In this document: piece by piece, positions 1-64,000 of the stretch
Position numbering within the stretch: the stretch's first letter is position 1
Layout of the letters: every line of letters begins with the position of its first letter
From: Chloroflexota bacterium
GTDB lineage: Bacteria > Chloroflexota > Ktedonobacteria > Ktedonobacterales > JACDGC01
Direction of reading: 5' to 3'
Length of the DNA stretch: 64,000 nt
Assembly (NCBI GenBank): GCA_021778805.1
Contig: JAJYBV010000002.1
Coordinates: 18,526 to 82,525 of the forward strand
Notes under the pieces: generated by a model
What the model was told of the DNA's origin: nothing
The model's database searches: none
Seen by the model: the letters and a program-made list of their open reading frames with translations, nothing else
Made by a program: the position numbers and the translations under genes

Positions 1-139
1 TTGCCGACAAAGCGGCAAAAGCGTTGGCTAATTCATCAAGCATATGTTCATTTACGGCGTTCATTACTTCCGGGCGATTCATAGCGACGATGGCAACTGC
101 GCCGTCGTATTCAATCAAAATGGTTTCATAGTTCTGCAT
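1..139 (-). CDS. enoyl-CoA hydratase/isomerase (crotonase) family protein, N-terminal fragment running off the window start
   Basis: Own translation from ATG at 139 gives MQNYETILIEYDGAVAIVAMNRPEVMNAVNEHMLDELANAFAALSA, a classic crotonase N-terminus (VAxIxxNRPExxNA). AGGAG lies about 12 nt upstream. Absent from the ORF track because it is under 60 aa inside the window. Confidence 0.5.
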   Translation of the reverse strand, partial: MQNYETILIEYDGAVAIVAMNRPEVMNAVNEHMLDELANAFAALSA

Positions 140-271
140 GCGGCACATCTGCTCCTAATATATCCTGGTTTTACACGCCACAACGGTATTACAGAACTGG
201 CTGCGGCGCATTGCCTATATCCATTATAACATGGATACCATACAAAGAAGCGGCAGAATAAACCAAGAGAT

Positions 272-468
272 TTGCGCGGGGATTGGGGTGTCCCCAAAAA
301 TATCTTTTTATAAACAACCACCGCACGGTACACTGAGGGAATCGTAAGGGGCATCCGCCCCTTGCGCGGGGATTGGGGTGTCCCCAAAATATCTTTTTAT
401 AAACAACCACCGCACGGTACACCGAGGGAATCGTAAGGGTCATCCGCCCCTTGCGCGGAGGTTGGAGC
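272..468 (+). repeat. Tandem array (about 2.2 copies, period 89-90 bp) of the S-unit of the mosaic repeat family
   Basis: TTGCGCGGGG recurs at 272, 362 and 451. Each unit carries hairpin AAGGGGC-ATCC-GCCCCTT, hairpin TTGGGG-TGT-CCCCAA and the tail CACCGCACGGTACAC. The last unit is truncated against the stop codon at 469-471. Confidence 0.9.
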
Positions 469-1641
469 CTATTGCTCGGTTTCCGCTATCTGCAAAAACA
501 TGCGCAATAACCTAGACGGGGAATCCAGCATATCCTTACGCAAAAAATAATAACTATAGTGTTCGCGCATCAGCAATGTTACTACACCTGCGGCGCGCAA
601 CCGAATCATATGATGTCTGGTTGTTGCTTTTGTTAACCCTAAGTGTTCCGCTAATTCGGTCAAATACATTGATCGCTGCGACAAAAGACGCAATATTCGC
701 AAGCGTGTATCATCCGAAAGCGCATCAAACAGCGCCGCCAGTTCATGCCGCTGCGAATCTTCTTCATTCAAATTCTCTAAATTTTCAACAGTTAATGGGT
801 AACAATACGTCAAGGTATCATTCACCCGCATATGGAAAATAGCCGGAGACAGCATTATGCTGGGAACTAGCACAATGCGTTCTATTGCGGCCGGGGGATC
901 GTAAATAAAGCCGCGAATGATACTGCCAAATAACTGCTCATGGCTTACTTCCTGATTCAGCATTTTCAGCCGGTTTACTTCCTTTTCTAACTGCGTCCGC
1001 AGTCGCGGCTCTTCTTCAGCAAAAACCAGCCGATACCATTCGCGTAAAATCTCCGCTAACTTGCGGCGTGTCTGCTCCGGATTAGTAAGCATTGCAACGA
1101 TACCCGCGCGTTCCGCTGAGGGAAATCTTTTTGAAAACGCGGAAATTTGTTTCGCCAAATTTTGTTTATTTTTTTCAGTGGTGTTTGGTTTAGCAGCATA
1201 TTCAAGTGATCGCACAATAAGTTCATTGGCCTGAATTTGCCAATCAGTTCCAATTCCGTCGCTTTCCAGCAATGTTTCAATAATATCTGTAATAGCAGCA
1301 TGTTGCTCAAACCAATCGAGCGTATCAGGTATACTTTCTGTTTCAGCCTGCCAAAAAATACCCGTTAATTTTGCAGCGCACCATTGTCCTTCATCTTCAC
1401 CAAAATAATAAAATAAATCTTCTTTTAACATATCCGAACACTTATTTAGCGCAGTTTCTATCCAATTGCTATCAAGGTCATAATCATCTTTGCGCGCCGG
1501 ACAAAATGCAACATGCAAGCTTAAAAGTAAATCATATACAGGATTTGCGCTAAATTGAAATATCGGCTGCTTCCGTTTGCGTTTTAACTCCACCGTTTTA
1601 GGGGTATTTTCTTCAACACTTTCATTATTTTTAGTCATCAT
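469..1641 (-). CDS. ArsR/SmtB-family transcriptional regulator with a roughly 290-aa N-terminal domain of unknown function
   Basis: 390-aa ORF. The C-terminal winged HTH is LFDALSDDTRLRILRLLSQRSMYLTELAEHLGLTKATTRHHMIRLRAAGVV. Confidence 0.75.
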   Translation of the reverse strand: MMTKNNESVEENTPKTVELKRKRKQPIFQFSANPVYDLLLSLHVAFCPARKDDYDLDSNWIETALNKCSDMLKEDLFYYFGEDEGQWCAAKLTGIFWQAETESIPDTLDWFEQHAAITDIIETLLESDGIGTDWQIQANELIVRSLEYAAKPNTTEKNKQNLAKQISAFSKRFPSAERAGIVAMLTNPEQTRRKLAEILREWYRLVFAEEEPRLRTQLEKEVNRLKMLNQEVSHEQLFGSIIRGFIYDPPAAIERIVLVPSIMLSPAIFHMRVNDTLTYCYPLTVENLENLNEEDSQRHELAALFDALSDDTRLRILRLLSQRSMYLTELAEHLGLTKATTRHHMIRLRAAGVVTLLMREHYSYYFLRKDMLDSPSRLLRMFLQIAETEQ

Positions 1642-1929
1642 TAAATCCCTGCCTTCCTGAATTTCTGCTTATTAAATTGTTTTGGATTTACCTTGGAATC
1701 ATCCTCACTGCCATTCCCTGTTCCGCTAACCTCAAGAATTTTCTGGTAATTTAAGCACATTCATCCAGATGATTCATTGAAGTATAATCACTATCATACC
1801 GTTCATAACAGATATTACCGCTTTTCCGAAATGCTGTCAAGCCCTTGCGAAGCCGCAGTATTCTCGTGTTATTACGGTAAAATATCCGTCCAATATTAAA
1901 TTTTGCTTAATCAGTTCTGCACGCGATAT

Positions 1930-1950
1930 CAGGGAGCATTTTGCTCCCTG
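1930..1950. terminator. Perfect 9-bp palindromic hairpin just downstream of purB
   Basis: CAGGGAGCA-TTT-TGCTCCCTG. There is no clear U-tract on the minus strand, so this is terminator-like only. Confidence 0.3.
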
Positions 1951-1980
1951 AAGGCACGCTGTTTTTCATGCGGTTCGCTA

Positions 1981-3282
1981 TCAGTCTAAATGCATCCTGG
2001 CAAATAACTCATCAACAAATCGGGTATAAAAAGAAGGATCGACCAAACTGTCCAATTCATCAGGGGAAAGCAGCGCCGAAATTTCCGGATCGGATTTTAA
2101 AAATTCCAAAAATGGCGCTTTATCATTTTCGCCGCGCCAAACTTTTTGCGCATTGCGCTGCGCCATTTTATACGCTTCTTGCCGCCCCACACCTTTATCC
2201 ACCAAAGCAAGAAGTACACGCTGAGAATATATCAACCCGCGTGTCATATCCAAATTATCACGCATACGAAATTCATCAACTTCTAGGCCGGTAATAATAG
2301 TATGCGCCAACCACAACATATAATGCAGAATCGTTGTGGCGTCGGGGATAATTACACGTTCATTTGAAGAATGGCTGATGTCACGCTCGTGCCACAGCGC
2401 CACGTTTTCCATGGCGGTAAGCGAATATCCACGAAGCAGCCGCGACAACCCGCATATTCTTTCAGTAAGTTCCGGGTTGCGCTTGTGCGGCATCGCAGAT
2501 GAACCTTGCTGCCCGGAGCCAAACGGCTCAAATGCTTCGCTGACTTCGGTGCGCTGCAAGTTGCGCAGCTCCAGCGCCATCTGCTCTAAAACGGAGCCAA
2601 TCAGCGCAATATTTGTGATGAACTGCGCATGACGATCTCTTCCGATAATTTGCGAAGAAACCGGCGCCGTTTTCAACCCAAGGCGATCACATACATATTC
2701 TTCTATTACCGGCGGAACTGTAGCGTGTGATCCAACCGGGCCAGATATTGCGCCATACGCCATTTCTTCCAGCGCATCTTTCAGTCGTGTTTCCGCGCGG
2801 CGCAAAGCGTCTACCCAAATAAGCAGCTTTAAACCGAAGGTAGTCGGCTCGGCGTGGATGCCGTGTGTGCGCCCAACTATTAATGTATATTTGTGCTTTT
2901 GCGCTAAATGCTCTACATTATGCAAAAGCTTATTCAATGCGCTGCGTAATATTTCCCCGGCTTCGCGAACCTGAACTGCTAATGCGGTATCCAAAATATC
3001 CGAAGAAGTTAATCCCATATGGATATATCTGCCATCCGGCCCTGTTTGTTCCTGCAGCATACGCAGAAACGAAATGACATCATGATGAGACTCTTCCTCT
3101 ATATGACGCATCCGGTTTAAATCCAATGACGCCGATCGTATATTTTCCAGCGCGGCAGAAGGAATGACCCCTTCGGCGGCCCACGCCTCACACACCAGCA
3201 TCTCCACCTGCATCCACGTTTCTACTTTTCTTTTCTCAGACCACACCTGCGCCATTTCCGGTCTGGTATAACGATCGATCAT
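1981..3282 (-). CDS. purB: adenylosuccinate lyase
   Basis: 433 aa. N-terminus MIDRYTRPEM..VWSE and fumarate-lyase signature GSSAMPHKRNP. Length and layout match PurB. Confidence 0.95.
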   Translation of the reverse strand: MIDRYTRPEMAQVWSEKRKVETWMQVEMLVCEAWAAEGVIPSAALENIRSASLDLNRMRHIEEESHHDVISFLRMLQEQTGPDGRYIHMGLTSSDILDTALAVQVREAGEILRSALNKLLHNVEHLAQKHKYTLIVGRTHGIHAEPTTFGLKLLIWVDALRRAETRLKDALEEMAYGAISGPVGSHATVPPVIEEYVCDRLGLKTAPVSSQIIGRDRHAQFITNIALIGSVLEQMALELRNLQRTEVSEAFEPFGSGQQGSSAMPHKRNPELTERICGLSRLLRGYSLTAMENVALWHERDISHSSNERVIIPDATTILHYMLWLAHTIITGLEVDEFRMRDNLDMTRGLIYSQRVLLALVDKGVGRQEAYKMAQRNAQKVWRGENDKAPFLEFLKSDPEISALLSPDELDSLVDPSFYTRFVDELFARMHLD

Positions 3283-3431
3283 TGTTGCGTTTTGCCTTCT
3301 TCTTTATCAAAATATGTTGCGCGGCGCCGTTTTTTTATATTCCCCAAAATATGTGTAAACTGGGGAGTTTACCGGCGCTAAGTATCACTTGAAGTATACC
3401 ACATAGTTAGACGGCATGAATTTTGCATAAT

Positions 3432-3440
3432 TGTTATAAT
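3432..3440 (+). promoter_or_regulatory. Candidate extended -10 promoter (TGtTATAAT) upstream of the TPR gene
   Basis: Exact TGnTATAAT match in the purB/TPR divergent intergenic region. No good -35 element. Confidence 0.3.
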
Positions 3441-3667
3441 AAGACGAAGTATTGGAAAATACGAACATTTCAACAGAAACACTGCTCGCAATTTTCTGCG
3501 TTTTTTTTGCAGCTAGATGCTCTGAGGCCGGCAGATAACGCAAAAATTCCGGCGCCAAACGGCCGGTAATTCAATATTGTAATAAGATATTTGTGAGAAA
3601 TAAGTATGTTCCTACAGCTTGTGTGCTATACTTCAGAAGAGTCTTGTGTCTGAACAAGGAGCAAAGT

Positions 3668-6493
3668 ATGGCTAAGCGAAAACAACCTCAAAATTGGGAC
3701 GATTTGTCTCCGCAATATGATGATCCTGATCCCCGGAACTCTGGTCAGGTTGATGATAACTATGTGTTAAATCTGATTCAGGAAGCCCAAATGATGTATC
3801 AGGAAGGCAAAATTGAAGAAGCTATCGATCAGTGTGAAGAAATTGTGGCCGTATATAACAGCGCCGAAGCCGAATATACGTTAGCGTTTATGTATCAGGA
3901 ACAGCATATTTGGGATGCGGCAGTGGAACATTATACGGTGCTGCTGGATAACCCCGAATACGCTTTATCGTGTTATTATTCGCTTGGTCAGTGCTTCCGC
4001 TCTAAAGGCGATTTGCAAACAGCTTCACAATATTTTGATGAAGCGGTAGATCGCGTAAATTTGGATATGCTGAACCGCGATGAATCCGATCAGCTCATCC
4101 AGTTGTGCAGTGAAGCGGCGCGCGCGCATGATGATATGAATGAATATGAAAATTCAGAATCTATATATAATTCTCTTTTAGGATATTTGCGCAGCCGCGG
4201 CTGGAAAGACAGCGTTCGCCAAGTTGAAAATTTAATGGCTAAAAGCGCCCGGCCCGCACAAGAAAACAGCAAAAAAATGCCGGCCGCTCCTTCAAATTCG
4301 GGTCCCGAACCGGTTTCATCAAATAGCGCCAAAAATCCGGCCGTGTCTCCTAATGGTTCTTTTTCCGGATCTAAGGCGCAGCAGCCGGGTCCCGGCCAAT
4401 TAGTTTCAGATCAACCTGGGCCGGTTGCGCAGGGCAATCACGCTTCAGCGCCGCATCTTACCATTCCCGGCCAGCAATATCAACCGCCGCCGCCGATGAA
4501 TCCTGGCGCATTTTTACAAGATATGTATCCCCCTGCTCAGCAGCAGACATTCCCAATGCAGCGGCCAATCGCGCCGGCTGCAGGAAACAACCACGCTGGG
4601 TTTGCCGGTGGTCTGAATATTATGCCGCCGCCGCCAATGCCCGAACCACAGCGCACACGTGTTATGCAAATGATGCGCAATATCGAGTCGTTTATTGCCC
4701 GCGGCTTATATACCGCCGCTATAGAAGAGTGCATCAGCGTAACCGAAATTGCTCCGCATTATTTGGATGTGCATTTAGAGCTGGCAGAAATTTATGTGCA
4801 GCAAAATAAAATCGATCAGGCAATTACGAAATACGCCGTTCTTATCGATAATTTTTTGGCAAGCGGCCGCATAGATGAAGCAATTGCCGCTTATCGGCGT
4901 GTGCTGCAATTAGAGCCGAATAATATTTCGTATCGCGTTCGGCTGATTAATACTTTGGCGCAGCATAACCGAATTCAGGAAGCTCAAGAAGAACGCATTA
5001 AAGCCGCGGAAGCATTTTTAAATTTGGGGTACCCGGACCGCGCTATTGAACAATTTGAGCAATCCATTCTCACTGCGCCTAATGATATCCGCCTGCGGTT
5101 GAATTATGCGCTGGCGCTTATCCGCGCCGGCAAAATTCAGTTTGGCGTTACGGAATTGCAAAGAATTTTGCAGATCGATCCCGGTAACGTGATTGCTTTA
5201 GCGCGCTGGCATATTGCGCTGTGCCTTGGCGGCTCTGCCGCAGCCTCGTTAAGCCCCGCGGCTAAAGCGCCGGATACGCGCGCCTCCGCGATCGATATTT
5301 TAAACCGGCTTGCCCGTATTTTACGATCTGACGGTCTCAAGGGATATGATGACACCGTCGGTGAATATACTGCAACATTAAGCCAGCAGCAAACAAACAA
5401 TGATATTCGCTACGGATATGCGGTTATTTTGCACACCGGCAGCAAATTTCAAGAAGCAATTGTTGCGTATCAATCCGCGCAGGCAACCCCCGGCTTAGAA
5501 GTTTTATCATTAGTGGGAATCGGCTTGTGTTACCTGAATTTGAATGAAAATGATAAAGCGGCGCGTTCTTTTGAAGACGCTAGTTCTTTGGCGCGCAGCA
5601 ACCCTGTGCCCATAGCAATGTGGAACGCCCGACCGCGCATCGATAATGAGGATATCGGCTCGCCGGATATTGAGATTTCTCAGCTTTTGGCGCGCGCGTA
5701 TCAACGCTCGAACCCCGGTGGATTTTCTCCATTGGCCGGCTCAGCCGCGCCGCAAAAGGGATCGCATCAATCCAGTGTTATATTAGATGAAGTGTATCGC
5801 GTAATTAATGAAATATCCATGCGTAAACAAAACGATGTTGCCGGCGCGCTGCAAGAAATGGCGCAATTGGCAGTAACGTACCGCACGCAGCGCCGCTATG
5901 AACACGCGCTGGCTGCTTTGCAGGAAATAGCCTCTATTGCGCCGAAAGATTATTCTGTGCACGCCGAAATGGCAGATATTCATATTCATCGCGGCTTTTT
6001 GGAAGAAGGGATTGCAGAACTGCGCAAAGTATATGAAATTCATATGTCTACAGGGCAAATAAGCAGCGCAGCGCAAGCTTTACTGCAAATCTCGGATATT
6101 CAGTGGCAAATGGGTGAACATAACGACGGCATGGCAACCCTGAAGCAAACATTGCAATTAACGCCGGATGATATGAACGCCCGGCAGATTTATGTGCAAT
6201 ATTGCCTTGAAGAAAATAAACGCGCTGAAGCCGCAGAACAACAATCGGTGTTAGCGCGCTATTATTTCCATAATCGGCAGACTAAAGAGGCCGTTGCCAT
6301 GTTGCAGCAGTTGATTGCGTTAGATAAAAATAATTTCGACGCCTACGATCTGTTAGGCCAAACGTATTTTTCGGTTGGGGAATATGAACAAGCGCAACGT
6401 GTGTATCGGCATTTGGCAAAAATTAACCCGGCCAGCCAAATTGCTCGCGAACGTTTAGCACAAATTCAGGAACTTCACGCCAAACGCAATTGA
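3668..6493 (+). CDS. large tetratricopeptide-repeat (TPR) protein with a central P/Q/A-rich low-complexity linker
   Basis: The ORF opens at 3593, but AAGGAG sits 6 nt before the ATG at 3668 (MAKRKQPQNW). Many TPR-like 34-aa units (..A..Y..VL.L.P.N..). The Pro/Gln-rich segment is around aa 230-350. Confidence 0.8.
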   Translation: MAKRKQPQNWDDLSPQYDDPDPRNSGQVDDNYVLNLIQEAQMMYQEGKIEEAIDQCEEIVAVYNSAEAEYTLAFMYQEQHIWDAAVEHYTVLLDNPEYALSCYYSLGQCFRSKGDLQTASQYFDEAVDRVNLDMLNRDESDQLIQLCSEAARAHDDMNEYENSESIYNSLLGYLRSRGWKDSVRQVENLMAKSARPAQENSKKMPAAPSNSGPEPVSSNSAKNPAVSPNGSFSGSKAQQPGPGQLVSDQPGPVAQGNHASAPHLTIPGQQYQPPPPMNPGAFLQDMYPPAQQQTFPMQRPIAPAAGNNHAGFAGGLNIMPPPPMPEPQRTRVMQMMRNIESFIARGLYTAAIEECISVTEIAPHYLDVHLELAEIYVQQNKIDQAITKYAVLIDNFLASGRIDEAIAAYRRVLQLEPNNISYRVRLINTLAQHNRIQEAQEERIKAAEAFLNLGYPDRAIEQFEQSILTAPNDIRLRLNYALALIRAGKIQFGVTELQRILQIDPGNVIALARWHIALCLGGSAAASLSPAAKAPDTRASAIDILNRLARILRSDGLKGYDDTVGEYTATLSQQQTNNDIRYGYAVILHTGSKFQEAIVAYQSAQATPGLEVLSLVGIGLCYLNLNENDKAARSFEDASSLARSNPVPIAMWNARPRIDNEDIGSPDIEISQLLARAYQRSNPGGFSPLAGSAAPQKGSHQSSVILDEVYRVINEISMRKQNDVAGALQEMAQLAVTYRTQRRYEHALAALQEIASIAPKDYSVHAEMADIHIHRGFLEEGIAELRKVYEIHMSTGQISSAAQALLQISDIQWQMGEHNDGMATLKQTLQLTPDDMNARQIYVQYCLEENKRAEAAEQQSVLARYYFHNRQTKEAVAMLQQLIALDKNNFDAYDLLGQTYFSVGEYEQAQRVYRHLAKINPASQIARERLAQIQELHAKRN

Positions 6494-7269
6494 TACTTCC
6501 ACATTGCAAGCTGCTCCGGCGGAACAAACTCCGAGACATCTTTGTGTTGTTCCGCCAGCGTCCGCACCATGGTAGATGAAATATCGGCATATTTTTCGCT
6601 GAGGTCAATATAGTGCGCCCGCGCTTTCCATGCAATATTTTCCGGTCGGCTAAACAATTCCGCCAAATCGGCTTTGCCATACCCCATTCGAGGGCAAACC
6701 AAAAATTGCGCCAATCCAAATAGTTCCTGTAATTCGGTGTCTCTATCCGCATAATATGCCGGATCCAATATTTGCAGCGCCTTATCAAATCCAATTATAA
6801 AAAAAACATCTTCAACTTGTGGAAACGCGGCGCGTACCGCCCTGGCCTGTTCTTTATATAATCCGCAGTTAAATAACGCCACACGCATCCGCACATCACG
6901 CTGCGCCGTCGCGGCAAGCATCAGCAAGTGCAGCGCTTGTTCCTGCGCCGGAAGCTGTACTTTATGCAGCGTTGTGCGGCTCATCGAAAGCAGCAGCTGC
7001 TCTACAAGCCCGGTTTGCAGCGCTGCTTCCGCAACGGCAAGATGCGCAAATGTTAGCGGATGAAATGCCCCTGTATAAACACCAATGGTTTTTGGATCCG
7101 CAGGGTTCATTTGCGGTGTTCCCATTTTCGGCGACAGGGGAAGCGTTACAGTCGGCTTATAATGAGCGTCGAGTTGCGCAATGTTATCTATCACCATACG
7201 CTGTAATTTTTTTTGCGAGATATATGCGCTGGCAAGGTGATATTGTGCCGCATCACCGGTATTATTCAT
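6475..7269 (-). CDS. nicotinate/nicotinamide-nucleotide adenylyltransferase-like (cytidylyltransferase superfamily) protein
   Basis: 264 aa. HxGH-type motif GAFHPLTFAH and C-terminal ISSTMVR motif, as in NadD. The 3' end overlaps the convergent TPR gene by 19 nt. Confidence 0.6.
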   Translation of the reverse strand: MNNTGDAAQYHLASAYISQKKLQRMVIDNIAQLDAHYKPTVTLPLSPKMGTPQMNPADPKTIGVYTGAFHPLTFAHLAVAEAALQTGLVEQLLLSMSRTTLHKVQLPAQEQALHLLMLAATAQRDVRMRVALFNCGLYKEQARAVRAAFPQVEDVFFIIGFDKALQILDPAYYADRDTELQELFGLAQFLVCPRMGYGKADLAELFSRPENIAWKARAHYIDLSEKYADISSTMVRTLAEQHKDVSEFVPPEQLAMWKYQLRLA

Positions 7270-7281
7270 AGCGCAAAATAG

Positions 7282-7617
7282 TTATAAAATACCGCCAATG
7301 GCTGCGCCAAGCAGTAACGCTATGCCGTGAAATAATACAAGCAGTAAAAACCCTATTCCGCTCACTATTCCGGTGATTATTCCAAGTGGCCCATGGGTAA
7401 GCGATATCAGAAAAAGAAACAGCGCTACTATTACTGCCGGCAATATAGCGGAAGTCATGGCGCGGCCAAAACTTCCTGCAACTTTACCGCCGATAATCCC
7501 AAAAATAAAGGAACTAATGACCGGCAGCCAAAAGAACACCAATGGGCCAATAATCATAATAACTGCTCCCCAAAAAACAGAGCCTTTTTTCTTCGATGAT
7601 GGTACGTTATAAGACAT
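7282..7617 (-). CDS. small Gly-rich integral membrane protein
   Basis: The ORF runs 7282..7674. The likely start is MSYNVPSSKKK at 7617, with AAAGGA upstream. Three to four hydrophobic helices. Confidence 0.5.
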   Translation of the reverse strand: MSYNVPSSKKKGSVFWGAVIMIIGPLVFFWLPVISSFIFGIIGGKVAGSFGRAMTSAILPAVIVALFLFLISLTHGPLGIITGIVSGIGFLLLVLFHGIALLLGAAIGGIL

Positions 7618-7773
7618 TTGAATGAAAGTATCCTTTCTTTTATTTCGCTGTGTTTTACCTGCCGCACGCAGCAACGTATGAGCTTCCGGCAGAAGTTTAG
7701 GTTATTTTGTTCTTTTTGATACTATGCGCGGCCGAAGTTCGGCGCCTGCAAGAAGGTTCAAAAAACACAAAAC

Positions 7774-9066
7774 TTATGGTCCCCACGCAAAATACTTCGC
7801 GTTATATGCAATAATTGTGCTTGTTTGCTGTGCAGTAAACCCGACAATATTCTGCTGATTAACCTGCGCGTCTTGGAATGTTACAACCGATCCATCCGGC
7901 GACCAAGCAATCGGACCAAATAAAGCATATGAAACTTGCAATTGATTTGGCAAAGTTAAAGAATACGCCGATGGAAAAGAGTTTGTTGCAAGAGGCTGAA
8001 TATATGGCGCAAAAGACTCAGAATTATCAGCCAGCGCCAACGCAACCGAAGTATCCGTTGGCGAAATAGCCAAGTTCAACGGCACATTAGGAATTTGCGC
8101 ATTGGCAAAAATTTTTAAAGCTTGTTTGCTGGATGTATTTTGTAAATAAATTACAGTATCAGCCAACGCAACGGTATGTTTATTTTGCAAAACCTGTTGA
8201 ATTGTTGTACCGGGCGCATAGCCGCTTTGATACGCTATTGCGGTTCCGTCTGCGCTCAGCGACCACGCATAGGGGCTGTAAAACGTATATTCATCAAAGG
8301 GGCACAGCAAAGAACCACAAGGCAAAGGCGCCAGCGACGCCGGCCCCAGCAAAGCTACCAAGGATGTTTGCAAAGGATTGCTGAGTGAAAATTTTCGCAA
8401 TTCCGCTATACCAACACCATTTACACCGATATGCGCGATGGTAGAGTAATATACGTTTATGCCGTCGGTGGCAATTTCCCAAACGTTTGTGGGGCCAACC
8501 ATCAACACCGATCCAGTATCTGTTTCCGGTGATATTTCAAATATATTTCCGTTTTCGGTATAGAGCATTGTTGTATTATTGACCCAGGCAATATGCCGCC
8601 CTTGCAGCGGAATAACAATACTTTGGCCAGCGGTGTTATATTCATGTATCCCAAACGTTTGAGTATTGCCGATAAACAGCGTGCCTGTTTGCTGGTAACT
8701 ATATCCGTTGGTGTTTCCGGGCGCCAGCCGCGGAGTTTGCAATGTGTAGGCAATATGTATTAAATCCGGTGACCAAACAGGGTTGCCCCATTTTGCGGCT
8801 CCGTTGGCAAGGTTATATTGTGTAAACTGTGTTTCTAACGCAGTGCCTTTCCGTATCCAAAGATTATTGAAGCGCACAAACGCATAGCTGCTGGCCGGCA
8901 ACGGAAACGGAGTTGCGCTGGAAGCCGTTGCGGCAGGAGTTGCGGTTTGGCTGGCTCCCCCCGGCAATGAGCATCCGGCAAAGAACACGCTAAGGATGAC
9001 TATAGGGACAATGACAAGGTAGGCAAGTGGCAAACGCCGAAAAAACCAAAATTTCATAACGCGCAT
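7774..9066 (-). CDS. secreted lipoprotein, possibly beta-propeller-like
   Basis: 430 aa. Signal peptide with lipobox (VFFAGCS). Repeated W/Y-rich beta-strand segments (AWSPDG.., VWSPDL..), reminiscent of TolB/WD40-like propellers. Confidence 0.6.
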   Translation of the reverse strand: MRVMKFWFFRRLPLAYLVIVPIVILSVFFAGCSLPGGASQTATPAATASSATPFPLPASSYAFVRFNNLWIRKGTALETQFTQYNLANGAAKWGNPVWSPDLIHIAYTLQTPRLAPGNTNGYSYQQTGTLFIGNTQTFGIHEYNTAGQSIVIPLQGRHIAWVNNTTMLYTENGNIFEISPETDTGSVLMVGPTNVWEIATDGINVYYSTIAHIGVNGVGIAELRKFSLSNPLQTSLVALLGPASLAPLPCGSLLCPFDEYTFYSPYAWSLSADGTAIAYQSGYAPGTTIQQVLQNKHTVALADTVIYLQNTSSKQALKIFANAQIPNVPLNLAISPTDTSVALALADNSESFAPYIQPLATNSFPSAYSLTLPNQLQVSYALFGPIAWSPDGSVVTFQDAQVNQQNIVGFTAQQTSTIIAYNAKYFAWGP

Positions 9067-9302
9067 AAACTTTCAAAAATATATAGTTGGCAATGAAAAG
9101 ATTTTTCAAGGAAATCACATTGTTGTTCATGCGCAAAATTCGCGTTCGCGCATGCAAGTATTCGCAGAGCAGCATACAATAGCGAAACGGCCAGCGCAGT
9201 TGGAAATGATTCTTGCCGCGCCGATTAAATCTCTCTATTGTATGTGAGCGAATAGCTTGATATTTAAATTATATCGCAGAAACCCGGCGCCAACACCAAT
9301 AA

Positions 9303-9326
9303 GCCGCCGGATTGTTAACCGGCGGC
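9303..9326 (-). terminator. GC-rich hairpin downstream of the 152-aa gene
   Basis: GCCGCCGG-ATTGTTAA-CCGGCGGC. On the minus strand it is followed by TTATTGGTG. Confidence 0.45.
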
Positions 9327-9373
9327 GTTTGCAGCAGAGTAAGCGGCGCAATAATGAGCTAAAAAAAGATTCT

Positions 9374-9832
9374 TTAACGCGCCTGTGCGTTAAAATAGTG
9401 CGGGGAAATAACTCCCGGCGCAAAGTGATTGGCAATGCGCAGGTACTCATCCTCACAAGCCTCTATCATCAGTTTATGCATGAGCACCACATCGGCGTGC
9501 GGAATTTGTTCAATAGATTGAACGCATAATTCCATAATCGGCCGGCCGGAATCAAACACCTTTACCAGTCCGCCATGGAAAGGAACGCGGTATATTCTCG
9601 AAAGTTCAGTTGGACTGAAAATATCCAGATATCCGTATTTAAGGATTTGATGATATTCACTTGTTGTCAGCATTTGTTTTAACAAAGATTTTGCGCGCTG
9701 ATTTGCGCGTATTTTTTGAATAGCCGGCCAAACAGTATCACGGGCATATTCAACAACCTGAAACACACCTGCTGATAACACCGCCATAATGATGACGCTG
9801 AGCATAATATAAAGCAATGCCCAATTTCCCAT
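9374..9832 (-). CDS. membrane-anchored hypothetical protein
   Basis: 152 aa. AAGGAG is 6 nt upstream of the ATG. N-terminal TM helix (WALLYIMLSVIIMAVLSAGVF). Confidence 0.55.
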   Translation of the reverse strand: MGNWALLYIMLSVIIMAVLSAGVFQVVEYARDTVWPAIQKIRANQRAKSLLKQMLTTSEYHQILKYGYLDIFSPTELSRIYRVPFHGGLVKVFDSGRPIMELCVQSIEQIPHADVVLMHKLMIEACEDEYLRIANHFAPGVISPHYFNAQAR

Positions 9833-9986
9833 AGCGCACTCCTTAATCTATATCCACAAATGGCGCAAGCGTCTGCGGAAAAGATTGAGGGAAATACATG
9901 TGCGCGCTGCAAAAGTCAAAAGTTGCATAGCGATTTGCGCGAGCGTTTTTGCAATATCCCTGAAAATTTTCCGCGCCGCCGTTCCA

Positions 9987-10232
9987 TTATCCGCCGATAA
10001 TCCTTGGAACAAGAATGATTTGATCGGCCAGCGGATCAAATGTATTGATGCGAGTAGTAGTTTTATCTGTATTTACTTTAAAAGCAGAACATCCGCGGTC
10101 GCGGGCATCCTTAAAAATTTGCTCTGCTTCGCGAACGGCTGCTTCAGCTTCCGGGTCGCCAACAGTAAATTTTTCTGTATCCCAAGTAACGCGATCATCG
10201 CCTCTGCGGGAGAGAGTTCTCATCATACCCAT
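9987..10232 (-). CDS. small hypothetical protein (81 aa)
   Basis: AAGGAG lies upstream. It sits 30 nt downstream of the histidine kinase gene on the same strand. No recognisable motif. Confidence 0.45.
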   Translation of the reverse strand: MGMMRTLSRRGDDRVTWDTEKFTVGDPEAEAAVREAEQIFKDARDRGCSAFKVNTDKTTTRINTFDPLADQIILVPRIIGG

Positions 10233-10261
10233 AGTATCTGTATTGCTCCTTCATTGAAATG

Positions 10262-12382
10262 TTATATTTTGACCGGAAAACCGGTTAAAATCGGGATAGT
10301 AACGGTAAACGTAGTACCTACGCCAACAGCGCTTTCAACCTTGATATCACCATGGTGATTTTCAACAATGGATTTCACGATGGCAAGTCCCAAACCTTTT
10401 CCCTTATATTTTTTCTCACTTTGGTTATCTGCTTGATAGAATCGTTCAAAAATATGCTCTATATCTTCTTTACGGATACCACAGCCGGTATCTTTAACCC
10501 GAATAACGAATTCTTTGGCGGATGTACGCACATCGACCCAAATATTGCCTTCTTTGTTAGTGAACTTAATGGCGTTAGTCAGCAAGTTTCTCAGCATTTG
10601 TTCCAGCCGTTCTGAATCGCCTGACACTAAAGCATATGTTTTCGGCATTGGCGGGTGCAGATTAATATTTTTTTCTTCAGCCAGAATCCTTACTTCATTG
10701 AAGGCTTCATCAATAATAGTTTGAATTTGCACTGAGTTGGAGTAACTGTAGTCATTGTACCCAATATCATCATACGCCAGAAGCAGTAAGTCATTAATCC
10801 GGTTATTCATGCTTGCCAAATTGCATTCTGCCTGATTAGCCAAAGTATAAAGCTGTTTTGTTGGCAGATTTTTTGACTGCATTTTTATGTAGCTGATATT
10901 CAGAGTAAGTGTTTGCATCGGGGAACGAACTTCGTGGGCAATCATTTGCAAAAAATCAGCTTTTTTCATGTCTAGATTGCGTATAGAGGTAATATCCTTG
11001 ATAACAATCACTATCTGATTATTTGCATAGCGCATAGGCGCAATAGTTACCAGCACGCGCCGCGACGCCCCGGTATGGTGAGCGCTATGAATTTCATATT
11101 CAATATTAACCGAAGGGGCGCGTTTGGCAACTGCAGCGTCTAACGCAGCGTTTAAGGCGGTGGCGCCATATGCGCTGCGATAATTTGCTTTATCACCCAT
11201 GCGCAGCGCCTGTTTAATAGGCGTATTTTGCAAGCTATGGTTTGTTGCCCCAATTAACGCTGCCATTTGTTCATTTGCGCGTATAATATTTTGTTTTTCA
11301 TTAATAACGCATATTCCTTCGGCGCTGGAAGCAAATATGGTTTGCAGATACTCTTTCTCGGTTTTTATATCATAATACAGCAGCACATTTTCTATTGCAG
11401 TAGCAATGATAGGCGCCATATCTTGAATAATCCGTTTTTCATCCATCAAAAATGGAACCGCCCGCGACAGTGTTACAACACCGCGTAATTGCTCTTTCCA
11501 GATCAGCGGCGCGCAAAACAGCGAAACATGTTCGCCGCCCAGAAATGATTCCGTTATTCGTCCCATAACTGTGGGAGTTTGCGGAGCGTCATACGCCATG
11601 GCTTCATGTTTTCGGGCGACCATTGCGGTAAAAGAAGTTTCGTCGCGCAAAGAAATAACGCAGCTTTGCAATAGCGCCCCGCGTTTGCCTTTCGAGCCAA
11701 CGATGCGCAATTCCTCGCGCGCAGTGTCAAAGGAAAAAATAATGGCGTTTTCACAATGCACAATTTTGCTAATTTCCGACACAATTGCGTTAAATAAATC
11801 TACGGGATTCAGCGTGGTTATAGATCTGGCGGCGTCTAAGATAATGTCGCGTTCACTGCGCGCCATGGCCTCATTTTTCAACAAATAAATATTTTTCAGT
11901 GATTCAAAAGCATAATGTTCAGCTACCCGCACCAGCAACGGATCAATCTCGCGCAAGATTCTGCCTGCGCTAAAGGCGATAAGCAATGCGCCGGTTGTTT
12001 TATTTCTTTCTATTAAAGGAATAACAATGCCGGGCAAATTCGGCGGGCCATCGGTTTGGTGATACATTTCTGCCTGCCCCAAAACATCACACACCATTTG
12101 TTTGGTGTGCGAAATAGCCCACCCGGTAATACCTTGATTAAAGGGAATCATTTTGGCGTATACACTGCTATCCCCTGCCACTGCCATACATTGCAGTTCA
12201 CCGGAAATCGGGTTTTGCAAATAAATTGCGCAATGTTGTGCTTTCAGCATCTGCGCAATATTTTTTATGGCATACTGTATTCCTTCCATATAGCCTAATT
12301 CCTGCGGTAACTCAAGCAATTCGGTGATTTTCTTTGGCGCTGCCGGACTTTTTCCCGAGCCCAAAGCTGAACTTAATTGCAC
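10262..12382 (-). CDS. multi-GAF/PAS sensor histidine kinase (HisKA + HATPase_c)
   Basis: 706 aa. GTG start with AAGGAGG upstream. H-box MIAHEVRSPM. N and G boxes LRNLLTNAIKFT, DTGCGI, GKGLGLAIV. Confidence 0.9.
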   Translation of the reverse strand: MQLSSALGSGKSPAAPKKITELLELPQELGYMEGIQYAIKNIAQMLKAQHCAIYLQNPISGELQCMAVAGDSSVYAKMIPFNQGITGWAISHTKQMVCDVLGQAEMYHQTDGPPNLPGIVIPLIERNKTTGALLIAFSAGRILREIDPLLVRVAEHYAFESLKNIYLLKNEAMARSERDIILDAARSITTLNPVDLFNAIVSEISKIVHCENAIIFSFDTAREELRIVGSKGKRGALLQSCVISLRDETSFTAMVARKHEAMAYDAPQTPTVMGRITESFLGGEHVSLFCAPLIWKEQLRGVVTLSRAVPFLMDEKRIIQDMAPIIATAIENVLLYYDIKTEKEYLQTIFASSAEGICVINEKQNIIRANEQMAALIGATNHSLQNTPIKQALRMGDKANYRSAYGATALNAALDAAVAKRAPSVNIEYEIHSAHHTGASRRVLVTIAPMRYANNQIVIVIKDITSIRNLDMKKADFLQMIAHEVRSPMQTLTLNISYIKMQSKNLPTKQLYTLANQAECNLASMNNRINDLLLLAYDDIGYNDYSYSNSVQIQTIIDEAFNEVRILAEEKNINLHPPMPKTYALVSGDSERLEQMLRNLLTNAIKFTNKEGNIWVDVRTSAKEFVIRVKDTGCGIRKEDIEHIFERFYQADNQSEKKYKGKGLGLAIVKSIVENHHGDIKVESAVGVGTTFTVTIPILTGFPVKI

Positions 12383-12594
12383 CTTCGGCCTCCTTGAACG
12401 CTTTAAGCATCATTGACTTATTTATCAGCAATCTGGGCGCCATATTCTACCATTTGCTCTACCCAATACCAATAACACTGTGAAATGTGAGTTATTTTCC
12501 TTGTCACTGCTTCATAAAATCTTATATGATTAAAATGGCGCTGTATGAATAGTACTTTTATGTTCCGGCGCCCTGAAAAGAGGTTATTAGTTTC

Positions 12595-13434
12595 ATGGCT
12601 GCGCGCATTCTGGATGGCAATCATTTAGCTGAAACTCTGCTGCTTTCTTTACAAAAAAAAGCGGAAGAGTTTATCAGCCATAACGGCCGCGCCGCGCATT
12701 TATCCATTATTGTTATCGGCTCAGATACCGGAGCGGCGCTGTTTGGCTCTCAGGTAATACGCAAGTGCAAAAAAATTGGAGCCGCAACATCATCTACCCA
12801 TTTCGACGTCGACGTTACGGAATCAGCGATCCGCGATTATATTGAAACTATCAGCGGCAATTCATATACCGATGGGGTGATTGTGCTGCTTCCGTTGCCG
12901 GAAAATATTCAGCAAAGCGCAATTATGGCAACTTTACATCCCGCAAAAGATGTTGACGGGCTTGGCCCCAAAAACGCCGGCAACCTTGTTTTAGGTTTTC
13001 CCAGCTTTACCCCAGGAACTGCCGAAGCAGTTACTACGCTGCTGGATAGCGCAAACATACCAATCCAGGGGCAGCATGCGGTTATTTTGGGGCGCAGCAA
13101 CGTCGGCGGGAAACCCGTGGCTATGGAGCTGCTGCGTCGCAACGCTACCATTACCATCTGCCACACCCATACTAAAAATCTGCCGGATATTACCCGAACA
13201 GCAGATATTATTGTCGCCAGTATCGGCCGGCCAGAATTTTTAACCGGGGATATGATCCGGCCCGGCGCGGTAGTGTTAGACGCAGGGGTAAATGTAACTC
13301 CGGAAGGATTAAAAGGAGATGTGCATGCGCCAAGTATCCGCGAAAAAGCCGGCTGGTTTGCGCCGACTCCCGGAGGGCTTGGTCCGTTAACGCATCTTAT
13401 GGTTATTCGCAATACGCTTTTTGGCGCCGGCTGA
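12595..13434 (+). CDS. folD: bifunctional methylenetetrahydrofolate dehydrogenase/cyclohydrolase
   Basis: 279 aa. FolD-typical motifs DGVIVLLPLP, GRSNVGGKPVAMELL, PGGLGPLT. Confidence 0.9.
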   Translation: MAARILDGNHLAETLLLSLQKKAEEFISHNGRAAHLSIIVIGSDTGAALFGSQVIRKCKKIGAATSSTHFDVDVTESAIRDYIETISGNSYTDGVIVLLPLPENIQQSAIMATLHPAKDVDGLGPKNAGNLVLGFPSFTPGTAEAVTTLLDSANIPIQGQHAVILGRSNVGGKPVAMELLRRNATITICHTHTKNLPDITRTADIIVASIGRPEFLTGDMIRPGAVVLDAGVNVTPEGLKGDVHAPSIREKAGWFAPTPGGLGPLTHLMVIRNTLFGAG

Positions 13435-13578
13435 CGCCAGAAACTTGCAATATATTTTTTTATATAAAACTATCAGTGGAAACACCGCCGCGCATGTACT
13501 GCATAGCGGCGGCAAGCGCAAGAATGTTTGCGCCGGCAAATTCCCTGACAAAATCCCAATTTTTATGGAGTTTGTATT

Positions 13579-15363
13579 ATGTATAGATTGAAGCAGCAAA
13601 AATTTATTCCAGCAACTGCATTGTTAGTAACTTTAACGTTGCTTTTTACCGCATGCAGCGCATCAACCGGAAATAGCTCTAATCTTCCTTTCACTCAAGG
13701 AAAATGGTATCAGCCAGTATTAGGATCGTACAACAGCGCAAGTGTCAGTTCTACGGCATTTGCCGCGGCGAATCCGGAGTATGGCTATGCCTGTGTTTCT
13801 ACATTGCAAAGCGCCGCAACACCCGGACCGCAAACACCTGCGGCTTCGGCGACTTCTGCGGCCACAGCAACACAATCGCCAACAGCCCAAGCGTCGCCTT
13901 CAGCAACAGCGGCTTTAGCGTCTACCGGAACAGCCGCCGCCACAACACCTACTGCGCTGCCCACTGTTACCCAAAGCCAGATAACAAATACATTTTGGTC
14001 AACCACAACCGGCGGATTATATTGGAATCCTGTAACACTGCCGGCAACAATCGGTTCATTTATCTGCCCGTTATCGGCGGTTTCAGCGCCAAATCCACAA
14101 AATCCGCTAGATGTGTTTTTGCTGGCAGCGCAAGGAACCTTTGATGTCAATAATCCATTTGCGTTTACACCCGGGCAGCTGCAATTTCAGCTTTGGCGCA
14201 GCCAAGACGGCGGCCAAACATGGAAACAACTTACAACACCAACATCAGTAAACTCACTGCAGCCATTAATACTTTCGCCGTATCATCTCATTATTCAGGT
14301 ACAAGGTTCTACCATTGTGTTCGCAAACAACTATGTTGGATCTCAAACGTTATTTGTCAGCTATAATAGCGGTCAAACATGGGTGCAGCAATCTTTAAAC
14401 TCAGTAGATTCATTTGCGCCGCTTTCATTCGCCGGATTTGCCGACGGGCCAAATAACAGTTTATGGGCGCTGGTGTCTAGCAGTGATGTTTCGCAAACCA
14501 ACACACCGTATCAGATCTATCAAACAAATGATTTTGGCCAGTTGTGGAGTTTTGTAACTTCGGTTCCTATCGGCGCGCCGATTCCATCCGGAGCAAACGC
14601 TCAGTTATTTACCGGAGCAAACGCGCAATACGACTATGTTGTCACTCAAGTTACCCCAGGAACAGCGACGGCGCCGACGGCAACGACAATTGCGCCAACA
14701 GCTTCAGCAGCGGCTTCGCCAACGGCAACAGCCACAACACCATCCGGAACATCCGGCGCGGCGCTGCAAACTGCGCTGTACGCTTCATCAAACACCGGTG
14801 TAACGTGGAGTAAAAATATTTGGCCAGATTCTGTAAGCGGAACACCGCTCGGCGGCGCACAGATTGCGCAGTTTGGCGTTAACTTCGCGGTGGATTCGCG
14901 CGGATATGCCTATGCGGCCCCAACTAACAGTGATAATTCGCCGCTTTCTGATCCTTCAGCGGCAAACAGCGCAGGAATATATGTGTTTAACGGTAGTTCT
15001 GCGGCATTATTTGCCCAAACGCCAGCAACTTCCACAGTGATGACAATGTCGCTGGGATATGCTCCACAAACCAATGTGCAGAATCCGCAAACACCAACGC
15101 CGCTGCCATCGGCAACAGCAACGGAAGCAGTAGCGCCAACAACTACGGCTTCACCCCCGCCGATCGTTGCCCCTACAGGCACAGTAACGGCAACAGGAAC
15201 AGCATCCGCAACAGCCGTGACTTCACCGACAGCAACCGTAACGGCAAGTTCGGTATATCCGGTTTTATGGGTAAATTTCGGCCCGCCAAGTCTTTTTATA
15301 GCCAGTCCATCCGAAGCCGGATTTATGGGGTATATTTCTGAAACTGCTATACAAGGCAGTTAA
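13579..15363 (+). CDS. lipoprotein with BNR/Asp-box repeats and Thr/Ala/Pro-rich linkers
   Basis: 594 aa. Lipobox LLFTACS. Asp-boxes SQDGGQTW, SYNSGQTW, SSNTGVTW. Low-complexity TAxPT tracts. Confidence 0.7.
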   Translation: MYRLKQQKFIPATALLVTLTLLFTACSASTGNSSNLPFTQGKWYQPVLGSYNSASVSSTAFAAANPEYGYACVSTLQSAATPGPQTPAASATSAATATQSPTAQASPSATAALASTGTAAATTPTALPTVTQSQITNTFWSTTTGGLYWNPVTLPATIGSFICPLSAVSAPNPQNPLDVFLLAAQGTFDVNNPFAFTPGQLQFQLWRSQDGGQTWKQLTTPTSVNSLQPLILSPYHLIIQVQGSTIVFANNYVGSQTLFVSYNSGQTWVQQSLNSVDSFAPLSFAGFADGPNNSLWALVSSSDVSQTNTPYQIYQTNDFGQLWSFVTSVPIGAPIPSGANAQLFTGANAQYDYVVTQVTPGTATAPTATTIAPTASAAASPTATATTPSGTSGAALQTALYASSNTGVTWSKNIWPDSVSGTPLGGAQIAQFGVNFAVDSRGYAYAAPTNSDNSPLSDPSAANSAGIYVFNGSSAALFAQTPATSTVMTMSLGYAPQTNVQNPQTPTPLPSATATEAVAPTTTASPPPIVAPTGTVTATGTASATAVTSPTATVTASSVYPVLWVNFGPPSLFIASPSEAGFMGYISETAIQGS

Positions 15364-15427
15364 TCTACGGCGGCGTTTCAATACGAATCTAATCGGCGTC
15401 CTTTTGATACATCCTTTAAAAGTGGGA

Positions 15428-15454
15428 TAAAGTTTGTTATCAGAGCGCCGATTA
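15428..15454 (+). promoter_or_regulatory. sigma-28 (FliA)-type promoter
   Basis: TAAAGTTT-N11-GCCGATTA matches the enterobacterial consensus TAAAGTTT-N11-GCCGATAA at 15 of 16 positions. It also fits TAAA-N15-GCCGATAT. It lies directly upstream of a chemoreceptor gene, and fliA is in this window. Confidence 0.55.
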
Positions 15455-15455
15455 G

Positions 15456-17843
15456 ATGAATATCCTCACTAAATTAAAAGGATTCGTATTTGAAATGTTG
15501 CAGCAAGAACGTACATTTTCCAACAATCATCAGGATGATTCATTCCACATTCTGAACCAATGGGACCTCTTCGCATTTACAGTTCCCGTCATCGTTTGGC
15601 TGGCGAATATAACAACTATGGTGTTAGCCGGCCCATCAGGATTAACGATGTTTGTGTTGGCCAGTATCTTTTTCTTCATTCCCAGTGTATGGGTTACCCA
15701 ATGGCTTGGCAAAATGTTTCCCCGCCAATCGGGTCCCTTTATGTGGGCAGCGCGCACGCTGGGCTACAAGCGGGCATTTTTTCCAAGTTTCAGCATATGG
15801 CTGGGTGTAACCATTGGCGCAATCGGCACGCTTACCAACACCATGTTTACACTTCAATATTTTAACGCCAATTGGTTTGCCACTCCGGTTTCTGAAAGTA
15901 TTGGCATACTTATTATGCTGGCGCTGGTAACAGCCGTATGCCTTATTCCGTTACAGCAATTACGCCGCCTTGTTTTTGGCTCTACGATGGTGTATCTGGC
16001 TGCAATTGTCTGCCTTTTCGTAACTATTATTCTTTGGACAATGAGCGGCCATCTTCCGCAAACGTCATTTCACTGGCCAGATCAATGGCAAGTTTCATCC
16101 TCTACCATCGGATCATTCGGCCTTATTGTTTTTACCATAATCGGTGTAAATATGGCCATGTCTCTTGGTCCGCGAATGACCGGATCGCGCAGCGAGGTAA
16201 AGCGTTCCATGCGGTTTGTGTGGTGGGTTTTTGCCGCAGTTATAGCTATGTATCTTATCGCAGATTTTAGCGCGTTGATCATCGATACCCCAACACAGCT
16301 TGCAACGCCGTTTGTATTTACCGATGTGTTTTACAATATGTTTGGCGCGGGAGTTGCAAATTTCTTTAACGTTGTCGCTGTGATCATTGATTTTATGATA
16401 TCAGTTGTCTATGTTGTCTTACTGGCCTATGTTTTGCATTCATTTGGTGAGCATAATTATTTGCCGCCTTTGTTTGCCAAGACCACAGATCAGCATGTTC
16501 CGCGCAACGCAATTTTGGGGCAAGCAGGTAGCATTGGCGCATTGGTTGTAATAGCTTATCTCATTCTTCCCAGTGTTGCGCCATTTGGGCAAGACGCTGT
16601 CAGCAGATTTGCCATCATCACCAATATTTTAAACGCCAGCTCCAGCATAATTTGGGGATTAGGCATGCTTGTGCTGTTTCTATTCGGTCTTGCGGCGGTA
16701 ATGCGCTTTTCCGGTATGCTATCCGGAGCGAGATGGCCAATGTTCATCGTGTCTTTAGCCGGTATTCCTACAATGTTTTACAGCTTTTGGCTGACTCTTA
16801 CTGCGTCATGGATTCCAACGCTTATAGGCAATAACGCTTGGTTTGAAGCAACCCTTGGTGTTACCATATTTTTGTTGCTTGGCGGGTTGATACTTGGCGA
16901 AATATTACGCATGCACGGAGTTGTACGTGAACAAGATAGGCTGCATGCTCAATTAAAAACAACCTTCCAACAAATTGATGCGCTGATTAGAAACATTGGC
17001 AAAATGAGTTATGACGCCAACTCCGCAATGGCGCATATTCAAACGGCAACGCAATCTGTTTCACAAACAACCGGCGGACTTGCGCAATCGGTTGAAGAAG
17101 TGGCAGCTACAAGTTTGGAACAGGTAAGCACGCTAAAAGAAGCAACAAATACCATCGATTCGATGATTCAGCATACCGACACTATGAAGGTAACTCTCAG
17201 CTCGATGATTCAAACAATGGGGCGGTTGCAGCAGCAGTTTCAACAAAGCGTTCAGCAAGTTCAGAAACTTGACCAGCGTTCCATCGAGATCGGACAGATA
17301 GCTAACCTAATTGATGAAATCGCCGATCAAACAAATTTATTATCGCTGAATGCAGCAATTGAAGCAGCGCGCGCCGGCGAACAAGGGAGAGGATTTGCTG
17401 TAGTTGCGGGTGAAGTACGCAAACTTGCCGAACGAACGGCCAATTCAGTGCGCGAGATTAATGGATTAATTCATCACATTCAAAGTGAAATGGCGGAAAC
17501 CCTAGTTTCTATGGAATCCTCAAAATCTGAATTGCAATCAAGTGTTGGACAGCTCGAAACAGTAAACAGTCAAGTTACCGAGGTTGTTTCCAGCGCTGAA
17601 ACTACCCAAACGATGCTGCACCAAGTAAGCACAGTAACACGCACGAACAGCGATTCAGTTCGGGAAATGTCTTCAGTTATGGATACGACATCGCAGCAGA
17701 TTTCTGCCATCGAAGATTCTATGGGATTAATTAAAGATCTGGCTAACCAATTGGAGGAAGCCGAGAAAATTCACAGTAAAAAATCTGGTGTTACGCAGAT
17801 GCAGCAGCGTCAATCCTATCAGGAGCGAGCAATGGCCGCATAA
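15456..17843 (+). CDS. APC-superfamily permease-like 12-TM domain fused to a methyl-accepting chemotaxis signalling domain
   Basis: 795 aa. The N-terminal ~480 aa resemble amino-acid/polyamine permeases (WDLFAF.., [15 protein letters not shown]). The C-terminal MCP tip is [42 protein letters not shown]. If the sigma-28 promoter is real, the start is more likely ATG 15495 (MLQQERTF). Confidence 0.85.
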
Positions 17844-17881
17844 TTGAACATCAATTTTGACATTAAAAGGAGCACAAATCC

Positions 17882-18238
17882 GGGATACGTAAAGGGGCGA
17901 CAGCCCCTTGCGCGGGGCTTGAGGCGCCTCCCAAATACATTTTTATATGAACTTTAACAATTAAAGAGGGATAAGATATATTTGCGTAATCAGGGATACG
18001 TAAGGGGCGGAAGCCCTTCACGCGGGGATTGGGGCGCCTCCCAAAATCTCTTTTATAACAAACACCGCGCGGTACACATAGGGATACGTAAGGGGCGGAA
18101 GCCCCTTGCGCGGGGATTGGGGTGTCCCCAAAATCTCTTTTTATAAACAATATTTCCAAGGAAATATTGGCGCCAAGGTGGCCACAAAACGAACACCACA
18201 CGATGAATCGTGTGGCTTGTTTCCCCACCTCCACCCAT
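17882..18238 (+). repeat. Composite copy of the mosaic repeat family (S, L, S, S, then a deleted M/R module)
   Basis: S-units start at 17882, 17993 and 18081. The L module TGAACTTTAACAATTAAAGAGGGATAAGATATA is at 17948. The M/R part jumps from GGCGCCAAGG straight to TGGCCACAAAACGAACACCACACGATGAATCGTGTGG. Confidence 0.9.
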
Positions 18239-18307
18239 GAGGCAATGCAATCCGGCGCCGTATCTTTTGTGTTATTTGGATCTTGTCAATATTCCCTGAG
18301 TAGTTAC

Positions 18308-18348
18308 AAAAAACTACGCAAGAACAATACTGTTTTCTTGCGTAGTTT
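18308..18348 (-). terminator. rho-independent terminator of the aldolase gene
   Basis: 14-bp stem AAACTACGCAAGAA / TTCTTGCGTAGTTT (18311-18324 / 18335-18348), followed on the minus strand by TTTTTT. Confidence 0.75.
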
Positions 18349-18368
18349 CCATTTCAATGTTTAAGATA

Positions 18369-19280
18369 TTACGCTGAATAATCTTTCAGCATTCCCGAAA
18401 TTTCCCCGGCTAAGCGAAGCGCTTCATCCATAGGCCGCTGCCATAAATTGCGACCAAAAATAACGCCAGAGCCTCCTGCTTCCATTCCCATGCGAGCCTT
18501 TTCAATAACGCCGCCTTCATCTTGCTTTTCTCCGCCGGAGAAAATGACAAGCGTTTTACCGGCAGAGGCAACTACATGCTGCAGCGCTTCTTGCACAGTA
18601 AACGTTGTTGTTGAATAGGGTTTAGGAGCATTTTTATCCTTTTCAGGATCGATCTTCGGAACATTTACTTTTACCACATCTGCGCCCAATTCGGCAGCGG
18701 TGCGCGCCGCATAATCTATCGCATAAAAGCTGTCCCGGCCGCCTTTGCCTTCGATAGCATCACCGCGTGGATAAGACCATACGATAATTGGCATCCCAAA
18801 GCGTTCTGCGTCTTCGCGAACTTTGCGGAATTGCGCAAAATCTTGCTCTTGCTGAGGCGACCCCACATACAGAGTATACCCAACCGCGTCGGCGCCAAGC
18901 CGAACTGCGTCTTCTACCGAAGCCAGCAAAGGTGAAAGTGGTGATTTATCGGCAGGAATTTCGGTTTTGCCATTTAATTTCAGCACTAAAGGAACTTGGC
19001 CGGCAAATTTTGCCATATATTTGCTGGCAATACCAATTTGGAATACAATCCCCGAGAATTTACCTTCTTTTGCAAGCTGCAGTTGAAATTCGGGATCTTT
19101 CGCTGGGGGATTCGGGAAAAAGTCTCGCGGGCCATGCTCTAAGCCCTGATCAATCGGCAGAAACATGAGTGTGCCGTTGCCGGGGCCAGCGCCATACAAT
19201 AATCGAGTTAACCGGGTTTTTTTCCCTGTGCTTAAGTTCATATCGGCAAGTGTGACTCGTTGTATTTGCTCCGTTGCCAT
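18369..19280 (-). CDS. class I fructose-bisphosphate aldolase (DhnA/FbaB-type family)
   Basis: 303 aa. AGGAGG RBS. FLPIDQGLEHGP resembles the E. coli FbaB LPVDQGVEHS motif. TIM-barrel-like layout. Confidence 0.8.
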   Translation of the reverse strand: MATEQIQRVTLADMNLSTGKKTRLTRLLYGAGPGNGTLMFLPIDQGLEHGPRDFFPNPPAKDPEFQLQLAKEGKFSGIVFQIGIASKYMAKFAGQVPLVLKLNGKTEIPADKSPLSPLLASVEDAVRLGADAVGYTLYVGSPQQEQDFAQFRKVREDAERFGMPIIVWSYPRGDAIEGKGGRDSFYAIDYAARTAAELGADVVKVNVPKIDPEKDKNAPKPYSTTTFTVQEALQHVVASAGKTLVIFSGGEKQDEGGVIEKARMGMEAGGSGVIFGRNLWQRPMDEALRLAGEISGMLKDYSA

Positions 19281-19578
19281 ACATTGCGCCTCCTGTAATA
19301 CTATAGTTTTATGCTGCGCGCGGAAATTTATGTTATTGGGGCAGCAGATTGTTTACCGGCATATGCGCAGCAAAAATAACCTATGGGGAAACCATATTTC
19401 CCTCACAAAAATCTGCGCCAAAGCTCGGCAATTTCTTGCAAAATTATCCGAATCTGCGCTTTGGCGGCGTCCCCAAAAACATATCAGGCGAACATGAAGC
19501 TTCGGGAAACCGAGTTCATAGCGCCATCAATTAAGCATACAACGCAAGAAAAGACTGCGTAAATAGCATATTTCCCAT

Positions 19579-20166
19579 TTATTGAAAATTATTCAGACCT
19601 CGCAGCACCTCGTTAATAACGTAGCGCAGCACATCTAGAACCCCTTGCCCATTTACCGCAACTGCTTCAAAACTGCGTTTTCGGCTGGCGTTGAGGTATT
19701 GCTCTAGTATCGGCACAGGAAGCACATCGGGAACATCACGTTTATTCCACTGCATGGCTATAGGGAAGTCCATAGGATTTTTATGTTGGTTGCGCAACTG
19801 TTCATTCAGTTCGGTCCAGCTTTCAATATTTTCCCGCAGTTTATTTGCTTGGGAATCTGCGACAAAAACAACACCATCCACACCGCGCAGCACGGCAATT
19901 CGTGTTTGCTGGTATAATACCTGCCCCGGAACAGTATACAACTGAAATTTTATGTTATACCCATGTACCCGGCCCATTTCCAGTGGCAATAAATCAAAAT
20001 ACAGGGTTCTTTCTGTTTCGGTATCGATAGAAACCATGCCGCCGACATCTTTTGGGTTCACTACATTATGTATATAATGCAGATTTGTTGTTTTTCCGCT
20101 TAAACCGATTCCATAATACACGATTTTGCAGCTAATCTCGCGTTTTGCGCTATTTATTATTGGCAT
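19579..20166 (-). CDS. mglA: MglA-type Ras-like small GTPase
   Basis: 195 aa. Collinear with Myxococcus MglA: INSAKREISCKIVYYGIGLSGKTTNL, RTLYFDLLP, LYTVPGQV, GVDGVVFVADSQ, QWNKRD. Confidence 0.9.
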   Translation of the reverse strand: MPIINSAKREISCKIVYYGIGLSGKTTNLHYIHNVVNPKDVGGMVSIDTETERTLYFDLLPLEMGRVHGYNIKFQLYTVPGQVLYQQTRIAVLRGVDGVVFVADSQANKLRENIESWTELNEQLRNQHKNPMDFPIAMQWNKRDVPDVLPVPILEQYLNASRKRSFEAVAVNGQGVLDVLRYVINEVLRGLNNFQ

Positions 20167-20301
20167 GTCGTAATTTTTTGCTCCTTCGTGTACCGGTTAC
20201 CACTTTGCGGAATTATCACCATACACTATACAAAGTATATCATATTTCATGCTTCAGAAAATGAGATGCGCAAAAAAATTTTACGGTAAGAAAAGCGAAA
20301 A

Positions 20302-20366
20302 AACCAACTGAACAGCAAAAAATTTGCGGATGTGAAAAAATTCACAGCGCAGTTGTTCAGTTGGTT
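20302..20366. other. 65-nt element with 13-bp perfect outer arms enclosing two small hairpins
   Basis: AACCAACTGAACA (20302-20314) pairs with TGTTCAGTTGGTT (20354-20366). Inside are GCAAA-AAA-TTTGC and GTGAA-AAAA-TTCAC. It lies in the AT-rich mglA/ABC divergent intergenic region. Confidence 0.35.
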
Positions 20367-20478
20367 GTGCGGATGGCGGAATGATTTGTTTATTGTTATA
20401 CATTTGCTATATTACATAAGATTTTCTTGTAATGCTTTTATCAAAAATTTTTTCTGATTATATATTATTGTCTAATGG

Positions 20479-20508
20479 TTGTTCTTTCAAAAAATTTTCT
20501 GTTACAAT
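20479..20508 (+). promoter_or_regulatory. Candidate sigma-70 promoter with extended -10 for the ABC transporter operon
   Basis: TTGTTC, an 18-nt spacer, then TGtTACAAT. Confidence 0.35.
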
Positions 20509-20660
20509 CCGATTATGTTAGGATGAATTTATAAAGCTGGAATTTTTGTAATCCATCCTCGCCCGCTTTTCCAAGTTTTTTGGCGCCATTGGCTTATTTA
20601 GGCAAATTCTTAACATGTTCTTTTACATTCAACAATGAACAAATATCCTAGGAGGTCCAT

Positions 20661-21587
20661 ATGGCAATTCAACCATATGCAGTTGTTTTCGATCGTGTAT
20701 CGCGATCTTATGGCAATGTTCAGGCGCTGCGAGATGTTTCATTTACTATCAGCCCAGGCGAAACCATTGCATTACTTGGCCCTAACGGAGCCGGAAAAAC
20801 AACGGCAATATCAATTTTACTGGGCTTGCGTCCTCCCACATCCGGCTCAGCAGCCATATTTGGTGAAAGTCCGCGTAAATTTACCGGCAGAGAACGCATA
20901 GGAGCAATGCTTCAGGAATCCGGTGTACCTTCCACACTTACAGTCACTGAATTGATTACTTGGTTTAGTAAGATGTACAGCAATCCCAAACCATTAGGCG
21001 AAGTTCTTGAAGTGGCAGATCTTAGCAGCAAAGCCAATGCCCGTTCAGCTAATTTATCGGGCGGTGAGCGGCAACGACTGTATTTTGCGTTATCTTTAGT
21101 TGGCAATCCTGATCTGCTTTTCCTCGATGAGCCTACCAATGGCCTGGATGTTGATGCGCGCAGACGCTTTTGGCAATATATATCCGGACTTATTCAGCAG
21201 AAAAAAACCATCGTTGTTACAACTCATTATCTTGAAGAAGCAGACGCCATTGCGCAGCGCATCATCATGATTAATCATGGCAACATCATCGCTCAGGGCA
21301 ATTCACAGCAGATAAAATCGCTGGTCAGCGGCAAAAAAGTCCGCTTTCGAAGCAATTTGATTACAGAATCTAGTGTTATGGATCTGCCATCAGTGCGCGC
21401 TGTCAGCAAAATCAATAATCTTTATGAGGTAACTTCTGATATCCCTGAGGAAACCGTTAAAATGTTGTTAAATACAATTTCTGATGTCAGTGATTTAGAG
21501 GTGAGCAGCATGGGTCTTGAAGAGGCTTTCATCGTATTAACAACATCCTCTGATGCGCAATTGCAGCAAAAAACATTGCATTCATAA
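20661..21587 (+). CDS. ABC transporter ATP-binding protein
   Basis: 308 aa. AGGAGG RBS. Walker A GPNGAGKTT, signature LSGGERQRL, Walker B LLFLDEPTNGLD. Confidence 0.9.
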   Translation: MAIQPYAVVFDRVSRSYGNVQALRDVSFTISPGETIALLGPNGAGKTTAISILLGLRPPTSGSAAIFGESPRKFTGRERIGAMLQESGVPSTLTVTELITWFSKMYSNPKPLGEVLEVADLSSKANARSANLSGGERQRLYFALSLVGNPDLLFLDEPTNGLDVDARRRFWQYISGLIQQKKTIVVTTHYLEEADAIAQRIIMINHGNIIAQGNSQQIKSLVSGKKVRFRSNLITESSVMDLPSVRAVSKINNLYEVTSDIPEETVKMLLNTISDVSDLEVSSMGLEEAFIVLTTSSDAQLQQKTLHS

Positions 21588-21603
21588 ATAGGGAGTTTTC
21601 AAT

Positions 21604-22404
21604 ATGACAACAGTAGAACCAACAACTACATCGTCAATTGCCAGTAACCAAGTCTCGGTGTTTCTCTATACAATTTATTGTGAATTAATGAAGCTCATAC
21701 GCATTCCAGCTTATGTCATTCCGGTAATCTTCTTTCCAACATTATTTTTTGCCATGTTTGGTCTGCCCAACATCAGTAATACTATTCAAGGAGCATCGGC
21801 AGGTGAATATATTTTGGCGTCGTATTCCTGTTATGGATTAATGTCGGTTGGATTTTTCTCATTTGGTGTTTCAATAGCCAGTGAGCGTGGATTAGGATGG
21901 AATAAGCTTTTGCGAGTAACACCTATGAATCCTGTTATTTATTTTTTGGCAAAAATTATTGTTGCGCTTATTGTAGGCGTTATAACAATTGCTATTCTCT
22001 TCATTTTTGGTGTTTTAACAGGCAATTTAGAATCCAAAATCGGCACATTGCTCATTATCGGATCATTTGATCTTGCAGGAATGCTGCCATTTATTGCATT
22101 TGGACTTCTGCTGGGCTATTCTACAGGACCAAATTCAGCGGCCGGTATTGCCAATCTTATCTTTTTGCCGCTATCCTTTGCGTCTGGTCTCTTCGTTCCT
22201 ATTACATATCTGCCCAGTGTTATTCAAAAAATCGCTATATATTTGCCAGCTTATCATGTTGCGCAATTAGGATGGAATTATTTGAATGCCGGAGATGGAA
22301 AATCTTATCTTTACCATCTCCTCTGGATTGCCGGATATACGATCGTTTTTGCGTTCCTGGCAGTTATAGCTTACATGAGGGATGAAAATAAAAATTATGG
22401 CTAG
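21604..22404 (+). CDS. ABC-2-type transporter permease
   Basis: 266 aa with six predicted TM helices. It starts 17 nt after the ATPase gene. Confidence 0.8.
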   Translation: MTTVEPTTTSSIASNQVSVFLYTIYCELMKLIRIPAYVIPVIFFPTLFFAMFGLPNISNTIQGASAGEYILASYSCYGLMSVGFFSFGVSIASERGLGWNKLLRVTPMNPVIYFLAKIIVALIVGVITIAILFIFGVLTGNLESKIGTLLIIGSFDLAGMLPFIAFGLLLGYSTGPNSAAGIANLIFLPLSFASGLFVPITYLPSVIQKIAIYLPAYHVAQLGWNYLNAGDGKSYLYHLLWIAGYTIVFAFLAVIAYMRDENKNYG

Positions 22405-22437
22405 CTATTTGTTGTAAAAACCGAAATAGCGCCTCAT

Positions 22438-22878
22438 CAAATTGATGAACTTTAACAATTAAAGAGGGATAAGATATACCAGCATAACCAGGGATACGTA
22501 AGGGGCGGATGCCCCTTGCGAGGGGATTGGGGTGTCCCCAAAATATTTTTATTTTAAAATTTCCCCAAGGAAATATTGGTAGCCGGGCAGCAAGGGCGAC
22601 CGCAAGGGTCGCCCCTACCGGATTGCATGGCCTCATGTGTGACCGCGCGGCGTATGCTCTAAAACAAATGATATGTGGCAGCGCTTGTGCTACGGCGCGG
22701 TGTAGGTAGCAAGGTGTCCCCGAAACGAACACCACACGATGAATCGTGTGGCTTGTTTCCCCACCTCCACCCATGTGTACCGTGCGGTGTTTGTTCAAAA
22801 ACAGGCACTATGGGGCACTCAATGTACTCTGCTCTGTTGGTCTTCATCCTGATTAAAATATTAAAGTTCATCAATTTG
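22438..22878 (+). mobile_element. Complete 441-bp non-coding MITE-like element with 18-bp perfect terminal inverted repeats (modules L-S-M-R)
   Basis: CAAATTGATGAACTTTAA at 22438-22455 is the exact reverse complement of TTAAAGTTCATCAATTTG at 22861-22878. The interior shares modules with the copies at 272, 17882, 44585, 46262 and 63968. ORFs through it differ between copies. Confidence 0.8.
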
Positions 22879-22989
22879 TTGCTCGGGTTTACTGGTTCCC
22901 ATTTAAAACCAGCTATTTAGGCGCTACCTGTTTCCATGCATTTGGAAGCAGGATTTATTGTTTTTAGAGAAAAATTTACTGATGAAATC

Positions 22990-23020
22990 GGCAGTTTCAG
23001 GAAAAACTGGCGTTTTTTTT
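22990..23020 (+). terminator. rho-independent terminator between the repeat element and clpC
   Basis: GGCAGTTT-CAGGAA-AAACTGGC, followed by a run of eight T. Confidence 0.6.
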
Positions 23021-23106
23021 GCGATATAAGTTCTGCGCTGGACAATTATTTCATATAGAACAGCCGGAATTATATCTGTTTTTCAGCAGAAACATGGAGG
23101 AAAAGC

Positions 23107-25638
23107 GTGCCTAACAATAATTTTTCACAGAAACTTCCACTGCACGAAAGCGTAACCAGTGCTTTGCAAGAAGCGCGGCAATATGCTATCAAATATCATC
23201 ACGCCGCAGTAGAATCAGAGCATTTGCTGCTGGGCATTACCGCAACCCAAAATCCATTGATATCAGCAGCGCTGCAATCGGTAAAAACATCCACACGCAA
23301 AGTGCGGAGCGCAGTTTTGTTTGTGATTACTCATGATTCCTGCACAGTTGAACCGCACATGGGTAATGAAATTGATCAAATATTAGATCGCGCAAATTCT
23401 GAAGCGATAGAGATGATGTCGCGAGAAATTAAAGTTGAACATGTATTTTTAGGGATGCTGCAAGAAGAGGGTACAATTGCGTATGCTATTCTGCACGAAC
23501 TGCACATTACTTACGACGGCATATTGCCGGAATTAACCAAATTAAGCAAAATGAACACATCAGCAATTGTCACGTTGAAAGAATCTGCAAACCGCTTTCA
23601 GTTAACCCCAACCTTAAATATGGTTAGCAGAGACCTCTCCGCCGAAGCGCAATCCGGCAAACTAGAGCCGCTTATTGGCAGAGAATATGAACTGGAACGG
23701 GTAATGCAAACTTTAACCCGCAGATCAAAAAATAATCCCGTGCTCATCGGTGAGGCCGGTGTTGGCAAAACAGCCATTGCCGAAGGACTGGCCCAGCGCA
23801 TTGCTGATGGAAACGCGCCGCCGGAATTACTGCATCAGCGCGTTGTATCGCTGGATACGGGACTGCTGACCATCGGCACCAAATTTCGCGGCGATTTTGA
23901 GGAACGATTAAAAAGCCTTGTTGCGGAAATTATCAAAGTACATAATTTAATCATCGTAGTAGATGAACTGCATACCCTTATTGGCTCCGGCGTAGCGGAA
24001 GGCTCGGTAGACGCAGCAAATTTACTGAAACCAATACTTGCCCGCGGAGAGTTTCGCTGCTTTGGAGCAACTACGCTGGATGACTACCGGAAAACAATCG
24101 AAAAAGACCCCGCTTTAGAACGCCGATTTCAACCTATTTTTATCCGGCCAAGCACTCCCGAAGAAACTAAATCGATTCTCTTTGGTCTGCGCCCGCGTTA
24201 CGAAGCTTTCCACCATGTCGCAATCTCTGACGAGGCTATTGAAGCTGCGGTAAAATTGGCAGATCGCTATGTGCATGTGCGACAATTTCCCGATAAAGCT
24301 ATCGATTTAATCGATGAAGCCGCCGCGCGGTCTCGTGTTCAGCGATCTGTTATTCCCGCGGAAGCGCTGGCGCTATCTGATTCTTTGGATTTAGTGCGCA
24401 GTGAAAAAAATTCAGCAATCGAAAATGGAGAATTTGCTCTAGCCACTGCGCTTTGGAAAAAAGAAAAGGCAATTCGCCAGCAAATTTATGCGGCAGATTC
24501 TGAATGGCGCACACAACGCGCCGGAAACAACTTTGCAGAACTAAAAGCAACCGATGTTGCAGAAATTGTATCTACCCGAACTGGGGTCCCGGCAATTGCC
24601 GCAACAGAGCAAGAAGCTGAACGGCTTCTGCGCTTAGAGGAATTGCTGCATACACATATTGTCGGACAGCAAAAAGCTGTTACCGCAACCGCGCAAGCAA
24701 TCCGCCGGGCGCGCGCCGATATTCGCGATAGGCGCCGTCCCATTGGATCTTTCATCTTTGCCGGCCCAACTGGGGTTGGGAAAACTGCCCTTGCGCGCGC
24801 GCTGGCAAAAGCATATTTTAACGATGAACAGGCAATTATCACCATTGATATGTCGGAATTTACTGAATCGCACTATGCCGCACGATTGGTCGGCTCACCA
24901 CCGGGATACGTGGGATACGATCAGGCTGGGCAGCTGACGGAAGCAGTAAAAAGGCGGCCATATACGATTGTTTTGCTTGATGAAATTGAAAAAGCTCATC
25001 CGCGGATTTATGATTTATTGCTGCAAATTTTAGAGGATGGCTGTTTAAGTGACGCCAAGGGCCGGCAAACAGATTTCAGCAACACGATTATCATTCTGAC
25101 AACAAATATCGGCGCACAGTTCAAAGCATTTTCCGGCGGATTTATTGAACCGGAGGAAAACCGAACCCGCAACGGCAAAGAAACCGCCGCGCAAAAAAGA
25201 CTAAAACGCGATTTGGCGCAAACATTTAAACCGGAATTTTTGAACCGTATTGATTCAATTATCGTGTTCGATTCGCTTACTCGGCAGGATATGCGCCAAT
25301 TGTGCGATATTGCCTTGCAGCCGCTGATACAGCGCATGCGCGATCGGCTGTATGAACTGCAGATAGACTCCGCCGCGCGCGAAGAGCTTGCCCGGCAAGG
25401 ATATAACAGTGAATATGGCGCGCGCCCATTGCTGCGGCTGATTCAAAGCAAAGTTGAAGATGTATTGGCAGAGAAAATTTTGCGCAATGAATTGCAGCCC
25501 GGTGGTGGTATTTCGATGAGCGCCGCAGATGGCAAATTTATCTTCACGGTATATCCGGAGCCTTTGCCGGCGCCCGCGCTGCAAATTACCGCGGCAGCGG
25601 ATTCGCCGCATGCGGATTTGCGGAAAGAATTGCAATAA
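23107..25638 (+). CDS. clpC: ATP-dependent Clp protease ATP-binding subunit (ClpC-like, two AAA+ modules)
   Basis: 843 aa. GTG start with GGAGG RBS. Clp_N repeats. Walker A motifs GEAGVGKTA and [11 protein letters not shown]. Also LDEIEKAHP and ARPLLRLIQ. Confidence 0.9.
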
Positions 25639-26137
25639 CGGTTTCTGCTGCGGCGTCGGATTCAGTATCGCCATCCCCTAGAAATTCTTGCGGTAGCGCG
25701 CGCATTTTAGCAATGCAGCGATGTCGCAGTAACGGCGCCGTTGTTTGTGAATCGGCAGCCGCAGCAGCAGGAGCAATGCCGGCAGCCCAGCCCTGCCGGC
25801 GAACATCCCGAACAGGTTGTTGCGCCGGAGCAGAATTTTCTAAGCACGACACTTCAAATCCGCGTGCGCGCATCCATATTTTCAGCTGACCCACTGTAGG
25901 AATCCACAGCGTATCAGCTTTGGCCACACGCGCCGGCGGCCAATGTTTTGCAATATCTGTTAAGGTTACCCATCCAACCTCATCATCAGCGTCTGTAATC
26001 AGCGCTAATCCTGCTGTGTCTAAACCAAGATATGATGCGCCAATCGGCGCTGCCCAGTCTCCCGGCTGTGCTTGCCAAACAATACCGGCGGTTTTCAGCC
26101 GGCGCGCCATAACTATGCTTACCAAATCATCTTGCAT
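25586..26137 (-). CDS. hypothetical protein
   Basis: The ORF runs 25586..26194. The likely start is MQDDLVSIVMARRLK at 26137, with AGGAT 7 nt upstream. The 3' end overlaps convergent clpC by 53 nt. Confidence 0.4.
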   Translation of the reverse strand: MQDDLVSIVMARRLKTAGIVWQAQPGDWAAPIGASYLGLDTAGLALITDADDEVGWVTLTDIAKHWPPARVAKADTLWIPTVGQLKIWMRARGFEVSCLENSAPAQQPVRDVRRQGWAAGIAPAAAAADSQTTAPLLRHRCIAKMRALPQEFLGDGDTESDAAAETVIAILSANPHAANPLPR

Positions 26138-26223
26138 ATGCAATATCCTAACATGATTCGGAATCCGTCGTACTACGTTTTTCCGAAAGCTCAATCACCG
26201 TTCAGTTTGGAGCATAACATAAT

Positions 26224-29200
26224 TTATCCCTGCCCCGCTTGAATATTCGCGCCTAAAAAAGCATCACTGCGCTCAGTGGGAACCCATACAACCAACGGAT
26301 GGATAGTAATAATCTCAAATCGCTGCGCTGCAAAAAATTGTTTTGTTTCATCCGTCATACCCTTATTCCCATGTTCGGAGGATTTAAATATAATAAACGG
26401 CCGGGCATGCTGCAATAACTGTGTCAAAAAGGCTAAACCACCGGGTATCTGCGATTCTTGCGACAGCATAACTACCGCAACCGAATGAATATCCTTCAGC
26501 ATAAATGCAAGTTGAAACAGATTGCTGATATTGCCAATTTTATACGCTTCGTGATTATGTTCTGCTTGCTTCGGCTGCTGTTCATAAAAGAATTCACCAA
26601 ATTCCAAACCGGGATAGCCATCGAAAACAATCATCTTGTCCTGCATTTGCCAAGATTGAATATTCGCGCGAATAACGGCTGCATTATATATATGCGGCTC
26701 AAATAATACCGCTTTATCAATATGCGTGGTTTGTGTCAGCATCTGCATGGCATAGGCGCCAGATTCCGCATCAACATCTATCACAATGCTATGTTCGGGC
26801 AACGCTTGCGCAATTTCGTTCAAAGCCGGCGTATCTTGGTAAAATAAGCGTACTCGATCGGCCATAGCTTTATTTACTAAAATCTGCGTTTCATTTTGCA
26901 GCAAAACCTCAGTTATTTCTGGTTGGGCAAGAATAACAGCTCTGCCCCAGAAATCTTTATAAATGTGGATATGGCGCGCCGAATTCAGTTGGAGCGAACC
27001 AATATGCAAATCTTGCTGTAGTTGATCAATAAAAATAAAGGTCGTAGTTTTGCTAAGGCTTGCTTGAACAGATTTAAATAACATGGTTAAATATGGCGTA
27101 TCATCAATATTGAAGTGCAGCCACACCGAAGGAGATTCATCTTCCACAGTACTTTCTATAATCTGTAACTCGTGTGTATCGTTCATCGAAATACTGTATG
27201 GTGTTGCAGCATCAATATTTAACGCCGCAAAAATTTCTGCCGCAATCAGTTTGCGATGCGCCGCGTTTTGCAAATAATCCGACAAATTTTTCACTGGATT
27301 GCCAATTTCTCGCGGATCCGCAAGCTGTCCGGCTGCATCACTGTTTTGCGGCAAAGTTTGGTAAATGCGCCCGACGATTTCAATTATCTTATCTTGCATA
27401 TATTCTATACCATGCAAAGAAGCCTTAACCGAATAAATATGATCACTGTATTCACTGTCTACTTGGTTTAGTTTTTCTTTAATTGCGTCTATATGGCTGC
27501 CATATTCCTGAAGCATGGTATGTAATGTGTTCTTAAGCGCAAAAATATGATCACCATATTCAGTATCCACTTGGTTTAGTTTTTCTTTAATTGCAAAAAC
27601 ATGATCAGATAATTCGTTCACGCGATTTTGCAGCGCCTGTATTTCCTGTAACTTGAGTTGGAGCTGCCGCTGCGATTGACTGACGCTGTTGGCAGATTCC
27701 GAAGATTTTTGGGTCGATTCACTATACATAGGCTGGTTGCCATACTGATATAGCATTTGTTCTTGCAAACTGCTTAATTTTGCTTCCAATTCTGCAACGC
27801 GGCTGCTCATTTGGCGGTATTCATTCAGTGATATAACATTTATTGCGCCTTGCTGTTCGTTTAGCCGACCCAAAGAAAACACACGCACGGCAATGCGGAG
27901 CAGTGTGCCGATGCCTTTTTGTTTCTTAAATGGTACCCGCTGATCGCGTGTGCGGGTCCAATCCCATTTATGCAGCAAATCTTGATGAAAGTTCACAAAC
28001 TCTGATGTATCCGCCGTTGCTTTAACGGGTGAAGGCAAACCGGGTTTCGCGTCAATTGCATTTAACCGGTTGATAATAACTGTAGCGGCCGCGTGTGCGC
28101 TATATTGCCTGCGGATATCTTTTGCCGCAATCGCGCCTTTTTGCCGAGCTTCCTCCGGATGCTCAAAAACATGGAGCATAAGCTGCGCAGCGTGATCGAT
28201 GTTTGGTTCTGCCCAAACAAATCCCGGCTGATATACCTTTGCGCAATCCGGATGATAGTGATGCTCTTCCAACGTAATCGTGCGAATTGTAAAATCTACC
28301 GGATATGAGTTTTCCGCAGTCATATAATCGGCGTTGCCGGAATAACCGGTTGCGATAACCGGTTTGCCAAGGTACATTGCCTCTGCCATACCTAACCCAA
28401 AGCCTTCAGCGCGATGCAGGGAAACATAGGCGTCGCAGCAAGCAAGTAAATCATTCATCTGTCTTCGTGTCAGATATGATTCAATGAGCATTCCACCAAC
28501 ATTTTCCACCGCATTTTTCAAGGCTTTTGCAAGCATTGGATAATTCTCTAAATTCTGCGATTTTATAACCAGCAGTGGTTTTTTGCCGGGATAATTCCAA
28601 AACGCCTTTTGAAAAGCTTGCGCCACTCCCAATGGATTTTTGCGTGATTCACAGGAATTTGCGTCGAAGGTAAAGAGAAAAACAAATGCCTGTGAAGGCA
28701 AATGAAATTGCGATCTATCAGGAACATCCGATGTTTCAATTGAGATTGGCATAGGAATAACCGAAACAGGCGCTTGCGTATATGCTTCAATATTTTGTTT
28801 GGTAAACGCGGAATTAACCCATATTTCACTGACTCGTTGAATATGGTCCTTAAAAATATCGGCAACCTTTTCCAATTCCCACGCCCAAAACGCAATAGTA
28901 TATTTGTTATCGGTCAGCGTTGTAAGTTCTTCGTCGTTAATCCAGGGCATATCATTAATATTATTTAAAAATAAATTAATTGGATATGTGGATGCGCGCG
29001 GCAGACCAACAAACCGAGCCGGCAGCGGATTTTTAGGATCGGCTCCATAATAAATTTTTTCCCGGTAAGAAACCGGAATATTTTTCCCTAAAAGCACATC
29101 AAACAAACGCGCCGCAGCTGTTACCAATCCGGTTTCGGAGCGTAAATCGCCAATAACATTCAAACCGGAAACATGGGTAAAGGGATTCCAATAACTCAGA

Positions 29201-30426
29201 TCTTTCTTAATATCAATCTGCTCCATCGCCAAGGTATCTTGTACAATATGAATTAATTTCTGCCCCATAAGATCCCACGAGGCATTTTGCTCGATAAATT
29301 CACGAGCTTGTTCACCCGATGACTTTACCAGCGCCGGATTATCTGAGGCTTTTAACAAATATTGGGTTAGTTGTTGTGTTTCATGCGGTGTATTTGCTTC
29401 TATGCGCCAGCAATATGTGTTATCATATTCTCTAAATTGTGGAAGATCAGAGGTAATAACCACCTTACCGGCGCCAAACGCCCGTAGCATTACTCCTGAT
29501 GTTTCCCCCGATGTGGGCCAGCGCAAATTAACCACCACATCTACACATTGCACATACTCCAAAAAGGAGTTCATATCTAAATTAGGAATAGAGATGACAA
29601 CATTGGTTAACCCCAACGTTTTGATTTGTTTTTTAATTTTCTGTACATATTCTTGCTCTTCTTCAAATCCAACGATCAATAAGCGCGCATTGGGATTTTT
29701 TTTATAAAGCGCATGAAAAGCATTAAGAATAACATGTATGCGTTTTGTATGGTTTACCCGGCCGAAAGCGCCAATCAACAAGTGATTTTCGGAAAAATTG
29801 AATTTTCTGCGCAGCTGCGCCGCAGTTTTTGCAGCAAACACATCTGCGCCATGAAAAATATTATATAGCTGCGTATTTGGGTACGCTTTAGCATAAAATT
29901 CCTTGCTCCATTGGCTATGCACCACTACCGATAAACTGCTGTCAAAAATTCGCTTAGTAAGGTGATAGGTTAACCTATCGGGGTGTTTATGCTGCTGAAG
30001 CAATTTCTGCAGATTTTGTGCGGCTTGTTCACCATAGTTATAGCGAACTTCGTTTAATAATTTTGCAAGATCATTCTGCCAAAGATAACTGTGGAAATCA
30101 TAAAGCGACATATCATGCTGCAATACAATACCCGGATGGCTTAATGCGCGATCATAAATATATTTATGGAAAAAAGGATTATTTCCCAAATTATAAATAT
30201 TGACATCAAAAGGCGCAAAATCGTTGCGTTCATCATAATAATCTTCGCCCCACACTAACGCGCCGGGATGGGGAAACGCAGGGGGAAGAGCAGCGTTATC
30301 AGTAAATATTTCTAAATCGCAGTATTTGGCCAAAGCGGCAATCAAATCTGTGCTATAATCAGATATTCCGCTTTCCAACGGTGGAAATGGTGACCAATAT
30401 GCAACGCGATAGCTAGTATCTTTCAT
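26224..30426 (-). CDS. giant multidomain protein: GT4 glycosyltransferase, second GT4, coiled coil, then C-terminal FkbM-like methyltransferase
   Basis: About 1400 aa. The likely start is MKDTSYRVAYW at 30426, with GAGGA upstream. The second GT domain has SLHRAEGFGLGMAEAMYLGKPVIATGYSGN. Heptad-rich segment around aa 850-1010. The C-terminus has VIDVDAESGAYAMQM..VLFEP (tentatively FkbM-like). Confidence 0.85.
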   Translation of the reverse strand: MKDTSYRVAYWSPFPPLESGISDYSTDLIAALAKYCDLEIFTDNAALPPAFPHPGALVWGEDYYDERNDFAPFDVNIYNLGNNPFFHKYIYDRALSHPGIVLQHDMSLYDFHSYLWQNDLAKLLNEVRYNYGEQAAQNLQKLLQQHKHPDRLTYHLTKRIFDSSLSVVVHSQWSKEFYAKAYPNTQLYNIFHGADVFAAKTAAQLRRKFNFSENHLLIGAFGRVNHTKRIHVILNAFHALYKKNPNARLLIVGFEEEQEYVQKIKKQIKTLGLTNVVISIPNLDMNSFLEYVQCVDVVVNLRWPTSGETSGVMLRAFGAGKVVITSDLPQFREYDNTYCWRIEANTPHETQQLTQYLLKASDNPALVKSSGEQAREFIEQNASWDLMGQKLIHIVQDTLAMEQIDIKKDLSYWNPFTHVSGLNVIGDLRSETGLVTAAARLFDVLLGKNIPVSYREKIYYGADPKNPLPARFVGLPRASTYPINLFLNNINDMPWINDEELTTLTDNKYTIAFWAWELEKVADIFKDHIQRVSEIWVNSAFTKQNIEAYTQAPVSVIPMPISIETSDVPDRSQFHLPSQAFVFLFTFDANSCESRKNPLGVAQAFQKAFWNYPGKKPLLVIKSQNLENYPMLAKALKNAVENVGGMLIESYLTRRQMNDLLACCDAYVSLHRAEGFGLGMAEAMYLGKPVIATGYSGNADYMTAENSYPVDFTIRTITLEEHHYHPDCAKVYQPGFVWAEPNIDHAAQLMLHVFEHPEEARQKGAIAAKDIRRQYSAHAAATVIINRLNAIDAKPGLPSPVKATADTSEFVNFHQDLLHKWDWTRTRDQRVPFKKQKGIGTLLRIAVRVFSLGRLNEQQGAINVISLNEYRQMSSRVAELEAKLSSLQEQMLYQYGNQPMYSESTQKSSESANSVSQSQRQLQLKLQEIQALQNRVNELSDHVFAIKEKLNQVDTEYGDHIFALKNTLHTMLQEYGSHIDAIKEKLNQVDSEYSDHIYSVKASLHGIEYMQDKIIEIVGRIYQTLPQNSDAAGQLADPREIGNPVKNLSDYLQNAAHRKLIAAEIFAALNIDAATPYSISMNDTHELQIIESTVEDESPSVWLHFNIDDTPYLTMLFKSVQASLSKTTTFIFIDQLQQDLHIGSLQLNSARHIHIYKDFWGRAVILAQPEITEVLLQNETQILVNKAMADRVRLFYQDTPALNEIAQALPEHSIVIDVDAESGAYAMQMLTQTTHIDKAVLFEPHIYNAAVIRANIQSWQMQDKMIVFDGYPGLEFGEFFYEQQPKQAEHNHEAYKIGNISNLFQLAFMLKDIHSVAVVMLSQESQIPGGLAFLTQLLQHARPFIIFKSSEHGNKGMTDETKQFFAAQRFEIITIHPLVVWVPTERSDAFLGANIQAGQG
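27425..27640 (-). repeat. In-frame 108-bp (36-aa) tandem duplication inside the coiled-coil segment of the giant glycosyltransferase
   Basis: ACTTGGTTTAGTTTTTCTTTAATTGC occurs at 27461-27486 and 27569-27594 and encodes AIKEKLNQV. At protein level there are four 18-aa units of the form DHxFAxKxxLxxxxxEYG. Confidence 0.85.
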
Positions 30427-30448
30427 AATGCGCATCCTCGGTTAATAT

Positions 30449-31903
30449 TTAATCGTCAAACTGATGAATTTGTATAAAATGAGATAATATTTCTTGCATT
30501 CCTGCGATTTCCTGATAGGTATATCTATCAACATCTCGTTGCCGCACATCAATTTTTCTGGAAAGCAACAGCCTTACAATCCCTTTAATAAGTCTTCCGG
30601 CAATCGGCAGTTTACTGAAAGCAAATGTATCTTGCCGCCATTGCAGATATTCCAGCTGCTCAATAACATCTTTTTGTTTTGTTTGAATTTGTTCTAACGA
30701 CAGCAGAGCATTTTTAATAATTGCTTCTTTATTACGGTAAATTTGCTTATTAAATTCGCCTGCGCCAACAAGTTGCTGAATAACTTGCAGCCGCTCGCTG
30801 ATAACGTTGCTGATTGCTTCTAATGATAGTTTTTTCCGGATATCAGCTTGGGCGTTTTGGGCTTTTTTCACGCGATCGTTGGCGTCATAAAAAACCCGTT
30901 TCATTAATTCAACAGCATGATCGACGCTAGGTTCGGCCCATAAACTGCCCGGCTCATAGATATTGAGCAAATGCTGCTCAGATTCAAAATCGCTGCTTTT
31001 AATCGTTTTTAATGAATAATCGGCAATATAACTATTTGCGTTATTCATAAAATCCATATTGCCCGAATACCCGGTGCCAATAACCGGTTTACCTAAATAC
31101 ATAGCTTCGGCCAAGCCAAGGCCAAACCCTTCCGCGCGATGCAAGGAAACGTAGCAATCAATACTATTCAGCAAGCCAAGCATTTCCTGACGAGACAACG
31201 TATCTTCAATTAAAATGCCTTTCAGGCGGCGCATTTCTAAAATTAATTTTTGCCGTGTTTCGGGGTGATGGTTCAGTTGACTCACTTTCAGCGCTAATAT
31301 TGGCCGTGTTGGCTCATGCAAAGGAAACGCTTCTTCATATGCTCGAATTACTGCCCAAGGATTTTTCCGAGTTACACTTGAAGCGGCGTCAAAAGAAAAG
31401 AAAAAGATAAAAGCGTTTTCCGGCAGCTGAAAATATTTTCGGTTATAGGCTGTATTAACTTGAAACTCTATCACATGCGGCACAACTGTAATTGGTGTTG
31501 CTGTTACTGTTGCAAACGCCGCTTTAGCAAAAGCGCTTGGAGTCCAAATTTCATCAAAATATTCAAAATTTGTATGATATTGCTCGGGAACGGCAGGCAA
31601 TTCCCACACCCAATTTGCAATAGCGTATTTGTTTTTTGCGGCAATTTTTAATTTTTCCGAAGCTTGAATCTGCGAAAATTCGTGCATATTCAATCCCGAC
31701 AAATTAATAGGGTATAGCAGCCCCTGTTCTAAGGAGTGCATTTCCTTTTCTTTAATTCTTGGCGCATAGGGATGATGTACAGGATAATAGCTTAAGGGGA
31801 TGTTGCTATACTTCATTGCATCGACCATACCCCGCAGCGCTATGCCCAAACCTGCATTTAAATATACATCGCCAATAATAGTAACCCCGGTAATTTTATC
31901 CAT
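30449..31903 (-). CDS. GT4-family glycosyltransferase with C-terminal coiled coil
   Basis: 484 aa. SLHRAEGFGLGLAEAMYLGKPVIGTGYSGN and KYAIANWVWELP are close paralogs of the central domain of the neighbouring giant protein. Confidence 0.8.
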   Translation of the reverse strand: MDKITGVTIIGDVYLNAGLGIALRGMVDAMKYSNIPLSYYPVHHPYAPRIKEKEMHSLEQGLLYPINLSGLNMHEFSQIQASEKLKIAAKNKYAIANWVWELPAVPEQYHTNFEYFDEIWTPSAFAKAAFATVTATPITVVPHVIEFQVNTAYNRKYFQLPENAFIFFFSFDAASSVTRKNPWAVIRAYEEAFPLHEPTRPILALKVSQLNHHPETRQKLILEMRRLKGILIEDTLSRQEMLGLLNSIDCYVSLHRAEGFGLGLAEAMYLGKPVIGTGYSGNMDFMNNANSYIADYSLKTIKSSDFESEQHLLNIYEPGSLWAEPSVDHAVELMKRVFYDANDRVKKAQNAQADIRKKLSLEAISNVISERLQVIQQLVGAGEFNKQIYRNKEAIIKNALLSLEQIQTKQKDVIEQLEYLQWRQDTFAFSKLPIAGRLIKGIVRLLLSRKIDVRQRDVDRYTYQEIAGMQEILSHFIQIHQFDD

Positions 31904-31921
31904 TAATGTATCTCTGTATCC

Positions 31922-33712
31922 TCAAAATTCTTCTTTAATGGTGACAGTAAATTGATAAAGCATGTGGCTGTATGTTTGGAATGGTATCTTTTTCCTGACA
32001 ATATCAAAAGTTAATTGATATTGTCCCGCGGCTTCCGGCGCGGCAACTGCAATTTGTTTTTTAATTTTTTTGCCGGCAGGTATCTGCTCCATAAGCATCG
32101 TGTTTTGCTCATCTGCAAATATGGTATGTTCGCTTTCTGCTGGCAGATCTTCCGGCAGCCAAGCATAGCTTACATAATAATTTTCAACAGCGTTTTTGGA
32201 ATAAACCCACGTTTGTGAACCGATATTTTTCAATTCAATTTCGCAATTATAATTTTTTCCGGCAGCCATTTCCAAAGGTATTTTGCTATTACTAAAATCT
32301 ACGGCAAAAGCCGGACGGTTCATTTTCAGGGCTTTTTTGCCGAATTCGGCAATCTGCGCCGGCGCATTTCGCATTCCCAAAAGCATTGACAGTCGTTTTA
32401 ACGGTTTCCATAGCGCTAAAATTGAAGCATAATAAAAAGGCTTGCCAGCAAATTGGCCGGATTGCTTCAATGCAATATTGCCGACAAAATCGGGAGCGCG
32501 CTGTGGCTGCTGTGCCCATTGCGTTAAAGAATGCAACGACTGTTCATTTGCATATATCGCTTGAAACAGCTGTTTTGCCTGCCGTCCCATTTCCTGAGTT
32601 GCTGCCGAATTAGAGATCAGCAATTCAATTGCATCCGCCAATGATTGCGCATTTTCCGGCAAATATGCCACGCCGGCGCCTGCCGCAATTATTGATTGCC
32701 CAAGCTCCGTAAGCGAAGTGACAATACACGGCAAACCGGCTTTCAGCCAATCTAAAACCCGATTTCTGCTGCCAAGCAGCGCTTCATATGTCATAAGGTC
32801 AGTATTAACCGCAGCGTCGCTTTCCAGTAAATAATTCGGTAATTCATCTGATGGAACCCAATTAAGCAGATGATAGCGTCCGGAAAATTCCGACTGTTTT
32901 GTCAAATATGCAAATCTCTGAAAAGTTAGTTCGTTATATCCCTTAATTCCACCGCCGGTAGCCACAAATACAATATTTTTGCGCCGCCGCATAACCGTTT
33001 CTAACGCTTCGAAAAGCGTATCCACATCGGTCCACGTATTAAAACCGCCGGTATTCAGCAGCACAAAATCACCGTCTTGCGCAAGGAGTCCGCGAATACT
33101 TTTCCCTTTCGGCGTTAAAGCCGTATTTTCAAGGGTTGCAGGAATAACCTGAACAAATTCATATCCTATTGTGGCTTTATTTAATCTTCCGGCAGCCCCA
33201 AGCTCGCCAATAACCGCCCATTTTTGTCGATCAGAAACACAAGAAAAGCAATCTGCGCGGCGGATAACAGTGTTTTCCGTTTTCCAGCATTGCGCAATAA
33301 TCGCATCATCTCCCAACACTGCCGCCTGTGTTTGAGCTTCGGCCATTAAACTGCCATTTAAATCTGCCCAAAAAGGCAAATTGCCGATATGCCGAACAGC
33401 AATTGCCGCGGAATGTGTAGAAGTTGCAATAACACATTGACATTCAGAAATATATTTAGAAACGATCTTGCCCAAAGAATAGTTCCAAATATCCAATGAA
33501 ACAGTAATATAGGTTAGGTTATTTACCAAAGTTACAGCAGTATCTGGCTCGTTTTCCGGATAGGTAGCCTGACTGCGTTCGCAAATTGCAATAACTTTAT
33601 GATTCTGTTTCAGTAATACATCAATAAATCGCCATGTGCGTAAACTATGAGCATTCATACGCATATTTTCAAAGGGAAGCGGCGCTACACCAAATAGTAT
33701 TATTGTAGACAT
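31922..33712 (-). CDS. glycosyltransferase-like protein with a C-terminal beta-sandwich-like domain
   Basis: 596 aa. GT-B-like N-terminal part (ILFGVAPLPFEN.., TGGFNTW). The C-terminal ~110 aa are beta-rich (NYNCEIELKNIGSQTW..AGQYQLTFDIV). Confidence 0.65.
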   Translation of the reverse strand: MSTIILFGVAPLPFENMRMNAHSLRTWRFIDVLLKQNHKVIAICERSQATYPENEPDTAVTLVNNLTYITVSLDIWNYSLGKIVSKYISECQCVIATSTHSAAIAVRHIGNLPFWADLNGSLMAEAQTQAAVLGDDAIIAQCWKTENTVIRRADCFSCVSDRQKWAVIGELGAAGRLNKATIGYEFVQVIPATLENTALTPKGKSIRGLLAQDGDFVLLNTGGFNTWTDVDTLFEALETVMRRRKNIVFVATGGGIKGYNELTFQRFAYLTKQSEFSGRYHLLNWVPSDELPNYLLESDAAVNTDLMTYEALLGSRNRVLDWLKAGLPCIVTSLTELGQSIIAAGAGVAYLPENAQSLADAIELLISNSAATQEMGRQAKQLFQAIYANEQSLHSLTQWAQQPQRAPDFVGNIALKQSGQFAGKPFYYASILALWKPLKRLSMLLGMRNAPAQIAEFGKKALKMNRPAFAVDFSNSKIPLEMAAGKNYNCEIELKNIGSQTWVYSKNAVENYYVSYAWLPEDLPAESEHTIFADEQNTMLMEQIPAGKKIKKQIAVAAPEAAGQYQLTFDIVRKKIPFQTYSHMLYQFTVTIKEEF

Positions 33713-33942
33713 ATGTTATTAAATCCTGTTGAATATAGCGTTACTATATCAAAATCGGCGTGATTTGAAAATATATTAGGAAATATGCATTTATGCTGCG
33801 GGCGGCCAAGCGATCACTGATTTAACGGGGGTAGCGATACCGCACCGATAAACATGGTACAATAACACAGATACCACCTTAACCGGAACTGCGCCGGATA
33901 TACACAGCAATGTTCTGGCAAACAAATATCGGAGGATACATC

Positions 33943-35748
33943 GTGGCTAAAGAAACGCCCGCTCGCGAAAGTATTGCAATTGAAGATACTTGGGAATTAG
34001 AATCAATTTTTGCAACTGACGCTAATTGGGAAGAAAAATACGCTTATTGCATGCAGCAAACGCCAAATTTAGAGCAGTTTAAAGGAACACTAGGCCAAAG
34101 CGGAGCGAATTTATACGCTGCGCTGCAGTTCCGCGATCAATTAAGCGAGATTATTGAACGGTTGTTTGTCTACGCTAATATGCGTTTTCACGAAGACACA
34201 ACTAAAGCAAAATACCAAGCTTTAGCGGATAGATCCATGACTTTAATGGCAACGTTTGCGGCAGCCGGAGCATTTTATACTCCCGAAATTTTATCAATCC
34301 CACAGGAAACGCTGGATGGATTTTTTACTCAGGAACATAAATTAAGTTTATATAAGCATCAAATTGAGGAAATCACCCACGCTAAACCGCATATCCGCAG
34401 CGCAGAAGTTGAAGAAGTGCTTGCCAGTATGGCCGAGCTTTCTCAGGCGCCGGAAAAAATCTTTGAGATGATTGATAACGCCGACTTGCGCTTGCCCAAA
34501 ATAACTGACGCAGATGGATCTGAAGCGCAGCTTTCATTAGGGAACTATGTTTTGTTTTTGCAAAGCAGCAGCCGCGAAACACGCAAAGCGGCATTTGAAG
34601 GCATGCACGGAACATTTAAAGCGCAGCAAAATACTATTGCCGCCAACCTTGCAACGCAAGTAAAAAAGAATATCTTTTTAGCGCGCACCCGCAAATATGA
34701 AACAACATTGGATATGGCGCTAGACGCAAACAATATCCCTACAGCTGTATACACCAACCTGATTACCGCGGTAAATGCCCATTTACCGGCGCTGCACCGC
34801 TATTTAGCGCTGCGTAAAAAAGTTTTGGCGGTAGATGAACTGCATATGTACGATTTGTATGTGCCTTTGGTGGCAGATAGCGACAAGCAGGTATTGTTTG
34901 ATGAAGCGCGAGAAACAGTCGCCAAAGCGCTGGCGCCGCTAGGGCAGGAATATGTTACGCAACTGAGCAAAGGCATGCAATCTCGCTGGATTGATGTGTA
35001 TGAAAATACCGGCAAACGCGGCGGCGCATATAGCTGGGGCGCATATGGCACACACCCATTTGTGCTGCTGAATTACCAGAACCGGCTGGATGATATGTTT
35101 ACCTTGGCGCATGAAATGGGCCACTCCATGCACAGCTTTTTTACGTGGCGTGAACAGCCCTATCCCTACGCCAACTACACTATTTTCCTTGCTGAAATCG
35201 CTTCTACCCTCAATGAGGCGCTTTTAACTGACTATCTGCTGAAAACCACATCCGACGCAAAAACAAAAGCATATGTGCTGAACCATTACCTTGAAGGGCT
35301 GCGCGGCACTCTTTTCCGCCAAACTATGTTTGCCGATTTTGAGATGCAAATACATCAGCGCGCCGAATCCGGGGAAGCGTTAACTCCAGAAGTGATGTGC
35401 AACATCTACAAAAACCTGAACGATCGCTATTTTGGAGATGGCGGCGTAGTGGTGGATGATTTAATTGCTTGGGAATGGTCGCGTATCCCGCATTTTTACA
35501 GCAGTTACTATGTGTATCAATACGCTACCGGCATTTCAGCGTCATCTGCGCTGGCGCGCGCCATTATTTCCGAAGGCCAGCCGGCGGTAGATCGCTATTT
35601 GAATATGCTTCACTCCGGTTCATCAGGTTATTCTATCGATTTGCTGCGCGCCGCCGGAGTAGATATGACCTCGCCGGCGCCGGTTGAAGCCGCAATTGCT
35701 GAGTTCGAGCGCGGTGTTACCGAGCTGGAAGCAGCGCTTGGCCAATAA
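33943..35748 (+). CDS. pepF: oligoendopeptidase F (M3B)
   Basis: The ORF opens at 33910, but GGAGG sits 7 nt before the GTG at 33943. Zinc motif HEMGHSMH. Typical PepF N-terminus (TWELESIF). Confidence 0.9.
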   Translation: MAKETPARESIAIEDTWELESIFATDANWEEKYAYCMQQTPNLEQFKGTLGQSGANLYAALQFRDQLSEIIERLFVYANMRFHEDTTKAKYQALADRSMTLMATFAAAGAFYTPEILSIPQETLDGFFTQEHKLSLYKHQIEEITHAKPHIRSAEVEEVLASMAELSQAPEKIFEMIDNADLRLPKITDADGSEAQLSLGNYVLFLQSSSRETRKAAFEGMHGTFKAQQNTIAANLATQVKKNIFLARTRKYETTLDMALDANNIPTAVYTNLITAVNAHLPALHRYLALRKKVLAVDELHMYDLYVPLVADSDKQVLFDEARETVAKALAPLGQEYVTQLSKGMQSRWIDVYENTGKRGGAYSWGAYGTHPFVLLNYQNRLDDMFTLAHEMGHSMHSFFTWREQPYPYANYTIFLAEIASTLNEALLTDYLLKTTSDAKTKAYVLNHYLEGLRGTLFRQTMFADFEMQIHQRAESGEALTPEVMCNIYKNLNDRYFGDGGVVVDDLIAWEWSRIPHFYSSYYVYQYATGISASSALARAIISEGQPAVDRYLNMLHSGSSGYSIDLLRAAGVDMTSPAPVEAAIAEFERGVTELEAALGQ

Positions 35749-35783
35749 ACTTGCACTCCGTTGAAAAGCGGAAAAACCATGTT

Positions 35784-35839
35784 CGGGACGGCGCGCATAC
35801 ATAAAAAACTAATTATGTATCGTCCGTCCCGATTTTTTT
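35784..35839 (+). terminator. rho-independent terminator of pepF
   Basis: Outer stem CGGGACGG / CCGTCCCG and inner stem ATACATAA / TTATGTAT, followed by a T7 run. Confidence 0.7.
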
Positions 35840-35904
35840 AACATGCGCAGGACAATTGCGTGGCGCATGTTTAGCAATCACATAAAACGTGCGCCACCGG
35901 CATA

Positions 35905-36666
35905 TTAATGTGTAATTTCCGCCAGCATTGCATTGATGGTTTGCAGTGATTGCGCATTGAGCTGAAAAGAACGCTCTGAAACAATCATATTTGCCATTTC
36001 TTTGCTCAGGTCTACCCGCGGAGCCTCCAATGTGTTGGGTATTAGCCCGCCAAACCCGTTTTGGAATGGTGTGCCGGTAATCGGCTTGCCGGAATCTACC
36101 GTTGCCGCATATGTTGTAGACCCTATGGCGCTTAACCCTTGGGGATTTATAAATCGCGCCAGCTGTAATTGGCCAATATTTTGCTGCTGGCCGCTTACCT
36201 GCGCTGTAATCTCTCCGGCGCTGGTAACAGTCACTTCCGAAGCGCCGGAAGGCAGCGTAATAGGCGGCTGAACCAATGCGCCGTTAATGTTTAAATTGCC
36301 GGCGCCATCAAATCTCAGCGCGCCTAAGCGCGTATATCCCATTGTTCCATTAGGCTGCAGCGTTTGGAAATATCCATCACCCCCGATGGTTACATCGAGT
36401 GGATTACCGGTTGCCACCGGAGATCCGGGAATTTGCGCATGCGAAGTGCTTTGCAATTGTGAGCCGACACCAATTGCGCTGGAGTTGGCATACGTTGAAT
36501 TGACTAAATTTCGCGGATCAACTCCTTGGTAAATTAAATCGGTGACAATAGGATCGGATGCGTCGAAACCAAACGTATCGACATTGGCAATATTATTGGA
36601 TGTAATATTTAACACTTGCTGTGATGATTCCATTCCGCTTACCGAGCTGGAATAAATTGGCAGCAT
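35905..36666 (-). CDS. flgG: flagellar basal-body rod protein, FlgG-like
   Basis: 253 aa. N-terminal rod motif ITSNNIANVDTFGF. Central GDGYFQ..GTMGYTRLGALRFD. C-terminal MIVSERSFQLNAQSLQT. Confidence 0.8.
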   Translation of the reverse strand: MLPIYSSSVSGMESSQQVLNITSNNIANVDTFGFDASDPIVTDLIYQGVDPRNLVNSTYANSSAIGVGSQLQSTSHAQIPGSPVATGNPLDVTIGGDGYFQTLQPNGTMGYTRLGALRFDGAGNLNINGALVQPPITLPSGASEVTVTSAGEITAQVSGQQQNIGQLQLARFINPQGLSAIGSTTYAATVDSGKPITGTPFQNGFGGLIPNTLEAPRVDLSKEMANMIVSERSFQLNAQSLQTINAMLAEITH

Positions 36667-36689
36667 ATTTAAAACACTCCTTTGTTTTA

Positions 36690-37412
36690 TTATTTCGCTA
36701 TCGAATCAGTCGCTTCCGTCAGCATTTGATAGGCATATTGCTGCATTTGCGCAGACGCCGAAAATGCCCGCTGCGAGGAGATCATAGACCCTAAAACAGC
36801 GGACAAATTCACATTCGATTGTTCCAGCATACTTTGCCGGATAAATGTTTGCGGAGCCGCGGTTACCGCGCCAACAGGCGTAAATAGATCTGCGCCGCTT
36901 TTTGCCCAGCCTGCGGCGTTGAATACGCCTATTTGGCCAATGGTCAATGTTCCCACCTGAACTACTCCGTTAACACCAACGGTAACAGCTTTTCCCTGAA
37001 GATCTGGGAACTGAATGGGGGCTTTGTTAGCGCCCAGCACAACATTGCCATCGGCGTTCACCAACTGCCCGTTTGCGGCAATATGGAAAGCGCCATTGCG
37101 GGTATACATAGTTCCCGTCGGTGTTTGCAGCGCAAAAAATCCCGGTCCTTGCAGCGCCATATCAAACGGGTTAGTAGTTTGCTGCAAGGCGCCCTGAGTT
37201 AAATCTAAACTGGTTACTGTGCTTAACACACCGGTGCCGCGAACCAATCCGCCCATGCCATAAGATAAAGGGTTAGCTGAAGCCATCAGCATAGAATCAA
37301 AATCGCCCTTGTATCCAATAGTTGCCTGATTCGATACATCATTCGATAACGCGCTGATATCCGTCATTTCGCTGGACATACCAGCAACAGCTGTATAAAA
37401 GCCGCGAATCAT
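36690..37412 (-). CDS. flgF: flagellar basal-body rod protein, FlgF/FlgG family
   Basis: 240 aa. MIRGFYTAVAGM.., GPGFFALQ..GTMYTRNGAFHI, LEQSNVNL..MISSQRAF. Confidence 0.75.
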   Translation of the reverse strand: MIRGFYTAVAGMSSEMTDISALSNDVSNQATIGYKGDFDSMLMASANPLSYGMGGLVRGTGVLSTVTSLDLTQGALQQTTNPFDMALQGPGFFALQTPTGTMYTRNGAFHIAANGQLVNADGNVVLGANKAPIQFPDLQGKAVTVGVNGVVQVGTLTIGQIGVFNAAGWAKSGADLFTPVGAVTAAPQTFIRQSMLEQSNVNLSAVLGSMISSQRAFSASAQMQQYAYQMLTEATDSIAK

Positions 37413-37439
37413 AAAAAGAATCCTTTCTTTTTGGTTGTA

Positions 37440-38171
37440 TTATCGCAAATCGGTTTTATCCGGTATACGAACGTTTTTTATAATTTTCAAAGAGCGTCGA
37501 AGAGTATACCCAAGCGCCGCCAGCGAAATCCCCAGCAGGCCATATTCCAGCAATGTTATTTGCCAAGATGCGCTTTTTGTGGCAGCAGGCGCAGTAGCGG
37601 ATGCGCTATATGCGCTGGCTGGCTCAAACGGCGGGTGCTGCGCGTTTGGTCCGGTATCCGGCAGATGTTTTATCTGCTGGATAATACTGCTGTTTCCCTG
37701 AAAATATCCCGCAATAGAGCGCAGATTGCTTGGGGCAGAACTTGCAGACGCGGCGGTATTTGGCTGCACAGTAATTAAGATCATCGAATATCCAGCCGCT
37801 AAATGGCCGGGAAACGATTCATCAATAATAGCCGAGCCATCGCTGGCGGTATTAAATCTGCCAATCAGCATATCAGTTCCGGTTTGGGGATTAATAAACC
37901 AAGCGGCATACATTTGGTTTGTTAACGGCGGAAGCTTTTGCACGCTTATGCGTACTTCAAATGCAATCGGCCAAACAAGCGCATTGCCGGTAGCAATAGT
38001 TGGTCCCCAATTAGAAAACCCCGATATATAGGTTAATGGCACAGATATCGGCTGCTCTTCTGCAAACGCCGGGGCCGGCGATGCCATTGCAAAGAAAAGC
38101 GCAGCCATTGCAAATAGTACCGCAGCGCAAATCCGTTGCCCTGATGTATTGAATATTTTTCGCAAATACAT
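37440..38171 (-). CDS. secreted protein with an RskA-C-terminal-like domain and a C-terminal LPDTG motif, TM helix and basic tail
   Basis: 243 aa. Signal peptide. MYAAWFINPQTGTDMLIGRF resembles the extracellular domain of anti-sigma-K RskA. HLPDTG is followed about 35 aa later by a hydrophobic helix and RRSLK. Confidence 0.55.
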   Translation of the reverse strand: MYLRKIFNTSGQRICAAVLFAMAALFFAMASPAPAFAEEQPISVPLTYISGFSNWGPTIATGNALVWPIAFEVRISVQKLPPLTNQMYAAWFINPQTGTDMLIGRFNTASDGSAIIDESFPGHLAAGYSMILITVQPNTAASASSAPSNLRSIAGYFQGNSSIIQQIKHLPDTGPNAQHPPFEPASAYSASATAPAATKSASWQITLLEYGLLGISLAALGYTLRRSLKIIKNVRIPDKTDLR

Positions 38172-38190
38172 AGCGCATCCTCCGATTTCA

Positions 38191-39042
38191 CTACGCAGAT
38201 TGTTTTATAACAGCGCGCCGTACCGGTTTCCTTGGTAAAGAAGCGCGGTTTGGCGGCGGTTCCATAAAATGGCTGAGATAGGATCGCATGCGCAGAATAG
38301 CCTGTGTATGCAGCTGACACACTCTGGATTCTGAAACATCTATGACAAGTGATATTTCTTTCATCGTCAATTCTTCAATATAATACAGCTGCAAAAGCAG
38401 TCGTTCACGCGGTGGCAGCTTATCTAGCGCTGCAATCAGCACAGATCGCATTTCATGGTGTATGGCTTCATTATGTGGATCGGCCGACGAGTGATCTTCC
38501 AATAATTCGCCTAATGTAGATGTATCGTCATCAGAACGTGAAGACATTAATGGAGCATCTAGTGATAAAATTGCAGCGTTTGCGTCTATCAGCATTTGCC
38601 GATATCGTTCAATGGAAACCCCACATTCCGCTGCAATTTCATCTTCATTTGCTGGTCGGCCCAGCCGCTGTTCCAATTCGGCCAGCGTGCGTTCCAGCGC
38701 GCGCGACCGCGCCATTGTCGAGCGGCTCATCCAATTCAGCGTGCGCAATTGATCAATTACAGCGCCGCGGATTCGTTTCGTGGCGTAAGCCTCGAACTTT
38801 ACCCCGCGTGATGGCTCAAAGCGATCAAGAGCATTAATAAGTCCTATCAGTCCATAGCTCACAAGATCGTCCTGATCAAGAGTTGTTGTTGTAGGGATAT
38901 TCAACCTGGCAACAACAAAAGACACCATAGGCGAATATTTTTCGATTAAACGTGCGCGAATTTTTTCATCACGAGTTTCAATAAATGTTGCCCACAATAT
39001 CTCGTCCTCTGTTTGAACAACATCAGTTGAGCTGTGTTCCAT
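38191..39042 (-). CDS. fliA: flagellar sigma factor FliA (sigma-28)
   Basis: 283 aa. Region 2 (YSPMVSFVVARL, LVSYGLIGLINALDRFEP) and region 4.2 HTH (TMKEISLVIDVSESRVCQLHTQAILRMR). It sits inside the flagellar operon. Confidence 0.85.
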   Translation of the reverse strand: MEHSSTDVVQTEDEILWATFIETRDEKIRARLIEKYSPMVSFVVARLNIPTTTTLDQDDLVSYGLIGLINALDRFEPSRGVKFEAYATKRIRGAVIDQLRTLNWMSRSTMARSRALERTLAELEQRLGRPANEDEIAAECGVSIERYRQMLIDANAAILSLDAPLMSSRSDDDTSTLGELLEDHSSADPHNEAIHHEMRSVLIAALDKLPPRERLLLQLYYIEELTMKEISLVIDVSESRVCQLHTQAILRMRSYLSHFMEPPPNRASLPRKPVRRAVIKQSA

Positions 39043-39089
39043 ATGCGCGATACCTTCCCCATTTTAGGATTTAAACAAAACTTAGTGAT

Positions 39090-39959
39090 TTACGCTGCCA
39101 GAAATTGTTCCTGTTTAGCGTTTTCGTGGGCAAACGCATCATCTTCATGCGTTTCTCCCTCTTTTTGAGCTTTCTCATCCTCATCTTCCGTAATCGCGAT
39201 ATGAGAATCGGCGTCATCTAAAATTTCTTCCAAAGATTTATCATTAGTGGCAGATGCTGCAACAATAATAGCTTCCGGAGATCGCCATGATTCCATTTGA
39301 TTCCAAGACCATGAAGTTACTCTTCCGATTGTCCAAAATAAAGCCAATGTGATGGTAACATGGATAGCGATATCAACACCGTCAGATCCGTTTAACAAAC
39401 CATCGGCAAAAATATACACACCGGTTAAAAACCCCAAGCCATATGCCCAAGAAGGAACCAATGGCGACTTAGATATAACATGGCGATCACGCGCGGTATG
39501 GTTTTGATTTCCATCTTCTTCACGGCGTTTTTTCTCTTCTTTCAGCTCTTTTTTAATAAATTTTGCAAGTGTATCCGATTCTTCGGGTCTTAGCGCGATA
39601 AACTCAACGCCTACCAAGTAGCCTTTCTGCTTCATTTTGATTAGTTTTAATTGTGAGAGCGAAGCCAGCAAGTCTTCTGCTGCCGGGCGAATATGCCGAA
39701 CAACGGAAGGCAATATTTTTTGGACAGGAAAGACCGGTTCACCCAGCTCAACTTTTATAACCGAACCTTCTTTTACCGGTTTAGCGCTAAACAGCAGCGC
39801 GCCGCTGATACTAATGTTTAAAATGACTCCGGCGGCCATAGGCGACTTTGTCTTAAGACTGAAGTTTGTTCTGCTGGCTAATTTAACCCGTGGCGCATAG
39901 CGCGTTGCCGTAGGTGATGGCGGCTCGATAATAACTGCTTTTTTTCCGGGCTGCGACAT
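39090..39959 (-). CDS. PilZ-domain membrane protein
   Basis: 289 aa. RxxxR (RYAPR) and NxSxxG (NISISG) c-di-GMP-binding motifs. Charged linker, two TM helices, acidic tail. Confidence 0.75.
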   Translation of the reverse strand: MSQPGKKAVIIEPPSPTATRYAPRVKLASRTNFSLKTKSPMAAGVILNISISGALLFSAKPVKEGSVIKVELGEPVFPVQKILPSVVRHIRPAAEDLLASLSQLKLIKMKQKGYLVGVEFIALRPEESDTLAKFIKKELKEEKKRREEDGNQNHTARDRHVISKSPLVPSWAYGLGFLTGVYIFADGLLNGSDGVDIAIHVTITLALFWTIGRVTSWSWNQMESWRSPEAIIVAASATNDKSLEEILDDADSHIAITEDEDEKAQKEGETHEDDAFAHENAKQEQFLAA

Positions 39960-39979
39960 GAATTGCTTTCCTCACTTCT

Positions 39980-42070
39980 TTACGACATCGCTGCTAGCGG
40001 CTGTGGAGATAATTGCACAACCCCGGCAGATTTAACATTAGGAAAAACCGACGCTTCTTCATAAGAAAGCACTGCTTGGGTTGGCAAATGCCGTTCGAGC
40101 AGGCGGCGCAGCGCCATTCGAACCCGCATAGAAACCATAATAACCGGCTGGTGTCCTTCCATGGCAGATTTTTCAATGGCGGCGGCTATGCCTTCCAGAA
40201 GTCTTTGCATAAATGACGTTTCAATGGTAAGCATTGGCCCCTGATCGGTGCGTTCCACACTATGCGCCAATGCAATTTCGGTATCGTTTGGCAGCGTTAT
40301 CACATACAAGCCTTTATCCGATTCCTGATATTGCGCGCAAATGGCTCGCGCCAGCGCATATCTGGCGCGTTCCGCCAAAATATCAATATCTTTATTAGCA
40401 CGCGCCGCGGCGCCGATAGCTTCTAAAATGGCAGGCAAATCACGGATACAAACCCGTTCTCGCAACAAAAATTGTAAAACCGCTTGTACTTCACCCAAAG
40501 ATAAAATAGCCGGAACAAGATCATCAACCAAAGCTGGGTGAGAAACTTTTACATGGTCCATTAACTGATGGGTATCTTGCTTTGACAGCAGCGACCATGC
40601 GTTTGCCTTAATCACTTCAGTAAGATGTGTTGCAAGCACCGATGGGGCATCCACAACGGTATATTTTGCCGCTTCAGCGGTTTCTTTCATCGCGCTGCTA
40701 ATCCAAATGGCAGGCAAGCCAAAAGTCGGCTCTACCGTTGGAATGCCATCGATCTCTTCCTCTGCCAAACCGGAGTTCATTGCTAAATATTGCGACACAA
40801 ACAGTTTGCCTTCAGCGACTGCAACGCCGCGAATTTTTATCACATACGTATTGGGATCGAGAGACACATCATCATGAATGCGAATAGTTGGGGTAATAAT
40901 ACCCAATTCCTGTGCAATCTGCCGGCGAATCAGCGACACACGGGTTAGGAAATTCGCGCCGGAATTTTTATCTACCAGCGAGATTAGCCCATAGCCAACC
41001 GCAAGCTCCATTGCGTCTACATCCAGCAGTTTCATAACAGATTCTGCAGAATCATCGCTTGGCGCGCCAGATTGCGTCGGAGTGGCCGCTTCAGCAGCGA
41101 TTTCTTTTTGCTTATTGCGGTTTAAATAAAACGCGCCGACAACACCCGAGGCGCCGATTCCCACAAATGGCAGAAATGGCATGCCCGGAATAAGGCCAAT
41201 CAGCCCAATCAGCGCGGCGGCAGTGCCCATAGCTCGGGGCTGAAAGCCGAGCTGGTTCACAATATCTCTGCCAAGATTGCTGCTTTTATCGCTTTCTGCG
41301 CGAGTAACAACAATGCCGGTTGCGGTAGATATTAGCAGCGCTGGAATTTGCGTCACCAAACCATCGCCAATAGTCAGCAGCGAATAGCGGTTGATAGCCG
41401 TCATAATATCTAAATTATTTTGCACAACCCCAATGATGATACCGCCGATGATATTTATAAGGATGATGATGATTCCCGCAGTTGCGTCACCTTTCACAAA
41501 CTTGCTGGCGCCATCCATCGCCCCGTAAAAATCAGCTTCCTGCTGGATTTTGCGGCGGCGCTGCTGCGCAGTTGTTTGATCGATAACACCGGCGTTTAAA
41601 TCTGCGTCGATTGCCATTTGTTTGCCAGGCATAGCGTCTAACGTAAAGCGCGCCGCAACTTCGGCGACTCGACCGGCGCCATTGGTAATGACCACAAACT
41701 GAATGACGGTTAAGATGAGGAACACCACAATACCAACAATAAAACTGCCACCAATAACAAAAGATCCGAAAGCGTCGATAACCGGACCGGCTTGGGCTTG
41801 CAGCAAAATCAATCGAGTTGAAGAGATATTCAACCCCAATCGCATTAATGTGGTAACCAGCAATAGAGCGGGCAGCACCGAGAATTCCAGCGGCTCTTGG
41901 GTATATATAGCCACCAGTAAAATGGTGAGGGCTGCGCCAAGATTCAACACCTGCAATATGGCCAGCAGTTCAGGTGGCAAAGGCACAATCAGCAGCGCAA
42001 TAACACTGACGATTCCACCGGCCAGAAATACATCCGTATATTTTCCAAAGCGGGTTAGGAATGATGGCAT
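39980..42070 (-). CDS. flhA: flagellar type III export protein FlhA
   Basis: The ORF extends to 42124, but AGGAG sits 8 nt before the ATG at 42070 (MPSFLTRFGKYTD). The FlhA motif FYGAMDGASKFVKGDA is present. Multi-TM N-terminal half plus large cytoplasmic domain. Confidence 0.95.
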   Translation of the reverse strand: MPSFLTRFGKYTDVFLAGGIVSVIALLIVPLPPELLAILQVLNLGAALTILLVAIYTQEPLEFSVLPALLLVTTLMRLGLNISSTRLILLQAQAGPVIDAFGSFVIGGSFIVGIVVFLILTVIQFVVITNGAGRVAEVAARFTLDAMPGKQMAIDADLNAGVIDQTTAQQRRRKIQQEADFYGAMDGASKFVKGDATAGIIIILINIIGGIIIGVVQNNLDIMTAINRYSLLTIGDGLVTQIPALLISTATGIVVTRAESDKSSNLGRDIVNQLGFQPRAMGTAAALIGLIGLIPGMPFLPFVGIGASGVVGAFYLNRNKQKEIAAEAATPTQSGAPSDDSAESVMKLLDVDAMELAVGYGLISLVDKNSGANFLTRVSLIRRQIAQELGIITPTIRIHDDVSLDPNTYVIKIRGVAVAEGKLFVSQYLAMNSGLAEEEIDGIPTVEPTFGLPAIWISSAMKETAEAAKYTVVDAPSVLATHLTEVIKANAWSLLSKQDTHQLMDHVKVSHPALVDDLVPAILSLGEVQAVLQFLLRERVCIRDLPAILEAIGAAARANKDIDILAERARYALARAICAQYQESDKGLYVITLPNDTEIALAHSVERTDQGPMLTIETSFMQRLLEGIAAAIEKSAMEGHQPVIMVSMRVRMALRRLLERHLPTQAVLSYEEASVFPNVKSAGVVQLSPQPLAAMS

Positions 42071-42262
42071 GAAGATTACTCCTTTCAGGAACACAAACCC
42101 CTGCGTAATGGCAGATATTGACAAAATTTTTCTCTGTACTAAAAGTTTAGTAGCGAAGCGCCTTCAGACATAATGGATATCAATCCTTAAATGTTCGTCT
42201 GTCGGTCCATAGATTTCACGGCAATTTTACATCTCAGCGCGCAAAGCAACGCAATTATCATT

Positions 42263-43324
42263 TCACCAACGGCGCTTAATGCGATAGATAAACGCTATTA
42301 CTTCCGCTACGGCGCGGTATAATTCGATGGGAATCTCGCGATCTACCTCGGCAGTTGCATACAGTGAACGCGCCAGCGGCGGATTTTCAATAATTGGGAT
42401 GTTATATTTTCGGGCAGTTTCTTTGATGGTTTGCGCCATAAAGTCTTGGCCCTTAGCGGTTACAATCGGCGCGCGGGTTTTACCCGACTGATAATACAGC
42501 GCAACTGCAAAGTGTGTTGGGTTGGTAATAACCATGGTTGATTTTTTTACTTTTTCCATCATGCGTTTTTTAGCGAGCGCACGCTGCATCCGGCGAATAC
42601 GCGACTTTATTTGCGGATTGCCTTCCATTTCTTTTTGTTCATCGCGTACTTCCTGTTTGGTCATTCGCATCTGGCGAATATAACGCCAGCGTTGAAACGC
42701 ATAATCTGCGGCAGCCAGCACACCGCCGACCAGCGCAATAGAAAACAACAACGAATATAACGCGCCGCCAAGAATTTGCGGCGCAACAGCAAGAATATTT
42801 TGGGGAGTTTGCCCAATTTGCGTTAATGTGCCGGAAATTGCCATATAGGCGGCAAATCCTAAAATAGCAATGCGAACAAATTGCTTAAATAATTCAAATA
42901 TCGTAGTTAATGAAAACATGCGTTTTAAACCATTAACCGGATTGATGCGGTCGAACTTCGGCGTAAGCAATTTTGGGGAAAACGCCAGCCCGGTTTGCCC
43001 TAACCCCGCGGCCGTTGCAATGACAAACAGGGTTAACGCTAACGGCGCAAGCGCGCTGACAGCGTAGCTGCACTCAACAAATATAAGATGATATACATCT
43101 GTTACAGTAATATCGCCATTGCCGGCGCTTAACAGGCCAACCCCAATTAAATTCTGCAAATTCTGCCAGCTATATGGCGCGGTCATCCGCAAGATGAACA
43201 CCGCCAACACTAATGACGCTGCGCCGGGCAGTTCTGCGCTGCGCGATACCTGGCCACGACGGCGTGCGTCGCGCAGCCGCTTTGGAGTAGCCTGCTCTGT
43301 TCTTTCTTGTCCGGATTCCTGCAT
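42263..43324 (-). CDS. flhB: flagellar type III export protein FlhB
   Basis: 353 aa. N-terminus ERTEQATPKRLRDARRRGQV. NPTH autocleavage site (VITNPTHFAVAL). Confidence 0.95.
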   Translation of the reverse strand: MQESGQERTEQATPKRLRDARRRGQVSRSAELPGAASLVLAVFILRMTAPYSWQNLQNLIGVGLLSAGNGDITVTDVYHLIFVECSYAVSALAPLALTLFVIATAAGLGQTGLAFSPKLLTPKFDRINPVNGLKRMFSLTTIFELFKQFVRIAILGFAAYMAISGTLTQIGQTPQNILAVAPQILGGALYSLLFSIALVGGVLAAADYAFQRWRYIRQMRMTKQEVRDEQKEMEGNPQIKSRIRRMQRALAKKRMMEKVKKSTMVITNPTHFAVALYYQSGKTRAPIVTAKGQDFMAQTIKETARKYNIPIIENPPLARSLYATAEVDREIPIELYRAVAEVIAFIYRIKRRW

Positions 43325-43330
43325 AGCCCG

Positions 43331-44089
43331 TCACTTCCATAGCGAGATAAGCGGTAATGTTTGCATTTGCTGCGCAATTGTTTCAATAATGTATGGCAGT
43401 GTTATCAATAACACACCAATAGACGCTGCGGCTTTCAACGGCAAATTTAACGCAAACATATTCAGCGCAGGTATGGCGCGATTTATCAGGCCGGTAATAA
43501 AATCTGCCAGCAGCAATGCCGCCAATAGAGGAAAGGCCAGCGCAAAACCGTATTCCAGCGCCGTAAGGCCCAGCGGCAAAAATGTATTGATAATCTGTTG
43601 TGAAAGCATCATCTGGGTAATTGGAGCAATAATAAAACTTTTACCTAACGCCAGAAAAATCCAATGCTGGCCATCTAATCCTAAAAATATCAGGCCGGCA
43701 ATGATGTTATAGACGGCGCCGCTGATGGCAATTGTATCATTTGTGCCGGCCATTTGTATGCCCGGTGTTGTTATCCCAATTTGTTGGCCAACCAATGAAC
43801 CAGCCATATCTCCGGCGCGGTATACTACCATAAAAACAAACGCAAACGCCAGCCCTATCAGCAATTCTTGCGCAAATAAAACAACCAGCGCGGCCGGATC
43901 TTGCGATATATTTCCGGCGTTTTGCATTTGTTCTGGTGTAAATAAAAATGCTGTTACTGCGCTTAAACCGATTTTTACCGTAACAGGAATCTGCTGTTCC
44001 GAATATATCGGCGCCGCAAACAGGGCACCGGTAACTCGGGTAAAAATCAGAAAAAACACAATAAGAGCGCTGGCTTGCTGTCCTTGCAT
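43331..44089 (-). CDS. fliR: flagellar export gate protein FliR
   Basis: 252 aa, polytopic. FLIFTRVTGALFAAPIY is a typical FliR N-terminus. Position lies between fliQ and flhB. Confidence 0.9.
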   Translation of the reverse strand: MQGQQASALIVFFLIFTRVTGALFAAPIYSEQQIPVTVKIGLSAVTAFLFTPEQMQNAGNISQDPAALVVLFAQELLIGLAFAFVFMVVYRAGDMAGSLVGQQIGITTPGIQMAGTNDTIAISGAVYNIIAGLIFLGLDGQHWIFLALGKSFIIAPITQMMLSQQIINTFLPLGLTALEYGFALAFPLLAALLLADFITGLINRAIPALNMFALNLPLKAAASIGVLLITLPYIIETIAQQMQTLPLISLWK

Positions 44090-44119
44090 GAAAAAACATC
44101 CTTTTACCGATTCGCAACG

Positions 44120-44389
44120 TTAATGAATATAGTTTGGCAAATTTGAATACAAATTTGAAACAAAGTTTAGCAGCGTTTGCAGCGCCCATGGCCCAACTAA
44201 AATAATGGCCAGCGCAACCGCAACGATCTTCGGCACAAAGTTAACTGCCTGTTCATTTACCTGCGTAACTGCCTGCAGCAGACTGATTACCAAACCAACG
44301 ACCAAAGCAGTTAATAAAACCGGCGCGCTTAGTTCCAACGCAAGAAATAATGCGTTTTGCATTAATGTTAATACGGTAGATTGTGACAT
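44120..44389 (-). CDS. fliQ: flagellar export gate protein FliQ
   Basis: 89 aa with two TM helices. LALELSAPVLLTALVVGLVISLLQAVTQVNEQAVNFVPK is the FliQ signature region. AGAGG RBS. Confidence 0.9.
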   Translation of the reverse strand: MSQSTVLTLMQNALFLALELSAPVLLTALVVGLVISLLQAVTQVNEQAVNFVPKIVAVALAIILVGPWALQTLLNFVSNLYSNLPNYIH

Positions 44390-44497
44390 TCCGCTAACCT
44401 CTTCTTTTGAAGTTTCTGGTATGAGTATATGCGCGTCGCGGCAAAATCTTGAGGGGCAGAAGTCACTGAATTCGCTTGATTACCGGGTCTATTTTTA

Positions 44498-44560
44498 TAG
44501 CTACAAGTTTTGTATGGTTTGTCGAATGGCTTTTCATGGCGTTTTGAATCATTGTACTTG
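44498..44560 (-). pseudogene. decayed relic of the 3' end of an epimerase gene (displaced att-like copy)
   Basis: Positions 44498-44530 match 46337-46369 at 32 of 33 nt. In the gene frame the relic reads ..FKTP*KAIRQTIQNL*, against FTSTPHRLAIRQTIQNLQL in the intact gene. Confidence 0.5.
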
Positions 44561-44584
44561 GGTATGGGATCTTTTTTATGTGTA

Positions 44585-45057
44585 TCGTGTTTGGGGACAC
44601 CCCCAAACATAATTTTTTATTCCAAAAGCAATATTAATAGCTTGGCGCCAAGGGCGACCGCGCGGTGTACATAACTAGGGATTCGTAAGGGGCGGATGCC
44701 CCTTGCGCGGGGTTTGGGGTGTCCCCATAATATCTTTTTATTTTTCTGATGGAAAATACTGGCAGCTTGGCGCCAAGGGCGACCGCAAGGGTCGCCCTAC
44801 CGGTTTGCATCGCCTCAATGTGTACCGTGCGGCGTATGCTATAAAACAAACGATATGTGGCAGCGCTTGTGCTTCGGAGCGGTGCAGGTGGCAAGGTGGC
44901 CCCGAAACGAACACCACACGATGAATCATGTGGCTTGTTTCCCCACATCCACCCATGTGTACCGTGCAGTGGTTGTTCAACAACAGGCACTATGGGCATT
45001 CAATATACTCTGCTCTGTTGATCTTCATCCCGATTAAAATATCAAAGACCATTACAA
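44585..45057 (+). repeat. Composite, degenerate copy of the mosaic repeat family (partial hairpin, M', S, M, R; right end decayed)
   Basis: By eye about 90 percent identical to 22490-22860 over S+M+R. The right terminus ATATCAAAGACCATTACAAC is a decayed TIR. It has an extra GGGGACACCCC hairpin at 44594-44604. Confidence 0.85.
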
Positions 45058-45208
45058 CTTTTTGCTTTTTTATTGGTGTTAGTGGCTCCGTTACTGGCGC
45101 CAATATCTTTCACCATATATGTGCCTGAGCCAATTATATTTTGTCGTTAATAGTCGTATAATAGATATATGGAATGCTGAATTTTTGAGAAAAAGCGAGT
45201 GTTGAGTT

Positions 45209-45430
45209 ATGCTTCACCGTCATCTGAATCATCAGGATTACACACTTGCCGCTATTGACGATATCATTGGTCGAGGCAAAAGACAGGATTGGGCAGATTT
45301 ACGCCAAGCAGCTCTTAGCGATACCGTTATTATGGAAAAAATATTGCAGGTTTGTAATGCACAAGTAAGTGATCCTTATGCGCAACGATATTACTTCTGG
45401 AAATATTATGCCGAACAACATCTATCCTGA
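45209..45430 (+). CDS. small protein, putative partner/antitoxin of the downstream AbiEii-like nucleotidyltransferase
   Basis: 73 aa. It overlaps the downstream gene by 23 nt, a TA-like arrangement. No recognisable HTH. Confidence 0.45.
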   Translation: MLHRHLNHQDYTLAAIDDIIGRGKRQDWADLRQAALSDTVIMEKILQVCNAQVSDPYAQRYYFWKYYAEQHLS

Positions 45431-46094
45431 CTGGGAGCAGGTTCTTTCTTCTGCTGCCCAATTACAGCAAATCCTGCCAGATGCAGTTCTGGTTGGTGGT
45501 ACTGCGGCAGCATTTTATGCCGAACACAGGCTTTCCACTGATGCTGATCATATTCTAACTAACCTGCAAAGCCATTTTGACGAAATACTGGCACAACTCG
45601 AATCTGTAGCAGGATGGAAAACTGCGCGAGTTCGTCGTCCTGTACTAATTCTTGGAAATCTTGATGGTATTGAAACTGGTATCCGGCAATTAATTCGTGA
45701 GGAGCCATTGGAAACCACGCAAATTGAAATTATTGGCCAAAAAATCACCGTTCCAACTCAAGCGGAAATTTTGCGGATCAAAGGCGCACTCATACTAAAG
45801 AGAAACGCTACACGTGATTATTTGGATTTTATTGCTCTTGCCGAACATTTGGGTTCGGAGAATGTCATAGGAGCTTTGCTGTCGTTTGATCGTCTTTATC
45901 CACAACAAAATGGTGAATCAGCTTTACAGCAACTTCAAATTCAATTGGCAAATCCGCTTCCTTACGATCTTGATACTGTTCATCTGAGTGAGTACAAACA
46001 ATTAGATCTTCGCTGGCATGATTGGAACGTTGTCAAATCTTTATGTATGAATTATGCTGTATTGATGTTTGACAGGATTATCGGAGGCAATTAA
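45408..46094 (+). CDS. nucleotidyltransferase, AbiEii/AbiGii toxin-like family
   Basis: VLVGGTAAAFYAEHRLSTDADHIL matches the GGTA..HR.S.D.D core of the DUF1814/AbiEii family. The start is taken at MPNNIYPDW. Confidence 0.65.
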   Translation: MPNNIYPDWEQVLSSAAQLQQILPDAVLVGGTAAAFYAEHRLSTDADHILTNLQSHFDEILAQLESVAGWKTARVRRPVLILGNLDGIETGIRQLIREEPLETTQIEIIGQKITVPTQAEILRIKGALILKRNATRDYLDFIALAEHLGSENVIGALLSFDRLYPQQNGESALQQLQIQLANPLPYDLDTVHLSEYKQLDLRWHDWNVVKSLCMNYAVLMFDRIIGGN

Positions 46095-46261
46095 GAACCA
46101 CAAACCTTGCTAATTTTTTTGAGTAGATCTTAAAAAGCAGTTCCAACGCCTCGGCTATATGCTCTATCAGGTTCGCTCTCGTTTATAGGAAGACTACATA
46201 ACCCAGGAGTTACTCTACCATCGCATCTCTCTTATTCCTTTAGTAAGGGTATGCCCTATTA

Positions 46262-46320
46262 TTCGCAAGGGGCGGCTGCCCCTTGCGCGGGGATTGAGGT
46301 GTCCCCCCCTCCAAAAAAAC
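46262..46320 (+). repeat. Solo S-unit hairpin pair of the mosaic repeat family
   Basis: CAAGGGGC-GGCT-GCCCCTTGCGCGGGGATTGAGGTGTCCCC, followed by CCAAAAAAACATAATT. Confidence 0.8.
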
Positions 46321-46324
46321 ATAA

Positions 46325-47317
46325 TTACTGTGTATCTAGCTGCAAGTTTTGTATGGTTTGTCGAATGGCCAAGCGATGGGGCGTAGAAGTAAAATTGCCA
46401 AAAGCTTGCAAAAACTTTGTTGCGTCAACTAGATATGGGCGATCAAATTCATATCGCATTTCATATATTTCCCGCACGATGGGGTCGAACATTCCAGTGG
46501 CCAGCAGCATCCACGGCGCAAACACCTGTATTTTTACAGAATGACTGCGCGGCGGCGCGCCGATTTGCGCATCATATTCTTCTTGCAGTATGGTTAGAAA
46601 CTGCCGGCCGGTTATTGCTTGCGGGGATGGTATGTTCCATATTTCGCCAAGCGCTTTTTCTTGCTGTGACAATATTAGCAGACCTTCAGCAAAATCATCC
46701 ACATAAATTATAGCGTGCGGTTGATCGGCAGAAACGATCCATGGCAACGCTTTATGATTGCGCAATGCGTTCATAGTGCGCGTATTGATGATGAGAGAAT
46801 TCAATGCGCTGGGACCATAATAATCTGGCGCGCGGCCAATAGCAGCGCGAATACTGCCTTGTTGATGCGCTGTCATTATTTTTTCACTGAGTTTAACGCG
46901 GATTTTGCCTTTTTGCGTAATCGGCGCATATGGCAAAGTTTCCACCAACGGATCTGTGGATGGCGGGTACATATACAAATTATCAGCAAGTATTAATTTG
47001 GCGTTTGCGTGCGCGGCGGCGGCAATAACATTTTCCAGCATAATGGGCAGCAATTCTGCCCATTGGTGATATGGCGCATTAGCGCAATAATAGATGATTT
47101 TAGCGTCACGGCATGCAGCGATAATCTCATCTTTCTGCAAAACATCCGCCGGATAAAACTCTACTTTTCCATCCTGGCTGATAGCGCGCCGGCAATTGCG
47201 GCTGATAGCGCGTACAGGGATATTTTTAGCGGCAAGCGCCCTGGTAACAGCTGCACCAATACCGCTGCCGGCGCCAAGTACAATCGTTTGCGCAAATAAT
47301 TGTGAATCTGGATTCAT
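46325..47317 (-). CDS. NAD(P)-dependent epimerase/dehydratase-family (SDR) protein
   Basis: 330 aa. Rossmann motif VLGAGSGIGAAVTRAL. Extended-SDR length. Confidence 0.8.
   Translation of the reverse strand: MNPDSQLFAQTIVLGAGSGIGAAVTRALAAKNIPVRAISRNCRRAISQDGKVEFYPADVLQKDEIIAACRDAKIIYYCANAPYHQWAELLPIMLENVIAAAAHANAKLILADNLYMYPPSTDPLVETLPYAPITQKGKIRVKLSEKIMTAHQQGSIRAAIGRAPDYYGPSALNSLIINTRTMNALRNHKALPWIVSADQPHAIIYVDDFAEGLLILSQQEKALGEIWNIPSPQAITGRQFLTILQEEYDAQIGAPPRSHSVKIQVFAPWMLLATGMFDPIVREIYEMRYEFDRPYLVDATKFLQAFGNFTSTPHRLAIRQTIQNLQLDTQ
46337..46369. repeat. 33-bp direct repeat (att-like), partner of 44498-44530
   Basis: TAGCTGCAAGTTTTGTATGGTTTGTCGAATGGC versus TAGCTACAAGTTTTGTATGGTTTGTCGAATGGC. 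This copy encodes the last residues of the epimerase. Confidence 0.85.
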
Positions 47318-47442
47318 TATAACAACACCTCTTTTTATTCATCAATGCTTAAAATATAAACAATGTTATATTTTTAAACACTGTTCATATTTTAAAAAAT
47401 AAAAGAGTATGTTGTCAAGACGCAAAATATTTAAAGCAAAAA

Positions 47443-49713
47443 TCAGGCAGCCAAAGATATGGGTAAAATTAGCCGCACTATGCTGCCGCTGCCCGGCTGG
47501 CTTTCAATGTGCAGCGCGCCGCCAAATTCCGCCGCGCGATCGCGCATACCCCGCAAACCAAAATGTCCGCTGGCTGTAAGCGCTGTTTCGGGCAAAAATC
47601 CGGCGCCATCATCTTTTACAACAACTTGCAACGTATTTTTTTCATGGGCAACTGTAATCAGCACACTATGCGCCATAGCGTGTTTGCGAACATTCGCCAG
47701 CGCTTCTTGAATAACTCGGAAAATTGGCGCGCGGAGTTCATGCGGAATATCATTTTCAGAACATCCGGCAAAAGAAATCTGCAAATCGGGAATATTAGTT
47801 GAATAATCATCTAAAAGGGCCTGTATAGCGCCGTTAAATCCCAATTCCTCCAATTGCGCCGGAGCAAGCGCAGAAATGCTGTGCCGCAAATCATTCAAAC
47901 TCATTGCCAATACCTGGCGTGCGCCTTCAGCTTCTGCCTTTGCCCGATCGGCGTCTTCATCTACCAGCCGCTGCACCAATTCCAGCCGCAACATTAAATG
48001 CGCCAGATTCTGCGCAACTCCATCGTGAATTTCGCGGGCGATTCTGCGGCGTTCGTGGTCTACCGCTGCTTCCCCAGCCTGAATAGTTAATTGAGCGTTG
48101 TGCAGTAAAAGCGCTGCCGCGTTGACCATTGATGTCAGCAGCAGCAGGCGGTCTCCGGAAAGTGGTGAGCTGTCTTGGGGGCGCAGCGCCACCCAGCCGA
48201 ATACATTATTTTGCGCAAAAAGCGGAGCCAACGCGAAACCACGCCGTTGTGTCATCTCATTATTGGCAGATTGCGCAAGTTCCGCCGCAGTTTTTATCCA
48301 TGCGCCAGCATCATCACTGCTGGCGGCGGCAGGCTTAAATATGATATCGGTTTCGCTGCGCAGCAATAAAACGACTTTAGCCGGAGCAAAAACTTGGGCA
48401 ATTTCAAGAACAATTGCTTTGCGCAGCTGCTCCATATGCGGGCGGGTTGTGGGCAAAGAACTGATCGATCGCAGCGCGCCTAAATCGCGCATACGCAGCA
48501 AAACATTTTCTACACCCAAAGCTACCTGTTGGCAAACATTCGTTATAAATATTGTTTCATTTTGCGCCAACGGAGCGTGAATATGCGCGCTATCCTCAGT
48601 TTGTAGCATCAAAGCCGGTAAATCTGTGCGCAGCCGATGCGATTCATCCCAAACACTGGTGTTATAGCGAATAACATGCGGATCATCTTCTGCAATAATA
48701 TCTATTGCGTTTTCCCATGCAATCACCGCAATACAAGTACTTCGCAAAATAACCGGGGCCAATACCAGCCGCGAACCGGCGGGGCTAACATCACAGCGAA
48801 TTGCCACCACCATTGCGTTATGGTTTTCCTGCATTTCTTGCGCAAACGCGCTTAGTTGATCCATAGATTGCCGCGAAAGCTGTCCGCTGACAAAAATATT
48901 ATTTTTTTGCCGGCTATTTTTTTTAGAGTCGGTAATATAAATAATTCCGCAACCGGTTGCTTCCAGCGCGTCACGCAGGGATCCCGCTGATTTAGTAAGA
49001 AAAGACGCAACACTATCACTAATATTAGAAGTTCTGGTTAATTCGTATAATGTTGTTTGTTCCCTAGCCATATTGCTTATTCCGGCAAATAAAACGGCGT
49101 TGCTTAGCGCATGGGCGGCTATGCTGCTGATAAGACTGGTAAACTGAATTTCATCGTTTGTAAATGCGTCGATTCTGCGGCGCACAATGCACGCTACATA
49201 TCCCGGGCCGCGCTGCGGATCGATTGGCGAAGCCAGCAAAGACCGCGGATGATCGTTGTTGGTGGTTAAATACTGCGAATGCCGCGATGTATCTGGCGCA
49301 TAAATAACCCGATGCTGCGCCGCTGCCATAGCCACTAACCCTTCGTCAGGTCCAAATAATATTTTGGCGCGGGTAATATCAATATTGCACTGGGCAACCA
49401 TCCGCAAATATCCTGTATCTTCAATAATAAACAAACTTACGGTGTCCGCATTTAAAGCATCGGATAAACCCTCTACTATTGATTGGCATAAATCATCATG
49501 CTCTAATGTAACGGATAAACTTTGGCTGAGTGTAAACAAAGCGTTTGCTTGATGTTCCTGCTGCTCTGCTCGTGCAACAGCCTGAGCGTAATCTGCCTGC
49601 AGCAGCTGGCGTTCATTAATCGATTCTTCGTATTGTGCGCGGGTGGTATTTTGCTGGTGGCTGCGCCGCAAATAATCTTTGCGTTTATCGTCTCGATGTA
49701 AGTCATTAATCAT
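47443..49713 (-). CDS. multi-GAF sensor histidine kinase, HisKA_3 (NarL-partner) type
   Basis: 756 aa. H-box IAREIHDGVAQNL. HATPase_c (VIQEALANVRKHA, DDGAGF, GHFGLRGMRDR). Confidence 0.85.
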   Translation of the reverse strand: MINDLHRDDKRKDYLRRSHQQNTTRAQYEESINERQLLQADYAQAVARAEQQEHQANALFTLSQSLSVTLEHDDLCQSIVEGLSDALNADTVSLFIIEDTGYLRMVAQCNIDITRAKILFGPDEGLVAMAAAQHRVIYAPDTSRHSQYLTTNNDHPRSLLASPIDPQRGPGYVACIVRRRIDAFTNDEIQFTSLISSIAAHALSNAVLFAGISNMAREQTTLYELTRTSNISDSVASFLTKSAGSLRDALEATGCGIIYITDSKKNSRQKNNIFVSGQLSRQSMDQLSAFAQEMQENHNAMVVAIRCDVSPAGSRLVLAPVILRSTCIAVIAWENAIDIIAEDDPHVIRYNTSVWDESHRLRTDLPALMLQTEDSAHIHAPLAQNETIFITNVCQQVALGVENVLLRMRDLGALRSISSLPTTRPHMEQLRKAIVLEIAQVFAPAKVVLLLRSETDIIFKPAAASSDDAGAWIKTAAELAQSANNEMTQRRGFALAPLFAQNNVFGWVALRPQDSSPLSGDRLLLLTSMVNAAALLLHNAQLTIQAGEAAVDHERRRIAREIHDGVAQNLAHLMLRLELVQRLVDEDADRAKAEAEGARQVLAMSLNDLRHSISALAPAQLEELGFNGAIQALLDDYSTNIPDLQISFAGCSENDIPHELRAPIFRVIQEALANVRKHAMAHSVLITVAHEKNTLQVVVKDDGAGFLPETALTASGHFGLRGMRDRAAEFGGALHIESQPGSGSIVRLILPISLAA

Positions 49714-49879
49714 AGTATGATTCCTTTTCTCTGATCAGCTATCCAAATGCATGTAAATAATTCAGTCATTTTATTTTTACGATACAGGCAAACGCCAAAT
49801 CACATAGGATCTTTTTCGGATGTTTCCTAAAATATCTGAAGAAAACTACCTAATTGTCGATACATAAGTCAAAAGGGGT

Positions 49880-51739
49880 GTGCATGCATATATGTCTGAT
49901 TTTTTACCAAACAACTATTCTATCGATCCAAAAAATATTAGGTTTGGTTTCTGGTTTCTTATAGATACTCAAGGTGTTATATTATGGGATAATATCGCGG
50001 GAAATACCCAAAGCGCCTTGATGGGGCAAAATATCTGTGAATATTTGGCGTTGCCGCAACATTTATTTTCGGAATATGGAACTATTGATATTACAGCAAT
50101 TGAAGAACGCAGTGAACAAATGGCGTTGAAAATAGATGATGACACCATATTGTTAGTTGAAACTAATGGCGCCAAAACAGAAAATCCGCATATTTTTCTG
50201 TTATTTTGCAAAGATATTACACAGCAAAGCGCCATGTTGGATGAAATGACGCACTCACTTTTTGAAACCGAAGAATTATCGAAACAATTTGAATTAGCGT
50301 TGGATTCTGTGCAAGACGGCCTGGCAATTTATAACGAATATGGCAAAGAAATATTTCGTAATTCCGCAAACAAACGCATTTTGGGAACAACCGAAAAATT
50401 TGAAATATTTGCAAATTTACCATCAGAAAATCTGCCGTTTACTCTGTTTACCACAGATAACACCCGAATAACGCCTGCTAATTTTCCAATATCGCGTGTT
50501 TTACGCGGTGAAGAACCGGATCCGCCAACCGATTATATTATTGAACACGCAAATGGCGAGCGACGGAATGTATTGATGCATGCAATGGCAATTTATAATT
50601 CAGTAAAAGATTTTGCTGGCGGCATCAGTATTGTGAGGGATATAACTTCTGAATATAGAGAGCGGCAATATAATGAAATACTTATGGAACTTGCGCGTTC
50701 TTGCGCCGAGATGCTGAACGAGCAAGAAATTGCACAAAAAGCGATGCAGGTGTTAACGAAAGGTCTGCATTTGCCAAATTACTCCATTAATGTTACAGAC
50801 CCGTTTGATCCTGCTTTCATGCATAATTTGGCAATTTATTTTGATAATAACCTAACAGCAGATGAAATTGAATATATTCGGCAATCCGTTGAAACGATTA
50901 AATTATCCAATTTAAAAGGCACTTTAACCGAAGAAACTATCGCTACCGGCAAAGCGCGCTTTAATATTGACGCGCCGCCTATCTATGTAAACGACACGTT
51001 AACTAAACAAATTGTGCCGTTTTATTCTGCCGCTACATTGCCTTTAAAATATCATGACACAATTTTTGGCGCAATCACTCTGGGAGATAGCAAACCGGGA
51101 AATTTTTATTGGGATATCGGCCGGCAATCACTGATTAGCGCAATGAGTGAAGAAATTGCTTTGGCGCTGCACCGCGCACGTTTATATGAACAATCTCAGC
51201 AGTTAGCTTTTACGGATCCATTAACTGGGCTGGCCAACCATAGGGCTTTACAGGAAAATTTAAAAAAATTGCTGGAAGAGTCGAGAAAAACTGGCTCCGT
51301 CATTTCAGTCATTATGCTGGATATCGATCATTTTCGTCAATTTAATGAAAGATTTGGTCACGATATCGGCGATTTAGCGCTTAAAACCGTTGCGAAAGCA
51401 ATACACCAATCAGTTCGCTCTATCGATCATTGTTCCAGATATGGCGGAGAGGAATTTACCGTTATTTTGCCTAAAACTCCCTATGATATTGCCCAACTGG
51501 TTGCGGAACGCATACGGCAAGCTATAGCAGCGGCTACACTGCAAATTGACTCTGAAACAATGCATATTACGGCGTCTTTAGGTTTTGCGTCTTATCCGCA
51601 GCATGCACAAAAACAAGAAGATCTCTTAAAACGCGCGGATATTGCGCTGTATGAATCGAAACACAACGGAAGAAACCGGGTAACCGGTTATACACCGGAA
51701 ATTGATGACACCGCATCTATCAAGCGCAATGCGGCATAA
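49880..51739 (+). CDS. PAS/GAF-containing diguanylate cyclase (GGDEF)
   Basis: 619 aa. Active site RYGGEEF with the I-site RSID five residues upstream. DPLTGLANHR at the start of the GGDEF domain. Start codon uncertain (GTG 49880 or ATG 49892). Confidence 0.9.
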   Translation: MHAYMSDFLPNNYSIDPKNIRFGFWFLIDTQGVILWDNIAGNTQSALMGQNICEYLALPQHLFSEYGTIDITAIEERSEQMALKIDDDTILLVETNGAKTENPHIFLLFCKDITQQSAMLDEMTHSLFETEELSKQFELALDSVQDGLAIYNEYGKEIFRNSANKRILGTTEKFEIFANLPSENLPFTLFTTDNTRITPANFPISRVLRGEEPDPPTDYIIEHANGERRNVLMHAMAIYNSVKDFAGGISIVRDITSEYRERQYNEILMELARSCAEMLNEQEIAQKAMQVLTKGLHLPNYSINVTDPFDPAFMHNLAIYFDNNLTADEIEYIRQSVETIKLSNLKGTLTEETIATGKARFNIDAPPIYVNDTLTKQIVPFYSAATLPLKYHDTIFGAITLGDSKPGNFYWDIGRQSLISAMSEEIALALHRARLYEQSQQLAFTDPLTGLANHRALQENLKKLLEESRKTGSVISVIMLDIDHFRQFNERFGHDIGDLALKTVAKAIHQSVRSIDHCSRYGGEEFTVILPKTPYDIAQLVAERIRQAIAAATLQIDSETMHITASLGFASYPQHAQKQEDLLKRADIALYESKHNGRNRVTGYTPEIDDTASIKRNAA

Positions 51740-51775
51740 ATAGCAATTTACGCAATTGCTATAGTGCTGTTTTAT
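51740..51775 (+). terminator. AT-rich terminator-like hairpin after the cyclase gene
   Basis: ATAGCAATT-TACGC-AATTGCTAT, followed by AGTGCTGTTTTA. Confidence 0.4.
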
Positions 51776-52183
51776 GTGAATAATTTGTTTTATCTGGCGC
51801 CAAACATGCTTATAAAATTTTGGCGCAATCTCAATATTCCGCGCAGACATACAAAAAGCGCTGGCTCTGATTTTTTACGTAGAACTTTTCATTGGTCAAC
51901 GCCGAACGTCCTATTTTTTTTGAGGAAATCTGTATATTATTAAAGATTATAGTATCGCTTACGGCAGAAATATAGACCTGTTTTCAAAACAATTGTTTCA
52001 GAAAGATGCTCACATGCCGACGCTAATTTTTGCAGGGAATTTGCTGATAAATTATTGTTCTGCCTGTTAATGGGATATAATCTTGCGTTTCTCTTTAAGG
52101 ATATTTTTCAATGCGTAACCTTTGTGAAGATATTTGTTCTACATACTATGAACGCATCCGCGAAAGGGATTTGACAGACAGAC

Positions 52184-54895
52184 ATGGAAGCATCAATATT
52201 ACTTAGCCGTTTTGAACACGCGCAATTGGTTTCGGAGCACTTGAAACACTTGCGCGGCGATACCAGCCATGATGTTGTTGGCGTTTTTTCATCGGTTGAA
52301 CCACTTTTTTTGCAGGCAGTGGTTCAACAAACCGAAAAAACATATACTCCAAAAGAATTCTTTCAGCGAATTGCCGGATCTTTACCTGGGCCTCTTCGCG
52401 CAAAACTTTATCCAAGGCTCAGCAGCTCGCCAACAAAGTTCGATCTGGTTATTATTCAGCATCCCAACAAAGTTCAGTTTGCCAAAGCATTGCAATATAC
52501 CAAAATCGGCGGCGCTATTTTAGCAATAGATCCCGGCTTTTTCTTTAAAGAATTACCCGAGAAAATGTATGACGCAACCATCGATCGCGATATCCCTTTT
52601 GCTGAATGCATTGAAATACCCGGCGCAGGTTTACTGTGTGTAAAAGGCCCGCAGGTATCGGTCATTGTCCCTGTGTATAATGCGTTTCGTGAAACGAAAG
52701 AATTGCTGCAAAGTGTTGGCCGCACGCACGCCGGTTACCCCGTTACATGGAAGTTTGCCAACGACGCCTCGCCTGATCCGCAGATTAAAGAGCTATTATC
52801 CGAAGCGGCAAATACTGCTAATCCGCGCATACTGTATGCTGAAAATCCCAAAAATTTAGGTTTTGTCGGCACTTGCAATGAACATACCGCGCAGGCAATT
52901 GGCCAAGATGTTGTGCTGCTAAACAGCGATACGGTTGTGTGTGATGGATGGCTGCGCAAGTTAGTTGAAACAGCCTATAGCTCCAATGATATTGCTACGG
53001 TTACACCTATTTCAAATAACGCATCGATTTATTCGGTTTTTAAAGGTGTTTTGCCGCACAATGAAATTCAGCAAACATTGGATAATCTGCATATCGATCC
53101 GGTTACTATTCCCACCGCGATGGGATATTGCATGTTTATTAAACGTGAGGTTATTGACAGAATCGGCCTGTTCGACCCTGTTTTTGGCGTAGGATACGGT
53201 GAAGAAAATGATTTTTGTCAGCGCGCCATTTCCGCAGGTTATCGGCATATGCTTGCTCCGCATGTTTTCGTGTACCATTCCGGTGGAGCTTCTATGATTG
53301 CCGCCAATGTTCATACCGTTGAAACAAATACTGTGGAGAAAAATGAAAAAATATTGCTGCGCCGCTATCCTTTATACGCCGCCAATGTCGAAAAATTTAT
53401 CGAAAGCGGCGCAATGGAAAAACTTAAGGACTTTCTCATCGGATCTTACATGCAGCATGGCGCCGCGCGCCGCAAAGCAATAATGATTTTATTGCACACA
53501 AATATAACACAGGATATTATTGGCGGCACTGAATTTTATATTAAAGAAATGGTTCGCGACCTTGCCCAAAATTATATTTTTTATGTGCTTTCACCTGAAG
53601 GGCAAGGGATTACAGTCACGATTTTCTTAGATGGCGCACAGTTTAGCCGGCAATGGGTTTCAAAAGATTTTGGTGAATTGCTGGACCTAATTCACCCATC
53701 TATTATACATATCAATCATACAAAAGATGCGCCAAGTGAGTTGCTGGAGGCAATTTTACAATCGCCGGCGCCGAAAATATATACGGTTCATGATTATTAT
53801 TCGCTGTGCAAACATTATGCGCTGCTTGATTCTACTAACCACTTTTGTGAAGTTCCCGATACAGCGCGCTGCGCTGCTTGCGCAAAAATTTTGTTTCCGA
53901 ACCAGCCAAATGCCCCATTCCGGCAGCGCCGCTTCGCTAAAGATATTATCGACAATGCTGCGTGCGTTATCTTTCCAACCGAAGCGGCGCGCGCAATATT
54001 TCAGCGCGGCGTTCATATTGATGACGCTCAAACACGCATTATTCCTAATCCAGATATATATCCCATACGCGCAGACGCAGGAAAGTCGATTTTAGCAAGA
54101 CAAAAATATAAAGAATTTGCCGAACAATTGCAGCAATTGCCGGCAGAATATCTGCGTGTTGGTGTCATCGGATATAATTCCCCACTGAAAGGCTCAAATC
54201 TTTCACAAAATATTGTTTCGCAAATGAGCCAAGATAAGGTGGTGTTTATTTCTTTTGGTGAAATGACACAACACATAAAAAGATCCCATTTACTGCAAAC
54301 CGGAAAATATCAGCGTGATGAAATTATCGATCTTATTCGGGAATCTAAAGTTGATGTTATGCTGTTGCTTTCCCCTTGGCCGGAAACATTCAGCTATACG
54401 CTTTCGGAAACGTGGATGGCTGGCGTGCCTGCTATTGTCAGCCCATATGGCGCATTTACCGAGAGAGTTCAGCAAACCGGCGCGGGTATTGTTGCCTCTG
54501 AATATACCGCGATGGAATTTATTAAAATTATTCGCAGCATCATTTCAAACCGTGATATGCTTATACCGCTCCGCGAATCTGTTAGAATTGCGCCACATGA
54601 AAATTCCTATGCGCGCTTGCTGGATGTATATCAAGAGTTTGCAACTGAACAAATTCCTATTGCGCCTCCGCGATTTTGGGGCGCATCACTCCAGTTCGCT
54701 CCTATCGTCCATTACACTCCCATTCGTTCACCTTTCATAAAAAGTTTGGTTCAACTGCGGCTGCGCCTTATCCCTATTCGTTCCCGCAGGGAAAAAATAT
54801 ATCAGTTAGGATTAAAAATATTTGCCAAAGCGGTACGTTACGTTTTTAAAAATCGGAAAGCGCGGAATACCGAAGTTTCACAAAATTATCTGTAA
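52184..54895 (+). CDS. bifunctional GT2 + GT4-like glycosyltransferase with an N-terminal methyltransferase-like remnant
   Basis: 903 aa. GT2 core VSVIVPVYNA..NDASPD..LNSDTVV..GEENDFCQRA. C-terminal GT-B part with ETFSYTLSETWMAGVPAIVSPYGAF. Confidence 0.85.
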   Translation: MEASILLSRFEHAQLVSEHLKHLRGDTSHDVVGVFSSVEPLFLQAVVQQTEKTYTPKEFFQRIAGSLPGPLRAKLYPRLSSSPTKFDLVIIQHPNKVQFAKALQYTKIGGAILAIDPGFFFKELPEKMYDATIDRDIPFAECIEIPGAGLLCVKGPQVSVIVPVYNAFRETKELLQSVGRTHAGYPVTWKFANDASPDPQIKELLSEAANTANPRILYAENPKNLGFVGTCNEHTAQAIGQDVVLLNSDTVVCDGWLRKLVETAYSSNDIATVTPISNNASIYSVFKGVLPHNEIQQTLDNLHIDPVTIPTAMGYCMFIKREVIDRIGLFDPVFGVGYGEENDFCQRAISAGYRHMLAPHVFVYHSGGASMIAANVHTVETNTVEKNEKILLRRYPLYAANVEKFIESGAMEKLKDFLIGSYMQHGAARRKAIMILLHTNITQDIIGGTEFYIKEMVRDLAQNYIFYVLSPEGQGITVTIFLDGAQFSRQWVSKDFGELLDLIHPSIIHINHTKDAPSELLEAILQSPAPKIYTVHDYYSLCKHYALLDSTNHFCEVPDTARCAACAKILFPNQPNAPFRQRRFAKDIIDNAACVIFPTEAARAIFQRGVHIDDAQTRIIPNPDIYPIRADAGKSILARQKYKEFAEQLQQLPAEYLRVGVIGYNSPLKGSNLSQNIVSQMSQDKVVFISFGEMTQHIKRSHLLQTGKYQRDEIIDLIRESKVDVMLLLSPWPETFSYTLSETWMAGVPAIVSPYGAFTERVQQTGAGIVASEYTAMEFIKIIRSIISNRDMLIPLRESVRIAPHENSYARLLDVYQEFATEQIPIAPPRFWGASLQFAPIVHYTPIRSPFIKSLVQLRLRLIPIRSRREKIYQLGLKIFAKAVRYVFKNRKARNTEVSQNYL

Positions 54896-55196
54896 CTATA
54901 TTGGTGTTTCTTAGTAACCCTATAAGTGTGTTACTGGCAAGGAACCACATGCGGAAACGGAGGGATGTAATTGCTCATATTCCTCCTCAAAAAAGAAAGG
55001 AACTTAATATGTCACACGTGTTTGTTTTGGATATTGCCCAAAAATTGTATACACCAAGCACATCTGCGCAAACACGATGGGCTATTCAACTAAGAGGTCT
55101 TTTATATCCCACAAAGAAAGAAGGTCTCGCCTGATAGTGAGCAGGCATGTTCTTCCCATTCTTAATAAAAGGGATTTTACCTGCCTGAATTTTTAG

Positions 55197-56984
55197 ATGC
55201 ATAAAATATTACCCAATCAACAAAGTTCGGCATGGTATCAATCAACGCAACGCAATTCTATATTTTTTAGCAGCGTCACTCGCTATTTTTCTAAATTTGG
55301 CAGGCGGCGCGCTGTACAGTTGCGTAGCTTATCCACCGTAAAATTAGAATCAATAGATATTTCAGCAAAAAAACAGCCAGCTATTGCTGAAACTCCCAAA
55401 AAGTCCTTCAGCGTAAAATTTTTAGAGCTGTTTATCGGATCTCAAGCCGATTCCCACCTATTGGCTTTAGATACACTCCGAGGCTTAGCCGTAGCTTTCG
55501 TAGTGATCTATCATATTTGGCGATTTTCAAATTCTATTCCTCTGCCCATGCAGGCGCAAATTGGATCTGTAAATATTCAAATATTTTGGGATAAATTTAT
55601 TTCCGGTATGGGAGACGGGGTTGATATATTTTTTGTTCTCAGTGGCTTTTTATTATCATTGCCATGGCATAAAGCATATTATGCCCATAAACCCAAACCA
55701 TCCGTTTCAGTTTATTTCCGGCGCCGCTTCATCCGTATAGTGCCGCCATTTTGGTTTATGCTCACCCTCATTCTTTTGTTTTGGACGAATAACCACATTG
55801 CCTGGAATATTGTAGCCGGCGGCCGGCAAATATTAGATATTGTTGCAACATATCTTTTTATGCACCAGCTTTTCCCCGAAACATCTTCGCTTTGGGGCGT
55901 TAACGGCGCTATGTGGACGCTTACTATTGAGATGATTTTTTATATTGTTTTGCCGCTTTTGGTGCGCGCCTTTATTGGCAAAAGATGGATATTCGGGCTT
56001 GCAATCAGCGGTGTCATCTCTTTTTTATACTTATATTTGGCCAAATATTCATTGCAGCCGTTATTTCAATTTTATTCATCTTCAGTAGCGCAATACCATG
56101 TGCCGGCAGCCAATATTCGCATGTTTATGGGGCATCAGTTTCCATCTGTGCTGGTCGAATTCGGTATTGGGATGACGCTGGCAAATTATTATGTGTATCG
56201 CGAAACGCACCCGCATACACCGCTGGTTCAATTACTCGATAAACAGCTCTATGCCGGTATTGCTTCTATTGCCGGGATCATCTTGCTTGTTTATTCGTTG
56301 TACACTACTGAGTTTACTTCTTCTAATACCTTGTTATATCTTACAAATTCATTCACAGCGGCAATGGCGGCGGCGCTGCTGATATTTGGGTCTTTTCATG
56401 CGTCTCAGTTTGCCCAATCCATATATGGGTTTTTACCGCTGCGGTTTATTGGTGTTATTGGCTACTCTGTGTTCCTTTGGCATTTTCCAATTGTTCAAGA
56501 TATGAGCCAATTTCCAGTGTTCAGTCAATACAAAGGCATTATGTTTTATCAAATTTTCACTTTAAGTGTGTTGCCGGTTATTTTACTTATCAGCATACTC
56601 ATGTTTTTCATAGCTGAAAAACCGTGTATTGATTATCGTATCTCATCCGGCGCAAAAACACCGAAGAAATCCGCAAAAAATGTATCACCAACAAATGAAA
56701 TAAAATACAATCAGCCCAATCAACAGACTAGTTCAGCAGAAACAGGCGGCTTTATGCCTGTTCCGCAACCACAAGAGCCAATAGCGTTACACAGGCTCCA
56801 CACAAACAAATTAACCGTTGTTTCGGGCAATACACTAAAATCTCCCGATTTAGATGAAACTGCTGATTTAGATACAAATTCTATGCGTTATTTGAGAAAT
56901 TTGCATAACCTTTCTCAAGATGACATACCGGAACAAGACACAAAAAAATATTCGGCATATCCTAAAGGAAGATCGCAATGCTAA
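55197..56984 (+). CDS. acyltransferase family 3 membrane protein with an extended hydrophilic C-terminus
   Basis: 595 aa. LDTLRGLAVAFVVIYHIW is the acyltransferase_3 N-terminal signature. About 10 TM helices. Confidence 0.8.
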   Translation: MHKILPNQQSSAWYQSTQRNSIFFSSVTRYFSKFGRRRAVQLRSLSTVKLESIDISAKKQPAIAETPKKSFSVKFLELFIGSQADSHLLALDTLRGLAVAFVVIYHIWRFSNSIPLPMQAQIGSVNIQIFWDKFISGMGDGVDIFFVLSGFLLSLPWHKAYYAHKPKPSVSVYFRRRFIRIVPPFWFMLTLILLFWTNNHIAWNIVAGGRQILDIVATYLFMHQLFPETSSLWGVNGAMWTLTIEMIFYIVLPLLVRAFIGKRWIFGLAISGVISFLYLYLAKYSLQPLFQFYSSSVAQYHVPAANIRMFMGHQFPSVLVEFGIGMTLANYYVYRETHPHTPLVQLLDKQLYAGIASIAGIILLVYSLYTTEFTSSNTLLYLTNSFTAAMAAALLIFGSFHASQFAQSIYGFLPLRFIGVIGYSVFLWHFPIVQDMSQFPVFSQYKGIMFYQIFTLSVLPVILLISILMFFIAEKPCIDYRISSGAKTPKKSAKNVSPTNEIKYNQPNQQTSSAETGGFMPVPQPQEPIALHRLHTNKLTVVSGNTLKSPDLDETADLDTNSMRYLRNLHNLSQDDIPEQDTKKYSAYPKGRSQC

Positions 56985-59770
56985 AAACACAAGAACCCAA
57001 TCCATCCGATTCTTTTGTCTTTAACGATCCTCCTGCATTCCACTTATTAGCGCAAGATCTTGGTTTTGTTTCGGCGTTGCGAATTTGGCTGCGCAATCAC
57101 GCCAAAGATATTGGCGTCATAGCGATATTATGCGCGCTGCCCTTCTTAGCAGGGATACCGGTATTTTTGCATACATTTTATCCCGATCCAATGTATCAGC
57201 TGCTTTTTTTAACAAATGGCGGCCACGCCGGTATAACCCCAGGAATGTATGCGTTAGATCCCGAAGCAGGCTGGCTTTCGGAATCTTTAGGCCGGTTGGC
57301 GGCAACCGACTGGATACATGGGATAATTCCGTGGTGGAATCCATATCAAGGGGTAGGGCTGCCATTAGCGGCAGATATGCAATCCAGCGCATTTTTCCCT
57401 TTCACTATGCTGTTGCTGCTGCCAAACGGCCAGTTTATTGAAATAAAAATATTACAGATAGTGGCCGCCGCAGGCATGTATGTGTTGCTTAAAAAGCTGG
57501 GATTGCATAACGCGGCGGCAATAACCGGAGCAATATTATTTGAGTTTAACGGAACGTTGGCATGGTTTAATCATGCTGCGGCTTATCCTGTGCCATTTTT
57601 GCCCTGGATACTGTATGGAGTGGAGCAGTCGCGCAGCGCTGCTCAAAATAAAATTGTATCAGGTTGGCGCTGGCTGGCTGCGGCGCTTACCTTAGCAATA
57701 TTGGCAGGTTTTCCTGAAACCGCATATCTATATAGCTTTGTTATTATTACTTGGATTATTGTGCGATTTTGGGGATTAAACCTCCAAGAAAATTTGCGTT
57801 TTGCCGCCAACATGCTTATTGGCGCAGTGGTAGCGCTAGCATTGTGCGCGCCGCTGCTGATTGCATTTGTTGGATATATGAAAATCTCATCGATAGGGCA
57901 GCATCAGGCGGGAACAGGGCAATATATTGCGCCGCCATATGCTTTGCCAAATATATTTCTGCCATATCTTTATGGCAATATTGGAACATCATATGGCAGT
58001 CAGCCGCCGTTAAATATTTGGGCATTTGAAGGCGGATTTGTTGGCGCAGTTACGCTTGTTTTAGCGTCTTATGCGCTCTATGGCAAAAAATACCGTGCGC
58101 TGCGAATCAGCATATTGGCAATATCTGTTTTAATGCTATTAAAAACATTTGGTGTTGCGCCGATTGCGGGTTGGTTTAATTATCTACCGCTTATGGCGGA
58201 AACATATATTCCGCGCTTTGCGCCGCCGGTTTGGGAATTTTCCTTTATCTTATTAGCGGCTTTCGCCATTGAAGATATTGCAACGCAAACGTATTCAAAA
58301 ATACTTCTGATGACACATTCATTTATTTTACTGGTATTTCTTATTATTTTGCCGATGCTCTTAACCGGCCAAATTCAACCGTTATTAAACGCTCAAATGT
58401 TTGGCTCTGCATTTTATATTGGGTCTATTATCTTAGGAACTGCCGCAATTATAGCGCCGGCGTTGCTTTTATGCCTGCGTTCCATTCGCATAAAAACCTA
58501 TGCGATAGGTATTTTTGCTTCATTAGAAGCGATCGTCCTATTTACGGTTCCGGTGTTAACGGCAACGCAAAATGCAACTTTAAATTTGGCTGGAATACAG
58601 TACCTGCAACAAACAGTGGGATTGCAGCGCATGTATACACTTGGCCCAGTTGCGGCAAACTACGCCAGTTACTTTGGCTTTAACCAAATAAATACCAATG
58701 ATTTGCCAATTTCGCAGCTTTGGAGCAATTATTTCAAACAAAACGCCGACAGTTATGCCGCGCCATATTTATTAATGAGCCAACCAAGACCCTTAAATAC
58801 ACCCAGCGCCGCAAAAGAATTAATGACCCATTTAGCGGTGTTTGAAGATATGGGAGTGCAATATATCGTTGTCCCTTCGGGAGAAAATCTTTTTACCAAC
58901 ATGAATACACTGGTCGGTTTACCAATAGGAAACCAGCCGATTGCAACACTTTCTACACAAATTGCCGGCGGATTGCTTTCGTCAATAACCATTCCGGAAG
59001 GCAGTGTAGATCAATTTGCAGTATATTTCCCTGCAAATAGCGCCCCAATGCAGGGCGAATTGCATGTGCGGCTTTGCAGCTATTTGGTGTGCGAAACCGG
59101 CGCGCGCAGTATGACCCAACTTCCTGTTTCTGGCATGTTCAACATTCCCTTGGAACATCCCCTGGCTATCAACGGAGCGCAGCAGCAAATTTCTTACTTA
59201 ATTACGTTAACGGGCATAAACCAAACGATGAATCTGCCGATTTTTTCAACTCCGGCCGGGTATTCACAAAATTTAGGAACACCGGCAGGGACAATAGATG
59301 GCAATGTTGGTTTATTAGTCGGTTTACATTATGCGTCAGCTCATTTACCAGCGGCGCAAAAGGTATATGCTGATTCTGTTATGACTATCTATAAACTTGC
59401 AAATGCGGCGCCGTTTTATCAAACCACAGACATATCATGCAACATATTGCAGCAAACAGAAAACAGCGCGGATATTCAATGCAATGCGCCAACCTCATTA
59501 ACGCGCCGAGAACTTTACTTGCCCGGATGGTCGGCAACGATTAACGGTACAACTACCACTATTGCGCAAACAGATTCTATTTTCCAAAGTATTCAACTTC
59601 CCGCCGGTGTTTCACACATTCAATTTTCATACACTCCGCCAAATGAACAATGGGGATTTTTGCTTTTCCTTGCAGGATGTTTATTTTGTTTTGGCAGCGC
59701 CATCGTTGCAATCGCGCGCTTCTTCAGAAAAAAATTTTTTCCGCAAAAGCATATTTCTTATTATGCCTGA
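56978..59770 (+). CDS. large polytopic membrane protein, YfhO/GT-C-like (tentative)
   Basis: 930 aa. About 13 TM helices, then a ~330-aa beta-rich extracytoplasmic domain and a final TM helix. The start overlaps the acyltransferase stop by 7 nt. Confidence 0.6.
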   Translation: MLKTQEPNPSDSFVFNDPPAFHLLAQDLGFVSALRIWLRNHAKDIGVIAILCALPFLAGIPVFLHTFYPDPMYQLLFLTNGGHAGITPGMYALDPEAGWLSESLGRLAATDWIHGIIPWWNPYQGVGLPLAADMQSSAFFPFTMLLLLPNGQFIEIKILQIVAAAGMYVLLKKLGLHNAAAITGAILFEFNGTLAWFNHAAAYPVPFLPWILYGVEQSRSAAQNKIVSGWRWLAAALTLAILAGFPETAYLYSFVIITWIIVRFWGLNLQENLRFAANMLIGAVVALALCAPLLIAFVGYMKISSIGQHQAGTGQYIAPPYALPNIFLPYLYGNIGTSYGSQPPLNIWAFEGGFVGAVTLVLASYALYGKKYRALRISILAISVLMLLKTFGVAPIAGWFNYLPLMAETYIPRFAPPVWEFSFILLAAFAIEDIATQTYSKILLMTHSFILLVFLIILPMLLTGQIQPLLNAQMFGSAFYIGSIILGTAAIIAPALLLCLRSIRIKTYAIGIFASLEAIVLFTVPVLTATQNATLNLAGIQYLQQTVGLQRMYTLGPVAANYASYFGFNQINTNDLPISQLWSNYFKQNADSYAAPYLLMSQPRPLNTPSAAKELMTHLAVFEDMGVQYIVVPSGENLFTNMNTLVGLPIGNQPIATLSTQIAGGLLSSITIPEGSVDQFAVYFPANSAPMQGELHVRLCSYLVCETGARSMTQLPVSGMFNIPLEHPLAINGAQQQISYLITLTGINQTMNLPIFSTPAGYSQNLGTPAGTIDGNVGLLVGLHYASAHLPAAQKVYADSVMTIYKLANAAPFYQTTDISCNILQQTENSADIQCNAPTSLTRRELYLPGWSATINGTTTTIAQTDSIFQSIQLPAGVSHIQFSYTPPNEQWGFLLFLAGCLFCFGSAIVAIARFFRKKFFPQKHISYYA

Positions 59771-59991
59771 ATTGCGGTAAATCGCAACATCCCATCGCAT
59801 AAGCGCTGGGGCATTATATTTCTCAATTTTGTTACATTTGCCCTTGCAATGTTTTGATTATCACATTTTTGTGCTTTTGTTGTATAATCTCTAATGATTA
59901 TGCGAAACAAAGGAGTTTCGCGAAAGACGCTGAATAATTTGCGACTTTTGCGTTTGCTCCCTCCTGTTCGTAATATTTCTGGAGGTTATCA

Positions 59992-61092
59992 ATGACAGAT
60001 GATTTTATGCCAATCGTAAATTGGGACCATATTCAATTTTATGTCGGCAATGCAAAACAAGCCGCGTTTTTCTATAATCAAGCGTTTGGATTGGATGTTG
60101 TAGCGTATGAAGGATTAGAAACCGGCGTGCGCGACCATACCAGCTATGTGATGCAAAGCAATAAAATCCGCTTTGTGCTTACAACAGCTCAGGGACCCGA
60201 TTCACCCATTTCAGAGTTTGTGAAGCAGCACGGCGACGGCGTAAAAGATGTCGCATTTACTGTTCGCGACGCCGCCTATGCCTATGAGCAAGCTGTAAAA
60301 CGCGGCGCCAAAGGATTATCTGAACCGCAAGAATACAAGGATGAATTCGGCTCCGTAAAAAAAGCATCCATCGCGCTTTATGGCGATGTTATTCACACAT
60401 TTGTTGAGCGGCATAACTACACGGGACCTTTTTTACCCGGCTTTCGCAAAGTATCTGAAACCGCATGGCCCAAACACGGCTTCAAAGGTTTGCTAACCAT
60501 CGATCATATTGTTGGTAATGTGGAATTAGGCAAAATGAATGAATGGGTTAAATTTTACGAAGATATAATGGGATTTAAACAAATTATTCATTTTACTGAA
60601 AAAAATATCAGCACCGAGTATTCCGCGCTTATGTCTAAAGTAATGGAAGGCGGCAAAGGCAACATTAAGCTGCCAATCAACGAGCCGGCGCCCGGCCGCA
60701 AAAAATCCCAAATCGAGGAATATCTTGATTATAATTATGGTCCCGGTGTTCAACATATTGCCTTGCTGACCGATGACATTATTGAAACGGTAGCTCACTT
60801 GAAATCACGCGGCGTTGAATTTATTCATGGCGTTCCCAGTTACTATGAACATTTAACGGATCGCGTTGGCGCAATTGATGAAGACGTTGCGGCAATTGCG
60901 AAATTGGGTATTTTGGTAGATCGCGATGAAGACGGATACTTGCTGCAAATCTTCTCTCGCAATGTTGAAGACCGCCCAACAATGTTCTTTGAAATTATTC
61001 AGCGCAAAGGCGCGCGCGGATTTGGCGAAGGCAATTTTAAGGCGTTGTTTGAAGCAATTGAACGCGAACAAGAGTTACGGGGCAACCTGTAA
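59992..61092 (+). CDS. hppD: 4-hydroxyphenylpyruvate dioxygenase
   Basis: 366 aa. GGAGG RBS. Motifs HIQFYVGNAKQAA, GVQHIALLTDDI, FFEIIQRKG..GFGEGNFKALFE. Confidence 0.9.
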   Translation: MTDDFMPIVNWDHIQFYVGNAKQAAFFYNQAFGLDVVAYEGLETGVRDHTSYVMQSNKIRFVLTTAQGPDSPISEFVKQHGDGVKDVAFTVRDAAYAYEQAVKRGAKGLSEPQEYKDEFGSVKKASIALYGDVIHTFVERHNYTGPFLPGFRKVSETAWPKHGFKGLLTIDHIVGNVELGKMNEWVKFYEDIMGFKQIIHFTEKNISTEYSALMSKVMEGGKGNIKLPINEPAPGRKKSQIEEYLDYNYGPGVQHIALLTDDIIETVAHLKSRGVEFIHGVPSYYEHLTDRVGAIDEDVAAIAKLGILVDRDEDGYLLQIFSRNVEDRPTMFFEIIQRKGARGFGEGNFKALFEAIEREQELRGNL

Positions 61093-61137
61093 TAGCAGTT
61101 TTGAAGCGCCGCCATATTTGAAAGGAACATAGACGTT

Positions 61138-62295
61138 ATGCCTTCATATCATCATCTCGGATCTATTCCGCATAAACGGCACACTATGCATAAAAAGCCC
61201 GACGGCACGCTGTATTCCGAAGAGTTATTTGGCGAAGAAGGGTTTGTCGGCCTTTCTTCCCTGCTTTACCACATACAGCCGCCAACGCGGGTTTCATCTT
61301 ATGCTTCTTTAGGTAAAATTGAAACACCGGTATGGCAAATTGCCGAACACCGGCACCATCACTTTAAAACAAAATCACTTCCCAAAGGTGGAGATGCAAT
61401 AAGCGGCCGCAATATTCTCATGTTTAACGATGATGTTGCTATCGGAACCGCTTTGGTAAGCGACCCCATGGCCTATTTTTATCGCAATTCCGACGCCGAT
61501 GAACTTTTATTCATCCATAACGGCAAAGGTGTTGTGGAATCTGTCTTTGGATTGCTGCCGTTTAGTGATGGCGATTATGTAAATATTCCGCGCGGAACAA
61601 CTTATCGTATCCAAATTATGACTCCCGAATTGCGCATGCTGACTATTGAGGCGTTTCATGGCTCAATTCAGCCGCCACGCCGCTATAAAAATGAGTATGG
61701 TCAATTGCTTGAAAGCTCGCCATTTTGTGAACGCGACCTGCGCCAGCCAATGGAGCTGGAAACCCACGATGAACATGGCAGCTTTGAAGTACGAATTAAA
61801 GTGAATGGTCAATTGATGTCCTATGAATATGACTACCATCCGCTGGATGTTGTTGGCTGGGATGGTTATCTTTATCCATATGCGTTAAGCATCCATGACT
61901 TCGAGCCAATTACCTACCGCGTTCATGGTCCGCCGCCGACACACCAAACATTTGAAGGGCCGGGATTTGTTGTGTGCAGCTTTGTGCCGCGCAAGCTGGA
62001 TTACCATCCGCTTGCCGTTCCTGCGCCATATGCGCACAGCAACATCGACAGCGATGAAATGATGTATTACGTTAACGGTAACTATACAGCGCGAAAAAAT
62101 ATCGAAGAAGGCTCGATTACATTGCATCCGCGGGGTTTGGCGCATGGTCCGCAGCCTGGGGCCGCAACTGCGAGTATCGGCAGAGAATCTACCGATGAGC
62201 TTGTAGTTATGGTTGATACGTTCCGGTCACTGCAATATACCGAACATGCCCGGCAGTGCGACGACGCTGCCTACCCCATGAGCTGGAAGGCATAA
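61138..62295 (+). CDS. hmgA: homogentisate 1,2-dioxygenase (short ~385-aa form)
   Basis: 385 aa. Cupin-like. It lies directly downstream of hppD. HPRGLAHGPQPG and the general layout fit the HmgA family. Confidence 0.8.
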   Translation: MPSYHHLGSIPHKRHTMHKKPDGTLYSEELFGEEGFVGLSSLLYHIQPPTRVSSYASLGKIETPVWQIAEHRHHHFKTKSLPKGGDAISGRNILMFNDDVAIGTALVSDPMAYFYRNSDADELLFIHNGKGVVESVFGLLPFSDGDYVNIPRGTTYRIQIMTPELRMLTIEAFHGSIQPPRRYKNEYGQLLESSPFCERDLRQPMELETHDEHGSFEVRIKVNGQLMSYEYDYHPLDVVGWDGYLYPYALSIHDFEPITYRVHGPPPTHQTFEGPGFVVCSFVPRKLDYHPLAVPAPYAHSNIDSDEMMYYVNGNYTARKNIEEGSITLHPRGLAHGPQPGAATASIGRESTDELVVMVDTFRSLQYTEHARQCDDAAYPMSWKA

Positions 62296-62331
62296 ACATC
62301 ACCTAAGAATTGCAGCGAATTAGCATTTCCG

Positions 62332-62372
62332 ACGCCGTACAAGTTCTATTGGCAGCTTGCGCGGCGTTTTTT
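62332..62372 (+). terminator. rho-independent terminator after hmgA
   Basis: ACGCCG..CAAG-loop-CTTG..CGGCGT, followed by TTTTTT. Confidence 0.55.
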
Positions 62373-62484
62373 GTATTTTTTACCTAAATTCAGCTACTTG
62401 TCAGGAAAGGCATCTCGTGATATCTTAAGTACGCAGGGCAGGCAAAAAGCCTACCGATCAGGTGGATAAACACAGGAGATTTAT

Positions 62485-63396
62485 ATGGCGTTTTTATGGT
62501 TTGGGCGGCGTCCCAAAAACGTAATAGTTGTACAGGAAAAACCAGCGCCGCGATTTACCGTATTTGCCGGGCAGCGGCGGTTGGCAAATAATCCATACAT
62601 CCTTCCAAAAGATTTAACGGAAGTAAAAAGGCTTGATTTTCAGCATTTTGTATTAAAATATGGTATTCATGGTAATTATCTCGCGCCAGTAACCAATCCA
62701 ACAGCAGTGTTAGATGTAGGCTGCGGCACCGGACGCTGGGCAATGGAAATAGCCCGAGATTTTCCAAACGCAAAAGTATATGGTTTGGATGTAGTTGCAG
62801 CAGAAGATTTTACCATCGGCTATGGTCTTCAATCTAAACCGCAAAACTATACATTTTTAGAAGGAGACGCGCTTAAACCCTTGCCATTCCCCGATAATAC
62901 ATTTGACTTTACGCATCAGCGGCTCCTTATCGGCGCGGTTCCTATGGGGAAATGGCCGGAAATCATTCAAGAATTAAAGCGAGTTACGCGCCCGGGCGGG
63001 TGGATAGAGCTGGCAGAATGCGGTGTGCCGCGAGATGAACCCGGTAAGCCTTATCCTCAGCTTTGGAACACATGGATAGATTTCAGCAAAAGCCGGAATG
63101 TTGATTTTACGATGGGCAACAGCATCGGGCAATTATTGCGCGGCGCGCAGCTGATTCAGGTAAAACAGCACGAAATTATCTTCCCAATGGGTAACTATGG
63201 CGGACACATTGGTCTGATGTCTGCAACCGATTGCTTAGCAATGGGCAAAACGATGAGAAATCCCGTAATTGCTAAGGGAGTTGTGGATGAAAAAACCTAT
63301 GACACACTGTATAACGCAACCGAACAAGAATTTAATATGAATAGCGGCAAAGGTGTTCTGCCATTTTATATTGCCTATGCGCAAAAACCGCATTAA
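62485..63396 (+). CDS. class I SAM-dependent methyltransferase
   Basis: 303 aa. AGGAG RBS. Motif I LDVGCGTGRWAMEIA. Post-I/II FDFTHQRLL..LKRVTRPGGWIELAE. Confidence 0.8.
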   Translation: MAFLWFGRRPKNVIVVQEKPAPRFTVFAGQRRLANNPYILPKDLTEVKRLDFQHFVLKYGIHGNYLAPVTNPTAVLDVGCGTGRWAMEIARDFPNAKVYGLDVVAAEDFTIGYGLQSKPQNYTFLEGDALKPLPFPDNTFDFTHQRLLIGAVPMGKWPEIIQELKRVTRPGGWIELAECGVPRDEPGKPYPQLWNTWIDFSKSRNVDFTMGNSIGQLLRGAQLIQVKQHEIIFPMGNYGGHIGLMSATDCLAMGKTMRNPVIAKGVVDEKTYDTLYNATEQEFNMNSGKGVLPFYIAYAQKPH

Positions 63397-63518
63397 TATT
63401 GCGTGTATTGCGTGAAAGCTGCCTGCGTCAATCCCTATTGTACAGCAATCAATGCGGTAATTAGGCAATATCGATAATCAGGCAGATTTTCAGCGTTATT
63501 TTTGTTAGATAAAATAAC

Positions 63519-63554
63519 AGGCGCAGAAGAATATCATATATATCTTCTGCGCCT
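63519..63554. terminator. 12-bp perfect hairpin between convergent genes (bidirectional terminator candidate)
   Basis: AGGCGCAGAAGA-loop-TCTTCTGCGCCT. T-rich on the minus-strand side. Confidence 0.55.
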
Positions 63555-63572
63555 TAATACGGTATTGATAAC

Positions 63573-63818
63573 TTAGTGGACATCTTGGACTGGATTGGCA
63601 ATTGCGCATACAGTATGCGCCGCTGTAGGATCTTTGACCAATTCGCTTTGGCGCACCCCTAAAATTGAAGCCAGCCGGCGTATTAAAGTTGGTTCGGTAA
63701 TATCCTCTCCATGTTCAATATGCATAATGTCTTCTCTTGTCAGATGAGTATCTTCCGCAAGTTTGCCAATACTGATGTTCTTTTTTTGGCGAATGAACCG
63801 TAAATTTTTTAACCGCAT
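63573..63818 (-). CDS. XRE-family HTH transcriptional regulator
   Basis: The ORF extends to 63938, but GGAGG sits 10 nt before the ATG at 63818 (MRLKNLRFIRQKKNISIGKLAEDTHLTREDIMHIEHGE). Confidence 0.7.
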   Translation of the reverse strand: MRLKNLRFIRQKKNISIGKLAEDTHLTREDIMHIEHGEDITEPTLIRRLASILGVRQSELVKDPTAAHTVCAIANPVQDVH

Positions 63819-63967
63819 ACAACAATAACCTCCACATCGAGGAGTTTGCTTATCTTTAGGCGCCTTTGCCACAAGACAGCCAAACATGATAAAAGTGTTT
63901 CTATAAAAAGTTATAGCCCAGACAATCCTCATTGTCAAGATGCTCCCATCACAATTTGGCTGTTTTT

Positions 63968-64000
63968 ACTGATCTTTGATATTTTAATTAGGATGAAGAC
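63968..64000 (-). repeat. Right end of another mosaic-family copy in inverted orientation, truncated by the window end
   Basis: The reverse complement GTCTTCATCCTAATTAAAATATCAAAGATCA matches 22849-22868 and 45011-45040. Confidence 0.7.

What the first reader, a model, noticed from the sequence alone, without database searches (positions are those of the whole stretch)
22438..22878. Complete TIR-bounded 441-bp non-coding element: reference copy of a modular repeat family with no transposase in sight
Perfect 18-bp terminal inverted repeats (CAAATTGATGAACTTTAA) enclose four recognisable modules. L is the left-end module. S is a double G4/C4 hairpin unit. M is a TTTCC..GGAAA / CCAA..TTGG hairpin module. 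R is about 280 bp with several strong hairpins. The same modules recur in different combinations at 272-468, 17882-18238, 44585-45057, 46262-46320 and 63968-64000, always between genes. I see no obvious target-site duplication. No conserved ORF runs through the copies. This resembles a BOX/BIME-like mosaic crossed with a MITE, and I do not recognise it as a described family.
Basis: seen in the sequence. Interest (0 to 1): 0.75.

Follow-up and report, generated by a model that had tools for sequence, protein, structure and literature searches.

The report
Modular hairpin-rich MITE from IS630 transposon
The 441-bp feature is a real, high-copy, non-coding mobile element whose two ends are leftovers of an IS630-family insertion sequence and whose middle is a cassette of hairpin modules; it is a new family of a known kind, with one unusual trait: it lands in the tip of DNA hairpins without duplicating the target.

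Summary
The 18-bp perfect inverted repeat, the four modules and the listed extra copies are all present. The family is abundant: at least 15 composite loci in about 127 kb of non-redundant DNA from one uncultured, probably Chloroflexota, population.

Module order is always L-(S-X)n-S-M-R1-R2-R3, a layout like the pneumococcal BOX element. Other full copies show the real element is 427 bp (22445-22871, ATG...CAT).

The ends are not orphan. L matches the left end of IS630-family insertion sequences found in other metagenomes. R3 matches their right end, including the last ~24 transposase codons. So this is a MITE derived from an IS630-family element. No matching transposase was found in this organism.

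There is no TA duplication. The base outside ATG/CAT varies (T, G or A). Five element ends sit at the exact centre of the family's own R2 hairpin. A related IS sits in one of four otherwise intact hairpin junctions of a tandem array and adds nothing but itself.

There is no evidence for a conserved ORF, a known RNA family or a host function.

The parts
22438..22444 (.). Left flank CAAATTG: left arm of the palindromic insertion site, not part of the element
   Evidence: Not conserved at the left end of any other copy. With 22872-22878 it reconstitutes the palindrome CA(T)CAAATTG^CAATTTG(T)TG (pair I1).
22445..22499 (+). L module: left inverted repeat (~26 bp, ATGAACTTTAACAATTAAAGAGGGAT) plus ~20-30 nt of subterminal sequence of an IS630-family IS
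   Evidence: Aligns with the left ends of the IS copies in L026, L033 and L037, about 28 of 39 nt. Present at the start of 12 copies.
22500..22555 (+). S unit: two G/C hairpins (CGTAAGGGGC-GGAT-GCCCCTTGCG and TTGGGG-TGT-CCCCAA) and an A/T tail. Variable in number in other copies, where a 33-nt X spacer separates units.
   Evidence: 36 copies collected. 95% of stem cells are paired, with almost no covariation. Three versus four units at one locus in different assemblies.
22556..22583 (+). M module: TTTCC-CCAA-GGAAA / CCAA..TTGG hairpin
   Evidence: found between S and R in 9 copies.
22584..22680 (+). R1 module: GGGCGACC-GCAAG-GGTCGCCC hairpin and the first copy of the motif CATGTGTRACCGYGCGGYG
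   Evidence: The X spacer of S arrays is the reverse complement of this motif (X hits 22775-22795 and 44957-44977 on the minus strand).
22681..22780 (+). R2 module with the 20-nt near-palindrome CCACACGATG^AATCGTGTGG (22732-22751, loop TGAA): a hot spot for insertion of further copies
   Evidence: Five element ends abut exactly half of this hairpin. It is terminator-like on both strands.
22781..22871 (+). R3 module: right end of the IS630-family IS, i.e. the last ~24 transposase codons (..LCSVGLHPD-stop) plus the right inverted repeat
   Evidence: blastn to L026, 82.5% over 40 nt, E = 2e-6. blastx always hits the extreme C-terminus of the transposases. Alignment.
22872..22878 (.). Right flank CAATTTG: right arm of the palindromic insertion site
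256..490 (+). S-X-S-X-S array without L or R ends, truncated at both sides, abutting the stop codon of the ArsR-type gene 469..1641(-)
17882..18239 (+). Composite copy S | L-S-X-S-M-R2. L is inserted in the A/T tail of an S unit; R1 and R3 are missing. It lies between convergent MCP and DeoC genes.
44585..45052 (+). Rearranged copy lacking L (M/R1 fragment - X tail - S - M - R1 - R2 - R3), with right end ...TCAAAGACCAT
46262..46320 (+). Solitary S unit between convergent genes
63969..64000 (-). Right (R3) end of a further copy in inverted orientation, cut by the window end

Best explanation
The element is a non-autonomous transposon (a MITE) derived from an IS630-family (Tc1/mariner superfamily) insertion sequence. 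The true unit here is 22445-22871: 427 bp, 5'-ATG...CAT-3'.

Its L module is the left inverted repeat and adjacent sequence of such an IS. Its R3 module is the IS right end, still holding the last transposase codons. The transposase gene has been replaced by a cassette of hairpin modules (S, M, R1, R2).

Inferred: copies are moved in trans by a cognate IS630-family transposase that binds the ~26-bp terminal repeats and is encoded elsewhere in the genome.

Shown for related IS copies, and consistent for this family: integration goes between the two middle bases of a T-N-N-A loop at the tip of a hairpin or palindrome, and adds only ATG...CAT, with no target duplication. The window copy sits in such a site, which is why its repeat looks 18 bp long.

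The element's own R2 hairpin has a TGAA loop, so copies nest into each other. Inferred: deletions between the resulting direct repeats, and slippage of the 89-95-bp S-X unit, then produce the mosaic of truncated, nested and variable-length copies.
For: Family and grammar: at least 15 composite loci in ~127 kb, always in the order L-(S-X)n-S-M-R1-R2-R3. Seven full copies with different flanks are 86-90% identical.

Termini: ATGRWCTTTAAC... and ...AAAGWYCAT in 12 left and 9 right ends.

Link to IS630:
- A metagenome scan with the terminal-repeat consensus found L026, a 1168-bp IS with the same termini. It encodes an HTH domain plus DDE_3.
- Relatives P0135 and P0140 and the L026 transposase pass NCBIfam's IS630 equivalog cut-off, and sources name homologues 'IS630 family transposase'.
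- The P0140 and P0135 IS copies carry the same ends.
- L and R3 align with the IS ends. R3 translates to the transposase C-terminus, e.g. TLNILHYVGLYPN against SLALLHYVGLYPD-stop.
- L028 holds a different 112-bp MITE with the same terminal repeat.

Integration site:
- In L037, an 89-bp tandem array has the junction GTGACGACTT^CAGTCGTCC intact three times and once split by exactly ATGAAT...GATCAT, 1165 bp.
- Five ends of our family abut CCACACGAT[G/T], exactly half of R2, and one right end is followed by AATCGTGTGG.
- In 41 ends, base -2 is T in 36, and base -1 is T 20, G 14, A 7.

S-unit number differs between assemblies at one locus.

Background from the literature: IS630 transposases bind their inverted repeats (PMC2170065), and RUP and Correia are IS630-derived MITEs (PMC2229807, PMC2817692).
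Against: No IS630-family transposase was found in the window or in about 60 kb of other DNA from the same population, so the cognate partner is unproven.

No orthologous empty site for any copy of this family was obtained. The closest relative found, with 80% permease identity, has lost synteny.

The lack of a TA duplication contradicts the defining behaviour of IS630/Tc1/mariner (PMC2170065). The integration model rests on paralogous sites in metagenome assemblies, where left and right flanks of multi-copy elements can be chimeric.

S-only arrays have no terminal repeats, so part of the family may spread or persist by another route.

Copies are 86-90% identical, so current activity is not shown.
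Confidence: 0.8

Rival explanations
1. REP/BIME-type system: the G/C hairpin modules (S, R1, R2) are repetitive extragenic palindromes spread by a REP-associated tyrosine transposase (RAYT, IS200/IS605-like) acting on single-stranded hairpins. On this view the inverted repeat of this copy is incidental.
For: The modules are G/C-rich hairpins in regularly spaced arrays with an 89-95 bp period. They are intergenic and often lie between convergent genes. S-only arrays lack terminal repeats. Loop flips occur: GGAT versus ATCC, and GA versus TC.
Against: No Y1/RAYT gene appears in the window or in the gene tables of the other loci. Modules keep one fixed order and orientation between L and R3, unlike the alternating REPs of BIMEs. 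Both ends are homologous to IS630-family IS ends, including transposase codons.
Confidence: 0.07
2. The element is primarily a host-functional structured RNA or regulatory cassette (3'-UTR stabiliser, terminator or sRNA). It would be conserved for that role and merely repeated.
For: Very strong predicted structure on both strands. R2 and S hairpin 2 score as terminator-like. Copies lie downstream of genes or between convergent genes. One-sided stem changes are mostly G-C to G-U on the + strand.
Against: No Rfam family matches and there is no promoter-like site inside. Covariation is negligible: 1 of 16 pairs, 2 cells, within shuffle range. Copies occur in both orientations relative to neighbouring genes and are truncated or nested at random-looking points. 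The terminator-like hits have poor T tracts. A better terminator-like hairpin lies outside the element at 22927-22952.
Confidence: 0.08
3. Assembly artefact: the mosaic and the palindromic flanks are produced by metagenome assemblers collapsing or mis-joining repeats.
For: L019 joins two different loci through an element. L020 carries the same 30-nt flank at two copies in inverted orientation. Many contigs end inside elements.
Against: The window copy and its flanks are 100% identical in 8 independent contigs from ENA, NCBI and Logan assemblies. The copy at the L013 locus is identical in six assemblies.
Confidence: 0.03

Closest known systems
RUP (repeat unit of pneumococcus) and Correia/NEMIS elements: IS630-related MITEs
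   Same: Short, non-coding, high-copy and intergenic. The terminal inverted repeats resemble those of an IS630-family IS, so trans-mobilisation by that transposase is inferred (PMC2229807, PMC2817692).
   Different: RUP (107 bp) and Correia elements insert at TA and are flanked by TA. This family is about four times longer and has a modular hairpin interior with a variable-number unit. It retains transposase codons at one end and shows no TA duplication.
BOX elements of Streptococcus pneumoniae (boxA-boxB(n)-boxC)
   Same: Terminal modules enclose a variable number of an internal unit. Size is variable (BOX is 67-637 bp). BOX is MITE-like, strongly structured and thought to be mobilised in trans (PMC3184786).
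   Different: Different phylum, and no sequence relation was tested or expected. BOX is attributed to ISStso1 rather than to an IS630 end-derived structure. Here the ends are demonstrably IS ends.
IS630 / ISY100 / Tc1-mariner insertion sequences
   Same: The related autonomous elements are ~1.16-1.17 kb, have ~26-bp inverted repeats, encode HTH plus DDE_3 transposases, and pass the NCBIfam IS630 equivalog model.
   Different: Canonical members insert almost only at TA and duplicate it (ISY100: 34 of 39 in vitro, PMC2170065). This clade's ends read ATG...CAT, with variable outer bases (T, G or A). In L037 the insertion adds no duplicated base.
REP-targeting insertion sequences (IS1397, ISKpn1, ISPsy8, ISPa11, ISPpu9/10, ISRm22)
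   Same: Insertion at a fixed point of a repeated extragenic palindrome, often on the symmetry axis. Hybrid flanks arise through recombination between copies (PMC1525189).
   Different: Those belong to the IS3, IS110, IS4, IS256 and IS5 families; IS630 is not listed (PMC1525189). Here the target hairpin (R2) is carried by the non-autonomous element itself.
REP/BIME mosaics with RAYT transposases
   Same: G/C-rich hairpins in regularly spaced mosaic arrays between genes.
   Different: Fixed module order and orientation, IS630-type terminal repeats, and no RAYT seen.

Membership tests
MITE (miniature inverted-repeat transposable element) | Small (under about 600 bp) and non-coding | tested here: met
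   Full copies are 424-566 bp. ORFs differ in frame between copies, and there are 1-nt indels.
MITE (miniature inverted-repeat transposable element) | Terminal inverted repeats shared by copies at different loci | tested here: met
   ATGRWCTTTRA... and ...TYAAAGWYCAT at 12 left and 9 right ends. The imperfect repeat is ~26 bp, matching at 17 of 26 positions between L and R.
MITE (miniature inverted-repeat transposable element) | Multiple dispersed copies | tested here: met
   At least 15 composite loci in ~127 kb, with 7 full copies at distinct flanks.
MITE (miniature inverted-repeat transposable element) | Direct target-site duplication | tested here: not met
   No direct repeat flanks any full copy. 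Flanks are often inverted-complementary instead.
MITE (miniature inverted-repeat transposable element) | Terminal repeats match those of an autonomous IS | tested here: met
   They match the IS copies in L026, L029-L036 and L037/L038. Those IS come from other metagenomes, not the same organism.
IS630-family derived element | Cognate transposase is an HTH + DDE_3 protein of the IS630 family | tested here: met
   Pfam DDE_3 with HTH_29/32. NCBIfam NF033545 scores 134.6, 112.8 and 103.3 bits against a cut-off of 100. This holds for the related IS only.
IS630-family derived element | Insertion at TA with TA duplication | tested here: not met
   The base outside A|TG is T in only 20 of 41 ends (G 14, A 7). 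The window copy reads GA...TC. The occupied site in L037 differs from three intact sites by exactly ATG...CAT.
IS630-family derived element | An autonomous copy present in the same genome | tested here: inconclusive
   None in the 64-kb window or in ~60 kb of other contigs of the population. The whole genome is not available and the look-up caps are exhausted.
BOX-like modular repeat | End modules enclosing a variable number of an internal unit | tested here: met
   L-(S-X)n-S-M-R with one to four S units. Three versus four units at one locus.
BOX-like modular repeat | Sequence homology to boxA, boxB and boxC of Streptococcus | not tested
   No BOX sequences were at hand. The different phylum makes homology unlikely.
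REP/BIME | Association with a RAYT (Y1 transposase), and REPs in alternating orientation | tested here: not met
   No Y1 transposase in the window or in locus gene tables. Modules have a fixed orientation within a copy.
Known RNA family (Rfam 15) | Match at the gathering score | tested here: not met
   No match in the whole window. The best sub-threshold hit in 22350-23110 scores 19 bits.

The most novel reading that the evidence does not exclude
A clade of IS630-family transposons, and the MITEs derived from it, does not use the canonical TA duplication. Instead it integrates with no stagger into the T-N^N-A loop at the tip of hairpin repeats. These include 80-95-bp tandem hairpin arrays found in several uncultured lineages.

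The MITE studied here carries its own landing hairpin (R2). It therefore self-nests and builds BOX/BIME-like mosaics. This would add IS630 to the families that target extragenic palindromes, and would be a DDE transposase of the Tc1/mariner superfamily that leaves no target duplication.
Probability: 0.45. Interest if true: 0.6.

Novelty: new variant of a known kind. Interest (0 to 1): 0.45.

Why it matters
It explains a conspicuous repeat that fills about 2.5% of this window and breaks metagenome assemblies of an uncultured Chloroflexota-like bacterium.

It gives a clear example of how a BOX-like modular mosaic can arise: IS ends, a captured hairpin cassette, and self-nesting.

If the insertion rule is confirmed, a branch of the best-studied cut-and-paste superfamily (IS630/Tc1/mariner) would have changed both target choice (hairpin tips instead of TA) and integration geometry (no duplication). 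That is testable in vitro with the 360-aa transposases recovered here.

Tried and rejected
- Rfam at gathering and permissive thresholds: nothing.
- Conserved ORF: rejected, because frames differ and there are 1-nt indels. The only coding trace is the transposase C-terminal remnant in R3.
- Genome-collection scan with the S pattern: only two real hits, L010 and L011, plus one chance hit, L009. The host genome is not usefully represented in that collection.
- Viral contigs with the terminal-repeat pattern: none.
- Empty-site test through the closest permease homologue (80% identity): synteny is lost and no modules are present.
- Target-duplication models of TA, AT, a 3-bp TNA and 1 bp: each fails on the window copy, the R2 junctions or the L037 array.
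- Reading R2 as an excision footprint (duplication plus 2-4 terminal bases): does not fit the lengths observed.
- A palindrome like CAAATTGATCAATTTG as an independent repeat: not enriched in the window.
- Covariation in the S hairpins: negligible.
- Replication-strand orientation bias: five of six window copies are +, but orientations are mixed within L012 and L013.
- Search for the cognate IS in the same population through three transposase look-ups (P0140, P0135, P0219): all came from other samples.

Full report
**1. Observation**

The sequence at 22438-22878 is as described. CAAATTGATGAACTTTAA (22438-22455) is the perfect reverse complement of 22861-22878, and the arms continue imperfectly to 36 nt at 81% complementarity.

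Repeat finding over the window recovers the modules:
- The 56-nt S unit occurs nine times.
- A 202-nt stretch of R occurs twice at 90% identity, with a third partial copy.
- The L module occurs twice.

Together they make up about 1.58 kb, or 2.5% of the window, and all are intergenic.

The element folds far better than shuffled sequence on either strand: z = -6.9 as DNA, -7.7 and -6.4 as RNA. Rfam has no match. ORFs through the copies fall in different frames, and copies differ by 1-nt indels.

**2. Host and context**

The window is a chromosomal stretch with housekeeping, chemotaxis and flagellar genes (FlhA, FlhB, FliR, rod proteins, MCPs) and no transposase.

The permease next to the element has its nearest named homologues in Chloroflexota. 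One S unit lies in a MAG labelled Ktedonobacteria. I take the host to be an uncultured Chloroflexota-like bacterium. This is an inference from best hits, not a phylogeny.

The locus is 100% identical in eight contigs from ENA, NCBI and Logan assemblies.

**3. The family**

Gene callers put spurious ORFs on the copies. A protein search with the 144-aa pseudo-ORF therefore recovered further copies, and their contigs were fetched.

In about 127 kb of non-redundant DNA there are at least 15 composite loci. The module order and orientation are always L-(S-X)n-S-M-R1-R2-R3. X is a 33-nt spacer that is the reverse complement of a motif present twice in R.

Seven full copies with unrelated flanks are 424-566 bp long and 86-90% identical to the window copy.

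At one locus, assemblies differ by exactly one 95-bp S-X unit: four units against three. This behaves like a variable-number repeat, although assembler collapse is not excluded.

**4. True termini**

Aligning the full copies shows that similarity starts at ATGRWCTTTAAC and stops at AAAGWYCAT. They are flank.

In this copy the two flanks are inverted complements of each other over 10 nt with one mismatch. The empty site would therefore be the palindrome CATCAAATTG^CAATTTGTTG. The element proper is 22445-22871 (427 bp).

**5. Origin of the ends**

A scan of JGI metagenomes with the consensus of the two terminal repeats gave four loci.

- L026 contains a 1168-bp insertion sequence. It is bounded by ATGAACTTTAACAATTTAATCCGGAT... 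and ...ATCCGGATTATTTTGTTAAAGTTCAT, and encodes an HTH domain and a DDE_3 domain.
- Its homologues are named IS630-family transposases. Three of them pass NCBIfam's IS630 equivalog cut-off.
- Eight loci of a 74%-identical transposase (P0140) and two of another (P0135) have the same ends.

The L module aligns with the left end of these IS copies for about 39 nt. R3 aligns with their right end for about 45 nt.

Translated, R3 matches the extreme C-terminus of the transposases. For example, VQCLFNNRHYGALNVLCSVGLYPD aligns with VQAWLDQWALGSVDLLRYVGLYPD-stop. Single E-values are weak (0.002-0.6), but the matches to this C-terminal stretch all end at the last or next-to-last residue of the transposase.

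The element is therefore a deletion derivative of an IS630-family IS in which the transposase gene has been replaced by hairpin modules.

L028 holds a 112-bp element with the same terminal repeat and different hairpins. The terminal repeat is thus the shared, presumably transposase-binding, part. IS630-family transposases bind their inverted repeats (PMC2170065). RUP and Correia are precedents for IS630-related MITEs (PMC2229807, PMC2817692).

**6. Integration site**

Canonical IS630/Tc1/mariner elements insert at TA and duplicate it (PMC2170065). That is not what is seen here.

Across 41 ends of the MITE and of the related IS copies:
- The constant part is ATG...CAT.
- The base just outside is T (20), G (14) or A (7).
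- The next base out is T in 36.

The window copy reads TTG|ATG...CAT|CAA, which cannot be a direct duplication.

The clearest case is L037. An 89-bp tandem array has the unit junction GTGACGACTT^CAGTCGTCC, a hairpin with a TTCA loop, intact three times. Once it is split by exactly ATGAAT...GATCAT of 1165 bp.

In our family, five element ends abut CCACACGAT[G/T], which is exactly half of the R2 near-palindrome CCACACGATG^AATCGTGTGG. One right end is followed by AATCGTGTGG.

The flanks of the P0140 and P0219 IS copies are likewise halves of hairpins that occur intact nearby: CCCGGCTG^AAGCCGGG, AGCGACTT^TAGTCGCT and GGCCCGACTG^AAGTCGGGCC.

All junctions fit one rule: insertion between the two middle bases of a T-N-N-A hairpin loop, with no duplication. 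Target-duplication models of TA, AT, TNA or 1 bp each fail on some junction.

Left and right flanks of a given IS often come from different hairpins. This can result from recombination between copies, as described for other REP-targeting IS (PMC1525189), or from chimeric assembly.

That survey lists the IS3, IS110, IS4, IS256 and IS5 families as REP-targeting, but not IS630.

**7. How the mosaic arises (inferred)**

R2 carries a TGAA loop, so copies insert into copies.

In L012, three units follow each other. The first two stop at the R2 loop, and only the last has the second half of R2. This is what nested insertion followed by deletion between the duplicated R2 and downstream sequences would leave.

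The copy at 17882-18239 has an L end inserted in the A/T tail of an S unit.

S-only arrays (256-490, 46262-46320) have no terminal repeats. They may be decayed copies or an independent hairpin-repeat layer that the MITE captured. This remains open.

**8. Rivals**

- A REP/RAYT system is unlikely. No Y1 transposase was seen, module orientation is fixed, and the ends are IS630-type.
- A host RNA function is not supported. There is no Rfam family and no internal promoter-like site. Covariation is negligible: 1 of 16 pairs. Only weak terminator-like hits were found, and a better terminator-like hairpin lies outside the element at 22927-22952. Co-option of individual copies cannot be excluded.
- Assembly artefacts affect some contigs (L019, L020) but not the window copy.

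**9. Verdict**

It is an undescribed family, as far as Rfam and the searchable literature show. It belongs to a known kind, the IS630-derived MITE. It has two features worth a specialist's attention: a self-carried hairpin landing site, and apparent integration into hairpin loops without a target duplication.

The cognate transposase in the same organism and true orthologous empty sites are still missing.

Noticed in passing
window 44489-44530 and 46328-46369: A 42-nt direct repeat (88% identical) brackets a 1.84-kb segment. The segment holds the rearranged element copy, an AbiEii-like ORF (45369-46094) and a solitary S unit. The second repeat overlaps the 3' end of the epimerase gene 46325..47317(-). 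This looks like an integrated segment that duplicated the gene end.
   Followed up: no
L019 (GCA_027399295.1 contig DAHYYW010000086.1) 4456-6693 vs window 15909-18142: This MAG contig joins the MCP gene of the window to a PNPase/ribosomal protein S15 locus through an element copy. It is either a chimeric assembly across the repeat or a real recombination between copies.
   Followed up: partly
L020 2340-2369 and 7748-7797: Two element copies in opposite orientation carry the identical 30-nt left flank, one of them at the contig end. This is probably a fold-back artefact of the assembler.
   Followed up: no
L010 (MAG 'Bacteroidetes bacterium BP9.bin49', 3163 bp): A 31% G+C contig with a ParA-like gene ends in S-S-M-R1 modules, 83% identical to the window. 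Its first 126 nt resemble window 46136-46259, the sequence just upstream of the solitary S unit. It could be a plasmid or mobile element of the same host, a mis-binned contig, or horizontal spread of the family.
   Followed up: partly
L011 6290-6487 (MAG 'Ktedonobacteria bacterium clean5'): A single S unit is flanked by a 28-nt direct repeat, GCCGCAGGGATGTGAGGAGCATCTTATG, with the second copy at the contig end. This is either a long duplication at an S insertion or an assembly artefact.
   Followed up: no
L037 814-2314; L033 2520-2620; L030 1369-1420: Other uncultured lineages carry tandem arrays of 80-89-bp units made of G/C hairpins, for example CAGTCGTCCGGGTTCCCGG...GTGACGACTT. IS630-family copies sit in these arrays. 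The 89-bp period equals that of the S-X array here, but there is no obvious sequence similarity.
   Followed up: partly
window 346-363 vs 22500-22517; L012 6589-6608 vs window 22732-22751: Hairpin loops are found in both orientations with unchanged stems: GGGGC-ATCC-GCCCC against GGGGC-GGAT-GCCCC in S, and GAT-TC-ATC against GAT-GA-ATC in R2. This suggests loop inversion by intrastrand template switching or recombination within the stems.
   Followed up: no
L028 289-400: A 112-bp MITE, ATGAAC...GTTCAT, has the same L-type terminal repeat as the window element but two different hairpins (GGGGGCGATTTATCGCGCCC and GCCGATTTATCGGC). It lies in a JGI soil or sediment contig.
   Followed up: partly
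window 22927-22952: A terminator-like hairpin, CCTGTTTCCATGCATTTGGAAGCAGG, followed by ATTTATTGTT lies 56 nt downstream of the element. It may be the native terminator of the ABC transporter operon, which the element would then have separated from the stop codon.
   Followed up: no
window 27424-27486 and 27532-27594: A 63-nt direct repeat (87% identical), 108 nt apart, lies inside the 1403-aa glycosyltransferase ORF 26224..30435(-). It is an internal coding repeat unrelated to the element family.
   Followed up: no
L026 383-411: A hairpin, CCCGACGATGAATCGTCGGG, shares the core CGATGAATCG and the TGAA loop with R2 but has different stem bases. It lies 35 nt from the IS end and forms the last codons of a TPR-protein ORF.
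   Followed up: no

Follow-up and report, generated by a model that had tools for sequence, protein, structure and literature searches.

The window, a stretch of 64,000 nucleotides from a Chloroflexota bacterium, carries an operon of glycosyltransferase genes on its minus strand, including a fusion gene for a protein with two GT4 modules, a helical spacer and an FkbM-like C-terminal domain (Table 1). The original prediction of a ~1400-aa protein is borne out: the ORF encodes 1403 residues, or 1400 from the second ATG. This internal start (Met4), at the earlier end coordinate 30426, is also the one used in the 1400-aa database copy. The upstream gene GT484 is separated from the fusion gene by 13 bp, and its product aligns with residues 422-876 of the fusion protein (34% identity, E 3e-85). 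The last 150 residues of GT596 give a weak match to N_BRCA1_IG (E 0.0025, below the cut-off), and this beta-rich domain is possibly Ig-like. No Pfam or NCBIfam match was found for the downstream ORF. A sister Ktedonobacteria (Chloroflexota) MAG has a syntenic ortholog of the fusion protein, 1410-aa-long and 80% identical, without frame breaks and with the same domain order and neighbours. Identity is 89% for GT484, 80% for GT596 and 78% for the ORF at the place of the downstream ORF.

Table 1. Features of the locus. Nucleotide positions refer to the window; the second column gives residues of the fusion protein.
Feature	Residues	Position	Strand	Basis or remark
GT596, first gene of the operon		31922..33712	minus	GT4; Pfam Glycos_transf_1 at 208-381
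GT484, upstream operon partner		30449..31903	minus	stand-alone module 2 and junction helix; Pfam Glycos_transf_1
Two-GT4/helical/FkbM-like fusion gene		26224..30435	minus	1403 aa
GT4 module 1	1-405	29221..30435	minus	Pfam Glycos_transf_1 and Glyco_trans_1_4
GT4 module 2	418-795	28051..29184	minus	second Glycos_transf_1 stretch and PF20706
Conserved junction motif	817-866	27838..27987	minus	invariant columns and homologs
Helical spacer	867-1027	27355..27837	minus	periodicity, Fourier, SMC/Rad50 cross-matches
Four tandem 18-residue repeats	945-1016	27388..27603	minus	TRF and repeat listing
Variable linker and conserved pre-domain	1028-1100 and 1101-1190	26866..27354	minus	
Predicted FkbM-derived class I methyltransferase-fold domain	1191-1403	26227..26865	minus	remote homology and AF2
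Conserved downstream ORF		25586..26137	minus	183 aa from Met20

Both GT4-type domains that had been proposed are called with Pfam. Glycos_transf_1 matches the protein in two stretches (8.7e-26, best 208-379), and Glyco_trans_1_4 covers 220-350 of module 1. This module is 89% identical to that of the sister ortholog, with a dN/dS of 0.08. Its EX7E motif reads as non-canonical (E311...R318), a point against the mechanism favoured below. Module 2, in which PF20706 covers 616-784, belongs to a widespread 'NINDM / RKNP / HRAEGFG' subtype, has a canonical EX7E motif (E677-E685) and shows a dN/dS of 0.10. A search of genome contigs returned 357 stretches related to it; its paralogs are GT484 and a gene on another contig of the source genome (C83).

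The junction motif, with the pattern W-x-R-T-R-D ... PF-K-x-K-G-I-G-T-L-L-R-I ... G-R-x-N-E-Q-Q-x-I-N, takes in many of the alignment columns where P0001, P0004 and P0122 do not vary. It likewise follows the GT module of GT484 and is found in actinobacterial GT4-CC-FkbM proteins and in P0018, P0022 and P0027, being conserved across Chloroflexota and Actinobacteria in proteins ending in FkbM or Methyltransf_11/23. A basic amphipathic helix inside the motif (836-858, hydrophobic moment 0.59 for 840-857) is a candidate anchor to the membrane or to a partner.

The helical spacer consists of a short helix up to residue 898, a poorly conserved S/Q-rich linker (899-916) and a 111-residue amphipathic helix (917-1027). 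The latter is free of proline and has a coherent hydrophobic periodicity of 3.4-3.7 residues (z = 10.4, a value reached by 0 of 1000 shuffles); the Fourier peaks of the spacer lie at 3.5-3.6 residues. Weak coiled-coil cross-matches to SMC, Rad50 and SpiroCoCo extend over 869-1038. The segment 917-1027 is a candidate coiled coil, which may associate into oligomers. A coiled coil of ~160 residues had been predicted; its amphipathic helix is confirmed, but it is not one uninterrupted coil, as 899-916 is predicted to be unstructured and no periodicity signal was seen in 843-898. AF2 predicts helices for the spacer with a pLDDT of only 45, and this low-confidence model breaks at the repeat junctions; the spacer may form a helical bundle in place of a long rod.

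Within the long helix, the repeat unit is H-I-x-A-I-K-x-K-L-x-Q-V-D-x-E-Y-x-D, with hydrophobic residues spaced 3-4-3-4-4 (7+11). TRF detects it as a period of 54 nt in 3.2 copies at 27435-27607, equivalent to 4 x 18 aa. The sister ortholog retains all four units, and the repeat part has a dN/dS of 0.09. P0004 and P0122 lack this segment and have spacers ~110 residues shorter; across the family, spacer length ranges from 269 to 527 residues.

For the linker and pre-domain (AF2 pLDDT <50, dN/dS 0.16), no family match was found at E<=1, and the pre-domain aligns to the part of P0004 and P0122 that precedes their FkbM domain. The C-terminal domain itself has no Pfam match even at E<=10 and none in NCBIfam, and phmmer found nothing in the PDB and 0 matches among 1.84 billion representative proteins. 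No FkbM match was found in the source genome. However, P0004, 36% identical over residues 10-904, bears a Pfam FkbM domain (6e-19) where the tail of the fusion protein aligns; BLASTP of the tail against that region gives an E of 2e-4, and hhalign an E of 8e-4 at a probability of 24%. The AF2 model reaches a pLDDT of 70-87 for 1193-1393 and yields 375 PDB matches in Foldseek at E<=1e-3, the best 50 of the 375 being nearly all SAM methyltransferases, although the alignment behind the model included true FkbM sequences and may bias the predicted fold. Position and predicted structure together indicate an FkbM-derived domain with a class I SAM methyltransferase fold. The fold of the predicted FkbM-like methyltransferase is thus upheld by remote homology and modelling, with Foldseek pointing to a SAM-binding fold, but its sequence is not recognized by Pfam, NCBIfam or PDB searches and its SAM loop (motif I) is degenerate, DxGAHxG having become DVDAESG (residues 1220-1226, window 26758-26778).

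The ABC-2-type exporter pair at 20661-22404, to which the original prediction had pointed, is present but DrrA/DrrB-like; the sister genome lacks it at the corresponding site, and it is considered unrelated. A Wzm/Wzt pair with a cap-recognising carbohydrate-binding module (CBM) had also been envisaged. On contig C83, one operon holds a phosphoglycosyltransferase (PGT), Wzm, a TagH/Wzt-like ATPase and the paralog of module 2. As this operon lies on another contig, it is connected to the fusion gene by paralogy only, which counts against the mechanism favoured below, and the functional link between the two loci is a putative one. The Wzt of the source genome (284 aa) has no CBM, and a Wzt_C CBM was found in neither this genome nor the sister, so that the canonical step of reading the cap is lacking here. 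Elsewhere, the relative L065 adjoins Wzm and a Wzt bearing the Wzt_C module, and of 80 loci that hold a module-2 homolog, about 30 encode a Wzt-like ATPase no more than 10 kb away.

The fusion protein belongs to a widespread, uncharacterised family of fixed domain order, in which GT4 module(s) and a terminal methyltransferase are joined by a basic amphipathic helix and, after it, a helical spacer of variable length. Homologs with this order carry a bona fide methyltransferase, which is FkbM in P0004, P0122 and P0124-P0128 and Methyltransf_11/23 in P0018, P0022 and P0027. The proposed fusion of polymerase, coiled coil and methyltransferase is therefore supported for the family, but less firmly for this protein with its degenerate loop. 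The explanation we favour, by a modest margin over even odds, is a multi-module glycan-assembly enzyme of ruler-type architecture in a lipid-linked Wzm/Wzt (ABC-transporter) pathway. It would be a soluble protein, probably attached to the membrane from the inner side. The polyprenyl carrier would be primed by a WbaP-type phosphoglycosyltransferase whose gene lies on another contig, and the chain would be extended by GT596, GT484, the two GT4 modules of the fusion protein and the third module-2 paralog. Helix 836-858 could tether the glycosyltransferase part to the membrane or within the complex, while the 111-residue helix (~16 nm if continuous) would set the C-terminal domain at a distance, as the rulers of WbdD, WbbB and O7 ORF6 do. 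This distal domain may then act on, or bind, the non-reducing end of a chain that has grown to sufficient length, and the polymer would be exported by the Wzm/Wzt pair of the second locus. Ruler function and capping are putative; the degenerate SAM loop in this genus is the main uncertainty.

That the giant ORF is an artefact of assembly or annotation joining separate genes is barely conceivable. What could speak for it is that the source MAG is fragmented into 157 contigs and that the protein stands as a singleton in the database. Nevertheless, the independently assembled sister MAG contains the unbroken ortholog with matching domains and neighbours, which all but rules out the mis-assembly considered originally; every segment of the gene is under purifying selection, and P0004 and P0122 share the architecture. 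Another reading places the operon outside exported-polysaccharide synthesis, in the glycosylation of a protein such as flagellin or in making an intracellular methylated polysaccharide. It would fit the position of the operon, which in each of the two genomes of the genus has PepF with flgF/flgG-fliA-flhA on one side and clpC on the other, the lack of an exporter in the locus, and the contexts of P0004, P0122 and P0128, without an ABC transporter within 10 kb. We regard it as improbable, however: PepF, on the opposite strand, stands between the operon and the flagellar genes, the flagellin genes lie on other contigs, module-2 homologs often adjoin Wzm/Wzt in other phyla, and the C83 operon of the source genome unites PGT, Wzm and Wzt with a paralog of module 2.

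A closer rival, although still unlikely, keeps the architecture and takes the tail for a pseudo-methyltransferase that has lost SAM-dependent catalysis and whose remaining role is structural, in oligomerisation or in binding the glycan end. In that case, chain length would be governed by how polymerase and exporter are balanced, the way it is in cap-independent systems, or by steric capture of the chain end. Only 15 of 41 FkbM-conserved columns are kept (26 lost), the K-x-D-x-x-G region is gone, residue 1222 is Asp where Gly is invariant in seven bona fide FkbM fusions (G1222D), and the position of H1224 holds E here and G in the sister. The absence of sequence matches in Pfam, NCBIfam and the PDB and of a CBM-bearing Wzt in either genome agrees with this view. 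The tail changes at about three times the pace of the GT modules (dN/dS 0.28 versus 0.08-0.10), yet this value remains at 0.28 and the domain is therefore kept for some reason. On the other hand, D1220, A1223, G1226, E1246-P1247, N1258 and R1345-P1346 are retained, with E1246 at the acidic position beyond strand 2, which in class I methyltransferases usually binds the ribose. The sister loop reads G-A-G, and some active methyltransferases lack the first Gly. Methyl capping by the fusion protein is uncertain because of the degenerate loop and the faster evolution, and we give continued methylation by the domain slightly less than an even chance.

Functional precedents for the favoured glycan-assembly enzyme are available (PMC11231755, PMC3482155, PMC2943079). 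Fusing polymerase, ruler and terminator, as put forward in the original prediction, is already known from characterised single chains: WbbB, Klebsiella pneumoniae O7 ORF6 (PMC11231755) and WsaE (PMC2943079). Like the fusion protein, O7 ORF6 is a single chain of ~1400 residues that combines two chain-polymerising GT modules with a coiled coil in the middle and a terminator of methyltransferase type, and a further GT comes from a separate protein (PMC11231755). Its order is opposite (methyltransferase, kinase, CBM-like domain, coiled coil, GT2, GT2, against GT4, GT4, helix, FkbM-like domain), its modules are GT2 instead of GT4, and a kinase accompanies its methyltransferase, in which the glycine loop is intact (PMC11231755), whereas in the fusion protein no kinase was found and the SAM loop is degenerate. 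The O7 locus also carries wzm/wzt (PMC11231755), while the exporter proposed here is on another contig and without a CBM. According to the passages on WbbB (K. pneumoniae O12 / Raoultella terrigena) in PMC11231755, this protein also unites two GT modules, a coiled-coil ruler and a terminator at the coil end distal from the polymerase. The terminator described there is an N-terminal beta-Kdo transferase, not a methyltransferase, and the Wzt bears a CBM.

In E. coli O9a and K. pneumoniae O3, WbdA is a polymerase with tandem GT4 modules, and WbdD a methyltransferase-containing terminator spaced off by a coiled coil; these are two proteins in E. coli, WbdD also having a kinase, instead of one chain (PMC3482155, PMC11231755). 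An amphipathic helix lies at the membrane-proximal end of this system, beside the polymerase (PMC3482155, PMC11231755); in the fusion protein, such a helix separates the GT modules from the coil. The WbdD methyltransferase is outside the FkbM family, and the likeness drawn here is one of shared folds. WsaE, from the S-layer glycan pathway of Geobacillus stearothermophilus, combines a capping O-methyltransferase domain and two chain-building GT domains in one protein of a Wzm/Wzt pathway in a non-proteobacterial organism (PMC2943079). Its methyltransferase is N-terminal instead of C-terminal, no coiled-coil ruler is described for it in PMC2943079, and its gene, unlike the fusion gene, is adjoined by wzm/wzt (PMC2943079). 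True homologs occur in Ktedonobacterales and Actinobacteria, in the form of uncharacterised GT4-coiled-coil-FkbM proteins (P0004, P0122, P0124-P0128) such as the 'FkbM family methyltransferase' of Amycolatopsis rubida. They differ in their canonical DxGAHxG loops, FkbM scores above the Pfam cut-off and spacers 110-210 residues shorter, without 18-residue repeats, but share module 2, the junction motif, the helical spacer and the FkbM-type domain in the same order. The fusion protein, its cap domain possibly inactive, is a reversed-order GT4/FkbM variant of the known design.

The large gene is a single unbroken ORF, and the previously used end coordinate, 30426, corresponds to its second in-frame ATG, which is also the start of the public database copy (1400 aa, a singleton cluster). 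A scan of the genome-contig collection revealed a syntenic ortholog in a sister genome, the MAG Ktedonobacteria bacterium isolate clean5. This ortholog is 1410 aa long, ~80% identical and without frame breaks. Gene order is common to both genomes: flhA, a PilZ gene, fliA, flgF/G and PepF on one flank, a core of GT596, GT484, the large gene and a conserved 183-aa ORF, and clpC, a small GTPase gene and deoC on the other flank. All segments of the gene are under purifying selection, as indicated by the dN/dS values against the sister ortholog. Together, the ortholog, the shared synteny and the selection throughout the gene rule out a mis-assembly of separate genes for practical purposes, in agreement with the original prediction of one giant ORF; on the same evidence, an artefact of any kind is scarcely credible.

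The large gene is the third in a tightly spaced minus-strand operon, preceded by the two glycosyltransferase genes GT596 and GT484. The latter is a stand-alone paralog of the second GT4 module of the large protein, including the junction helix that follows it (34% identity, E 3e-85). The beta-rich C-terminus of GT596 may bind carbohydrate or mediate interactions. The 183-aa ORF downstream has no family match and is convergent with clpC, the two genes overlapping at their ends. A scan for promoters and terminators of this operon had an outcome no better than chance. Two features suggest a lateral acquisition of the operon: its G+C content is 0.40-0.43 (window 26000-32000), against 0.458 genome-wide, and of the 41 genomes of the order searched, only those of this genus have the di-GT4 protein with its tail. 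The host is a Ktedonobacteria (Chloroflexota) MAG with a small genome (3.25 Mb, 93% complete), and the window also carries a block of flagellar genes and a second glycan cluster on the plus strand.

The large protein has no evident transmembrane segment or signal sequence. The predicted presence of two GT4-type domains is borne out by Pfam: Glycos_transf_1 and Glyco_trans_1_4 each match twice, with the best stretch at residues 208-379. The whole-protein score of Glycos_transf_1 is 90.9 bits over two stretches, and PF20706 matches module 2 (residues 616-784) with 29.7 bits, above its cut-off of 26. The generic GT4 families of NCBIfam agree. The EX7E motif is canonical in module 2 (E677-E685) and non-canonical in module 1, and this motif and the HMM scores above cut-off assign the protein to CAZy GT4/Glycos_transf_1. 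The system comprises two polymerising modules in the large protein and two more GT4 genes in the operon.

Module 2 is followed by a strongly conserved junction motif (W-x-R-T-R-D, PF-K-x-K-G-I-G-T-L-L-R-I and G-R-x-N-E-Q-Q-x-I-N). It includes a basic amphipathic helix with a hydrophobic moment of 0.59, which makes it a concrete candidate for anchoring these machines to the membrane or to a partner.

A coiled coil of ~160 aa had been proposed behind this junction. This is broadly right as a helical spacer, but the region is composite. Over residues 869-1038, Pfam gives only weak coiled-coil cross-matches, and NCBIfam gives SMC, Rad50 and SpiroCoCo matches over the same span. A linker within it is S/Q-rich and predicted to be unstructured, with 45% identity between the orthologs and a 7-residue indel. 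It is followed by a periodic helix of 111 residues, free of proline, with a single in-phase hydrophobic seam (period 3.4-3.7) whose spectral power reaches z = 10.4 against 1000 shuffles. The core of this stalk is built by four tandem 18-residue repeats, detected by TRF as a 54-nt period, with a hydrophobic spacing of 3-4-3-4-4 (7+11, or 3.6 residues per turn). All four are kept in both genomes of the genus. Compared with the closest full-architecture homologs, in which the 18-residue repeats are missing, the stalk is ~110 residues longer. The AF2 monomer model of residues 796-1060 consists throughout of helices of low confidence (pLDDT 45), interrupted where the repeats join at Gly-containing positions. 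The periodic helix may form either a ~16-nm rod or a folded bundle.

The C-terminal tail, predicted to be an FkbM-like methyltransferase, is an orphan by its own sequence. Pfam has no match beyond residue 1040, and the tail has none at E<=10 in Pfam and none in NCBIfam. Using phmmer, residues 1040-1403 have no PDB match at E<=10, and the tail has 0 matches, not even to itself, among 1.84 billion representative proteins. A six-frame search of the whole genome found no PF05050 match either. Its connection to FkbM rests on homologs with a matching architecture. The metagenome protein P0004 (1686 aa) is 36% identical to the large protein over residues 10-904, the junction motif included, and its Pfam FkbM domain (6e-19, 69 bits) occupies the very region to which the tail aligns (BLASTP, 20% identity, E 2e-4). 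The placement of the FkbM domain is the same in P0122, from a Ktedonobacterales MAG. In P0004, of all homologs with the full architecture the closest, ~390 extra C-terminal residues (~1300-1686) carry a K/H-I-D-V-Q-G-Y-E motif that resembles FkbM and points to a putative second methyltransferase-like domain.

Aligned by hhalign to eight such fusions, the tail gives an E-value of 8e-4 over 148 columns, with a probability of only 24%. An AF2 model of the tail, derived from a 9-row alignment that included true FkbM domains, has a pLDDT of 70-87 over residues 1193-1393. Foldseek matched this model to 375 PDB entries at E<=1e-3, and nearly all of the 50 best listed are class I SAM-dependent methyltransferases. 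A profile search against the PDB also retrieves methyltransferases, but it is driven by the bona fide FkbM rows and is thus not independent evidence. With these rows in the alignment, AF2 and Foldseek support a class I (Rossmann-like) SAM methyltransferase fold, and the tail is very probably FkbM-derived. The fold part of the prediction, the presence of a SAM-binding fold, therefore stands, whereas no family HMM recognizes the domain and its motif I is eroded. This motif (residues 1220-1226) reads D-V-D-A-E-S-G, and D-V-D-A-G-A-G in the sister, instead of the invariant D-x-G-A-H-x-G; neither genome of the genus matches D-x-G-A-[HN]-x-G. The K-x-D-x-x-G region is lost as well. Among the 41 columns conserved in FkbM fusions, 15 are kept and 26 are lost. 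The kept ones include D1220, G1226, E1246-P1247 (the 'EP' after strand 2), N1258 and R1345-P1346 (the C-terminal 'RP'). The tail may still act as a methyltransferase, with the balance tipping slightly towards inactivity.

The GT4 subtype of module 2 is very widespread: the genome-contig collection contains 357 confirmed stretches of it. A Wzt-like ATPase with 35-50% identity to the one on contig C83 of the host genome is encoded at <=10 kb in ~30 of the best 80 loci, accompanied by Wzm in 20. In a Solirubrobacterales MAG (L065), Wzm and a Wzt that carries a Wzt_C CBM are divergent from and adjoin two module-2 proteins, one of 924 aa and one of 1142 aa in which module 2 is followed by a ~180-residue spacer and Methyltransf_11/23; a 287-aa methyltransferase is also encoded. 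The other members end in FkbM (P0124-P0128, Actinobacteria) or in Methyltransf_11/23 (P0018, P0022, P0027), and all of these alike have the junction motif after the GT module. The distance from GT to methyltransferase motif I is 269-527 residues in family members. The family, found in Chloroflexota and Actinobacteria and with no annotation beyond 'glycosyltransferase' or 'FkbM family methyltransferase', looks like a group of polymerase-spacer-methyl-terminator enzymes of an ABC-transporter-dependent pathway.

No Wzm/Wzt pair is present at the locus of the large gene. A tblastn search of the whole genome with the modules identified a third module-2 paralog, the last gene of a true Wzm/Wzt operon on C83. 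This operon probably supplies the initiation and export steps of the pathway, and its 548-aa membrane protein is a candidate GT-C or ligase. A search for a Wzm/Wzt with a CBM for a methyl cap had been suggested. The transporter was indeed found, but its Wzt is a protein of 284 aa with a ~25-residue tail and no C-terminal module, and Wzt_C (PF14524) has no match in this genome or in the sister, although the control relative L065 has one. The ABC-2 pair 4 kb from the large gene, which had been considered as the exporter, was rejected: it is DrrA/DrrB-like, separated from the GT operon by clpC, and missing from this site in the sister, where clpC and the GTPase gene are direct neighbours. This region looks like an unrelated, lineage-specific insertion.

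Features of the large protein, its window and related loci (window positions unless stated otherwise)
Feature	Location	Strand	Description	dN/dS vs sister
Large gene	26224..30435	minus	1403 aa
GT4-1				0.08
GT4-2				0.10
Junction motif	residues 817-866
S/Q-rich linker	residues 899-916
Periodic helix	residues 917-1027
Repeat helix				0.09
Pre-domain	residues 1101-1190			0.16
Tail	residues 1191-1403			0.28
GT596 C-terminal ~150 aa	31922-32380		beta-rich; sub-threshold NBR1-type Ig-like match, E 0.0025
183-aa ORF	25586-26137	minus	Ala/Arg-rich; 78% conserved in sister; downstream of large gene
ABC-2 pair	20661-22404		DrrA/DrrB-like
DrrAB-like ABC-2 region	20661-22878
Flagellar block	35905-44089		flgF/G, fliA, PilZ protein, flhA, flhB, fliR
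Second glycan cluster	52184-59770	plus	903-aa GT2+GT4 fusion; 595-aa Acyl_transf_3 membrane protein; 930-aa polytopic protein with weak YfhO match
C83 operon	L090 9457-15887	minus	PGT, Wzm, Wzt, 548-aa membrane protein, 507-aa module-2 paralog
C83 PGT			WbaP/WcaJ-type polyprenyl-phosphate glycosylphosphotransferase (TIGR03025, 1e-113)
C83 permease			Wzm-like
C83 ATPase			TagH/Wzt-like (NF010065, 2e-61; galactan Wzt, 5e-57)
C83 548-aa protein			polytopic membrane protein; no family match
P0004 gene	L001 5331-10391
Solirubrobacterales locus	L065 6525-15794

The most likely reading, which we hold with modest confidence, is that the large protein is a member of a reversed GT4-helix-stalk-methyltransferase family and works with the PGT/Wzm/Wzt operon of C83. 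The main rival is an identical machine with a dead head domain; this would fit the lack of a Wzt that reads the cap, and is considered somewhat unlikely. Protein glycosylation or intracellular glycan synthesis is quite improbable. Flagellin glycosylation in particular is raised by the adjoining flgF/G-fliA-flhA genes, and was judged unlikely as the flagellin genes are located on other contigs (C155 and C37) and module-2 homologs are often found near Wzt.

An unlikely, more specific scenario is a decay of the whole cap-and-read logic in this genus: the tail would be a pseudo-enzyme, Wzt would have lost or never had its cap reader, and the stalk and the dead head would still be selected. If so, a coiled-coil 'ruler' could limit or organize chain growth even when no chemical cap is added. 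It might, for instance, bind the chain end, or scaffold the three module-2 paralogs by way of the amphipathic junction motif that they have in common. The combination of a degenerate SAM loop and a CBM-less Wzt in one genome could reveal whether a ruler works without a cap.

To our knowledge, the characterized single-chain terminator-ruler-polymerase enzymes are all from Proteobacteria and carry the terminator N-terminally. The terminator-ruler strategy has an extended coiled coil as its hallmark (PMC11231755). In Klebsiella pneumoniae O12, WbbB is a single chain in which a Kdo transferase, as the terminator, precedes a coiled coil and a pair of GTs. In the 1414-aa ORF6 of serotype O7, a methyltransferase-kinase is joined to a CBM-like domain, followed by a coiled coil and two GT2 modules (PMC11231755). 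WbdD has a methyltransferase-kinase head, a coiled coil and a C-terminal amphipathic helix, and recruits the di-GT4 polymerase WbdA (PMC3482155, PMC11231755), while WsaE of Geobacillus carries a capping O-methyltransferase and two rhamnosyltransferase domains (PMC2943079). As WbbB, O7 ORF6 and WsaE are already single-chain enzymes, the fusion of polymerase and terminator is an established idea; the prediction of such a polypeptide suits the family, but not as a novelty. Compared with WbbB, ORF6, WbdD and WsaE, the large protein runs in the reverse order, beginning with the GTs, pairs GT4 modules with an FkbM-type head, and has a conserved junction motif between GT and coil. Its host belongs to another phylum, its proposed pathway is split over two loci, and in its genome the CBM is missing and the SAM loop is degenerate. 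The large protein documents a reversed family: GT4 modules come first, the methyltransferase comes last, and between them lie a conserved junction motif, basic and amphipathic, and a stalk whose length varies.
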